39,394 nt of DNA from a virus: positions 1 through 39,394 of IMG/VR virus record IMGVR_UViG_3300045988_030421; one strand, 5' to 3'. The notes under the pieces are model-generated. The model was not told the DNA's origin. It did no database searches and was given only the letters and a program-made list of their open reading frames with translations. The translations under genes and the position numbers were made by a program. Below, piece after piece: positions 1 to 39,394 of this stretch. The stretch's first letter is position 1; each line of letters starts with the position of its first letter.

Positions 1-141
1 CGATAAGTATTTCGGCAAGGGCAGCATGGCTATCGTCTCCGGTCGCTTGCAGCTCAGAGAATGGACTGACAAGGACGGAAACAAGCGCAGGACGGCGGAA
101 GTTGTTGCCGAGAGTGTTTACTTCGGTGAGAGCAAAAAAGC
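1..141. repeat. Terminal overlap, copy 1 (identical to 39254..39394)
   Basis: Compared by eye with 39254..39394 and no mismatch noticed. It lies inside the SSB coding sequence. Confidence 0.9.
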
Positions 142-232
142 CAGCAGCGAGGCTCCTGTGGCTTCTCAGAGGCATACCACGAGCAAGCAGAGCTTCGAAG
201 AGTTTCAGGACGACGGCGACCTGCCGTTTTAA
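1..232 (+). CDS. ssb: Single-stranded DNA-binding protein, C-terminal part (continues 39075..39394 across the circular junction; codon phase starts at nt 2)
   Basis: Frame of ORF 26..232 is in phase with ATG 39075 after subtracting 39,253. It ends with the acidic SSB tail ...EEFQDDGDLPF. Confidence 0.9.
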   Translation, partial: DKYFGKGSMAIVSGRLQLREWTDKDGNKRRTAEVVAESVYFGESKKASSEAPVASQRHTTSKQSFEEFQDDGDLPF

Positions 233-243
233 GGGGTGATATT

Positions 244-399
244 ATGTTGTGGATCATTGTAGCGTTTTTCGTTGGATTGTTTTCCGGGTTCGTTTTGTGC
301 GTGCTCGGCGAATTGCAGATTGAAAAGAAAACAGCCGAAAGCGGGATCATCAAACTCGATGGAAAGCTGTATACGTTGGAAGAGGTTTTCGACAAATAG
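244..399 (+). CDS. Small single-pass membrane protein (51 aa), hypothetical
   Basis: ATG 244 lies 8 nt after AAGGGGTG. Product is MLWIIVAFFVGLFSGFVLCVLGELQIEKK..., a hydrophobic helix followed by a charged tail. It is below the 60-aa cutoff of the ORF track. Last gene before the terminator and attP region. Confidence 0.5.
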   Translation: MLWIIVAFFVGLFSGFVLCVLGELQIEKKTAESGIIKLDGKLYTLEEVFDK

Positions 400-633
400 T
401 CCTTCCGCGACTGTGCAGGATTTGCTCGGCAAACTACGCGCAATATGCAAAAGCGGCTTGAAACCGCGCCAGACAAGGCAAGTCTATAATGGTGCGGTTT
501 TATAGCCGACAAGATCACAAAAGCCCTCAAGCGTTGATATAACAACGTTTAAGGGCTTTTCGTTTTGGGCGAAAACCGTGTAAAAACGGCTCGGATTTTA
601 GAGACAATATGCAAGCAATGCGCACGCAATACG
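400..633. other. Non-coding region next to int; probable attP-containing region
   Basis: 234 nt without a credible ORF, directly downstream of the integrase 3' end. A 10-bp direct repeat CAATATGCAA occurs at 441-450 and 605-614, and GCAAT repeats occur at 612-630. The core cannot be defined without host sequence. Confidence 0.35.
519..566. terminator. Rho-independent terminator, probably bidirectional
   Basis: Stem AAAAGCCCTCAAGCGTTG (519-536) pairs with CAACGTTTAAGGGCTTTT (543-560), with one wobble and one mismatch, followed by TTTTCGTTTT. The complement also ends in a T-rich run. It sits between convergent transcription units (SSB operon + / int -). Confidence 0.7.
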
Positions 634-1656
634 CTATTTTAACGCATTCACAACGGCGTGAAGTTCCTCCGGCTCGAAGTGGGTATATACGGCATCGGTA
701 ACGTCGTCGCCTTTATGCCCGATGATTTTTTGCAGAGCGATTTTATTCACGTTCAGGCGTTGCAGCTCGGACACGAAAAAGTGCCGCGTGCTATGTATAG
801 TCAGCTCGTCTCGGAGATCATGCAGAGCCTTGAATTTCTTCCAGCGTTTCGCGTGGAATGAATCATAACGAATTGGCTTGTCGCCGCGAGAGTTCACAAG
901 CAGCCATTTCGTGCTGTTTTGATAATGCTTTTCGATGATGTGCTTTATTCGTGGGTGGATGGGTATATAACGATCCTCCCCCGCCTCGGTTTTTGATCCC
1001 GTAATGATATAGTTATCCTGCATATTGATTTGCGATTTTTGCAGCAGCAGCAGCTCCATGATCCGCATACCGGAATAGCAAAGGATCAGTAATATCTCAG
1101 CAGTCAAAAGCCCGTCAAGCTCCCACAGCTCATCGACTTCTGCCCGTGTGAATGGTACACGGTCAGATTTGCGGTTCTTTGACGGCACTGTAAGCGTGTC
1201 GGCGTAGCTCTTGTGTACAATATCATTCTCCATCGCGTAAGCCGTCAGCTTGCGAAAAAATGACGCTACGTTTGATTTTGCCGTAGGTGTTTCCAGCCCG
1301 TTTATAACGCCTTGAAAATGGGCTTTTCGCAGTTCCTTGAATACGGAATTATGCAGGGCGGCGACATGGTTAAAGCACGTTTTATTGTGTTTTTCCATTG
1401 CAGGCTTGAACGTGTTTTCTTTGCAATAGCGTTCGTACACCTCGGCAAGGGTTATCCTGCTTGCGTCAAGATCATACGGCGTGCGGTTATGTTCAGCGAG
1501 TGCAATCATAGCCTCTGATTTTGTGGCATGGTAGGAAATATATTTATATTTTTGTTTTCCGTCGTCAGACCAGCCTGCCGTTATACGGACGGCAAAAGGT
1601 CGGCGGCGTTTTCCACTCATACGGATTACGCTTCCGTAGCCATTAGCGTGTCTCAT
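634..1656 (-). CDS. int: Tyrosine site-specific recombinase (phage integrase)
   Basis: 340 aa. Catalytic signature is visible: ...YSGMRIMEL..., ...HSTRHFF..., ...IGHKG...VYTHF (R..HxxR..H..Y). RBS GGAGGTG lies upstream of ATG at 1656. Confidence 0.9.
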   Translation of the reverse strand: MRHANGYGSVIRMSGKRRRPFAVRITAGWSDDGKQKYKYISYHATKSEAMIALAEHNRTPYDLDASRITLAEVYERYCKENTFKPAMEKHNKTCFNHVAALHNSVFKELRKAHFQGVINGLETPTAKSNVASFFRKLTAYAMENDIVHKSYADTLTVPSKNRKSDRVPFTRAEVDELWELDGLLTAEILLILCYSGMRIMELLLLQKSQINMQDNYIITGSKTEAGEDRYIPIHPRIKHIIEKHYQNSTKWLLVNSRGDKPIRYDSFHAKRWKKFKALHDLRDELTIHSTRHFFVSELQRLNVNKIALQKIIGHKGDDVTDAVYTHFEPEELHAVVNALK

Positions 1657-1781
1657 TTATTTCACCTCCACTTCTCCAATTCTTCACAATAGTATCAAAA
1701 ATATAACAAACTGCCAACAACGCACTAATGCGAAAATGTTACAAATGTTTATATAATTGATACATAATCAACATTACAACG
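1657..1781. promoter_or_regulatory. Divergent int / HTH-xis regulatory region
   Basis: AT-rich 125 nt between divergent genes with TTACAA and TATAAT-like hexamers (1739-1770). It carries one copy of ATTGATAC (1756-1763), the motif repeated upstream of the RHH gene. Confidence 0.4.
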
Positions 1782-2021
1782 GTGGAGGTATTCAAAAAAA
1801 TGACGGATGCGCATTTGCTTAGATATATAATCCGAAAAAATGGGGAAACGGTAGACGACCTCGCGGCGGCGATGGAAATGAGCCGTGCTACCTTGTCGGC
1901 AAAAATGAATAATAAGCGAGAGTTCAAAACGAGCGAGGTAATTTTCATAGTACGCCGTTACAAGCTGTCGCTTGAAATGTGCGCAGCGATTTTTGCGGTA
2001 GGTGAGTTATTATGCGTCTGA
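1782..2021 (+). CDS. Small XRE/Cro-like helix-turn-helix regulator
   Basis: HTH-like segment ETVDDLAAAMEMSRATLSAKMNNKREF. The track start is GTG 1782. ATG 1800 (MTDAHLL...) after GGTGGAGG is the more likely start. Confidence 0.6.
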   Translation: MEVFKKMTDAHLLRYIIRKNGETVDDLAAAMEMSRATLSAKMNNKREFKTSEVIFIVRRYKLSLEMCAAIFAVGELLCV

Positions 2022-2308
2022 CAGTAGCAGAGGCAGCGTCGATAATGGGTGTTAGTAAATCATACATACGAATAGGGCTGCAAAGGGGCTTGTTGCCCTT
2101 TGGCACGGCTGTTAAAATGTCAGGCAGATATACATATTACATCAGCGCAAACCGGTTCTATGAGTACGTAGGGCTGAAATACACTGAATATTCTGAAATC
2201 GAAAGGATAGAAGAAAATGAACAGCTTTGTTATTCTGGCGAAACTGCCGAGCTTGAACGATTATATTCTCGCCTGCCGAGCCAACAGATACAAGGGCGCA
2301 CAATTTAA
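2012..2308 (+). CDS. Excisionase-family (MerR-like HTH) DNA-binding protein
   Basis: N-terminus MRLTVAEAASIMGVSKSYIRIGLQRGLLPF fits the excisionase/HTH_17-type pattern. ATG overlaps the upstream stop. The 3' 92 nt overlap the RusA gene. Confidence 0.55.
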   Translation: MRLTVAEAASIMGVSKSYIRIGLQRGLLPFGTAVKMSGRYTYYISANRFYEYVGLKYTEYSEIERIEENEQLCYSGETAELERLYSRLPSQQIQGRTI

Positions 2309-2591
2309 GCACGACGTCGAAGAGCTTATCGGCTGGAATATCAGACAGGCCCTTGCAAAAAAGACGTTGCAGCCGACGAGCGATCCGTTGACGGTAAATT
2401 TCGTCTGGCACGAGAAAACGAAGCGCCGGGATGCAGATAATATCGCCAGCGCAAAAAAGTACATACTGGATGCGATGCAGCGGCAAGGCGTTATTCCGAA
2501 CGACAACCGAAAATACATAAGAGGCTTTACGGATATTATCATTGACGACACCGATGATTACGTCGAGGTCGAGCTTGTACCAATAGAATAA
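2217..2591 (+). CDS. rusA: RusA-family Holliday junction resolvase
   Basis: 124 aa. Shows ...LPSLNDY...HEKTKRRDADNIASAKKYILDAMQRQGVIPNDN..., the RusA acidic catalytic motif region. Confidence 0.8.
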   Translation: MNSFVILAKLPSLNDYILACRANRYKGAQFKHDVEELIGWNIRQALAKKTLQPTSDPLTVNFVWHEKTKRRDADNIASAKKYILDAMQRQGVIPNDNRKYIRGFTDIIIDDTDDYVEVELVPIE

Positions 2592-2620
2592 GGACGGCTT
2601 ATTGACCGTCCTTTTCTTTT
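2591..2620. terminator. Rho-independent terminator shared by convergent rusA (+) and RHH (-) genes
   Basis: AGGACGG (2591-2597) pairs with CCGTCCT (2606-2612) around an 8-nt loop, followed by TTTTCTTTT. The right arm encodes the C-terminus of the minus-strand RHH gene. Confidence 0.7.
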
Positions 2621-2748
2621 ACATGTTTTTCGAGCAGCACTTTCACGTATTGATTGAAAGAACGGCTATCTTCCTTTGCAAGTTCCTCGATGCGCTGCTT
2701 GAGATCAGCAGGAATACGCAGCGGGATATAAACGGTATCGTTTGACAT
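2599..2748 (-). CDS. Ribbon-helix-helix (Arc/CopG-like) DNA-binding protein, candidate repressor
   Basis: 49 aa, MSNDTVYIPLRIPADLKQRIEELAKEDSRSFNQYVKVLLEKHVKEKDGQ. It shows the beta-strand/helix/helix pattern of RHH proteins. ATG at 2748 is preceded by GGAGGTG. The longer 168-aa track ORF runs through the promoter region and was not accepted. Confidence 0.65.
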   Translation of the reverse strand: MSNDTVYIPLRIPADLKQRIEELAKEDSRSFNQYVKVLLEKHVKEKDGQ

Positions 2749-2782
2749 GGTTTTCACCTCCTTACGATATTGTACTACATAT

Positions 2783-2799
2783 TGATACCGAAATGATAC
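2783..2799. promoter_or_regulatory. Direct repeats TGATAC(N5)TGATAC, candidate RHH operator
   Basis: TGATAC occurs at 2783-2788 and 2794-2799 (11-bp register), 35-50 nt upstream of the RHH start. Related copies are at 2839-2844 (TGATAA, inside the -10 region of the early promoter), 2861-2866 and 1758-1763. Confidence 0.35.
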
Positions 2800-2819
2800 T
2801 AAAATTTTCAAAAAAGTTA

Positions 2820-2847
2820 TTGACAGCCTCCCTCCCCGTGATAATAT
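2820..2847 (+). promoter_or_regulatory. SigmaA-like early promoter
   Basis: TTGACA (2820-2825), 16-nt spacer, TG-n-TAATAT (2839-2847). It lies about 50 nt upstream of the first early gene (ATG 2896). Confidence 0.55.
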
Positions 2848-2895
2848 AAAGGCATCAAGCTGATACCACAACACGCATGAAAGGGAGATACAAAA

Positions 2896-3213
2896 ATGAC
2901 TAATATGCAGATTATTGTTAATTCGGCTGTCGAGCATGGGCTTTACAGTGAGGCTGAGGTCGAAGAGCTGTTCGTTGCAATGGGGTGCTTGCCTCTGTTC
3001 ACGTTTGCAGAGTGGAAAAAGAGAGGCTACTCCGTCAAAAAAGGCGAAAAGGCGAAAATGATGTGCTACATCTGGAAGATGAAAAGAGAAAAGACGACCG
3101 TTCATCAGAAGAGCGGCGACGATGTGGAAGTCGATGAGAAAAACTTCTACAAGGTCAAGGCGTATTTCTTCATGCCGGATCAGGTCGAGAAGATTGAGAA
3201 GAAAGCAGCATAA
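2896..3213 (+). CDS. Small protein with an ArdC-N (DUF1738)-like ssDNA-binding motif; possible anti-restriction function
   Basis: 105 aa. FTFAEWKKRGYSVKKGEKAKM resembles the W-x-T-F-x-Q-x-x-x-x-G-x-V-x-K-G-E-K core of ArdC N-domains. First gene of the early operon. Confidence 0.4.
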   Translation: MTNMQIIVNSAVEHGLYSEAEVEELFVAMGCLPLFTFAEWKKRGYSVKKGEKAKMMCYIWKMKREKTTVHQKSGDDVEVDEKNFYKVKAYFFMPDQVEKIEKKAA

Positions 3214-3218
3214 AACAA

Positions 3219-3250
3219 AAAAGCCGAGGGGCGGCGGCTTAACCGCCCCA
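3219..3250 (+). promoter_or_regulatory. Conserved intergenic hairpin element, copy 1 (copy 2 at 31587..31617)
   Basis: AAAAGCCGAGGGGCGGCGGCTTAACCGCCCCA. It can form two mutually exclusive stems: AGCCG/CGGCT, or GGGGCGG/CCGCCCC. It starts 6 nt after a stop codon. Confidence 0.5.
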
Positions 3251-3276
3251 CAACAAACAACAAAGGGGATATAAAC

Positions 3277-3930
3277 ATGATGTACACAAAAGCAGATGCA
3301 GAAAAGGCAGCAAAAACATTATTCTTCGAGGGGGCTGGATGTGTAGAGCGCGGCGACGTTGAAAATTGCAGGATCAGAACAGCGTTTCGCAATGATGATG
3401 GCAAGGCGTTTTATCTTGAGCTGACCGGATTCGAGGTTACGAAAAATTCTCCGGCATATATGCGAGAGTATGCCGTCGCCGGGTTCGTCGATTATTGTTA
3501 TGAGCTGCCGGGAAATGGTTTCAAAAACGAGAATGTTTGCCGGGGCATTGAGCATCGATGTTTCGAGTATAGCAAAGATGGAATTCTTGAGTTCGTAAAC
3601 CGCGAGTGCGGATGCAGCTTCGACCGGATCATTATTACTGATATGTTCGACGGTTATGCGGTTCACAAGCTGAACGGCGGTGTTAATTTCATGGAGGACT
3701 TCGAGTACAATCCGAAAAAGGCGATGGCTGCAAGAATGGCGTTTGACGAGATCGACTTGGAGATCAAGAGGCGCCTCGGTGCGCGGTATTCGCAGATTTC
3801 GCTTGTGAAAGTCGGGGCTGATTTCATTCAGGTTCGTTGTTATGCCAGCGACGAGAAAATGCGAGCGGCTTACCTCGATCCGAATGAAAGATATTTCACG
3901 GTCAAGATCGGAGGGCGTGAAAATGCTTAA
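3277..3930 (+). CDS. Hypothetical early protein (217 aa)
   Basis: Long ORF with RBS AAAGGGGA upstream. No family recognised. Confidence 0.7.
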   Translation: MMYTKADAEKAAKTLFFEGAGCVERGDVENCRIRTAFRNDDGKAFYLELTGFEVTKNSPAYMREYAVAGFVDYCYELPGNGFKNENVCRGIEHRCFEYSKDGILEFVNRECGCSFDRIIITDMFDGYAVHKLNGGVNFMEDFEYNPKKAMAARMAFDEIDLEIKRRLGARYSQISLVKVGADFIQVRCYASDEKMRAAYLDPNERYFTVKIGGRENA

Positions 3931-4144
3931 AATCAAGCTGTTAGACGAGGATTTGATCTACATTGCAAATTACAATAGCTATTCCGGCGAGACCGGGAAC
4001 GTGATGCAGCAGGCCTATATCATCTGCGCCGAGAACATTATCCGATGGGGCATGCCGGAAGAAAGAAAGCAGGAGCTGCTCGATGAGCTTTATAGCAAGT
4101 GGACAGTCGAGCTTGCGAACGAGGTTATGGGGGTGCGAGTATGA
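3923..4144 (+). CDS. Hypothetical early protein (73 aa)
   Basis: ATG 3923 follows GGAGGGCGTG and overlaps the upstream stop (ATGCTTAA). This is an internal start of track ORF 3842..4144. Confidence 0.6.
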   Translation: MLKIKLLDEDLIYIANYNSYSGETGNVMQQAYIICAENIIRWGMPEERKQELLDELYSKWTVELANEVMGVRV

Positions 4145-4461
4145 AATATATTTACGAGTTTCACGGCGGCAGGTTGAGCGGCAAAAGGCTCAACCGCCAT
4201 GCGGTGGAGGAAATTGCAGCAGGGCATACGCCTGACAACAGCTTGAAGCGATCACAGGGCGTCTTGTGTGGTCGTGTTGAGTTAGACAAGCAGCCGAAAG
4301 TCGATGGTTATTTTGGCCCGATGTACGACGGCATCCGCCACGTCCTGAAAAATGGCAAAGAGAAGTACGATTTTGAACGATTTGACAGAGCGCAGGTCGT
4401 GAGATCATTCACCGTGCTTCGGTATGAGACGCAGGAAGTTTATAACGCTATGTGTAATTGA
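4141..4461 (+). CDS. Hypothetical early protein (106 aa)
   Basis: ATG 4141 overlaps the upstream stop (ATGA), which suggests translational coupling. Confidence 0.6.
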   Translation: MKYIYEFHGGRLSGKRLNRHAVEEIAAGHTPDNSLKRSQGVLCGRVELDKQPKVDGYFGPMYDGIRHVLKNGKEKYDFERFDRAQVVRSFTVLRYETQEVYNAMCN

Positions 4462-4473
4462 TGGGGGTTAAAC

Positions 4474-4710
4474 ATGATTTTTTCGATTCTTGTTATTGTT
4501 GGGCTTATCATTTGCGTCGGGGCATTGGCTGGCAAGCGAAATTACAAGAAAATCAGCAAGCGGAACGGCGAAATTACGTTGGTAAAGATCAAGAGCATTA
4601 CCGGCAAGAAGTTCACGTTCGAGGTACATTACGGCGACGTAGTTAAATATGAAATGTGGAAGATTGACACTCCACGATATAACGATTTGATGCAGCTCGT
4701 GAAAGACTGA
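4474..4710 (+). CDS. Membrane-anchored small protein (78 aa)
   Basis: N-terminal hydrophobic helix MIFSILVIVGLIICVGALAG followed by a basic stretch. RBS is GGGGGT. Confidence 0.6.
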   Translation: MIFSILVIVGLIICVGALAGKRNYKKISKRNGEITLVKIKSITGKKFTFEVHYGDVVKYEMWKIDTPRYNDLMQLVKD

Positions 4711-4732
4711 ACATTCTGAAAGAGGGTACAAC

Positions 4733-5629
4733 ATGGCTGAAATAAAATGGATCAAGATAACGACGGATATTTTCGATGATGAAAAAATCCTGCTTATCGA
4801 GAGTATGCCGGAAGCGGACAGCTTGATTGTGATATGGTTCAAGTTGCTTTCGTTCGCTGGGAAGAGCAATAACAATGGGGTTTTCATGCTTTCGTCGAAA
4901 ATCCCGTATACAGATGAGATGCTTTCGACAATATTCCGCAGACCGCTCAACACTGTCAGGCTGGCTCTAAAGACGTTCGAGCAGTTTGGCATGATTGAAT
5001 ATATCGACGGTGTTATAACGATCCCTAATTGGGAAAAACACCAGAATATCGACGGCATGGAAAAGATCAGGATGCAGAACAGGGAACGAAAGCAGCGGCA
5101 GCGGCTCAAACAAAAAGAGCAATTACTTATCGGTGACGGTCACGTGACAGTCACGGAAAGTCACGCAACAGAAGAAGATAAAGATAAAGAAAAAGAAAAA
5201 GAAAAAGAAGAAGATAAAGAAAAGATAAACTACCAGCGAATTGCTGACATGTATAACGAGATATGTGTTTCATTTCCCCGTTTGAGGTCTTTGTCTGAGG
5301 CAAGAAAAAAGGCACTTCGTGCCCGTGTACATAGTGGCTTCACGATGGATGATTTTCGAGAGCTGTTCACAAGAGCCGAACAGAGTTCATTCCTTAAAGG
5401 CAAAAACGACCGGAATTGGAGCGCAACGTTCGACTGGATGATTAAGGACGCAAACGCAGCAAAAATCCTTGACGGGAATTATACAGATAAAGCACCGAGC
5501 GGCATGGGCAATAATGGGCTGGTCGAGATCAATGGAAAACAGTACATTTGCAAAAACGGGAAGTATTACATACCAAACGGTAGCGGCGTTGCTGTTGATC
5601 CTTATGCGCCTGATGATCTGCCGTTCTGA
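4733..5629 (+). CDS. Phage replisome organizer (N-terminal Phage_rep_org_N-type domain, conserved phage C-terminus)
   Basis: MAEIKWIKITTDIFDDEKILLIESMPEADSLIVIWFKLL... is the typical N-terminus of replisome organizers. C-terminal ...FLKGKNDRNWSATFDWMIKDANAAKILDGNY. The central linker is KE-rich. Confidence 0.8.
   Translation: MAEIKWIKITTDIFDDEKILLIESMPEADSLIVIWFKLLSFAGKSNNNGVFMLSSKIPYTDEMLSTIFRRPLNTVRLALKTFEQFGMIEYIDGVITIPNWEKHQNIDGMEKIRMQNRERKQRQRLKQKEQLLIGDGHVTVTESHATEEDKDKEKEKEKEEDKEKINYQRIADMYNEICVSFPRLRSLSEARKKALRARVHSGFTMDDFRELFTRAEQSSFLKGKNDRNWSATFDWMIKDANAAKILDGNYTDKAPSGMGNNGLVEINGKQYICKNGKYYIPNGSGVAVDPYAPDDLPF
5133..5229. other. Candidate origin of replication inside the organizer gene (iteron cluster + A-rich tract)
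   Basis: Five GTGAC/GTCAC pentamers at 5133, 5139, 5144, 5150 and 5160, including the palindrome GTCACGTGAC. They are followed immediately by about 60 nt of hexamer-periodic GATAAA/GAAAAA repeats (5170-5229). Confidence 0.4.
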
Positions 5630-5642
5630 TGGGGGTAAAGAA

Positions 5643-6485
5643 ATGGACGTTTCAAATGCGATTGACGGAATCATAAACAGAGCTGCGATCAGTATCAAAG
5701 CAAATGAGGGCGATTATTTGGGCGAGGATGGGCTTTTGCGTTGTGGGCAATGTCACACACCGAAGCAGCTCGAAATAAGCGTATTCGGCAATATTCGCCG
5801 TCCTATGTGCCTGTGCAAATGCGAGGCAGAAAAAAGGGAAGCGGAAGAAAAAGAACGAAAGCGGGTTGAGTTCGAGCGGCGTGTCAAAGGTATGCGCCGT
5901 GTAGGTTTTCCGGAAAGCGAAATGCAGTCGTGGACATTCGCAAATGACGACATGCAAAACGAGCGGATCACGAAAGCGATGCTTAATTATGTGGAGCATT
6001 TCCCGGAGCTGAGGAAAGCAGGCAAGGGCTTGCTGCTGCATGGCAGCGTTGGCACCGGAAAGACATATGCAGCTTGCGAGGTTGCCAATGCCCTTGTCGA
6101 TAAAGGTTATCCCGTGTTGGTAACAAACTTTGCAAGGCTCACAAATACGATACAGGGGCTTTTCGATGGGCGGCAGGATTATATCGACAGCCTGTCAAAG
6201 TTCGCTCTTATCGTGATTGATGATCTCGGAGCAGAACGCAAAAGTGAGTTTATGCAGGAACAAGTCTACAACATTATCGACAGCCGTTATAGATCAGGGC
6301 TTCCGATGATTATCACGACGAATCTGAGCATCGCGGAGATCAAAAATCCTACGGACATAGGCAATGCGCGGATTTACGACAGGATTCTCGAAAGATGTTT
6401 TCCGGTTGAGGTCAGCGGCGGCAGCAGGCGCAGAAATGCTGTCCGTGAGAGTTACAACGACATGAAAGATTTACTCGGATTGTAA
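5643..6485 (+). CDS. DnaC/IstB-like AAA+ helicase loader
   Basis: Walker A LLLHGSVGTGKTY, Walker B LIVIDDLGAE, then ...SGLPMIITTN. ATG 5643 after GGGGGT is the chosen start; the track ORF starts upstream at 5469, inside the previous gene. Confidence 0.85.
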   Translation: MDVSNAIDGIINRAAISIKANEGDYLGEDGLLRCGQCHTPKQLEISVFGNIRRPMCLCKCEAEKREAEEKERKRVEFERRVKGMRRVGFPESEMQSWTFANDDMQNERITKAMLNYVEHFPELRKAGKGLLLHGSVGTGKTYAACEVANALVDKGYPVLVTNFARLTNTIQGLFDGRQDYIDSLSKFALIVIDDLGAERKSEFMQEQVYNIIDSRYRSGLPMIITTNLSIAEIKNPTDIGNARIYDRILERCFPVEVSGGSRRRNAVRESYNDMKDLLGL

Positions 6486-6495
6486 GGGGGGGCAA

Positions 6496-6606
6496 ATGGG
6501 CATGAAATATCGAGAATTTATTGCAGCGGTTGAATATTTGGAAGTAAAGAACGGCGTTTATCCGTCATTCGGAATGTTGCTTGATTTTCTTTCACGCATG
6601 AGATAA
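6496..6606 (+). CDS. Small hypothetical ORF (36 aa)
   Basis: ATG 6496 is preceded by AAGGGGGGG and fills the gap between two genes. Below the track cutoff. Confidence 0.3.
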   Translation: MGMKYREFIAAVEYLEVKNGVYPSFGMLLDFLSRMR

Positions 6607-6623
6607 ATTGCGGAGGTATTGCT

Positions 6624-7019
6624 ATGACGTTAAAAGAGCTTAACTCGTTGTATTTCATTGAGCTTGAAATAGCAGAATACAAGAAAAAAATCGCAGAGTT
6701 GCGGGAAATGGCTGAGAGCATTTCCCCGAATTATTCCGGGATGCCGAGCGGATCAGGCTCGACAAACAAGATAGAAAAAGCCGTCCTTGCGATTGTATCA
6801 TATCAGGAAATGCTCGACCAAGCGATTTGCACAAAGGTCGAGCAGTCTGAGAAGATACACGCTTACATTTTGGACGTTGAGGACGCGCAAACGCGGCAGA
6901 TCATGATCTTGCGGTTTGTGCAGCGCAGACCGTGGAGCGAGATTGCGAGACATATAGGCGGCAACAACACGCCGAGCGCGGTGAGAAAGCGAGCAATACG
7001 GTACATTGAAAACCATTGA
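6624..7019 (+). CDS. DUF1492-type sigma-70 region-4-like transcriptional regulator (ArpU/RinA-like late activator class)
   Basis: ...SPNYSGMPSGSGSTNKIE... followed by ...EDAQTRQIMILRFVQRRPWSEIARHIGG...SAVRKRAIRYIE. This matches the DUF1492 pattern from memory. Confidence 0.6.
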   Translation: MTLKELNSLYFIELEIAEYKKKIAELREMAESISPNYSGMPSGSGSTNKIEKAVLAIVSYQEMLDQAICTKVEQSEKIHAYILDVEDAQTRQIMILRFVQRRPWSEIARHIGGNNTPSAVRKRAIRYIENH

Positions 7020-7494
7020 AGAACTTTATCTCGAAAATGAGAAAATCGTGTATTTCGCGTTGGGCAAGTATTATCCTGACTGGGCGTTTGACGAGGACGC
7101 GCAGCAGACCGCAAAAATGGCGTTGTGGAAAGCGTGCCGAGATTATGACGAGAAACGGGGCAAATTTTCGACGTGCGCGATTCGTTACATACGAAATGAA
7201 ATGTGGAATTATCTCCGCGCTGGAAGAAGGCGGCTGCCTACAGTATCACTTGACGATCCTATAAATGATACGGGCGAGTCGGTGCTAGCCGATATAATAC
7301 TGGGAGACGACGACATCGTTTGTGACAGCTTGTATTTGATTGATTCTAGGCTGTCAGAGCGGCGGCAAAAAATTGTAGATTGTCTAGCCGCAGGAATGAC
7401 TTTGCAGGAAACAGCTGATACTATAGGCATTTCTAGAACGGCTGTGTATAACAATATTGAGCGCATACGGCAGATTCTTTCCGAGAAAGATTAA
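7006..7494 (+). CDS. Sigma-70 family RNA polymerase sigma factor (regions 2 and 4)
   Basis: Region-2-like FSTCAIRYIRNEMWNYLR and region-4 HTH GMTLQETADTIGISRTAVYNNIERIRQIL. TTG start overlaps the upstream gene by 14 nt. Confidence 0.8.
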   Translation: MKTIEELYLENEKIVYFALGKYYPDWAFDEDAQQTAKMALWKACRDYDEKRGKFSTCAIRYIRNEMWNYLRAGRRRLPTVSLDDPINDTGESVLADIILGDDDIVCDSLYLIDSRLSERRQKIVDCLAAGMTLQETADTIGISRTAVYNNIERIRQILSEKD

Positions 7495-7596
7495 GTTGTC
7501 CGAAATGTCCGCATATACCTGTGATATATTATAAGTGGGTCAGGTGCAAGGGTTTCCCATGTTGTATCTCCTTTTCCTTTTTTGTTTGTGGCGAGA

Positions 7597-7624
7597 GGCA
7601 GTCCTTTACGGGCTGCCTTTTGTC
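7597..7624 (+). terminator. Rho-independent terminator ending the early operon
   Basis: GGCAGTCC (7597-7604) pairs with GGGCTGCC (7610-7617) with one G-U pair, followed by TTTTGTCATATTT. Confidence 0.65.
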
Positions 7625-7647
7625 ATATTTAAGGCGGTGAAACTACT

Positions 7648-7830
7648 GTGTACAAAAATAGCGAGGGCTATCCCGATCCAACAGCGGGAGCGGCTTTTAG
7701 ACATATCGCAGAAGAAAAGCGAGCGAAAGACCTTATCTCCGTGTTGAGGTACATTATTCGCGTCGCCGGGTTCGAGCTTATCAATCGAATAGAGATCAGA
7801 GAAAAAAAGTCCGGGAGGGAATTCCGATAA
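7648..7830 (+). CDS. Small conserved phage protein (60 aa), first gene of the late operon
   Basis: GTG start. The N-terminal YKNSEGYPDPTAGAAF motif recurs in small Firmicutes-phage proteins. Function unknown. Confidence 0.55.
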   Translation: MYKNSEGYPDPTAGAAFRHIAEEKRAKDLISVLRYIIRVAGFELINRIEIREKKSGREFR

Positions 7831-8559
7831 ATGGAGATCGTGAACAAGCGGCTGAACGAAATCGAGCCATATGAAAAAAATCCGAGAAAGAATGACGAGG
7901 CTGTTCAGTACGTTGCCGAGAGCATCCGGCAGTTCGGCTTCAAAGTTCCGATTGTCATTGACCGAGACGGCATAATCGTTGCCGGTCACACGAGATATAA
8001 GGCCGCAAAGTTCCTCAAGCTGGACGAGGTGCCGTGCATCATCGCTGACGACCTGACAGACGAGCAGGTCAAAGCGTTTCGCCTTGCAGATAACAAGGTT
8101 GGAGAGTTTGCCGAGTGGAACGAGGACTTGCTGGCGTATGAGCTTGCCGACATCATTGACATTGACATGACAGACTTCGGCTTTTCATTCGACGATGATG
8201 AGGACGAGGACGACAAGTACACGCTCGCGGTTACTATTCCGCAGTATGAGATCACGGGAGCTTGTCCGGAGCTGGAAGAGCTGACCGAGGAAGATAAGAC
8301 GGAAGAGCTTATCGCGGAAATTGAGCAGTCAAACGTAACGGACGAGCAAAAGGCGTTTCTCATCAAAGCAGCGAGACGGCACACAGCGTTCAATTATTCG
8401 CTCGTGGCCGAGTATTATGCTCACGCTGACGAAGAGATGCAGCGGCTCATGGAAAAGTCCGCGCTTGTCATTATTGACGTTAACGACGCGATTGCGAACG
8501 GGTATGCACGCCTGTCAAGTGAGATCGTTCAGATGATTGAGGAAGACAAAAATGCGTGA
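7831..8559 (+). CDS. ParB-like nuclease (ParB/Srx N-terminal) domain protein
   Basis: ...IEPYEKNPRKNDEAVQYVAESIRQFGFKVPIVIDRDGIIVAGHTRYKAAKFL..., followed by an acidic linker (DDDEDEDD) and a helical C-terminal region. Confidence 0.8.
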   Translation: MEIVNKRLNEIEPYEKNPRKNDEAVQYVAESIRQFGFKVPIVIDRDGIIVAGHTRYKAAKFLKLDEVPCIIADDLTDEQVKAFRLADNKVGEFAEWNEDLLAYELADIIDIDMTDFGFSFDDDEDEDDKYTLAVTIPQYEITGACPELEELTEEDKTEELIAEIEQSNVTDEQKAFLIKAARRHTAFNYSLVAEYYAHADEEMQRLMEKSALVIIDVNDAIANGYARLSSEIVQMIEEDKNA

Positions 8560-9400
8560 CGATTTTGCGATTTTCATCCTGACGCATGGGAGAGCCGGTA
8601 ACGTCAAGACTATACCGAGAGTGCTTGAGAAGAGCAATTACACCGGGAAGTATTACATTGTCATTGATAACGAGGACGATCAAGCGGACGAGTATTACAA
8701 ACTGTACGGTGATAAGGTGTTCATGTTTGACAAGGCTGCCGTTGCAAAGACGTTTGACGCGATGGATCAGTCCGAAGACCGGCGAATGATAGTTTATGCC
8801 CGCAATTATTGCTTCGATTTGGCGGAACAGTTAGGGCTTAAATATTTCCTCGAATTCGACGATGATTACAATTCGCTCGATTATAGATGGATAGACGGCA
8901 AGAGGCTGCGCATGACAAATGTCCAGCAGATGGATAGGCTGTGCGAGCTTATGATCGAATGGCTTGAGGTGTCTAGAGCACAGACGGTTTGTTTTGCTCA
9001 GGGCGGTGACTTCATCGGCGGTGCAAAAGGCGGCAATTACGGGAAAAAGGTCTTACGCAAGGCGATGAATACGTTCTTTTTCAAGACCGAAAACCGGCTA
9101 ACCTTCACCGGCAGACAGAACGAGGATGTTGTTACATACGTTACCGAGGGCAATCGTGGGAAGCTATTCATGACGATTACCGACGTGAACATTGTCCCGA
9201 CGGCTACGCAGAACAACAAGGGCGGTTGCTCTGACGTGTATTTGGAACAGGGGACGTATGTAAAGTCATTTTATGCTGTTATGGCAAGCCCTCAAGCTGT
9301 GTGCGTCGATATGATGAACAGTCGTCATGCGAGAATACACCACAGGGTTGACTGGGATAGATGTGCGCCAAAGATTCTTAACGAGAGGTGGAAAAAGTGA
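8552..9400 (+). CDS. GT-A-fold glycosyltransferase-like protein (282 aa), family not identified
   Basis: N-terminal strand DFAIFILTHGR, then ARNYCFDLAEQLGLKYFLEFDDDY (helix plus DxD strand, typical of GT-A). ATG 8552 follows GAGGAAG and overlaps the upstream stop. The track lists TTG 8537. Confidence 0.5.
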   Translation: MRDDFAIFILTHGRAGNVKTIPRVLEKSNYTGKYYIVIDNEDDQADEYYKLYGDKVFMFDKAAVAKTFDAMDQSEDRRMIVYARNYCFDLAEQLGLKYFLEFDDDYNSLDYRWIDGKRLRMTNVQQMDRLCELMIEWLEVSRAQTVCFAQGGDFIGGAKGGNYGKKVLRKAMNTFFFKTENRLTFTGRQNEDVVTYVTEGNRGKLFMTITDVNIVPTATQNNKGGCSDVYLEQGTYVKSFYAVMASPQAVCVDMMNSRHARIHHRVDWDRCAPKILNERWKK

Positions 9401-10341
9401 GTATCATCGAAAACAAGCTGCTGTACAATCTCGATTACGTTGTGGAGCAGAAGCCGTTAACGGCAGATATTTTCCTGACGAATTATTGCAACAATAGATG
9501 CCCTTATTGTGCGTATGCACGATACGAGGGCAGGCGCGAAAAGGGCGCGTATATGTGCTTCGTTGATTTCCAGAGATATGCGGAGCGGCTGCTTGAGCTT
9601 GGCGTAAAAGGGTTCATCCTGACCGGAGGCGGTGAGCCGACGATCAATCCTGATTTCGACCGCATTACGGCATGGCTTGAAGAGCGCGGCGTTTCGTATG
9701 GGATCAACACGAATTTCAACGTCTTGAAGAAGATCAAACCGAAGTACTTGAAAGTGTCGTTCGACGCATGGAGCGATGAGAGCTACAAAGCGAAACGCGG
9801 CGTGGCAAAGTACGAGCAGGCCCGAAAGAATATCATTGCTTATCGTGAATGGCAGCGAGCAGATGGTTTCGACACCTCGCTCGGCATTCAGTGCCTTGTG
9901 CAGACGATGGACGACATCGACAAGTTTTACGAGGCGAACAAAGACCTTGACGTCGATTATATCGTGTTCAGACCTGTTGAAAGCAAGCAGGGCAGTTATT
10001 ACGAGGATCGTAGCGAGGGCGAGTTCATCATGCGTTTGCTTGAGCTTGCAGCGCAGGACGAGCGAATCAATATCAATTACAAGTGGTTTAAGCTGGACGC
10101 ACACGTCGAGAGATGTTATGCGAATGCGAATCAGATTGCGTTGACGCAGACCGGCGATGTGATTTACTGCTGTCACAAGCCTTACGATGTGGTCGGACAT
10201 ATCCTCGATCCTGACATTATGCAGAAGAAGCAGCAGCACAAAACCGACATGACGATGTGCGACGTTCCGTGCAGATTGACAGGCGCAAACTTGTTTATGC
10301 ATAAGGTGCTGGCAGGATGTAAGGACAGCGAGTTCGTGTGA
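9388..10341 (+). CDS. Radical SAM enzyme with SPASM/twitch-like C-terminal cysteine motif
   Basis: CNNRCPYC (C34-x3-C38-x2-C41), GGGEP SAM-binding motif, C-terminal C-x12-G-x4-C (CYANANQIALTQTGDVIYC) followed by CDVPC and a further Cys. An alternative start GTG 9397 has the better RBS spacing. Confidence 0.85.
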   Translation: MEKVSIIENKLLYNLDYVVEQKPLTADIFLTNYCNNRCPYCAYARYEGRREKGAYMCFVDFQRYAERLLELGVKGFILTGGGEPTINPDFDRITAWLEERGVSYGINTNFNVLKKIKPKYLKVSFDAWSDESYKAKRGVAKYEQARKNIIAYREWQRADGFDTSLGIQCLVQTMDDIDKFYEANKDLDVDYIVFRPVESKQGSYYEDRSEGEFIMRLLELAAQDERININYKWFKLDAHVERCYANANQIALTQTGDVIYCCHKPYDVVGHILDPDIMQKKQQHKTDMTMCDVPCRLTGANLFMHKVLAGCKDSEFV

Positions 10342-10682
10342 CGACGCAAGAGATCATTGAGCTTATTGACAGCGGCAAGATCGTAAAGTTCTATCAGTCA
10401 CGAGAGTGGCGAGAGCTGCGAGAGGATGTGCTGCACGATCATCATTACGAATGTCAGCGATGCGCCGAGCGAGGCAGGTACACGAGGGCGACAATGGTGC
10501 ATCATGTGCAGGAGGTGCGCAAGCGTCCTGACCTTGCCTTGTGTAAGACGTATGTGGATTTACAAGGCGTAGAGCATCAGCAGCTCATGCCGTTGTGTCA
10601 AGCCTGCCACGAGGCGGAGCACAACAAGCTGAGTGCTTATAGCAATAAACATAACAATTTTGTCAACAAAGAACGTTGGTAA
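10338..10682 (+). CDS. HNH endonuclease (packaging-associated)
   Basis: ...HHYECQRCAERG...VHHVQEV...LMPLCQACHEAEHNK. Located immediately upstream of cos/TerS/TerL, as in HK97-like cos phages. Confidence 0.85.
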   Translation: MTTQEIIELIDSGKIVKFYQSREWRELREDVLHDHHYECQRCAERGRYTRATMVHHVQEVRKRPDLALCKTYVDLQGVEHQQLMPLCQACHEAEHNKLSAYSNKHNNFVNKERW

Positions 10683-10787
10683 GCGTTTATTTGTTGGTTT
10701 GATTACAATTTTGCGCATTATATGTTGACCAATATTACTCTATGTAATTTAATTCAGCCTCTTGTGTTCACCACTCAGAGACAAAAT

Positions 10788-10802
10788 CCCCCCCCGTGGG
10801 GG
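10788..10802. other. Candidate cos-site core (C8-GT-G5)
   Basis: CCCCCCCCGTGGGGG lies in the 300-nt non-coding gap between HNH and TerS. It is flanked by the imperfect inverted repeat TTCAGCCTCT (10753-10762) / AGAGGGGCTGAA (10821-10832). Confidence 0.35.
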
Positions 10803-10982
10803 TATATGGGGTCTTTTTGGAGAGGGGCTGAAATCGGGGCAAGGATTGACAAGAGAAAAAAATCTCCCTAAACAGGAATTTTTTCAAGTATTTTTGCTGC
10901 AAAAACAGCGCGAAAATTGAAAATGTGTGCCTCCTATGAGGACAGAAAATGATAACTTAAAGTATAAAAAGGCGGTGAGATC

Positions 10983-11429
10983 ATGGCGAGACCACGCGAG
11001 CCCGTTGACCTCATCAAGGCAAAGGGGCGAAAGCACTTGACGAAGCAGGAATATGAGGACAGGAAAGCGGCGGAGCTTGACGTGCCCTTCATGGATATTA
11101 AACCGCCTGACTATATCAAGGGTGAAAAGCAGATCGAAAAGTTTAATTATTATGCTGATATGCTGAAAAAGATCGGCATTTTCACGGAGCTTGACGTTGA
11201 TGTTTTGGCACGTTACATCATGGGCGAGCAGATTTATCTACAATACACGGCTTTGCTCGTGAAGTATTCAAAGGCGAATGACCTTGACAAGCTGGCGAAG
11301 ATTCAGACGTTGCAGGACAGAGCTTTCCGGCAGTGCCAGCAGTGCGCCCGTGATTTGGGCTTGACTATCACTTCACGCTGTAAATTAGTCGTGCCTCAGG
11401 TGGACGACGATGCAGATTTCGAGCTGTGA
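10983..11429 (+). CDS. terS: Terminase small subunit (P27-family-like)
   Basis: 148 aa. ...RKHLTKQEYEDRK...LDVDVLARYIM...RQCARDLGLTITSRCKL, positioned directly before TerL. Confidence 0.75.
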   Translation: MARPREPVDLIKAKGRKHLTKQEYEDRKAAELDVPFMDIKPPDYIKGEKQIEKFNYYADMLKKIGIFTELDVDVLARYIMGEQIYLQYTALLVKYSKANDLDKLAKIQTLQDRAFRQCQQCARDLGLTITSRCKLVVPQVDDDADFEL

Positions 11430-13050
11430 AGAGCTGCAAGAGTATATCGGCATCGTTGAGAGTGGCAAGGTTAAAACGTGCCAGTGGCAGAAAAAACTTG
11501 TTCAGCACATAAAGCACTGCTTTGAGACCGAAGCACTCACGATTGATTCGGAAAAGATAGCGTCGTACATGAGCTATCAAAAGTATTTCCCGTTCGATTT
11601 GTTCGCGTGGGAAAAGTTCTGTTTTATCCTGCATAATTGTGTGTTCCGTGAGGACGGGCAACCGCGATGGAGCGACCTGTTCATCCTGTGCGGCAGAGGC
11701 GCAGGAAAGAACGGTTATTTGTCGTTTGAGGATTTCTGCTTGATTACGCCAATAAATGGCATTGCGCAGTATCATATTGACATTTGTGCGAACAGCGAGG
11801 AACAGGCGAAAACGTCATTCGATGAGATATGGAACGTGCTCGAAAATCCGAAATACCGGAAAGTGTTCGAGCATAATTTCCGGTGGAATCGCACCGTTAT
11901 TGAGAATATCAAAACGCGGTCGCAGATCAAGTTCCGCACGAACAATCCGAAAGGCAAGGACGGTCTGAGATCAGGCAAAGTCGATTTCGACGAGCCTCAT
12001 GCTTATGAAAATTGGGAAAATATCAACGTATTCACGACCGGCTTGGGAAAAAAGCCGCATCCGCGCCGGACATATGTTTCCACGAATGGCGATGTACGAC
12101 AGGGCCCGTTGGATCAGTTGATTGATAAGTCCGAAAAAATTCTGAATGGAGAAATGCCGGACAATGGGTTCTTGCCGTTTATTTGTAAGATTGACAACGA
12201 GGGCGAAGTAAACGACCCGGATATGTGGGAAAAGGCGAATCCGTCACTCCCTTATCTGCCGACATTGAAAGAGCAGATGCAGCGTGAATACGCGGATTAT
12301 TTGCTCGACCCGATTATCAACAATGCGTTTATGACGAAGCGCATGAACGTCCCGCAGGGGCGCAAAGATAGCGAGGTTACGTCGTGGGAAAACATCTTGC
12401 GGACGAATAGAGAGCTGCCAGACCTGAGGGGCAAGCCGTGCGTTGCTGGTATTGATTTTGCAAAGACGACCGACTTTGTGTCGGTGTTCCTTTTGTTCAG
12501 GGGCGATAATGAGTTTTACGGCATTCATCATTCGTGGCTTTGCAGCAGATCAAATGATATTGGGCGCATTAAGTTTCCGCTGAAAACAGCCGTCGAGCAA
12601 GGATATTTGACGATGGTTGACGATGTGGAAGTGCATCCGGCAATCGTGTGCGATTGGCTGTATCAGCAGGCGCAGACGTATGACTTGTTGAAAGTGGCGA
12701 TTGACGATTATCGGTATGCGCTCATGTCACGTGAGTTGAAGTCAATCGGCTTTGATGCAGCCGAGAAAGAGGTCAAGCTGACAAGGCCGTCCGACATAAT
12801 GCGGAATCAGCCGAGAATCGCCTCCATTTTTGCAAATGGGCAGCTTGCAGTCGGCGACGATATGTTGTGGCGGTGGTTTACGAACAACACAAAGCTTGAG
12901 CCTGCGCCTAACGGCAACTTCAAGTATGGCAAGATAGAGCCGAAGAGCCGCAAAACAGACGGCTTTATGGCGTTTGTGGCGGCGATGTGCATATCGGATG
13001 AGTTACCTGAGCCTGCAAGCCTTGAATTTTTCCAGCCGATAGTTTTTTAA
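11410..13050 (+). CDS. terL: Terminase large subunit
   Basis: 546 aa. Walker A-like LCGRGAGKNG and a C-terminal nuclease-like region. The start overlaps the TerS end. Confidence 0.9.
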   Translation: MQISSCEELQEYIGIVESGKVKTCQWQKKLVQHIKHCFETEALTIDSEKIASYMSYQKYFPFDLFAWEKFCFILHNCVFREDGQPRWSDLFILCGRGAGKNGYLSFEDFCLITPINGIAQYHIDICANSEEQAKTSFDEIWNVLENPKYRKVFEHNFRWNRTVIENIKTRSQIKFRTNNPKGKDGLRSGKVDFDEPHAYENWENINVFTTGLGKKPHPRRTYVSTNGDVRQGPLDQLIDKSEKILNGEMPDNGFLPFICKIDNEGEVNDPDMWEKANPSLPYLPTLKEQMQREYADYLLDPIINNAFMTKRMNVPQGRKDSEVTSWENILRTNRELPDLRGKPCVAGIDFAKTTDFVSVFLLFRGDNEFYGIHHSWLCSRSNDIGRIKFPLKTAVEQGYLTMVDDVEVHPAIVCDWLYQQAQTYDLLKVAIDDYRYALMSRELKSIGFDAAEKEVKLTRPSDIMRNQPRIASIFANGQLAVGDDMLWRWFTNNTKLEPAPNGNFKYGKIEPKSRKTDGFMAFVAAMCISDELPEPASLEFFQPIVF

Positions 13051-13065
13051 GGGGGGGAGATCATA

Positions 13066-13242
13066 ATGCAAGACGTTTCGATGGTGAGAGGTAGCACGCA
13101 AGTGTTCGAGATTTTTGTGACTGATGCAAGCGGCGATGCGTACATGTTGAAGGATGGCGAGAAGCTGATTTTCGGCGTGAAGAAAAATTATTACGACAAA
13201 ATGACCTTGCAGGGTAAAAAATGCAGGGTTATTCGGTTGTGA
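13066..13242 (+). pseudogene. Truncated paralog (58 aa) of the N-terminal half of 13256..13606
   Basis: MQDVSMVRGSTQVFEIFVTDASGDAYMLKDGEKLIFGVKKNYYD aligns with MKQNVSMVRGRTRIFNVRVTDGTGAAYILGTGEKLIFGVKKNYFD. It then diverges and stops after 13 unrelated residues. Confidence 0.5.
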
Positions 13243-13255
13243 AAGGGGGGCAAAA

Positions 13256-13606
13256 ATGAAGCAAAACGTTTCTATGGTTAGGGGCAGAACGAGAATTTTC
13301 AACGTGCGCGTAACTGATGGCACAGGAGCGGCTTATATTTTGGGCACAGGCGAAAAACTCATTTTCGGGGTGAAAAAGAATTATTTCGATTCTGGCTACC
13401 TTATTAAAAAGAGCATTACGTCTGTAAATGCGACGAGCGAACCGGGGGTTTATGCTGTAGTTATCAAGCCGGAGGACACGGCAAGTCTGACGTGTGATAT
13501 ATATTGCTATGACGTTGGTTTGCAGAGCGGCTCCGATTATTATTCGGTGATTGATTGCAGCCATTTCGTAATCGAACCGAACATTACCAGCGAAGAGGTA
13601 CAGTAA
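13256..13606 (+). CDS. Hypothetical small beta-rich protein (116 aa), full-length copy of the duplicated unit
   Basis: RBS is GGGGGG. See 13066..13242 for the paralogy. Confidence 0.65.
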   Translation: MKQNVSMVRGRTRIFNVRVTDGTGAAYILGTGEKLIFGVKKNYFDSGYLIKKSITSVNATSEPGVYAVVIKPEDTASLTCDIYCYDVGLQSGSDYYSVIDCSHFVIEPNITSEEVQ

Positions 13607-14064
13607 TGAACTCGCATGTACAGATGGAGAACGTTGAAGAAATCAGCGGAAGCGTAGCTGCCGAAGAAATTGCTGGAAGTGTCGCCACCGAAGAAATTGG
13701 CGGAAGTGTCACTGCAAAAGAAATCAATGGGAGCGTAACTGCCGAAGAAATCAATGGGAGCGTCGCTACCACCGAAGAAATTGACGGAAGCATAGTAGAC
13801 TTTGGCGGAAATGGGGGCACTGGCGGCGGGAGCGGCACGGTGCAGAGCGTCAACGGCGTGCTGCCGGACACCGATGGTAACGTGCAGTTAGACCCGGAAG
13901 ACGTCGGCGCGGTGGACGAGGGCGAAGAGCTAACGATCCTTGAGAACGTAGACATGTGGAATAATGCCTGGTGGGAGGATAACTATGGCAACAAAATATG
14001 CGGGGCAGAATGCTCTAAACAAGTTGATGCAGATCATCAAGACTGCATTGTCTGGCAAGGCTGA
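13606..14064 (+). CDS. Repeat-containing fibre-like protein
   Basis: ATG 13606 overlaps the upstream stop (TAATG). Contains six EEIxGSVxA repeats, a Gly-rich stretch and the fibre-type motif VQSVNGVLPDTDGNVQLDPEDVGA. The last 80 nt overlap the next gene. Confidence 0.55.
   Translation: MNSHVQMENVEEISGSVAAEEIAGSVATEEIGGSVTAKEINGSVTAEEINGSVATTEEIDGSIVDFGGNGGTGGGSGTVQSVNGVLPDTDGNVQLDPEDVGAVDEGEELTILENVDMWNNAWWEDNYGNKICGAECSKQVDADHQDCIVWQG
13636..13797 (+). repeat. Six imperfect 24-30-nt tandem coding repeats (GAAGAAATYRVYGGRAGYGT...)
   Basis: They encode EEISGSVAA / EEIAGSVAT / EEIGGSVTAK / EINGSVTA / EEINGSVATT / EEIDGSIV. Confidence 0.85.
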
Positions 14065-14605
14065 CAAGACGGAATTAGATAAAAAGCTCGACAAGAGTGG
14101 CGGGACGGTTACTGGCAATCTGGTTGTCGATGGGAGTTTGCGCACGAACACCTTCTCCGTGGCGAACCTCGGCGTACATACGCCCGACCTCGCGCATGGG
14201 ATTACTCTTAGCTGCGAAAGTGGAAGCAGTGCCTCGCTTCTTGGAGAAGCGGCAGGGACGTATGCGAGCCTGCAGGTCGGCGCTCCAACTGGCGGCAATG
14301 ATGCGACCACAAAAGACTATGTTGACGCGAAGGTCACCGGTGTGTATACGCCGAAGGGGTCTATCGCTTTTGCGTCTTTGCCTACGGCAGCAGCCGGGAA
14401 CAGGGGCTGGGTATATAACATCTCCGATGCCTTCACGACAACGGCGGCTTTTGTCGAGGGAGCGGGGCACACCTACAGTGCTGGCACAAACGTCGTGTGC
14501 GTGGATGCTGGCAGCGGCAGCTACAAGTGGGACGTGCTCACGGGCACCATCGACCTGACGGAGCTGACGGCGGACGAGGTGCAAACGCTTTGGAATTCCT
14601 TTTGA
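13985..14605 (+). CDS. Tail-fibre-like protein
   Basis: ATG 13985 follows GGGAGG. N-terminus ...NALNKLMQIIKTALSGKADKTELDKKLDKSGGTVTGNLVVDG is a typical fibre motif and is paralogous to the N-terminus of 14621..14968. Confidence 0.6.
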   Translation: MATKYAGQNALNKLMQIIKTALSGKADKTELDKKLDKSGGTVTGNLVVDGSLRTNTFSVANLGVHTPDLAHGITLSCESGSSASLLGEAAGTYASLQVGAPTGGNDATTKDYVDAKVTGVYTPKGSIAFASLPTAAAGNRGWVYNISDAFTTTAAFVEGAGHTYSAGTNVVCVDAGSGSYKWDVLTGTIDLTELTADEVQTLWNSF

Positions 14606-14620
14606 TTGGGGGAGCGAGCC

Positions 14621-14968
14621 ATGCAGACAAGCGGAAGCGCTGCAATTAAAAAGCTGATACAGCTCGTAAAATCTGCGCTGGCTGGAAAGATGGATAAGTC
14701 TGGCGGCACGTTTACGGGCAACGTCACCGGTAAGTATTTTTGCGGCACGTGGCTGCAAACGACTGCCGCCAGCGACCTTGGCAGAACGCCTGGCAAGATC
14801 GCCGTGCTGGACGATTCCGGGTGGGTGTATTATCGCACACCGTCCGAGCTGTTGGGCGACATTGGTGCGATGTCTGGCGGGGATTACTACACCAAGGCGC
14901 AGACGGGTCAGGCAATCAAATCGTATGTTAATACCGCCATTACAGCGGCAATCAACAGCAGCTATTAA
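14621..14968 (+). CDS. Tail-fibre-like protein (short paralog)
   Basis: MQTSGSAAIKKLIQLVKSALAGKMDKSGGTFTGNV... ATG 14621 follows GGGGGAG. Confidence 0.55.
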   Translation: MQTSGSAAIKKLIQLVKSALAGKMDKSGGTFTGNVTGKYFCGTWLQTTAASDLGRTPGKIAVLDDSGWVYYRTPSELLGDIGAMSGGDYYTKAQTGQAIKSYVNTAITAAINSSY

Positions 14969-14982
14969 GGTGGTGAAACGAT

Positions 14983-15639
14983 ATGCCTACTAATGTGACA
15001 CTTACAAATTATATGGCGAACGGTGGGAAAGGTTGGTTTCCGGCCACGCGCGGAAACTGCACGTGGCTCAACTCATCCATCACGCCGGGCGACGGGGCCG
15101 CGTCCAGCGTTAAAATCACGCCGTCCGGCGCTGGAGAATGTACACTGACATCCGCAGCGCACAATCTGGTTGCATCACACAAATACTATATCAGCTTCAA
15201 GGTGCGGTTCGCGTCGGCTACAAAGGGCACTTGCGATTGGTATTGGCCGGTTGCCGAGCCTTGTGCAGCGCAAAACATGGCTTTTAATGTTGCGGCGGAA
15301 ACGTGGGTGCGCCTGTCAGCGGTATTCGAGCGCACAAGTTTTAGCAATGGCAGCTACCCTTGCCGTTTCGATTACAACAACACGGACGGGAAGAACACGC
15401 CGTTTTGGTTCACAAGTTGTATGCTGTTCGATTTGATTGCCGCCTTTGGTGCTGGTATGGAGCCTAGCAAAGAATGGCTTGACAAGCATGTCGCGGCATT
15501 TGCAGATTCGCATACTGTCGAGTATGTTAGCAATCTCGGTGAACTGTTCACCGACATTGCAAATGCGATTCGCGCGAAAAGTGGTCAGTCTGGCGAAATT
15601 TTCGCTTGTGATTTTGCAGATCGCATCCGGGCACTGTGA
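14983..15639 (+). CDS. Putative carbohydrate-binding / receptor-binding protein
   Basis: 218 aa, beta-rich and Trp/Cys-containing. The C-terminal ...LGELFTDIANAIRAKSGQSGEIFACDFADRIRAL motif recurs in Firmicutes phage fibre-associated proteins. Family not firmly recognised. Confidence 0.45.
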   Translation: MPTNVTLTNYMANGGKGWFPATRGNCTWLNSSITPGDGAASSVKITPSGAGECTLTSAAHNLVASHKYYISFKVRFASATKGTCDWYWPVAEPCAAQNMAFNVAAETWVRLSAVFERTSFSNGSYPCRFDYNNTDGKNTPFWFTSCMLFDLIAAFGAGMEPSKEWLDKHVAAFADSHTVEYVSNLGELFTDIANAIRAKSGQSGEIFACDFADRIRAL

Positions 15640-15701
15640 CTTTTTATATGCGGCGGTGTGGGAGGCTATCGAATGAGTGAAGATGATTGGGCGTGATATA
15701 A

Positions 15702-16307
15702 ATGCAATATATTGCAGATAGTAATGGCTACCTGAAAGAGGTTTCGTTCGGCTGCTCGGTGTCATGTAACGGCTCGACTTGCATCAATTATATAGGGGCA
15801 ACGCCGAGCGGCTACAGCAGCCTTGAAGAATGGTATCGTCAAGAGTGCGACAATCTGCATCAATGGAAAATCAGCGGTGGGAATCTCGTCAAGGACAGCA
15901 GCGCGACGGTTGAGGCGTTGAGCAATGTCGATTTTGTTGTGGATCATGGCACGACCGGTGTGTGGACGTGGCGAAAATGGTCTAGCGGCATTGCTGAAAT
16001 GTGGGGTGTGTTTGAGCCTGACGTTCTGGACATGAGTTCGCCGACGTGGGGGGCGTTGTATACTGCGTCGTGGATGGGATCGACCGAAAACAAAAACGGT
16101 CGAAAATATCCGTTTGCTTTCGTTGCAGAGCCGTTCGTTAACGCGACGCCAATGTGCAGAAATGCGAATTTCTGGATTGCGACCGATAGTGGAAACGATA
16201 CCGGCACGAGGCTGACACATGCCCCGGCTTATCAGTGTGTGAGAGCATCCGACGCGACACTGCGAAATCCTAAAATCAGTTATTACGTCGTTGGTAAGTG
16301 GAAGTAA
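15702..16307 (+). CDS. Putative receptor-binding knob protein
   Basis: 201 aa. The DHGTTGVWTWRKWSSGIAEMWG motif is typical of distal fibre/knob domains in prophages. Confidence 0.45.
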   Translation: MQYIADSNGYLKEVSFGCSVSCNGSTCINYIGATPSGYSSLEEWYRQECDNLHQWKISGGNLVKDSSATVEALSNVDFVVDHGTTGVWTWRKWSSGIAEMWGVFEPDVLDMSSPTWGALYTASWMGSTENKNGRKYPFAFVAEPFVNATPMCRNANFWIATDSGNDTGTRLTHAPAYQCVRASDATLRNPKISYYVVGKWK

Positions 16308-16320
16308 AGGAGGGGATAGC

Positions 16321-17061
16321 GTGGAGATCATTCAGAAATTTGTAACGCAAAATCAGATGTATACGAGCTATACGAGAATCCCGGTGCGCAAGCTGGTGCT
16401 GCATAGCGTAGGCTGTGCGCAGCCAAATGCGGAAGTTTTTGCGAGATCATGGCAGACGGCGAGATATTTTGCTCATGCTGTGCTTCAAGCTGACGGCACG
16501 GTATATCAGGTTATGCCGTGGGATTATCTTTGCTATCATGTCGGAGCAGCGAATGCATATAGCATCGGCGTTGAAATGACCGAGCCTGATTGCATCCGTT
16601 ATACAGGCGGTGCGACGTTTACTTGCTCCGATTGGGATAGGGCGGCAGCGCAGGTCGAGGGCACGTATTGGACGGCGGTTGAGCTGTTCGCGAAGCTGTG
16701 CGAGGAATTTGGTCTCAATCCGTATAATGACATTATGTCTCACAATGAGGCTGGCAAGATGGGCATCGGTACAGATCATGTCGATCCGGAGCATCTTTGG
16801 AAGCAGCTCGGCATGGGCTACACGATGGATGGATTCCGGCAGGACGTCTATGAAAAGATGCATGAAAGCGAGGTGGATGAAGAAATGGCTATCAGATATA
16901 ACCGTGTTGATGAAATGCCGAGTTACTACCGTGAGGAAGCGCAGGCCCTTGTCGATTGCGGAGCATTGCGCGGCGATGAGCATGGTAATCTCAAAGTCAC
17001 TGAGGATATGCTGCGCTGTTTGATTATCAGCAAGCGTTACTCTGACAAAGTTAACGGGTAA
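16321..17061 (+). CDS. N-acetylmuramoyl-L-alanine amidase (Amidase_2/PGRP-type endolysin)
   Basis: ...LVLHSVGCAQ...YHVGAANAYSIGVEM...SHNEAGKMGIGTDHVDPEHLW. GTG 16321 after AAGGAGGGG is the chosen start; the track lists TTG 16291. The C-terminal ~55 aa look like a single SLH-like repeat. Confidence 0.85.
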   Translation: MEIIQKFVTQNQMYTSYTRIPVRKLVLHSVGCAQPNAEVFARSWQTARYFAHAVLQADGTVYQVMPWDYLCYHVGAANAYSIGVEMTEPDCIRYTGGATFTCSDWDRAAAQVEGTYWTAVELFAKLCEEFGLNPYNDIMSHNEAGKMGIGTDHVDPEHLWKQLGMGYTMDGFRQDVYEKMHESEVDEEMAIRYNRVDEMPSYYREEAQALVDCGALRGDEHGNLKVTEDMLRCLIISKRYSDKVNG

Positions 17062-17128
17062 TCGGTCGAGAAATAAAAACTAATTTGCTCTGAGAGCGCC
17101 TGAGCAACACGGTAAAGGGGGTGCGTAA

Positions 17129-18268
17129 ATGGGTTTTTTGACGGATTGGCTTGGTCGGCGAGTGTCCGAGGCTGAATTGGATGCAGTGACGAGCAAACTC
17201 AAGGACATTGTCTTTTATAAGGAGCTTGCCTTGTACATTGCAAAGAGCTACATCGCGAATACGATCTCGAAATGCGAATTTCTTGTTTATGAGAATGGGC
17301 AGGAGGTTCGTAACGAGCTGTATTATGCCTTGAACGTTTCGCCGAATCCGAATCAGAGCAGCAGCCAATTTCTGAACAAGCTCATCAATACGCTGTATGA
17401 CAAAAACGAGGTGCTTGTAGTCCCGAAAGGTGCGGAGCTGTACATTGCCGATAGCTTTTTGCAAGAAGAAAAGCCGTTGCGCGAAAATATGTTTACGAAC
17501 ATCTGCATTGACGACAAGGCAATCGGCAAGAGTTACAAAGCGTCTCAGGTCTTTTATTTCAAGCTGGACGACAAAAGGGTTTCCGGGTTGATCGAGGGCT
17601 TGTATGGCACATATGGGCAGCTCATGTCGTGTGCTATTGCGGCATATAAGCGTAGCAATGGGCAAAAGTACAAGCTCGTTATCGACGGCATGAAAGCTGG
17701 CGATCAGAAATTCGCCGAGCAGTTCAACACGACGATCAAGCAGCAGCTCCAATCGTTCATTGAGAACGAGAATGCTGTTTATCCGCAGTTCCGTGGCACG
17801 GACTTGCAGACAATCGGCACAGCAGACACAGGGGCGAGTTCGAGCGATGTTGTGGCATTGCGAAAAGAGATTTTCGACATTGCTGCACAGGCGTTTAAGA
17901 TTCCGAACAGTATGATGTACGGCAACATTACGAACATGGGCGAGATCGTTAAGGTCTACCTGTCGTTTTGCATTGATCCGTTGGCGGATATGCTGTCGGA
18001 GGAATTGACGCGCAAGACAAACACGTTCGAGACGTGGAATGGCGGCAAAAATTGCGTCGTGTGCGATACGTCGATGATTAACCATATCGACATTCTTGAC
18101 GTGGCAGACAAGGCGGACAAGTTGATTGCGAGCGGTGTCTGCAATATCGACGAGGTGCGGCGAGTGCTCAGTATGCGACCTCTCGATACCGAATTCAGTC
18201 AGCGCCATTACATAACGAAAAATTATGCTAATGTCGATGAAGTTTTGAGCGGGGAGGTGAGCGGATGA
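17129..18268 (+). CDS. Portal protein (HK97-family-like)
   Basis: 379 aa. Position and size fit, and it lies upstream of the protease and capsid genes. RBS is AAGGGGGTG. Confidence 0.85.
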   Translation: MGFLTDWLGRRVSEAELDAVTSKLKDIVFYKELALYIAKSYIANTISKCEFLVYENGQEVRNELYYALNVSPNPNQSSSQFLNKLINTLYDKNEVLVVPKGAELYIADSFLQEEKPLRENMFTNICIDDKAIGKSYKASQVFYFKLDDKRVSGLIEGLYGTYGQLMSCAIAAYKRSNGQKYKLVIDGMKAGDQKFAEQFNTTIKQQLQSFIENENAVYPQFRGTDLQTIGTADTGASSSDVVALRKEIFDIAAQAFKIPNSMMYGNITNMGEIVKVYLSFCIDPLADMLSEELTRKTNTFETWNGGKNCVVCDTSMINHIDILDVADKADKLIASGVCNIDEVRRVLSMRPLDTEFSQRHYITKNYANVDEVLSGEVSG

Positions 18269-19062
18269 AAAATAAATATTATTCGCTTGTGCAGCTTGGA
18301 GACGAGGCAACGATCAACATTTACGGCGACATTACCTCGTGGCCTTGGGAGGAAATTGGCGACGTTTCGGCGTACAATCTGTCGAAGCAGCTTGACGAAA
18401 TGCAGAATGTGAAGCAGATCAACGTCCATATTTCCAGTTACGGCGGCGAGGTGAAAGAGGGGCTTGCGATTTACAATGCCCTGAAAAACAATCCGGCAAA
18501 GGTCGTCACGTATTGTGATAGTTTTGCGTGTTCAATCGCGAGCGTTATCTTCATGGCAGGCGACGAACGGCTTATGTCGAAAGCCAGCCTCTTGATGATC
18601 CACAACGCATGGACGTATGCCGAGGGTAATGCCGAAGAGCTGCGCAAGCAGGCCGACGACCTTGAGGTCATTACGAGCGCCAGCATCGAGGCGTACAATA
18701 TGCACACGAACATCGGCAAAAACAAGATCAAAAAGTTGATGGATGCCGAAAGCTGGATCAAGCCGAGCGATGCTGTCACTTGGGGCTTTGCGACCGGCAT
18801 CTTGGAGGATGAAAAAGCCGACAATCCGGTGCAGAGCATCAAGGAAAAGCTCGTAAACATTGTTATGGCGGCTCAGGCTGGCGCAGGAGACGGCGAAGAT
18901 GGCGAGCAGGAGATAGCGGAGGGCGAAGAAGAAAAGCCCTCAGAGGGCGAAAAAAGCGGCTCAGATGAGCAGCAGGGCGAGGCTGAGGGGAATTCCGAGG
19001 CAGAAACGGCGGAACAGGCTGAAAACGATATGGTTTTCGGCTTTTTCAATGCGATTATTTAA
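18265..19062 (+). CDS. ClpP-like (S14) prohead serine protease with acidic C-terminal extension
   Basis: ...INVHISSYGGEVKEGLAIYNAL...CDSFACSIASVIFMAGDERLMSKASLLMIHNAW... The C-terminal ~80 aa are E/G/S-rich. Confidence 0.85.
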   Translation: MKNKYYSLVQLGDEATINIYGDITSWPWEEIGDVSAYNLSKQLDEMQNVKQINVHISSYGGEVKEGLAIYNALKNNPAKVVTYCDSFACSIASVIFMAGDERLMSKASLLMIHNAWTYAEGNAEELRKQADDLEVITSASIEAYNMHTNIGKNKIKKLMDAESWIKPSDAVTWGFATGILEDEKADNPVQSIKEKLVNIVMAAQAGAGDGEDGEQEIAEGEEEKPSEGEKSGSDEQQGEAEGNSEAETAEQAENDMVFGFFNAII

Positions 19063-19080
19063 TTTCAAGGAGGACTGAAA

Positions 19081-20304
19081 ATGATTAAAGTTCAGAATGA
19101 AAAGGAAGCAGCTGCGAAGATCATGGAGGCTATGAAGTCCGGCGACGAGGGCCAGATCAAAGAGGCTTGGCAGGGCTTCCACGATTCCGTGGCGGCGCAG
19201 GTCATGGCTGATTTTGAAGAGATCAAGCAGAGCAACGATGCTGCCGTCCTTGCGCAGCGCGGCTATCGTCAGCTTACCACTGCCGAAACGAAGTGGTATC
19301 AGAAAGTTATCGACGCGCTCAAGAGCGACAATCCGAAGCAGGCGTTCACGACCATTATCGGCGGCAACGATGAGGATTCCCTCATGCCGACGACCATCAT
19401 CGAGGACGTTTACAAGCATCTCGCCGAGGATCATCCCCTGCTTGCCGCAATCAATTTCCAGAGCGTCGGCTACCTGACGAAGTGGGTGCTTAATAACCAC
19501 ACCGCGCAGTCTGCCGTCTGGGGTACGATCACTTCTGCGATCACGAAGGAGATCACGTCCTCGTTCAAGGTTATCGACCTCAAGCAGAGCAAGCTGTCCG
19601 CGTATGCGGTCATTGAGCAGGGCATGCTCGATCTGGGCCCGACGTTCCTTGACGGTTATATCCGCACCTGCCTTGCTGAGGCTCTTGCAAAGGGTCTTGA
19701 AAGTGCGATCATCAGCGGCAATGGTCTGAACACGCCTATCGGTCTTATCAAGGACATTCACACCGGCGTGACTGTCAACACGTCCACCGGCTACCCGAAC
19801 AAGACCGCGACTTCCGTTACTGACTTCACTCCGGCGAGTTATGGTGCGCTCATCAAGACGCTTGCGACCACTGAGGGCGGCAAGTCTCGTAAGTTCGGCA
19901 AGGTGTGGCTCATCTGCAATCAGGCTGACTACCTGACGAAGATCATGCCTGCTACCACTGTCCTGAACAGTGCTGGCAGCTATGTGAATAACCTGTTCCC
20001 GTTCCCGACCGAGGTTATTATCAGTAATGAGGTCAGCACCGGCAAGGCAGTTCTCGCGCTGCTGGATGAGTATTTCCTCGGTGTCGGCGGCGACAAGAAC
20101 GGCGTTATCGAGTATTCCGACGAATACAAGTTCATCGAGGATCAGCGCGTTTTCAAGATCAAGCAGTATGCGGCAGGCCGTTGCTTCGACAACACGTCCG
20201 CGCTGTATCTTGACATCAGCGCCGTGAAGCCTGCGTTCGTGACCGTCCAGAACGTTGAGGTCAATAACACTGTGAACACTACGTCTGATACTCCGACCGG
20301 CTGA
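19081..20304 (+). CDS. Major capsid protein, HK97 family
   Basis: 407 aa with a helical N-terminal delta-like domain. ...LAEALAKGLESAIISGNGLNTPIGLI... matches the HK97-type pattern. It follows the protease. Confidence 0.8.
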   Translation: MIKVQNEKEAAAKIMEAMKSGDEGQIKEAWQGFHDSVAAQVMADFEEIKQSNDAAVLAQRGYRQLTTAETKWYQKVIDALKSDNPKQAFTTIIGGNDEDSLMPTTIIEDVYKHLAEDHPLLAAINFQSVGYLTKWVLNNHTAQSAVWGTITSAITKEITSSFKVIDLKQSKLSAYAVIEQGMLDLGPTFLDGYIRTCLAEALAKGLESAIISGNGLNTPIGLIKDIHTGVTVNTSTGYPNKTATSVTDFTPASYGALIKTLATTEGGKSRKFGKVWLICNQADYLTKIMPATTVLNSAGSYVNNLFPFPTEVIISNEVSTGKAVLALLDEYFLGVGGDKNGVIEYSDEYKFIEDQRVFKIKQYAAGRCFDNTSALYLDISAVKPAFVTVQNVEVNNTVNTTSDTPTG

Positions 20305-20319
20305 TACGAGGTGAAATAA

Positions 20320-20619
20320 ATGGACGAAACTTTGTTTGCACAGGTAAAGCGTAAACTCAACATCACGTGGGAAGATGCCGACACGGACAGCAGAGTTTCG
20401 GACATTATCGACACGGCTAAGTCAGTGATGCTCTACAAAATGGGCATCACTGATGCCGAGTTCGATTTTTCCGCAGCAGGCATCGAAAATCTGCTCTTTT
20501 TGGCGTATTGCCTGTACATGTACAATCATTGCGAGAACGAGTTTGACGACAATTACCGGGGGCTTATCCTGCAATGTCGGGCGAAATATGAGGTGACAGC
20601 CGATGCAGAAACAAAGTAA
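20320..20619 (+). CDS. Head-tail connector (gp6-like)
   Basis: 99 aa. ...VKRKLNITWEDADTDSRVSDIIDTAKSVM... and position after the capsid gene. Confidence 0.6.
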   Translation: MDETLFAQVKRKLNITWEDADTDSRVSDIIDTAKSVMLYKMGITDAEFDFSAAGIENLLFLAYCLYMYNHCENEFDDNYRGLILQCRAKYEVTADAETK

Positions 20620-20953
20620 TTTTACACGTTTCAACGATGGCGTTGCACTCATCTACCGCGACAATGCAGAGCGCACCACGTTCGGAGCAAAAACCAACAC
20701 GCGAGGCGTTGAGGATATGACATTCGTCGTCAAGCTCGCCTTTGAAGAGCTGAGCAAGCGGCAGCAGGATCAAGAGTTCGCCGAGCAAGCAGGCTTTTCT
20801 TTGTCAATGAAGATCAGGACGCGCCTTGTCGCAGGCGTTGACAGCAAATGCAAGGCGGTTATCGGCAAGACATTGTATGATATTTCGTACCTTGATAAGG
20901 GCAGGAGCGAGCTTTTTCTGTATTTGGAAGAGGTGAGGCAGCTTGATTCTTGA
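20603..20953 (+). CDS. Head closure / head-tail joining protein
   Basis: 116 aa. ...KAVIGKTLYDISYLDKGRSELFLYLEEV fits head-tail adaptor proteins, and synteny agrees. Confidence 0.55.
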   Translation: MQKQSNFTRFNDGVALIYRDNAERTTFGAKTNTRGVEDMTFVVKLAFEELSKRQQDQEFAEQAGFSLSMKIRTRLVAGVDSKCKAVIGKTLYDISYLDKGRSELFLYLEEVRQLDS

Positions 20954-21302
20954 GGACATAAGCGAAAAGCTGAAAACGATTGATCCTAACACGTTCTACG
21001 GCATGGTAGATTCCACTCAGGTAACGGGCGAGTGGAATTATATCGTTTTCATGCGCAAGCGCTTGACGGTCGGTGCAAATAAGCAGGAGCTTTCCGACCG
21101 GTTTACCGTTGCTATTGTCCGCGAAAATTACATACCCGAGGGGCTTGAAAAGCAAGTTATCGAAAAGATGTGTGAAATTCCGGGCATGCGCATCGGATCA
21201 GCCGATTGCGAGTACAATTACACGCAAAAGCCGAACACAAACACGGTTGTCGAGCTGCTGACGATGGAGTTTGTCAGGGCACGAAAGCGAGCTGGTGAGT
21301 AA
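20943..21302 (+). CDS. Neck/tail-completion protein (hypothetical)
   Basis: TTG start after GAGGTGAGG. The call rests on synteny only. Confidence 0.45.
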   Translation: MILEDISEKLKTIDPNTFYGMVDSTQVTGEWNYIVFMRKRLTVGANKQELSDRFTVAIVRENYIPEGLEKQVIEKMCEIPGMRIGSADCEYNYTQKPNTNTVVELLTMEFVRARKRAGE

Positions 21303-21700
21303 TGGCGAAAGAGGTTTTTAGCCTCCGTTTGGCTGCTACCGATGAGCTGATTGAGAAAATGAAAGCGTATCAAGGCAATGTCGAAAATGTAGTCAACGAA
21401 GTGCTTTGGGATCAGGGTGGCCCGTTAATCAATCAGGCTATTATGCAGCTTTTGCCGCGATCCGGCAGGACGTGGAAAGGGAAAAAGAAAGCGGCGGCAG
21501 ATGCGAAACCGTTCGTACAGAGAAACGACAATCTTGCCGTTGTAATTAAGACGTATGGATATGATTATCTGTACTTCCCGGACGATGGTTCGACCACGCG
21601 AAAACATGCTGGGCAGCAGCATTTTATGTTCCAAGGCGCAGAAAATGAGCGGAAAAAAATTATCGACCTCTGTATAGCACGGCTTACGGAGGATTTTTAG
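21302..21700 (+). CDS. HK97 gp10-like tail/neck component
   Basis: 132 aa. Supported by synteny and the ...RSGRTWKGKKKAA...AVVIKT..YDYLYFPDDG pattern. Confidence 0.45.
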   Translation: MAKEVFSLRLAATDELIEKMKAYQGNVENVVNEVLWDQGGPLINQAIMQLLPRSGRTWKGKKKAAADAKPFVQRNDNLAVVIKTYGYDYLYFPDDGSTTRKHAGQQHFMFQGAENERKKIIDLCIARLTEDF

Positions 21701-21712
21701 GAGGTTGAAAAA

Positions 21713-22288
21713 ATGACTAACGGTGTTTTCTCCGATTTTGAAATCGACAAAATGAGCGTTAAGTTCGCGGATGCAAGTGGCGCGAGCGAGACGGCAATCG
21801 CTATGAATTGCGTCGGCTCTGTCGAGGAAGAGCTTACCGCGAAAGAAATCACGAAGAAGTGTCGCGGCGTTGTTATCAAGGACGTCGTTAAGGGCACCGG
21901 CGAGGGCACGCTGACGATCTCGGCGCATGTTCCGACGACCATTTTCACAAAGGCGTTCGGCATGACGCAGAGCGACCTTGCCGAAGGTGTTCAGGCGTAT
22001 GGCAGTAATAGCCGCCATAAGGAGTTCTGCCTGACGATGCATGTTCTTGATGAGGACGGCGCTGAAAAGTACAAGGCTTATCCTAAGTGCATTTTCAAAG
22101 CACGCCCGAAGATCAGCATCGAGAACGGCGCTGAGGAAGTCGCCGAGGTCGAAATGGAGATCGCCGTCATGCCTGATGATAAGGGCAACGGCATGTATGA
22201 GGCGCTTGCGTCCGGTCTTTCCTCCACGATTACTACCGGCTGGATGGAGAATTTTAACTACGATCTCGTCAAGACGGCGAGTGCTTGA
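21713..22288 (+). CDS. Major tail protein
   Basis: 191 aa with a strong RBS (AGGAGG). Position before the chaperone pair and tape measure. Confidence 0.65.
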   Translation: MTNGVFSDFEIDKMSVKFADASGASETAIAMNCVGSVEEELTAKEITKKCRGVVIKDVVKGTGEGTLTISAHVPTTIFTKAFGMTQSDLAEGVQAYGSNSRHKEFCLTMHVLDEDGAEKYKAYPKCIFKARPKISIENGAEEVAEVEMEIAVMPDDKGNGMYEALASGLSSTITTGWMENFNYDLVKTASA

Positions 22289-22307
22289 GTGGGGGGGCGA
22301 ACGTGAA

Positions 22308-22463
22308 ATGAAAGTTATCACGAAAGTAAAATTCCGCGATATTCACACGAACGAAATCCACGAAATCGGCGACGTTTTTACGTGCAGCAAGGCGCGTTTT
22401 AACGAGATTCTCACGTCCGGTGAATTCGTCGAGGAATACAAAGAGGAAAAGGACGAAAAGTAA
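22308..22463 (+). CDS. Small hypothetical protein (51 aa)
   Basis: ATG 22308 is internal to track ORF 22041..22463. Product is MKVITKVKFRDIHTNEIHEIGDVF... It is followed by a terminator. Confidence 0.45.
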   Translation: MKVITKVKFRDIHTNEIHEIGDVFTCSKARFNEILTSGEFVEEYKEEKDEK

Positions 22464-22467
22464 CGAA

Positions 22468-22492
22468 AAGGGGCAGGAAACTGCCCTTTTTT
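22468..22492 (+). terminator. Rho-independent terminator/attenuator inside the late operon
   Basis: GGGCAG (22471-22476), loop GAAA, CTGCCC (22481-22486), then TTTTTTG. Confidence 0.7.
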
Positions 22493-22702
22493 GTGTATAT
22501 ATGGCAAAAATACCGCGCTAAAATGAAGCGTTTCGTGCTGGCAGCCCTTAAAGGCGTAAAATTACGGCTCAGAGCCGTCAGAATTTCATGTATGAAAGTA
22601 TATTAACTGCCACTGAAACGGGATTTGTTTAGTCAAATAAAGAGACAAAGTGCGGTTTTTGTGCCTCACTCATGGACATTGAAAAAACGGAGGCAAAAAA
22701 CA

Positions 22703-23008
22703 ATGCTGAAAAACACACTGTATGAATTTGAATTCGCAGACGGCGACAAGGTGAAAATGACGCTCGCATTTTATGCTCTGTATCAGATCAAGAGCATTAA
22801 CCGGGGGCTGTACGACCGGTACAATAAGATCATGACGAAAGGCGCAACGGAAGAGCTTGACATGCTCACGGTGCTTTATACGGCGTATGTTTGCGCCAAT
22901 ATTTCCGGCGAGATCATGACCGAGGAAGAATTCCTTATTAAGTGCGGTTCTGACCGTCAGGCGATCAAGACTGCAATGGAGCAGCTCGTAACGCCAAAAA
23001 AACGGTAG
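22703..23008 (+). CDS. Tail assembly chaperone (G-like, short product)
   Basis: ATG 22703 follows ACGGAGG. 101 aa. It lies immediately upstream of the tape measure and ends just after an A7 slippery run. Confidence 0.7.
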   Translation: MLKNTLYEFEFADGDKVKMTLAFYALYQIKSINRGLYDRYNKIMTKGATEELDMLTVLYTAYVCANISGEIMTEEEFLIKCGSDRQAIKTAMEQLVTPKKR

Positions 23009-23259
23009 GCTTTCGCCAGCCGTTCCAGCAGCGAAACCATTCAAAGGGCGAAAACAGGATCAAGCCGCCGAAGTTCGAGCTTGAGGACGTAGAGGATTAT
23101 TACACGTATTACGTCCTCATCCTTGAAATTCCTGAGGACGTTTTCTGGTATGCAGATTATTCGTTTTTGCTCGGCGTGGTCGAAAACAAAACGGCTTACG
23201 ATGGGTGGTTATCATACGTTACTGAGCGAGAGCGCAAAAGAGCGGCAAAAAAGACGTAA
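22703..23259 (+). CDS. Tail assembly chaperone, -1 frameshift product (GT-like)
   Basis: Slippery heptamer A_AAA_AAA lies at 22996-23002. The -1 frame is open from 23002 to TAA 23257-23259 and encodes ...DYYTYYVLILEIPEDVFWYADYSFLLGVVENKTAYDGWLSYV... Confidence 0.6.
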
Positions 23260-23274
23260 TAAAGGGGTGATTAC

Positions 23275-25929
23275 GTGGCGGCTAAAAATGAGGCAAAAAT
23301 CCGGTTTACTGCTGAAACCGGCGAATTTAATGAGGGCATAAAGGCAGCAAATAATCAGCTTTCGAGCCTCCGCGCTGAAATGAAGCTGAACGATGCGCAG
23401 ATGAAAGCATCCGGCGCGTCGGTGGAGGCATTGCAGGCAAAACACAAAAACCTCGAAAATCAGCTTGCAGCGCAGCAGGATAAAACGCAGGCCCTGTCCG
23501 AAAAGCTGAAAGTTGCCGTTGATATTTTCGGCGAAAATTCGGATGAAGCGACAAAGTTGCGCAATCAGCTTTTAGCGTCGCAGACGGCAGAGGTCAAGCT
23601 GCAAGCGTCCATTGCAAACTGTAATGCCGAGATTGCGCGGCAGAAACAGGCGCAGGAAAAATCGAAAACAGCAGGCGAGAGCCTTAACGATACCATTTCC
23701 GCACAGCAGAGCGAGCTTAATGACCTCAAAAAGCGGTATGTCGATGCCGTCCTTGAGTTTGGTGCTGCATCAGATCAGGCGAATGAGCTTGCAGGCAAGA
23801 TCGACGACCTTTCCGGCGCCCTTAAACAGAATAAAGACCGCATGCAGGATGCTGAAAAGGCTGCAAATGGCCTTGACAACACGCTCGCCGATGCTGGTGA
23901 TAGTGCGGAGAGCGCCGGAGACGGGTTTACCATTTTCAAGGGTGCGCTTGCCGACCTTGCATCGAATGCGATTCAGGCGGTTATCGGTAAGATCGGCGAG
24001 TTGATCGGATATTTCGCAGAGCTGCCAGAGGCGACGAGAGAGTTGCGGCAGGACATGTCTACCTTGGCGACGGCGTTTGATGAGGTGGGCTTTTCGACCG
24101 AGACTGCGAAAGATACTTGGCGGGATTTGTATGCAGTGTTCGGCGAGGACGACAGAGCGGTCGAGGCTGCAAACAATATTTCACGTATGGCTGATAGCCA
24201 AAAAGAGCTTGACGAGTGGGTCAGGATCACGACCGGCGTCTGGGGGACGTATCAAGATGCACTGCCCGTCGAGGGCTTGGCTGAGGCAGCAGGCGAGACG
24301 GCAAAGGTGGGCAAAGTTACCGGCGTTCTTGCCGATGCGTTGAATTGGAGCAGCGAGGCGGCAGTAATGTTCGCGGATTATATGTCCGAGGATGTTACAA
24401 ACGCAGAGGATGCTTTTAACGTGGCGCTTTCCGAGTGCTCGACCGAGGCGGAAAGACAGGCCCTTATCACAGACACGTTGACGGCGCTGTATGGAGACGC
24501 GGCAGACACTTACCGCGACACCGCCTCCGCGCAGATGGAAGCAAAAGAGGCAACGGCGGACAACATTCTTGCCGAGGCGAATCTTGCAGATGCAATCGAG
24601 CCGACGACGACCGCATGGGATCAGCTCAAAAACAAGCTGCTTGTCGGTGTGCTTCCTGCGGTTGAAAGTGTCACAGGCGTTCTCACGCCTATGATTCAGT
24701 GGCTTACCGAGCATCCTGCCGTGCTTTATGCAGTTGGCGCAGCTATCGGGATTGTTACTGTTGCGCTGGGCGCATTGGCTGTCGCTACGGCTATCCAGAC
24801 AGTTGCGAATAGTGCGTTGTTTGCGTCAATGGTTCCGTTGATGCTGCCGATTCTCGGTATTGTAGCAGCAATCGCGGCATTGATAGCAATCATCGCCGTG
24901 TGCGTAAAGTATTGGGATGAAATCAAGGCGGCAGCCGCATCGGCGTGGGATTGGGTCGTCGAGAAATGGCAAGCAGCCGCAAGCTGGTTTGATACGACCG
25001 TTATTCAGCCGATTGTCGGGTTCTTTACCGGCTTGTGGGAGAGCATCAAAAACGCCTTTTCCGCAGCGTGGGAATGGATCAAAAGCACGCCAATTTTCCA
25101 GTTCTACGAGGCGTTGTTTACATCAATCTGGAACACGGTTAAAAGCGTTATCGACGTTATTGTGCAGCTTGCAAGCGGTGCGTGGGAGATCATCAAAGCC
25201 GTTTGGAGCGTTGTTTCTGGCTGGTTCAGTGCTAACATTACGCAGCCGATAGCGAATTTCTTTACGACCATGTGGAACGGCGTTAAAGATGCAGCGAATT
25301 CAGCGTGGAGCGTCCTGAAAGATGGAGCGTCGAAAGCGTGGGGAGCTATCAAGTCGATTTTCGGTTCAGTAGCATCGTTTTTTGGCGATATTTTCGGATC
25401 GGCTTGGCAGCGGGTCAAGGACGTTTTCTCGACTGGCGGTGCAATTTTTTCTGGCATCACTGAGGGCATTACGTCGATGTTTAAGCGCGTCGTTAATGCC
25501 ATTATTGGCGGCGTTAACAGGGTCGTAGCTATTCCGTTCAACAAGATCAATTCCTTGTTGTCAACGATCCGCAACACGTCAGTCCTTGGCATTGCGCCGT
25601 TCAGAGGAATAGGTTCAATTTCTGTTCCGCAGATTCCGTTGCTGGCAGCAGGCGGCATCTTGACGCAGCCGACGCTTAATATCGCTGGTGAAGCTGGGCC
25701 CGAGGCAGTTATCCCGATTGACAAGCTGCAAAGCTACATCAGCAGCGCAATCGACAGGACGATGCAGACCGCGAACATTCAGGCGCTTGTCGCGGCGGTT
25801 GAAAATTTGGCTGACAGGGCAATCGAGCTTAATATCAATGGCAGACAGTTCGCCGTTGCGACGGCATCGGATTCCGACGTTGTGAACGGCAATAGACTTG
25901 CATTGCAGAAACGGGGGCTTGTGGTATGA
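23275..25929 (+). CDS. Tape measure protein
   Basis: 884 aa with a coiled-coil N-terminal third, a central hydrophobic segment and repeated W/F-containing helical motifs. GTG start after AAAGGGGTG. Confidence 0.9.
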   Translation: MAAKNEAKIRFTAETGEFNEGIKAANNQLSSLRAEMKLNDAQMKASGASVEALQAKHKNLENQLAAQQDKTQALSEKLKVAVDIFGENSDEATKLRNQLLASQTAEVKLQASIANCNAEIARQKQAQEKSKTAGESLNDTISAQQSELNDLKKRYVDAVLEFGAASDQANELAGKIDDLSGALKQNKDRMQDAEKAANGLDNTLADAGDSAESAGDGFTIFKGALADLASNAIQAVIGKIGELIGYFAELPEATRELRQDMSTLATAFDEVGFSTETAKDTWRDLYAVFGEDDRAVEAANNISRMADSQKELDEWVRITTGVWGTYQDALPVEGLAEAAGETAKVGKVTGVLADALNWSSEAAVMFADYMSEDVTNAEDAFNVALSECSTEAERQALITDTLTALYGDAADTYRDTASAQMEAKEATADNILAEANLADAIEPTTTAWDQLKNKLLVGVLPAVESVTGVLTPMIQWLTEHPAVLYAVGAAIGIVTVALGALAVATAIQTVANSALFASMVPLMLPILGIVAAIAALIAIIAVCVKYWDEIKAAAASAWDWVVEKWQAAASWFDTTVIQPIVGFFTGLWESIKNAFSAAWEWIKSTPIFQFYEALFTSIWNTVKSVIDVIVQLASGAWEIIKAVWSVVSGWFSANITQPIANFFTTMWNGVKDAANSAWSVLKDGASKAWGAIKSIFGSVASFFGDIFGSAWQRVKDVFSTGGAIFSGITEGITSMFKRVVNAIIGGVNRVVAIPFNKINSLLSTIRNTSVLGIAPFRGIGSISVPQIPLLAAGGILTQPTLNIAGEAGPEAVIPIDKLQSYISSAIDRTMQTANIQALVAAVENLADRAIELNINGRQFAVATASDSDVVNGNRLALQKRGLVV

Positions 25930-26951
25930 GTTTGCACGATGGTATCAGGGCAGGCGGGAAGCATAGCTACGAAGATTTTGGGCTTGAGATTGCAAGCCGC
26001 GAGATCGGTCTGCCCGAAAAAAAGAGCATCCGCAAGACTGTGCCGTTTATGAGCGGCTTTTACGATTTTACCACGTTGAATGGTGCTCCCACATGGGGCG
26101 AACGTCAGATCAAATATGCGTTTGACCTCATCGGGGCGACCGTCGAAGAGATGGATGCAGAGCGCACCGAGGTCGTGAATTGGCTGTGCAATCTGCACGA
26201 CGTTGACATATTCGACGATAGTATTCCGGATTATCATTTTCGCGGCTCGTATGATTCGTACTCCCTGTCCGAGGATGGGGAGCACGTTGAGCTGACCGTC
26301 GTTTTCGTGTGCTATCCGTTCATGCTGTCAAACACTCCGAGCGTTTCAACGGTGTACGAAAGTGCGAGCGTTACAATAGCGAACAGCGGTCGTCCGGCAT
26401 CTCCTACAATTTCGTCTGCGCAGGCTGCAATTATCGCAGCAGGTGGGCAGCAAAAATCCGTACCGCCTGTTGGCAATTACAAAGCCGGTCTAATGCTTGG
26501 TGCTGGTAACAATATCGTTACCGTTACGAAGCAAAACGAAATAAGATACCCGTATGTCAACACTACCACGACGAACAATGGGATCACATTCACTGATAAC
26601 GGCGACGGCACGATTACGGCGAACGGAACGGCTACCGAAGTTGCTTGGTTTTGGCTGTGGGGTTCTGGGGCAAAGTTCAAGCCGCCTGTCGGCAAGCATC
26701 GCGCGACAGGTTGCCCTGCGAATGCGAGCGCAAATAATTATCGCATCCAGTATTACGTTTATAACGGATCGGATGCAGATTCGAAGTATTACTATGATTT
26801 CGGCTCAGGGGTCGTAATCGACGTGACAGAAAAAACGGAATATATTTCGTTGGCAATCCGTGTCGTAAAAGGTTATACGGCGAGTAATGTGGTGTTTAGT
26901 CCTGCAATGTATGGCGAAACGAAAATCGTGTTCGCGAAAGAGGTGCTGTAA
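25926..26951 (+). CDS. Distal tail protein (Dit, siphovirus tail component)
   Basis: 341 aa. The N-terminus ...GGKHSYEDFGLEIASREIGLPEKKSIRKTVPFMSGFYDF... is typical of Dit. ATGA overlap with the tape measure gene. Confidence 0.7.
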   Translation: MSLHDGIRAGGKHSYEDFGLEIASREIGLPEKKSIRKTVPFMSGFYDFTTLNGAPTWGERQIKYAFDLIGATVEEMDAERTEVVNWLCNLHDVDIFDDSIPDYHFRGSYDSYSLSEDGEHVELTVVFVCYPFMLSNTPSVSTVYESASVTIANSGRPASPTISSAQAAIIAAGGQQKSVPPVGNYKAGLMLGAGNNIVTVTKQNEIRYPYVNTTTTNNGITFTDNGDGTITANGTATEVAWFWLWGSGAKFKPPVGKHRATGCPANASANNYRIQYYVYNGSDADSKYYYDFGSGVVIDVTEKTEYISLAIRVVKGYTASNVVFSPAMYGETKIVFAKEVL

Positions 26952-28655
26952 ATGTATGAAGTGTATATCAAAAATGCAGGAGCAGCGACCTACATACACG
27001 ATGAAAACAGCGATAACGTTTTGGCATCGGCGAAGATTGAGGATGCGCGAAATGCGATCAGTTCGTTTACGTTCATGATTTATCCGTATAATGCAGGATA
27101 TGACAAGCTGAACGCATTTACGACGATGGTCTATGTGTATAACACGAACCGGTCGCGATATGATTTTATCGGGCGCGTTATTCAGATCACGCAGCAGATG
27201 GACAGCGACGGGGCGGTTTATAAGACGGTAGTCTGCGAGAGCCGCCTCGGCTACCTTTGCGACAGTGTGCAGCCGTACACAGCCGAGGCACAGCACGACG
27301 GCGACGGCAGCAGGAACGGCTTGCAGGAATTCATTGATCTGATCCTGAGCAATCATAATGCGCAGGTCGAGGATGCAAAAAAGATTTACAGGGGCAACGT
27401 CACGCTTACGACTTATGCGACCTCCGAGGGCGTATATAAAGGGTTGAATTACGAAACGACTTGGGAGATCATCAAGTCGAAGCTCGTGGATGTTTTCGGC
27501 GGTGAGATCAGGCTGCGAGAGACAGACGGAGCGCTGTATCTTGATTATGCCGAAGAGCTGGGCACGACAAGGGCGACTGCGATAGAGCTGGGGCGCAATA
27601 TGGAGAGCGCACAGCGTTCCGTTGACTGTACGAGTGTAATTACACGGCTTATCCCTTTGGGGGCTAAAATCGTCGCACAGACGCTTGACGAGGACGGCGA
27701 CGTCGTAGAGGAAACAGAGACAGAAAACCGGCTCACGATTGCGTCCGCAAATAATGATGTTATTTACATTGAGGATGAGCTTGCTGTTCAGGCGTATGGC
27801 ATCGTATACGGCACGGTTATTTTTGACGATGTTACAGATCCGGCGAATCTGAAAACAAAGGGAACGCAGTATCTCGCTGAGGTCAATATGCTGAAAGAAA
27901 GCAACAGCATAACGTCGCTTGACTTGTCGCTGCTGGATATGGATATTGACGACATTCGGCTGTATGACAAATATCCGTGCAGGAATGCCCTTATCGGGCT
28001 TAATGCGGTGCTTGAGGTCGTGAAAAAGACGACGGATGTTATCGAGCCGTATTCATCGACTTTCGACATGGGCGATATTGACGTGACGCTTGCTGACAGC
28101 ATTCTCGGCATTTCCGATTCATACAAGGATATTCGCGGCGAGGTGCGCAAGACCGTCAACAATGCGATTAAAAATAGTCAGGTATCAATCCGGCAGATCG
28201 TGTCGCAGGAGACCGAAACGGCAGTCCAGCAGGGCGAAAAAGACATTCTTTTGTCGGTGTCAGAATCGACCGTCTCAAAGGATGAATATTCGTCGTTTTA
28301 TGATACCGTGAAAAACATCCTGCAAATGGACGCAGATGGCACGACGATGATTTTCCAGACGATCAACGAGGCGATTCAGGACGTTGGAGATCAGGCGCAG
28401 TCGCAATATTCGGAAATCCTGAAATACATCCGTTTTGAGGATGGCAGCATCATTCTCGGCGAAAAGGGCAATCCGTTGACCTTGAAGATCGAGAACGATA
28501 AGATTGCGTTTTACCAGAACGGCGTTGCTGTGGCGTACTTTTCCGACAGTAAATTGTATGTCACGCATGGGGAATTCCTTGAGACGTTCAAGCTCGGCAA
28601 ATTTCAGGCTTCTCCGCGCTCAAATGGCAATGTGACGTGGAAAGTTGCGAAGTAA
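26952..28655 (+). CDS. Tail-associated protein (Tal; prophage-tail N-terminal domain)
   Basis: 567 aa. The N-terminal ...FTFMIYPYNAGYDKLNAFTTMVYVYNT...YDFIGRVIQI... pattern matches phage minor structural/Tal proteins. Confidence 0.7.
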   Translation: MYEVYIKNAGAATYIHDENSDNVLASAKIEDARNAISSFTFMIYPYNAGYDKLNAFTTMVYVYNTNRSRYDFIGRVIQITQQMDSDGAVYKTVVCESRLGYLCDSVQPYTAEAQHDGDGSRNGLQEFIDLILSNHNAQVEDAKKIYRGNVTLTTYATSEGVYKGLNYETTWEIIKSKLVDVFGGEIRLRETDGALYLDYAEELGTTRATAIELGRNMESAQRSVDCTSVITRLIPLGAKIVAQTLDEDGDVVEETETENRLTIASANNDVIYIEDELAVQAYGIVYGTVIFDDVTDPANLKTKGTQYLAEVNMLKESNSITSLDLSLLDMDIDDIRLYDKYPCRNALIGLNAVLEVVKKTTDVIEPYSSTFDMGDIDVTLADSILGISDSYKDIRGEVRKTVNNAIKNSQVSIRQIVSQETETAVQQGEKDILLSVSESTVSKDEYSSFYDTVKNILQMDADGTTMIFQTINEAIQDVGDQAQSQYSEILKYIRFEDGSIILGEKGNPLTLKIENDKIAFYQNGVAVAYFSDSKLYVTHGEFLETFKLGKFQASPRSNGNVTWKVAK

Positions 28656-28670
28656 AAAGGGGGCGATATT

Positions 28671-30458
28671 ATGGCTTTAAGTGGCGAATTTGCAGGTACA
28701 ACAAACAGCCAATACATACGACCGTCGATTGCGTGGTATGCAAAGCAAAGCGTATCGGGCAATTATTCCGATGTAACGGCTACGCTCGTGTATTCCCGAA
28801 CAAATACAGGGTATACGACCTATGGCACCGGCACGTTCAGCGTAACGATTAACGGTACGCGCTACACAGCTACGAAAGAAATTTCGATCTCGTATTGGAG
28901 CGGCACGGTTGCAATCTCGAACACTGTGAGAGTTCCGCACAATGCAGATGGCACAAAAAGCTGCGCAATATCGGCGACAGGATCAATCCCCGGCACATCA
29001 TTGTCGAGCACGACAATTTCTGGCACAGTTACGCTTGACACAATTCCGAGAGCAACAACGCCGAGCATTTCGGGCGCACATTATCTTGGCGGCACAATAA
29101 CGATAGCGCTGAACAGAGCGTCGTCGTCTTTCACGCATAATCTATATTATTCGTGGGGCAGTCAGGTGTCGAACGCTCTGATTGGTAAAGGGATAGCGAC
29201 GAGCCAAAAGTTTACGATCCCGAAAACGCTATCCGAATATATCATGGGCAGCACAAGCGGGGACTTGTATATCAGGTGCGATACGTATAATGGCTCGACG
29301 CTTATCGGCACAAAAACAGTGAGTTATATCGTCGTTGTGCCGGATACGGCAGAGTTCAAGCCGACCGTTACGAGTGTTGCCGTTGGGAAAGCGAACACGA
29401 TTGCAGTTGACCGGCTCGTCGTTGGCAAGTCTAAGCTCAAGATCAGCGTTAACGCGGTCGGTGCATATGTCAGCGGCAGCCAGAACAGAAACAGCTTTCT
29501 GCAAAAAGCGACGGTTGTTGTGGATGGCGTTACCTACACGGCTACATTGGGGCAAAACGCATCGCAAAATTTCGATATTACGACCGAGACGATAGCGCAG
29601 TCAGGAGCGAAAACGATTACCGTTACCGTCACCGACAGCCGAGGCAGGACGGCGACAAAGAATGCTACCTACACGGCTTATAATTATTCTGCTCCCGTTA
29701 TATCCACGTTCACGGCGCAAAGATGTGCAGCAGATGGAACGGCGGACGACAGTGGCGTCTATGTCCTTTTTGGCTTGAAAGCTACTGTATCAAGCATCGA
29801 CAGCCAGAACGCAAAAACGTACAAAATCGTGTACGAAAATAATGGGTCAGAGGTCACGCTTAAAACCGGTACGTTGTCGGCGTATTCGAACGCGACGGTA
29901 AGTTACAATTCGAGTGTAGATAGCAAGACGTTTTCTGTCGATAATGCATGGACTGTGCGAGCATATGTTTACGACAGTTTCAACACGTCTATACCGGCAG
30001 TTGCGACCGTAATTGTGCCGACCGAGAAAACGTTCATGGATTGGCGAGCGAATGGCAATGGGCTTGCGTTTGGCAAAGTTTCGACGAAAGATGGGCTTGA
30101 AATTGCGTGGCCCTTGTTTGATCGAAACGATTTCGGCGTAGGTATCACGAGCAGATCAATCGGCGAAGGGTATGGCTATGTGAAGTTTGAAAGCGGTATG
30201 CTTTTGCAGTGGGGCACGGTAACGATCACGCCAACAGCAGCGAACACGGTTACGTCGTTGCAGATCACATTCGATCATGCGTATTCGGTGCGTCCTCACA
30301 TTGGCGGCGCATTGCAGTCAAATGTCCCGCAGGTGATTACGTGGGGAGTTGGTGGAGGCACAACAGCGGCAGCAGCTCTCACGAGCATGATGCTGTACAT
30401 GACGCGCACGAATGTCAATGCGACAACGTTCCGATGGTGGGCGTTTGGGCTGGCGTAA
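28671..30458 (+). CDS. DUF859-like siphovirus structural protein (putative receptor-binding protein)
   Basis: 595 aa, Ser/Thr/Gly-rich beta protein. The N-terminal ...SGNYSDVTATLVYSRTNTGYTTYGTGTFSVTINGTRYTA... resembles the Gp37-like/DUF859 family. Confidence 0.5.
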   Translation: MALSGEFAGTTNSQYIRPSIAWYAKQSVSGNYSDVTATLVYSRTNTGYTTYGTGTFSVTINGTRYTATKEISISYWSGTVAISNTVRVPHNADGTKSCAISATGSIPGTSLSSTTISGTVTLDTIPRATTPSISGAHYLGGTITIALNRASSSFTHNLYYSWGSQVSNALIGKGIATSQKFTIPKTLSEYIMGSTSGDLYIRCDTYNGSTLIGTKTVSYIVVVPDTAEFKPTVTSVAVGKANTIAVDRLVVGKSKLKISVNAVGAYVSGSQNRNSFLQKATVVVDGVTYTATLGQNASQNFDITTETIAQSGAKTITVTVTDSRGRTATKNATYTAYNYSAPVISTFTAQRCAADGTADDSGVYVLFGLKATVSSIDSQNAKTYKIVYENNGSEVTLKTGTLSAYSNATVSYNSSVDSKTFSVDNAWTVRAYVYDSFNTSIPAVATVIVPTEKTFMDWRANGNGLAFGKVSTKDGLEIAWPLFDRNDFGVGITSRSIGEGYGYVKFESGMLLQWGTVTITPTAANTVTSLQITFDHAYSVRPHIGGALQSNVPQVITWGVGGGTTAAAALTSMMLYMTRTNVNATTFRWWAFGLA

Positions 30459-30483
30459 AAAAAGATGAAAATGGGGTAAAGTT

Positions 30484-30807
30484 ATGAGTTTCATCGAGGT
30501 GCTTATGGCAATCGGTCTCCCGTCCGCAATCATTGGCGCGATTGTGGGCTTTTTCATTTGGCGTTTGCAGCGGAAAATCGACAAGGAAGCAAAGGAGCGG
30601 GAAAAGCACGAGGACGACCGGCAACAGTACGAGGATTTTCAGGTGCAGATGATTATGGCTGTTGCTGCTCTTTGCGAGGCAAACGCTAGCGCCTTGCAGA
30701 ACGGCAAATGCAATGGCGAGACACACGCGGCGCTGAAATACCTGAAAGAGGTCAAACACAAGCAGCGGAATTTCCTTATTTCGCAAGGGATCGAACATCT
30801 ATTTTAA
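30484..30807 (+). CDS. Membrane-anchored coiled-coil protein, putative lysis-associated
   Basis: N-terminal TM helix FIEVLMAIGLPSAIIGAIVGFFIW followed by a charged helix. Adjacent to the holin. Confidence 0.45.
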   Translation: MSFIEVLMAIGLPSAIIGAIVGFFIWRLQRKIDKEAKEREKHEDDRQQYEDFQVQMIMAVAALCEANASALQNGKCNGETHAALKYLKEVKHKQRNFLISQGIEHLF

Positions 30808-30820
30808 GGAGGGCTTAAAA

Positions 30821-31096
30821 ATGAAAATCAATTGGAAAGTACGTGTAAAGAATCCCGTCTGGTGGGTGCAGATTGCGCTGTCTGTGCTTACTCCGATTCT
30901 GGCGTATGCAGGTTTGACGGCATCCGACCTTACGTCTTGGGCGGCGCTTGGCAATTTGCTGCTCGGTGCAGTCAGCAATCCATACGTGCTCGGGCTGGTC
31001 GTGGTGTCCGTCTGGAATGCGGTCAATGATCCGACCACTCACGGCGTGTGCGACAGTTCTCAGGCGCTCGAATACGAAGCACCGAAAACCGAATAA
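30821..31096 (+). CDS. Holin (phi LC3 / Phage_holin_1-type)
   Basis: MKINWKVRVKNPVWWVQIALSVLTPILAY... is the characteristic N-terminus. Two to three TM segments. Last gene of the late operon. Confidence 0.75.
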   Translation: MKINWKVRVKNPVWWVQIALSVLTPILAYAGLTASDLTSWAALGNLLLGAVSNPYVLGLVVVSVWNAVNDPTTHGVCDSSQALEYEAPKTE

Positions 31097-31103
31097 TCGA
31101 ATG

Positions 31104-31130
31104 GGGGGGCAGAAATGCCTCCCTTTTTTT
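31104..31130 (+). terminator. Rho-independent terminator of the late operon
   Basis: GGGGGGCA (31104-31111), loop GAAA, TGCCTCCC (31116-31123), then T7. Confidence 0.8.
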
Positions 31131-31192
31131 ATGCCTGTTTTGATGTAGCAAAGTGTATAAAAAAGAGGCTGAATGTTTGGTTGTTTTGTCAA

Positions 31193-31220
31193 TTGAAAAA
31201 TACCTCAAGGGGTATATAAT
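31193..31220 (+). promoter_or_regulatory. SigmaA-like promoter with embedded inverted repeat (copy 1 of twin element)
   Basis: TTGAAA (31193-31198), 16-nt spacer containing ATACC-N6-GGTAT (31200-31215), TATAAT (31215-31220). About 47 of 53 nt are identical to 35574-35626. Confidence 0.65.
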
Positions 31221-31227
31221 AAGACAT

Positions 31228-31373
31228 GTCAAGAGGACAAGGAAGGATAAAACAGAATACTCACTGACCGATACGCTCCCGTAAGTAAGAGATGATGTAA
31301 ATAGTTGCGAAAGGTAACCTTCCACTCAAGAGGACAAAGGAACACAAAGCCAACAGGCAGAAAGGAAATTGAA
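31228..31373 (+). promoter_or_regulatory. 146-nt 5' leader carrying two copies of TCAAGAGGACAA(A/G)G
   Basis: Motif copies lie at 31229-31243 and 31326-31340; a third lies at 35612-35626 in the twin element. GGAAGG (31241-31246) can pair with CCTTCC (31318-31323). No credible ORF. Confidence 0.4.
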
Positions 31374-31583
31374 ATGACAATTCACAAATTTCGCAAGACA
31401 AATGAAGGTGTTTATCTTTCTCCGGTGTATGTCCGGGATGATGGCAAATTCAAGATTGCATCCGTTGATCGCTGCATTTGTGGGACATGGAAACGTGTCT
31501 TCGAGGTAACCGACGAAGCGGGCGTGGTTGTTGGTACATTGCCACGTCTGAGAGATGCGAAAACCACTTACGAGGCTGAATAA
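31374..31583 (+). CDS. Hypothetical small protein (69 aa)
   Basis: ATG 31374 follows GAAAGGAAA and is internal to track ORF 31305..31583. Confidence 0.55.
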   Translation: MTIHKFRKTNEGVYLSPVYVRDDGKFKIASVDRCICGTWKRVFEVTDEAGVVVGTLPRLRDAKTTYEAE

Positions 31584-31586
31584 CAT

Positions 31587-31617
31587 AAAAGCCGATGGGC
31601 GGCGGCTAAACCGCCCA
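31587..31617 (+). promoter_or_regulatory. Conserved intergenic hairpin element, copy 2 (copy 1 at 3219..3250)
   Basis: AAAAGCCGATGGGCGGCGGCTAAACCGCCCA. It offers the same two alternative stems (AGCCG/CGGCT or GGGCGG/CCGCCC) and starts 4 nt after a stop codon. Confidence 0.5.
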
Positions 31618-31636
31618 CAAAAAGGAGAGCTTGAAG

Positions 31637-31843
31637 ATGTTTGAATGGTATTTCATCCCTGATGCAGCGGACATTGAGCGATGCAAAGGCGGCGTTTTCC
31701 CTTGCAGAAGCGGCTACACTTATGCAAAAGAAACAACGGCTATTTGGCACGGAAAGAAGTGGGCAAAAGAATGTAGGCGAACCGGTGAAATCAAAGCAGT
31801 ACCGGCAAAGAAAGCGCCTGCTTCCTATATTCTTGATTACTGA
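31637..31843 (+). CDS. Hypothetical small basic protein (68 aa)
   Basis: ATG 31637 lies 9 nt after GGAG. The track lists TTG 31631. Confidence 0.55.
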   Translation: MFEWYFIPDAADIERCKGGVFPCRSGYTYAKETTAIWHGKKWAKECRRTGEIKAVPAKKAPASYILDY

Positions 31844-31857
31844 TTGGAGGCGAGAAC

Positions 31858-32025
31858 GTGACACTTGAAAAATGCCCGTGTTGCAAAGGCGAGGCGAAGA
31901 TGCGGCAGCATAGACCGTTCGCGGATCATGCCGCCTATCAAGTGCAGTGCGTCGAGTGCGGCTTGACGACAAAGTGGTTTCCGACAGCAGAGCTTGCGGC
32001 TGAGCATTGGAACAGGAGGGCGTAA
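31858..32025 (+). CDS. Lar-family restriction alleviation-like zinc-ribbon protein (55 aa)
   Basis: GTG 31858 follows GGAGG. Product is VTLEKCPCCKGEAKMRQH...YQVQCVECGLTTKWFPTAELAAEHWNRRA, which gives CPxC...CxxCG...A..WNRR, the Lar-family signature. Below the track cutoff. Confidence 0.6.
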   Translation: MTLEKCPCCKGEAKMRQHRPFADHAAYQVQCVECGLTTKWFPTAELAAEHWNRRA

Positions 32026-32026
32026 G

Positions 32027-32263
32027 ATGGCGAGAACGCAGGCCGAAAAGATCCTCGATCACATGTGGATGTATGGCAGCATCACGCCACTTGAGGCGTT
32101 GAAAGAATACGGCTGCATGCGCCTTGCGAGCAGGATCACAGACCTGAAAAAAGCTGGGTATGCAATCGAGCGAGAGATCATCAGCAGAAAAAACAAGAAC
32201 GGCGAAACCGTGCGATATGCCCGGTATTGGCTGCGACAGAACGGAGGTGAAATGAGTGGTTAA
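32027..32263 (+). CDS. Winged-helix (HTH_39-like) DNA-binding protein
   Basis: MARTQAEKILDHMWMYGSITPLEALKEYGCMRLASRITDLKKAGYAIE...VRYARYWL. ATG 32027 follows AGGAGGG. Confidence 0.55.
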   Translation: MARTQAEKILDHMWMYGSITPLEALKEYGCMRLASRITDLKKAGYAIEREIISRKNKNGETVRYARYWLRQNGGEMSG

Positions 32264-32459
32264 TACGCTCCTGAGATCAAGAATCGTCCTTAGAGGGACG
32301 ACACAAAAAGCAGTTGCCGATGAAATGGGGATCAATTACCGAGTGTTCGGCAACAAAATCAACCGGCGAACCGTGAACGGCTACGAGGCCCGTTTCACGG
32401 ATGAACAAAAGGCATGGCTTGCTGAAAAATTTCAGCTTGACGTAAATGAAATCGAGTAA
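32256..32459 (+). CDS. Small HTH-like regulator (67 aa)
   Basis: ...RGTTQKAVADEMGINYRVFGNKINRR... has an XRE-like helix-turn-helix. GTG start overlaps the upstream stop. Confidence 0.5.
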   Translation: MVNTLLRSRIVLRGTTQKAVADEMGINYRVFGNKINRRTVNGYEARFTDEQKAWLAEKFQLDVNEIE

Positions 32460-32473
32460 AGGAGATTGAAAAA

Positions 32474-32962
32474 ATGGGAAAATTCAAAGTCGGCGACGTG
32501 GTCAGCGTAAAGAACAAGCTCGGAGGATATAACAGGAATGTAACAGAGCTGCGCAAGTATTGCGGTGGAACGTTTGTTGTAAAGGAAAACATGATCTTCT
32601 GTGATGAAGATGGGTACGTTCTCAGGGATTGCAATGGCAAGTGCACAGATGCGGCGCTTATAGATTTGCTACTGAAAGCCTTGAGCTTTACACTGGCAAA
32701 TACAAGCCCGGCGACCGTGTTATTGCCGTTGACAACATTCACGCATACCCGGATGGAGCTGCTGGCGTTATCGTTGATGTCTACAGAGCAGACCCGCGTG
32801 AAGGCAACAACGATTATAAGGTCAAATTCGACCTCGGCGGCAATTATTGGAGCAATATTCTCCGCCTTGCAGAGCAGCCCGTTATCGTTATCACTTGCGA
32901 TGGGAAGACCACGACGGCAACGCTCCGAGATGGCAAGCAGGTGCTTAAAAGCGAGAGCGTGA
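32474..32962 (+). CDS. SH3/KOW-like small-domain protein. Only the first ~60 codons look genuine; the remainder is probably an out-of-frame read of the next ORF.
   Basis: MGKFKVGDVVSVKNKLGG...FVVKENMIFCDEDGYVLRDCNGK is protein-like. From about 32660 on the sequence is S/L/T/A-rich low complexity, while frame -1 (32629..33258) is protein-like. Confidence 0.4.
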   Translation: MGKFKVGDVVSVKNKLGGYNRNVTELRKYCGGTFVVKENMIFCDEDGYVLRDCNGKCTDAALIDLLLKALSFTLANTSPATVLLPLTTFTHTRMELLALSLMSTEQTRVKATTIIRSNSTSAAIIGAIFSALQSSPLSLSLAMGRPRRQRSEMASRCLKARA

Positions 32963-33258
32963 GCCTGTACCATAAAGACACGTTCGACCATTTCACCGGC
33001 GCGGAATATGCCCTGAAAAAGCTGTTTGATAAGCCTCTGGACGAGCCGAAGCTCTACAATGGCAAGGTCGTGTGCACAAAGTCGAATTCGAAGTGGTGGA
33101 CTGTTGGCAAGATTTACACCTTTGAAAATGGCGCGACTGTTGACGATAATGGCGAGATCAAACCTGTGACCGGGGAAAGATTCGCAAATTTCCGCGAGTT
33201 TCGGAGTTGGGCAAGGTTTGGCTGCACCGAAATTGATTTTGTCGAGCTGGTCGATTGA
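32629..33258 (+). CDS. Hypothetical protein with repeated KxKxGD SH3-like units, possibly the downstream part of a frameshifted gene
   Basis: ...LYTGKYKPGDRVIAVDN... and ...LYNGKVVCTKSNSKWWTVGKIYTF... repeat the KFKVGDVVSV theme of 32474. There is no good RBS or ATG at its 5' end (TTG 32629). Confidence 0.55.
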   Translation: MQWQVHRCGAYRFATESLELYTGKYKPGDRVIAVDNIHAYPDGAAGVIVDVYRADPREGNNDYKVKFDLGGNYWSNILRLAEQPVIVITCDGKTTTATLRDGKQVLKSESVSLYHKDTFDHFTGAEYALKKLFDKPLDEPKLYNGKVVCTKSNSKWWTVGKIYTFENGATVDDNGEIKPVTGERFANFREFRSWARFGCTEIDFVELVD

Positions 33259-33272
33259 TGGAGGTGCGAAAA

Positions 33273-33749
33273 ATGACGTTGTATGAAATGACGGCAAACG
33301 CAATTTATCTGTATGACCTCCTGAGCAATGGAGACATTGACGAGCAGACCGTGAACGACAGCCTTGAGGGGATGGACGTTGCTGGAAAGCTCGAGGACTA
33401 TTGCAAGGTTATCCGGCAGTTCGAGGCTGATGCAGCGGCGTACAAGGCTGAAAAAGACCGGCTCGCAGCGAAGCAGAAAAAAGCCGAGGAAGCGGTCGAA
33501 AGACTTGAGGCAGCCGTGCTTAATTATATGTCGGCAACGAATACCGAAAAGGTAAAATGCGGCGTGTTCGACGTTAAGGTCAAGCAGAGCAAAGCTGCGA
33601 ACATCGTTAATGCTGATGAGATCAGCCCTGAGTACATGATCCAGCAGCCGCCGAAGATTGACCGCGCGGCGATCAGAAAAGCCCTCATGTCCGGCAAGGC
33701 GGTCGATGGCGCAGAGCTGAAAATCAATTACTCTATCAATATCAAATAA
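33273..33749 (+). CDS. Siphovirus Gp157-family protein
   Basis: MTLYEMTANAIYLYDLL....DEQTVNDSLEGM....KLEDYCKVIRQFEADAAAYKAEKDRLAAKQKK...PEYM...PKIDRAAIRKALMSGKAVDGAEL fits the Gp157 pattern. ATG 33273 follows GGAGGTG. Confidence 0.7.
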   Translation: MTLYEMTANAIYLYDLLSNGDIDEQTVNDSLEGMDVAGKLEDYCKVIRQFEADAAAYKAEKDRLAAKQKKAEEAVERLEAAVLNYMSATNTEKVKCGVFDVKVKQSKAANIVNADEISPEYMIQQPPKIDRAAIRKALMSGKAVDGAELKINYSINIK

Positions 33750-33767
33750 ACAAAAGGAGATGCAAAA

Positions 33768-34016
33768 ATGAATGAAATGCTTTGTGAAGTCTTGAACTTG
33801 TGCTACAAGATCAGCACAGAGAGCGAGGCGGATGTTTTCTTCGATTATATTCCGCATTGCAATGCGTATCATGTGGATGTATATCCGCATGGCTGGAAGC
33901 CGAAAACCGGCAAGCATCCACTTACCGGTAGCGTTGAGACGTTGACCGAGGAAAGCCTGAAAAATACGATCATCCAGCTCAAGGCTATTGCGATGTTCTT
34001 GGAGGTGGCGGCGTGA
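33768..34016 (+). CDS. Hypothetical protein (82 aa)
   Basis: RBS is AAGGAG. No family recognised. Confidence 0.6.
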   Translation: MNEMLCEVLNLCYKISTESEADVFFDYIPHCNAYHVDVYPHGWKPKTGKHPLTGSVETLTEESLKNTIIQLKAIAMFLEVAA

Positions 34017-34729
34017 ATTTTGGCGAGAAGAAAAGCGAATACAGCGCGAAGCATGGCGGCGAGATTCCGGTCTGGCAGTCGCCGAAATACGTGGAGGCAA
34101 AGCGCAAGGCCGTTGAGATCATCGAGAGCAAAAAATATGACTTGTGCGAGGCCGATTTCTGGATTTTGATGAATGTCACGAAGTCCGGCAAAATGGCATA
34201 TACGGGGCTTATCGCAAGCCACAACGCTTGCCTCAAGATCAACGACAAGCTGCCGAGCAAATTTAATCCTGATTGCGTCACGTATGATAAGCAGGGCTAT
34301 AACGGCTCGTTGGTGTTTACATATTGCAATGCGGATCAGGGCATTTACGAGGTCGGCGAGGTCAGCAGCTCGAATTGCAAAAACGATTATCCGTATGCAA
34401 TGGCTTTCAAACGCCTGTTCGACCGTGTGGTCTTGAAGTTGTCGAAGCTGGCATATAGCGGCGTTTATTCTGACAGTGAAAGCGACGAGTTCACGCAGCG
34501 TTTGGAGGCTGCTCAGGACGCGCAAAGCGCCACGGAGGGTAATTATACCCGCAAGCCTGCGAAAGCTCCTGAGGCGGCTACAAATGGCGCGCAGATGAAA
34601 GTAACAAGTGACGGCGAGTTTGTGCCGACGTGTGCAGATTGCAATGCTGTTATCTCCGACAAGGTTCACGATTATTCCGTGAAGAAGTTCGGCAAGCCTT
34701 TGTGTATGGATTGCCAGCGGAAACAATGA
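34013..34729 (+). CDS. Hypothetical protein with C-terminal CxxC...CxxC zinc ribbon; possible ssDNA-annealing/recombination protein by context
   Basis: 238 aa. ...YPYAMAFKRLFDRVVLKLSKLAYSGVYSDSESDEF... and CADCNAVISDKVHDYSVKKFGKPLCMDCQ. It is flanked by Gp157 and a NinB-like gene. Family not confidently recognised. Confidence 0.5.
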   Translation: MNFGEKKSEYSAKHGGEIPVWQSPKYVEAKRKAVEIIESKKYDLCEADFWILMNVTKSGKMAYTGLIASHNACLKINDKLPSKFNPDCVTYDKQGYNGSLVFTYCNADQGIYEVGEVSSSNCKNDYPYAMAFKRLFDRVVLKLSKLAYSGVYSDSESDEFTQRLEAAQDAQSATEGNYTRKPAKAPEAATNGAQMKVTSDGEFVPTCADCNAVISDKVHDYSVKKFGKPLCMDCQRKQ

Positions 34730-35238
34730 CGACGATCAAGTTTGACGGCGCAGAAATTCGTGAGGGATGGCTCTGCCTCCATCCCTCCGAATATTCCGAC
34801 AAGGCGAATGCGCAGGCGTTTGTATATGGTTTCAAAGGGCTGTACGATGCCGAGCTGAAAAAGCATTTTGAAAAGAGATCACTCAATGCGAACGCCTATG
34901 CGTGGAAGTTGATAACGGAGATCGGGAACGTGTTGAGGTTGAGCAAAGAGGACGTTTATCTTGAGATGCTCAAGCGGTATGGGCAGGGCGGTGCGGTCAG
35001 CGTTCAGGCAAAATACGCTGACAGTTTCCGCAGATCATACAAGTATAACGAGAGCTTGGGCACTTCCGAGCTTAACGGCAAGATGTGGGAGCACTTCCGG
35101 TTCTGGATTGGCAGCAGCGAGTATAATACCCGTGAAATGTCGATTCTGATTGACGGCATAGTCGAAGAGGCAAAAGCGCTCGACATTGAGACGCTGACCG
35201 AAGCAGAGCTTGCGCGGATGAAAGACGAATGGAGCTGA
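34726..35238 (+). CDS. NinB/Orf-like recombination mediator
   Basis: ATG 34726 overlaps the upstream stop (ATGA). ...FEKRSLNANAYAWKLITEIGNVL... parallels lambda Orf ...ERNRSLDQNRKLWACLGDVS... Confidence 0.5.
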   Translation: MTTIKFDGAEIREGWLCLHPSEYSDKANAQAFVYGFKGLYDAELKKHFEKRSLNANAYAWKLITEIGNVLRLSKEDVYLEMLKRYGQGGAVSVQAKYADSFRRSYKYNESLGTSELNGKMWEHFRFWIGSSEYNTREMSILIDGIVEEAKALDIETLTEAELARMKDEWS

Positions 35239-35522
35239 TGTCGATGAGCGATAGCATCATGCAAAACGAGAAAGAGTGCTACATAACAGGATCACGAACG
35301 AACCTGCATAAACACCACATTTTCCCCGGCAGCAGGCGCAAAGCGTCCGAGCAGTGGGGGTGCTGGGTGTGGCTGCGGCAGGATTGGCACAATGGCGCAT
35401 CGTATTGCGTTCATTTCGATGCAGAGCTTTCGAGGCGCTTGAAAGCTGAATGTCAGGCAAGGTTCGAGGCGCTTTACGGTCATGATAAGTTCATGGAGGT
35501 TTTCGGCAAAAATTACATCTGA
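35229..35522 (+). CDS. Ref-like (RecA-dependent nuclease family) small HNH-type protein
   Basis: ...ECYITGSRTNLHKHHIFPGSRRKASEQWGCWVWLRQDWHNGASYCVHFDAELSRRLK...FGKNYI. In-frame ATGs at 35229, 35238, 35244 and 35259 leave the start uncertain. Confidence 0.45.
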   Translation: MELMSMSDSIMQNEKECYITGSRTNLHKHHIFPGSRRKASEQWGCWVWLRQDWHNGASYCVHFDAELSRRLKAECQARFEALYGHDKFMEVFGKNYI

Positions 35523-35575
35523 TTCATGTAGCGAAGTGTACAAATTCTCCGGATAAAGTTTGTGTATTATGAGAA

Positions 35576-35603
35576 TTGAAATATACCTCAAAGGGTATAT
35601 AAT
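35576..35603 (+). promoter_or_regulatory. SigmaA-like promoter with embedded inverted repeat (copy 2 of twin element)
   Basis: TTGAAA (35576-35581), 16-nt spacer containing ATATACC-N6-GGTATAT (35581-35600), TATAAT (35598-35603), then GTCAAGAGGACAAAG (35611-35625). Confidence 0.65.
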
Positions 35604-35651
35604 AATGCTTGTCAAGAGGACAAAGACACAAACAAAAAACAAAAGGAGATC

Positions 35652-35855
35652 ATGAAAATGAGCAAAAGATTTTATGCAGTGCAGCATGGAGACGACTTCG
35701 CGAGTGATTATGGCAGCAGCGTCAAGCGCGAGGCTATGAAGATGGCGAGAGAGCTTGCAAAGGAATATCCCGGCGAAGAAATCCGCATCTGCCTTTGCAG
35801 AGAGGACGACGATTTCTGCGAGGGCGAGATCATCGTCAAAGCTGGAAGCCGATAA
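35652..35855 (+). CDS. Hypothetical small acidic protein (67 aa)
   Basis: AGGAG RBS. ATG 35652 or ATG 35658 could be the start. Confidence 0.55.
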   Translation: MKMSKRFYAVQHGDDFASDYGSSVKREAMKMARELAKEYPGEEIRICLCREDDDFCEGEIIVKAGSR

Positions 35856-35899
35856 ACAAAAGCCCGCCCCGGAGGTTACGAGGGCATTAAAACGAAACG

Positions 35900-36154
35900 A
35901 TGAATGATGAAAAATATTTGTTTGTCTCCGATGTAGCTGAAAAGAAGCGGACTGCGAGAGGCATCCATAATAAAAGGACGCATGCAGGCAAGGGCGGGAG
36001 CGTAAAATTTCCGTCCGATTACATGAGTAAAAAGGAGATCAAAGCTATGAGCGGCGAGGTGAAATCTTATCGGATGAATGATCCGATCACGTGGGGCGAA
36101 TTCAGGGCTATGCCCGACGACATTAAAGCCCTGTATATCAAAGCGTTGCGTTAA
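35900..36154 (+). CDS. N-terminal fragment of a putative DNA-binding protein, ended by an in-frame TAA
   Basis: ...ITWGEFRAMPDDIKALYIKALR*. The same frame continues open into 36179..36520. Confidence 0.5.
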   Translation: MNDEKYLFVSDVAEKKRTARGIHNKRTHAGKGGSVKFPSDYMSKKEIKAMSGEVKSYRMNDPITWGEFRAMPDDIKALYIKALR

Positions 36155-36178
36155 AAGTTCGGCGCACCTGACAGGGCG

Positions 36179-36520
36179 TTGTACGAAATGCTTGGAACTA
36201 CAAGATCAAACTTTTCGTATGTCATGAATCGAATCGGCTGCCCGGCTGGGAGACGGCATGATAAAGTCTTTGACAAAGACGGCTTTGAAAATTGGCTGCA
36301 TGGTGGGGACGAAAGACTGGTCGAAGCAGTTGAAGAAGCCGAGCCTGTAGAAAGTGCCGTGGAAGATCAGGACGTTGACCTGAGCGAAAAAGAGCGGCTG
36401 CTCAACGAGATTGATTTCCAGCATGAGCAGATCATGCGACTGACAAAGGAAAATGAAATTCTCAAGGCGAAACTTGAGATCGTGTACTTGATTTTTGGAA
36501 ATGGGGATATGAAAAAATGA
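36179..36520 (+). CDS. C-terminal fragment (HTH-like + coiled coil) of the same putative protein
   Basis: Same reading frame as 35900..36154. Residues after the stop are KFGAPDRALYEMLGTTRSNFSYVMNRIGC (HTH-like). Only a TTG start (36179) or ATG 36188 is available, with no RBS. Confidence 0.45.
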   Translation: MYEMLGTTRSNFSYVMNRIGCPAGRRHDKVFDKDGFENWLHGGDERLVEAVEEAEPVESAVEDQDVDLSEKERLLNEIDFQHEQIMRLTKENEILKAKLEIVYLIFGNGDMKK

Positions 36521-36672
36521 AAATGTTCGGAGATCCTGAGACGAAAAAGAAGTTTGATAAGGGTGCGGCTTTCATTGTTTTTAACATTGGGCGCGCGGCG
36601 TTGCTTTTTGGGGCTGGGTGGCTTTTGAGCTTTGTGCTGTGGCTGGTGTTCAAGCTGTTCGGTGTGGCGTAA
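36517..36672 (+). CDS. Small membrane protein (51 aa)
   Basis: ATG 36517 overlaps the upstream stop (ATGA). ...AAFIVFNIGRAALLFGAGWLLSFVLWLVFKLFGVA gives two hydrophobic helices. Below the track cutoff. Confidence 0.45.
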   Translation: MKMFGDPETKKKFDKGAAFIVFNIGRAALLFGAGWLLSFVLWLVFKLFGVA

Positions 36673-36684
36673 GGGGGTGCAAAT

Positions 36685-37059
36685 ATGGATGCGCTGAAAT
36701 TTATCGAAGAACGGAACCGGATGTGTTACCGATATTGGAAGGCAGATGGCGATTGTGATGATTGCCCGCTTGTTTATACGAGAGAATGCAACGAGATGCG
36801 TAACATGGTCGATGATTCCGGCAAGGCTGTTGGGAAGGTCGTGGAAATCGTCGAGAAGTGGTCAAAGGAGCATCCGCGCAAGACGCGGCAGGACGTGTTT
36901 CTGGAGCAGTGGCCGGAAGCGGGATTGGTTGATGGCATCATCGATGTTAATCCGTGCCGTCTCGTGGCGGCTTTTCGGCTCGGGCAAGAGTGCCACAAGA
37001 CTTTTTGCTACGATTGCCGCCGCGAGTTCTGGATGCAGGAGGTGGAGGGGAATGAGTGA
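36685..37059 (+). CDS. Cys-rich hypothetical protein (124 aa)
   Basis: RBS is AAGGGGGTG. Cysteines in CYRYW..DGDCDDCP...EC and C..FCYDC suggest metal binding. Confidence 0.6.
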   Translation: MDALKFIEERNRMCYRYWKADGDCDDCPLVYTRECNEMRNMVDDSGKAVGKVVEIVEKWSKEHPRKTRQDVFLEQWPEAGLVDGIIDVNPCRLVAAFRLGQECHKTFCYDCRREFWMQEVEGNE

Positions 37060-37202
37060 AAGACAAGAACACCGCCAGAGACTTAACGCCAGGATTGCAT
37101 ACGCCGCCGCTATTGAGTGATGGGCGAAGAATCAGCCGCCACGCATTCGGTTCTTTGCCGTCAGACGCTGGCTGAAAGAGATGCCGAGGAAGGAGAATTT
37201 TT

Positions 37203-37559
37203 ATGCGGATGATTGATGCAGACAACGCACTGGAATTGTTCCGGGCAGAGTACCAGAATACGGAAAATCTGATAAAGCAAGGCGAAAAGCAGCTTGATAG
37301 CCTTGCAGAGGGGTACACGGAAGCGGCGCACATAATCAAGCGCATTTCGCCAACCGTGGATGCGGTGCCGGTGGTGCATGGACGGTGGAAGTTGCTGCAC
37401 AAAGGGGGTTGGACTAGCGTCTTTGTGTGCTCTGTGTGCGGGCGGCGAGAAACAATCACAGAAAGCGAATCGTATAACTCGCAGCATAAAATGCCGAAGG
37501 AATATCCGTATTGCCACTGTGGCGCGAGGATGGACGGTGATAGTGATGCGCTTGATTGA
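37203..37559 (+). CDS. Cys-rich hypothetical protein, paralog A (MRxIDADxAL family)
   Basis: MRMIDADNALELF...PTVDAVPVVHGRW...CSVCG...CHCG. RBS is GGAAGGAG. Confidence 0.6.
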   Translation: MRMIDADNALELFRAEYQNTENLIKQGEKQLDSLAEGYTEAAHIIKRISPTVDAVPVVHGRWKLLHKGGWTSVFVCSVCGRRETITESESYNSQHKMPKEYPYCHCGARMDGDSDALD

Positions 37560-38004
37560 CGCGGACGCCGCGCTGCGCAGCCTGTCGGATGATCTGCCGT
37601 ACAAGGGCAGTGCCCGGCGGGTGCTGACACAGGCGCAGACGGTGGATGCCGTGCAGGTCACGCGGTGCATGGACTGCGAAAGCGCGCGGGAGCTTACCCA
37701 GCACGAAAGCATTTATCTGGCCGACGGGGTCTTGATCTGCACAAACTGCGAGGTGTCAGAAGGCTGCCGCCTCCCTGTATGGCCGCAGCATTTTTGCGGA
37801 TACGGCAGGAAAAAGGACGGCAGCGAAGAAGACGTTGTTGAAACCGCGCCGATTGTCAGATGTGAAAACTGCATGTATTGGGTATCCGGCAAGAACGAGT
37901 GCGAGAGCTGGGAATGGTGCAAGATGCTGAACACGGATATGCCGCCGAATGGATTTTGCTATCTCGGCGATCGAAAGGATGACGACGATGCCAAAGAGAA
38001 TTAA
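37546..38004 (+). CDS. Cys-rich hypothetical protein, paralog B (MRxIDADxAL family)
   Basis: ATG 37546 is internal to track ORF 37360..38004. MRLIDADAALRSL...QTVDAVQVTRCMDCE...CTNCE...CENCMYW... Confidence 0.6.
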   Translation: MRLIDADAALRSLSDDLPYKGSARRVLTQAQTVDAVQVTRCMDCESARELTQHESIYLADGVLICTNCEVSEGCRLPVWPQHFCGYGRKKDGSEEDVVETAPIVRCENCMYWVSGKNECESWEWCKMLNTDMPPNGFCYLGDRKDDDDAKEN

Positions 38005-38260
38005 CCCGCGCCGGAGACCGGCAACGATGGCAGACGTGCAGCGTGCAAAGGACGCGGCGACGGCGGATGCCTGCCGCGTGACGCTGGCGATCTTTTTCAC
38101 AGCTCTGCTGGATAAAGAGGGAATGGAGGCCGAGCAGCTGCAGCGCATCTGGCGTGAGGTCGAGGCGCTGAGCGAGAGCGTGCGGGATGGATATGTCTCC
38201 GCACCGGACCTGATCCGCGTGCTGCGGGAAGAGTACGAGATTGATATTATAGGCGGATAA
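37988..38260 (+). CDS. Hypothetical protein (90 aa)
   Basis: ATG 37988 (MPKRINPRRRPATMADVQRAKD...) overlaps the upstream gene end. The track lists start 37949. Confidence 0.55.
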   Translation: MPKRINPRRRPATMADVQRAKDAATADACRVTLAIFFTALLDKEGMEAEQLQRIWREVEALSESVRDGYVSAPDLIRVLREEYEIDIIGG

Positions 38261-38268
38261 AGCATTTA

Positions 38269-38649
38269 ATGCTGGAATGGATGGTGACGAAAATGGCGAG
38301 ACTTAAAAAGATTTGCGGCGATGATGTGGTGCAGATCAAAACGCCATACGGATTGCTTGCGAATAATATCATTATTCAGGCTATTTCGGATTGGGAAAAC
38401 CTCGTAACCGGTGTGCTGTGCGAAACGGCAAAAATCAATTTCGGCGAGCTTCGAGTATTTTTCCGGGATGGTTTTTGCGATGCATTGTTGGCTGGAACAG
38501 ACCTCACCGGCGAATACATCTTGGACGCGCTCGAGGACATGAAGAAAGCGAAAGAATACGGAATGTCGCCTGCGACATGGAGGAAGCGAAGAAGTGGAAG
38601 AAATCAGGCTAAGGCGAAACGTTGCGGGAGGCTACACAGTTTCCGTTAA
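38269..38649 (+). CDS. Hypothetical protein (126 aa). The basic C-terminal tail may be spurious.
   Basis: Long ORF. The last ~25 residues (WRKRRSGRNQAKAKRCGRLHSFR) overlap a better-looking small ORF in another frame. Confidence 0.55.
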   Translation: MLEWMVTKMARLKKICGDDVVQIKTPYGLLANNIIIQAISDWENLVTGVLCETAKINFGELRVFFRDGFCDALLAGTDLTGEYILDALEDMKKAKEYGMSPATWRKRRSGRNQAKAKRCGRLHSFR

Positions 38650-38716
38650 TGGAGATCAGAAAGACTTCGAGAGCTGGCAGGAGCTTTTGAAATATTTGAA
38701 CGAGATAGGAGCGTGA
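38594..38716 (+). CDS. Possible small ORF (40 aa) overlapping the end of 38269..38649
   Basis: GTG 38594 lies 7 nt after GGAGGAAG. Product is VEEIRLRRNVAGGYTVSVNGDQKDFESWQELLKYLNEIGA. It ends 3 nt before the next gene. Confidence 0.3.
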   Translation: MEEIRLRRNVAGGYTVSVNGDQKDFESWQELLKYLNEIGA

Positions 38717-38719
38717 AAA

Positions 38720-39058
38720 ATGAACGAACGAGTATTTGACACGGGTGCGGTGCGTGACAGTGCGGCAGGAAAAGGACGGTACGACCTCCTGCCGTGGGGC
38801 GCGATCCATGCATTAGCGCAGCATTGTGAACGAGGTGCAGAGCATTACGGCGAGCGCAATGTCGATAAGGGTATCCCGCAGCACAGCCTCATCGACAGCG
38901 GCATCCGGCATCTGTCCGAGTATGTGCAGGGCGACGGCGAGGATCATCATCTTGTAGCGGCGCTCTGGAATATCGCATGGGCGGTCGAGCAAGAACTCAA
39001 ACGCCCTGAAATGGTGGACTTGCCCGAGCGGAATGAAAAATCGGGCGTAGCGTATTGA
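38720..39058 (+). CDS. DUF5664 / dATP-dGTP diphosphohydrolase N-terminal-domain-like protein
   Basis: ...FDTGAVRDSAAGKGRYDLLPWGAIHALAQHCERGAEHYGERNVDKGIPQHSLIDSGIRHLSEYVQGDGEDHHLVAALWNIAWAVE matches the K-x-R-x-DL-x-P ... G-A-x-K/H-Y-G-x-R-N ... RH ... EDH ... WN pattern of that domain. Confidence 0.55.
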   Translation: MNERVFDTGAVRDSAAGKGRYDLLPWGAIHALAQHCERGAEHYGERNVDKGIPQHSLIDSGIRHLSEYVQGDGEDHHLVAALWNIAWAVEQELKRPEMVDLPERNEKSGVAY

Positions 39059-39074
39059 ATGGAGGTTGACACAA

Positions 39075-39394
39075 ATGCTTAACAAAATCGTCATTATGGG
39101 GCGGCTCACTCGTGATGTAGAATTGAGATATACGCAGAGCGAAAAGCCCGTTGCATCGTTTACGCTTGCTGTCGAACGCGATTATAGCGGCAGCAGAGAC
39201 AAGCAGACGGATTTTATCGACTGTGTGGCGTGGAATAACACGGCTCAGTTCGTCGATAAGTATTTCGGCAAGGGCAGCATGGCTATCGTCTCCGGTCGCT
39301 TGCAGCTCAGAGAATGGACTGACAAGGACGGAAACAAGCGCAGGACGGCGGAAGTTGTTGCCGAGAGTGTTTACTTCGGTGAGAGCAAAAAAGC
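39075..39394 (+). CDS. ssb: Single-stranded DNA-binding protein, N-terminal OB-fold part (continues at 1..232)
   Basis: ATG 39075 follows GGAGG. Product is MLNKIVIMGRLTRDVELRYTQSEKPVASFTLAVERDY...FIDCVAWNNTAQFV... It runs off the window end inside the 141-nt overlap. The full gene is 136 aa. Confidence 0.9.
   Translation, partial: MLNKIVIMGRLTRDVELRYTQSEKPVASFTLAVERDYSGSRDKQTDFIDCVAWNNTAQFVDKYFGKGSMAIVSGRLQLREWTDKDGNKRRTAEVVAESVYFGESKK
39254..39394. repeat. Terminal overlap, copy 2 (identical to 1..141)
   Basis: Same 141 nt as the window start; offset 39,253. Confidence 0.9.

Follow-up and report, generated by a model that had tools for sequence, protein, structure and literature searches.

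A phage module of ParB-fold protein, TAGT-family glycosyltransferase and twitch-like radical SAM enzyme with a possible role in DNA glycosylation

The four open reading frames at positions 7831-8559, 8552-9400, 9388-10341 and 10338-10682 of the window (the whole 39,394-nucleotide stretch of viral DNA that was analyzed) overlap successively by 8, 13 and 4 nt, and the ORF list agrees exactly with the coupled arrangement given in the preliminary description. They encode a ParB N-domain protein (242 aa), a TAGT-family GT-A glycosyltransferase (GT; 282 aa from the ATG at 8552), a twitch-like radical SAM enzyme (rSAM; 317 aa, GTG start) and an HNH endonuclease (114 aa, GTG start), with the ParB-like, GT-A and radical SAM assignments proposed earlier being borne out by Pfam/PHROG profile matches. 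The features of the region are listed below.

6624-7019, + strand: late-regulator gene, phrog_36-type (phrog_36, E = 4.6e-17)
7006-7494, + strand: late-regulator gene, sigma-70 r2/r4-like (Sigma70_r2, E = 2.8e-10)
7588-7626, + strand: RNA hairpin between the regulator genes and the module, a candidate terminator or attenuator
7648-7830, + strand: 60-aa ORF abutting the ParB start codon, possibly the first gene of the operon (ORF list)
7831-8559, + strand: ParB-CTPase-fold N-domain protein with no HTH (Pfam ParB_N, phrog_620)
8552-9400, + strand: TAGT-family (PF20691) GT-A glycosyltransferase (Pfam, phrog_842, invariant DDD motif, AF2 and Foldseek)
9388-10341, + strand: twitch-like radical SAM enzyme of an unnamed family (Pfam Radical_SAM, invariant Cys, AF2 and Foldseek)
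10338-10682, + strand: HNH endonuclease whose gene is translationally coupled to that of the rSAM (Pfam HNH, phrog_119, phrog_4581)
10983-11429, + strand: terminase small subunit (Pfam Terminase_4, 2.1e-10)
11410-13050, + strand: terminase large subunit (TerL_nuclease 4.7e-16, TerL_ATPase 3.2e-8)

The terminase genes at 10983-13050 are the context that defines the pre-terminase slot, and the module heads the late operon beside the packaging genes, outside the lysogenic-conversion region and the structural genes. A phrog_36-type regulator is also present upstream of ParB in many related loci. The 17-bp hairpin at 7588-7626 has an MFE of -28.3 kcal/mol (z = -7.27, with 0 of 200 shuffles equally stable) and supports the early-operon terminator that had been placed upstream of the module, though the terminator consensus scan did not report it. 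The 60-aa ORF that follows has the Shine-Dalgarno-like sequence AAGGCGGTG 5' of the GTG.

The HNH endonuclease, encoded by the fourth of the coupled genes, belongs with the HK97-type terminase/packaging module and not with the other three genes. It matches Pfam HNH (21.7 bits; GA 21.4), phrog_119 (9.5e-19) and phrog_4581, "terminase small subunit" (1e-12), and lies 300 nt upstream of the Terminase_4 TerS, beside TerS/TerL as in the HK97-type terminase-associated HNH proteins, an association linked to cos cleavage. An HNH gene follows rSAM only in a near-identical relative (L027/L117), is found upstream of ParB in L107 and is missing from nearly all related trios; because it is missing there and travels with the HK97-type terminase, it is placed outside the module.

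The ParB-like protein has the ParB/Srx-type N-domain ascribed to it (Pfam ParB_N E = 2.1e-9, 37.8 bits compared with a gathering score of 26.3; phrog_620 E = 2.5e-64). The nucleotide-binding N-domain is joined by an acidic linker to a C-domain that is helical, and there is no DNA-binding HTH; the Spo0J NBD is matched, box II (GHTRYKAA) aligns with the Spo0J GERRYRAA motif, and the PDB matches span residues 3-110 only. A canonical ParB/Spo0J partition protein (TIGR00180) was rejected, the score of 44.2 bits being below the cutoff of 58.45 and no HTH domain being detected. The protein is extremely acidic, with a pI of 4.26 and a charge of -32. The N-domain finds its closest counterparts in the ParB domains of phage DNA methyltransferase fusions (phrog_498, 9e-42; PADLOC MTase_II PDLC03229, 1.4e-24), and the slot is, as had been noted, the one these fusions use, directly ahead of the terminase genes in temperate Firmicutes phages. 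Unlike the fused enzymes, the window ParB carries no methyltransferase domain; it is encoded as a polypeptide of its own, ending in an acidic C-terminal domain, and its catalytic partner is a glycosyltransferase. Residues N17-P18-R19 and R54 are near the N14/R16/R56 quoted for ParB176 (PMC13229309) when the numbering is compared by eye.

The glycosyltransferase is a true member of the Pfam TAGT family (PF20691; 103.2 bits compared with a cutoff of 27.5, E = 2.3e-29, profile positions 1-205 of 205; phrog_842 E = 3e-60), in agreement with the TET/JBP-associated type suggested for it. Among 28 homologues there is no variation at residues E101, D103-D104-D105 and H12-G13-R14, and all significant PDB matches of the AF2 model (pLDDT 80.8) in Foldseek are GT-A fold enzymes, among them GpgS, SpsA, K4CP, AvpGT and GnT-I with TM about 0.47, which bears out the GT-A hallmarks and DxD site read earlier from the sequence. 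The T2/T6 β-glucosyl-HMC-α-glucosyltransferase, of the same family and fold, acts on DNA that contains glucosylated 5-hydroxymethylcytosine, to which it attaches a second glucose (PMC13216743, PMC13390438). The TAGT proteins are basic (median pI 8.4), the rSAM family slightly acidic (median pI 6.1).

The rSAM matches Pfam Radical_SAM with E = 4.6e-14 (53.4 bits, cutoff 29.5). Eight Cys residues are invariant in 30 homologues, three in the C34-x3-C38-x2-C41 motif, with G80-G81-G82-E83-P84 equally invariant, and five in the C-terminal region (C243, C261, C262, C291 and C295), where the conserved pattern is C243-x12-G256-x4-C261-C262 ... C291-x3-C295. In the SPASM/twitch signature proposed for the enzyme the CX3CX2C, GGGEP and C-x12-G-x4-C elements stand, but the full seven-Cys SPASM motif (CX9-15GX4C ... 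CX2CX5CX3C ... C) is absent and Pfam SPASM gives no match even at E<=1, and for these two reasons the term twitch-like is preferred. No NCBIfam cutoff is reached, with N_Twi_rSAM scoring 31.9 bits (cutoff 170) and the DesII and BlsE models falling below significance. The C-x17-CC spacing may resemble that of the auxiliary cluster of BtrN, which like DesII and BlsE is a carbohydrate-acting rSAM enzyme of the twitch/SPASM neighborhood. NrdG was rejected (TIGR02495, 25.9 bits, cutoff 131.15; no nrdD in the window).

Foldseek matches of the rSAM AF2 model (pLDDT 88.7) include DesII, SuiB, BlsE, anSME and viperin. DesII (PDB 8hzv) and BlsE (PDB 7vob) are among the top matches (E about 1e-12 to 1e-10, TM about 0.6-0.66), sharing a partial TIM-barrel rSAM core with a Cys-rich C-terminal extension, and their substrates, a TDP-sugar and cytosyl-glucuronate, respectively, are sugars on a nucleotide or nucleobase. 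Unlike these enzymes, to which it is 14-16% identical, the window rSAM is from a phage-borne, GT-linked family. The peptide-modifying SPASM enzymes SuiB, anSME and SkfB score almost equally against it, and at the sequence level the best PDB matches, TYW1 and MoaA, have a base or nucleotide rather than a sugar as their substrate. DNA-acting rSAM enzymes such as SPL are absent among the top 50 structural matches.

Of 34 non-redundant related loci, 31 show the order ParB-TAGT-rSAM-terminase, with one to three TAGT genes, and they are spread over several packaging backbones unrelated to one another; recurrence of the order in about 100 independent loci places the arrangement far beyond chance. Co-occurrence of the GT and rSAM in relatives and placement of the rSAM in a housekeeping family such as NrdG were points on which the preliminary description had staked its proposal, and both came out in its favor, since the co-occurrence is strong and the enzyme is not NrdG. 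In 30 of the 31 viral loci seeded with TAGT the gene directly ahead of TAGT is ParB, and phages infecting E. coli, Lactobacillus, Nocardia, Porphyromonas and Haloarcula also carry the pair. ParB-TAGT is the near-universal core and the rSAM a clade-specific add-on, because the pair is near-obligate and widespread in phages with no rSAM; an equal trio, as first described, is not upheld. The rSAM-proximal TAGTs form one clade that includes the window TAGT, and nested inside it are the TAGTs of L109-L112, 61-63% identical to that of the window, with no rSAM. In L022 a GT8 enzyme is present beside the rSAM in place of TAGT and there is no ParB, and in L013 and L036 the rSAM has no GT nearby. Strict anaerobes of the gut account for every host that could be identified for the rSAM module (14 of 14 host genomes). 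The module has moved across unrelated kinds of capsid and terminase and thus has no fixed structural-protein partner.

The genes adjoining the rSAM in related loci are mostly sugar-related. The closest relative, L107, has a GalU-like NTP_transferase directly after the rSAM, L102 has a UDP-galactopyranose mutase in the module, and extra TAGTs occur in 10 of the 34 non-redundant loci; L008 has an amidoligase, with no obvious sugar chemistry. A distant rSAM relative in MW202801 is located in a glycan-type cluster directly after a capsid gene. Pfam/PHROG scans of about 45 window ORFs agree with the earlier reading in showing no methyltransferase, TET/JBP or hydroxymethylase gene; the claimed lack of nucleotide-sugar genes also holds for these ORFs but not for the L107 module. 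Neither these window ORFs, nor about 100 related loci, nor the complete phi jlb1 genome showed an acceptor-making enzyme (5mYOX, dCMP/dUMP hydroxymethylase, α-/β-GT), and none making a 5-hydroxymethyl acceptor was found in the ParB-TAGT-only phages.

The weak viperin-type matches of the rSAM raise a first alternative, a viperin-like nucleotide-modifying enzyme that would supply the ParB fold with a modified CTP/NTP, or make a chain terminator directed at the host or at rival phages, with an incidental link to the GT. This appears highly improbable. The matches (PADLOC pVip, 7.8e-8, residues 24-132 only; NCBIfam viperin, 1.6e-5) span the generic rSAM core only, and viperin_w_prok was rejected at 24.2 bits (cutoff 180), although viperin structures are among the Foldseek matches, "annotated viperins" have been remarked on in the vicinity of phage GT pathways and ParB folds bind CTP, ATP or GTP (PMC12704722). 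The rSAM also tracks the GT and not ParB, as in L022. Five C-terminal Cys residues are invariant in the window rSAM family, and viperins are not known to have an auxiliary-cluster Cys set.

Some phage thymine dioxygenases need a ParB activator to act on double-stranded DNA, and the neighborhood of this pathway comprises ParB, an oxidizer, a GT and terminase, with an Fe(II)/2-oxoglutarate dioxygenase as the oxidizer (PMC13229309). The 5mYOX clusters (PMC13229309; bioRxiv 10.1101/2025.08.14.668559) appear to share with the window a stand-alone ParB-fold protein of NBD-linker-CTD layout with no HTH. In these clusters ParB is encoded beside a post-replicative DNA-modifying enzyme, and GT-A glycosyltransferases and terminases often co-occur; the window ParB appears to keep the NPR and GxxR residues. 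The associated ParB activators carry Asn for MxParB Q52, and in a comparison with the published description the layout and N17-P18-R19/R54 of the window protein seem to fit (PMC13229309). Unlike the 5mYOX clusters, the window has no 5mYOX/TET/JBP dioxygenase but does have a radical SAM enzyme, its ParB directly adjoins the glycosyltransferase, and the hosts of the module are strict anaerobes. Fe(II)/2-oxoglutarate dioxygenases require O2.

The rSAM could be considered as an oxygen-independent substitute for a TET/JBP-type 5-methylpyrimidine dioxygenase, making the handle glycosylated by TAGT. Hydrogen would be abstracted from the C5-methyl of thymine or 5-methylcytosine in DNA, the radical oxidized by the auxiliary cluster and water or another nucleophile added, with ParB assisting on double-stranded DNA. 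The shared neighborhood of the published ParB-dependent pathway, the strict-anaerobe hosts and the window having no other acceptor-generating enzyme all accord with such a role, but ParB-TAGT pairs are found with no oxidizer in phages whose hosts are aerobic, facultatively anaerobic or strictly anaerobic. A separate clade of rSAM-proximal TAGTs is expected if a special acceptor is recognized, but the nested TAGTs of L109-L112 persist with no rSAM, and in L022 the rSAM pairs with GT8 and no ParB. The invariant auxiliary-cluster Cys set would suit the chemistry, as would the sequence matches to MoaA and to TYW1, whose point of attack in tRNA is the methyl group of a base; set against these are the acidity of the rSAM family, accessory genes directed mostly to nucleotide-sugars and not bases, and the top 50 structural matches with no SPL-like DNA-acting enzyme. 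The known O2-independent hydroxylases of nucleic acid bases and quinones are of the U32 family and not the rSAM superfamily, which also counts against the substitution, and we regard it as quite unlikely.

A different precedent is provided by "subclass II" phage pathways, in which the GT depends on a partner sugar epimerase (bioRxiv 10.1101/2023.12.21.572611). These GT plus donor-tailoring pathways resemble the window in that the GT adjoins a predicted supplier of a special nucleotide-sugar and variants have two to three successive GTs, and differ in starting from 5hmC made via MT+TET or dCMP hydroxymethylase, none of which the window has, and in having an NAD-dependent epimerase as the partner where the window has a radical SAM enzyme. 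The earlier statement that the GT and rSAM fit no described pathway holds in part: ParB-assisted DNA modification (PMC13229309) and GT plus sugar-tailoring pairs (bioRxiv 10.1101/2023.12.21.572611) are known, and what is new here is limited to the rSAM partner and the lack of an acceptor route.

We tentatively favor, with a probability of about 40%, a late-expressed, ParB-assisted phage DNA-glycosylation module in which the rSAM tailors the sugar. TAGT would move a sugar from a nucleotide-sugar to phage DNA shortly before or during packaging, and the acidic ParB-fold protein, the predicted activator or loader of the glycosyltransferase, would be its obligatory partner by analogy with the ParB activators of phage thymine dioxygenases. 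The rSAM, the predicted sugar-tailoring partner of the GT, would be an oxygen-sensitive, anaerobe-restricted add-on, most likely converting a host- or phage-made UDP/NDP-sugar to an unusual donor for the cognate TAGT and less likely editing a sugar already attached to DNA. We infer DNA as the target from a true TAGT in a family with a DNA-acting T2/T6 member, from a ParB N-domain and pre-terminase slot as in phage DNA methyltransferases, and from the near-obligate ParB-TAGT adjacency and the ParB precedent (PMC13229309). Sugar tailoring by the rSAM is suggested by its coupling to the GT in 31 of 34 loci, the GT8 substitute in L022, its dispensability for the close TAGTs of L109-L112, the GalU-like NTP_transferase, UDP-galactopyranose mutase and extra TAGTs, the DesII/BlsE fold neighbors, a pI below that of TAGT and the GT-plus-epimerase precedent (bioRxiv 10.1101/2023.12.21.572611), and its oxygen sensitivity would suit the strict-anaerobe hosts. 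Against the sugar-tailoring role are the TM of only about 0.6-0.66 to DesII/BlsE, TYW1 and MoaA as the best sequence-level PDB matches, the amidoligase in L008 and, for coupling to the GT, L013 and L036. Against DNA glycosylation is the absence of a 5-hydroxymethyl acceptor maker from the window and the ParB-TAGT-only phages, and we know of no TAGT that acts on unmodified DNA.

The target may instead be other than DNA, with the GT and rSAM building or editing a glycan on a virion protein or a cytoplasmic envelope precursor (teichoic acid, lipid-linked sugar) and ParB acting as a DNA-unrelated nucleotide-binding regulator. In the NEB survey GT contigs with no 5mYOX/ThyS are less obviously DNA-related, and the roughly 65% of phage GT contigs with no base-modification partner were judged less likely to be so, but the characterized phage TAGT acts on DNA (PMC13216743, PMC13390438); O-GlcNAcylation of a protein has been reported for a eukaryotic protein that carries a TAGT-type domain (PMC7968844). 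The ParB protein is over-acidic for ordinary DNA binding and may make no DNA contact at all, and the ParB-CTPase fold has many non-DNA roles (PMC12704722), whereas its N-domain is nearest to those fused to DNA methyltransferases in the identical slot and the TAGT is basic. The GT8 of L022 and the UDP-galactopyranose mutase of L102 are typical of envelope glycan synthesis, and the MW202801 relative lies in a glycan-type cluster after a capsid gene; the module itself, however, is at the late-operon head by the packaging genes and not in the lysogenic-conversion or structural region, and it is mobile across capsid and terminase types with no fixed structural-protein partner. A non-DNA target is on balance unlikely.

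The chemistry of the module has not been previously described. If DNA glycosylation with an rSAM-tailored sugar is its true function, the resulting non-standard DNA glycan would escape both ordinary restriction and glycosyl-DNA-specific defenses.

The window looks like an entire temperate siphovirus-type genome, and the four overlapping genes that the preliminary description set down ahead of the terminase, with the first three as a candidate modification system, are borne out in the ORF list, with overlaps of 8, 13, and 4 nt. A near-identical relative of the phage is IMGVR_UViG_3300045988_048209.

Features of the window, by nucleotide position
634-1656: integrase
4.7-6.5 kb: replisome organiser and DnaC-like loader
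7588-7626: very stable hairpin (-28.3 kcal/mol, z = -7.3)
7831-8559: ParB-like protein, 242 aa (Pfam ParB_N, E = 2.1e-9, above threshold, residues ~1-90)
8552-9400: TET-associated glycosyltransferase (TAGT), 282 aa (Pfam PF20691, E = 2.3e-29, profile matched full-length; phrog_842, E = 3e-60)
9388-10341: radical SAM enzyme (rSAM), 317 aa (Pfam, E = 4.6e-14)
10338-10682: HNH endonuclease (Pfam/PHROG profile matches)
10983-13050: Terminase_4 TerS and TerL
16291-17061: Amidase_2 gene, within the TerL-portal stretch
17129-18268: portal
33-35 kb: Gp157 and NinB-like recombination genes
38720-39058: 112-aa ORF (phrog_18716, 4.4e-41; phrog_801, "dATP/dGTP pyrophosphohydrolase," 1.2e-15)

The hairpin at 7588-7626 is placed after two late-regulator genes and before a 60-aa ORF (7648-7830) with a GTG start and a Shine-Dalgarno-like sequence, which ends exactly at the ParB start and possibly opens the operon; in many related loci, too, ParB is preceded by small ORFs (66-92 aa). 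A second hairpin, between the HNH gene and TerS, is discarded as a terminator (z = 0.18). The ~3.8 kb between the TerL end (13050) and the portal start (17129) is an unusual insertion site with a local GC peak of 0.557, where, within 13256-17061, six ORFs have no Pfam match and weak PHROG matches only (phrog_38190, hyaluronidase, tail-fibre C terminus). The product of 38720-39058 is a MazG-like nucleotide pyrophosphohydrolase and could influence dNTP pools.

The whole 242-aa ParB-like protein matches phrog_620 (E = 2.5e-64 in PHROG profiles), and its motif GHTRYKAA aligns to box II of Spo0J. Its acidity is extreme (pI 4.26, net charge -32 over the 242 aa; family median pI 4.35, n = 89) and its linker reads DDDEDEDD, a property reminiscent of DNA-mimic proteins and hard to square with direct DNA binding; the median pI is 6.1 (mildly acidic) for the rSAM family and 8.4 (basic) for TAGT. 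The TAGT family (PF20691) is that of the T2/T6 enzyme that puts the second glucose on glucosyl-hmC (PMC13216743; also PMC13390438). The DDD (Asp-103 to Asp-105) and HGR motifs of the window TAGT are invariant across 28 homologues, and its AlphaFold2 model (pLDDT 80.8) matches only glycosyltransferases of the GT-A fold in the PDB, at a modest TM of ~0.47.

In the radical SAM enzyme the invariant residues comprise the C34-x3-C38-x2-C41 motif, GGGEP, and the C-terminal Cys-243, Cys-261, Cys-262, Cys-291, and Cys-295. It had been described as SPASM-type; the radical SAM assignment stands and the full SPASM assignment does not, the seven-Cys motif being incomplete and no SPASM model being matched, and the enzyme is better termed twitch-like. 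Against NCBIfam it reaches no curated cutoff, the best matches being the W-cofactor maturase (45.8 bits versus a cutoff of 380), MoaA, and N_Twi_rSAM (31.9 versus 170), and ten distant representatives of the family (E 1e-38 to 1e-25) likewise reach none. The best PDB relatives by sequence are TYW1 and MoaA (E ~1e-8). The AlphaFold2 model (pLDDT 88.7) is nearest to DesII, SuiB, BlsE, anSME, and viperin (TM ~0.6-0.66), which places the predicted fold in the twitch/SPASM neighbourhood. The substrate of several top structural neighbours is a nucleotide- or base-bound sugar, as for DesII and BlsE (labelled TDP-sugar deaminase and cytosyl-glucuronate decarboxylase, respectively), and peptide-modifying enzymes are almost as close. 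Identities as viperin or NrdG are ruled out by score, and a viperin-like, nucleotide-modifying role for the enzyme is very improbable. For the chemistry of the rSAM the gene context is more telling than the structure.

Relatives of the rSAM form 823 metagenomic clusters at E <= 1e-3, the best 120 of which are all at least 50% identical and ~320 aa long, and there are 149 matches in IMG/VR. The gene order (late regulator)-ParB-TAGT-rSAM-TerS-TerL, its junctions tight or overlapping, is seen across ~100 retrieved loci. When these were dereplicated at 90% rSAM identity and only loci with enough upstream DNA were counted (n = 34), both ParB and TAGT adjoined the rSAM in 31 and at least two TAGT genes were present in 10. 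The terminases and portals next to the module are of at least four unrelated types (GpA-type, Sf6/T7-like, Terminase_4/HK97-like, and others), and the module is therefore mobile as a unit. All 14 rSAM matches in a species-representative genome collection fall in strict anaerobes of the gut (Blautia, Lachnospiraceae, other Clostridia, Phascolarctobacterium, and Muriventricola); one extra match lies on a short contig binned as Bacteroides. The HNH gene follows the rSAM only in the near-identical relative L027/L117 and is sited elsewhere in the contig carrying the closest TAGT relative; it goes with the HK97-type terminase and is outside the module. An intact orphan rSAM homologue, 52% identical, occurs in a Clostridiales MAG (L013, JAJQDV010000041, 6001-6963) beside an ABC transporter, a SEC-C protein, and a threonyl-tRNA synthetase; its surroundings lack phage genes, ParB, and any glycosyltransferase. 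As a copy amid bacterial housekeeping genes it is uninformative and was dropped as evidence for a glycosyltransferase-independent rSAM.

Viewed from the TAGT, ParB-TAGT is the core of the module and the rSAM is an add-on. In a tblastn search of isolated phages with the TAGT, a ParB-like gene adjoins it and the two stand shortly before the terminase genes. Phages that infect Lactobacillus, E. coli, Salmonella, Nocardia, and Porphyromonas have this arrangement, as does the haloarchaeal virus HHTV-2, and none of these isolate loci has an rSAM or a dioxygenase. Among 31 TAGT-seeded IMG/VR loci, ParB lies directly upstream of TAGT in 30 and an rSAM is present in only 3. The upstream ParB in jumbo-phage contigs is sometimes just the ~120-aa N-domain. 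In jumbo-phage contigs and ~190-kb Vibrio phages (L125, L127-L129, L147, and L115; contigs and phages of 150-236 kb) a ParB N-domain alone, ~115-140 aa, precedes a TAGT that sits amid replication genes and not before the terminase. An apparent ParB-TAGT fusion, the 430-aa protein P0123, proved to be a partial tandem TAGT duplication and was rejected as a Rosetta stone. At one further locus (L063, IMGVR_UViG_3300024269_001299) a 188-aa P-loop (GPSCAGKT) protein, with no relatives in Pfam or the PDB, is inserted between ParB and TAGT and could be a pathway kinase.

In a neighbour-joining tree built from 63 non-redundant TAGTs, the copies proximal to the rSAM fall essentially in one clade, the distal (second) copies in separate deep clades, and those from rSAM-less phages elsewhere. 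The TAGTs of a Lachnospiraceae phage lineage (L109-L112), 61-63% identical to that of the window, branch beside it inside the rSAM-linked clade in loci that have ParB-TAGT and lack the rSAM; this is most simply a secondary loss of the rSAM with a working glycosyltransferase kept. These loci bear on the idea that the rSAM makes the acceptor, taking the place of TET/JBP without a need for oxygen. A neighbourhood identical to that of dioxygenase clusters, the anaerobic hosts, and the clade-specific TAGT all suit such a role, which is nevertheless improbable given the many ParB-TAGT pairs that have no need of an oxidiser and the rSAM loss in the Lachnospiraceae phages.

Four variant loci show what accompanies the rSAM. 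In the contig with the closest TAGT relative, 74% identical (L107, logan:ERR14075594), a GalU-like NTP_transferase nucleotidyltransferase (7804-8697) directly follows the rSAM in the position of the window HNH gene; in the PDB it is closest to 3pnn (1.4e-42), an uncharacterised protein, and its relation to GalU is weak. In L102 (IMGVR_UViG_3300021426_000166) the rSAM (6001-6927) has a UDP-galactopyranose mutase (GLF, E = 1.3e-52) immediately downstream; ParB and three TAGT genes are encoded on the other strand. In the RUG12494 contig (L022, rSAM at 6001-6897) ParB and TAGT are both absent and a GT8 enzyme (Glyco_transf_8, 1.3e-36) precedes the rSAM in place of TAGT, which shows that the partnership of the rSAM is with a glycosyltransferase as such. 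The fourth, L008 (ena:ERZ27235102 k141_61261, 5337-12066), reads ParB-TAGT-TAGT-rSAM-Amidoligase_2 (1.9e-44) and includes, between TerL and the portal, a gene with a PAPS_reduct domain; this variant hints at a more elaborate modification, e.g. an amide-linked group. The constant partner of the rSAM is thus a glycosyltransferase, and the accessory genes are mostly those of nucleotide-sugar metabolism.

The GT8 and GLF variants are also what would be expected of a target among virion proteins or envelope precursors. In the freshwater podovirus MW202801 (L001, 7983-12646) a distant relative of the rSAM (26% identity) points the same way: directly after the major capsid gene it is clustered with a glycosyltransferase, a PhyH-type dioxygenase, a methyltransferase, a NodB-like deacetylase, and a second glycosyltransferase, a possible cassette for the modification of virions or glycans. 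Protein glycosylation is moreover reported for the TAGT-domain protein GREB1. The ParB domain is, however, of the methyltransferase type, the slot is the pre-terminase one, and the module is tied to no particular structural module, so that a protein or envelope target is considered unlikely.

The main gap in a DNA-glycosylation reading is the acceptor. Pfam and PHROG searches of ~45 ORFs of the window find no DNA methyltransferase, TET/JBP dioxygenase, thymidylate-synthase-type hydroxymethylase, deazaguanine genes, or nucleotide-sugar enzymes, and the absence of all of these claimed in the preliminary description therefore stands within the reach of profile searches. A hidden divergent dioxygenase was sought among the unannotated TerL-portal ORFs, the early ORFs, and the genes recurrent upstream of ParB in relatives, which gave regulator, structural, or unknown matches only. 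The complete genome of Lactobacillus phage phi jlb1 (L148) likewise has no candidate acceptor-generating enzyme; there is no sizeable ORF in its 1.4-kb unannotated gap upstream of ParB (11350-12746), where the only gene is a tRNA-Glu (12231-12304). To our knowledge there is no precedent for a TAGT acting on DNA without hydroxymethyl-pyrimidines.

The favoured reading, with a probability of about 0.4, is a late-operon DNA-glycosylation module in which TAGT would be the transferase, the acidic ParB-fold protein its near-obligate helper, and the twitch-like rSAM a sugar-tailoring enzyme. The helper role is proposed by analogy with the phage thymine dioxygenases, one subclass of which acts on double-stranded DNA only with a ParB-fold activator (PMC13229309, 2026); the activator of these 5-methylpyrimidine dioxygenases (5mYOX) consists of a nucleotide-binding domain, a linker, and a C-terminal domain with no DNA-binding domain (PMC13229309). 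Phage fusions of the ParB-CTPase fold to DNA methyltransferases are frequent (PMC12704722), and Aravind and co-workers are cited in PMC8256090 as proposing that ParB proteins steer modification machinery at packaging. The most likely substrate of the rSAM would be the NDP-sugar donor, the DNA-linked sugar being a less likely option. Action on the donor would resemble DesII-type chemistry and the epimerase partner of "subclass II" glycosyltransferases, one pathway class being dependent on a partner sugar epimerase for its donor (bioRxiv 10.1101/2023.12.21.572611). Sugar tailoring fits because a close TAGT can do without the rSAM, and because the rSAM tracks the glycosyltransferase and not ParB and is joined by sugar-related accessory genes.

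Phage GT-A and GT-B enzymes make varied glycans on 5hmC (bioRxiv 10.1101/2023.12.21.572611, 2023). In the same survey ~65% of ~25,000 phage glycosyltransferase contigs have no 5mYOX or thymidylate-synthase-type hydroxymethylase (ThyS) neighbour, and ParB, terminase, and "annotated viperins" are found near the glycosyltransferases; some of these viperins may belong to the rSAM family of the window because the rSAM has a weak pVip match. The superfamily of each gene is already known, and surveys have noted the ParB-glycosyltransferase-terminase neighbourhood. In the searchable literature no paper brings ParB, a glycosyltransferase, and radical SAM chemistry together for the modification of phage DNA. 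Nor does that literature describe the near-obligate ParB-TAGT pairing without any acceptor-generating enzyme, the unnamed twitch-like rSAM family that is dedicated to, and inherited with, a single TAGT clade of gut-anaerobe phages, or the sugar-nucleotide accessory genes that join it. The system is classified under phage post-replicative DNA glycosylation, with its function predicted.

It is doubtful, though a real prospect, that the chemistry is new, i.e. that in these phages, whose hosts are strict anaerobes, TAGT assisted by ParB and the rSAM dedicated to it make a DNA modification directly on canonical bases, bypassing a hydroxymethyl-pyrimidine intermediate. The rSAM could activate a base C-H bond as an oxygen-free counterpart of TET/JBP; alternatively, the pair could join sugar to base by a linkage without precedent or leave a radical-edited sugar on the DNA. 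Were this the case, the widespread ParB-TAGT pairs (the solitary TAGTs, found in hundreds of phage genomes) would form a class of ParB-dependent DNA glycosyltransferases that has so far gone unrecognised. Solitary TAGTs, whose function is undefined, are present in 288 of 753 glycosyltransferase-bearing phage genomes (PMC13216743, 2026), and their role is a question stated openly in recent papers. The window bears on it directly: TAGTs of the solitary type almost always stand with a ParB-fold partner at the head of the late operon, and in gut anaerobes one clade has acquired a radical SAM enzyme of its own. The three genes offer a compact, tractable system for asking whether glycosyltransferases, like dioxygenases, can depend on ParB, what the acceptor is on seemingly unmodified DNA, and whether radical SAM chemistry has a part in the hypermodification of phage DNA where oxygen is absent. 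If a new glycosylated base is made, it would bear on the arms races of gut phages and their hosts, through restriction, CRISPR, and glycosyl-DNA-specific defences, and also on sequencing artefacts in the gut virome, and it would be a source of DNA-labelling enzymes.
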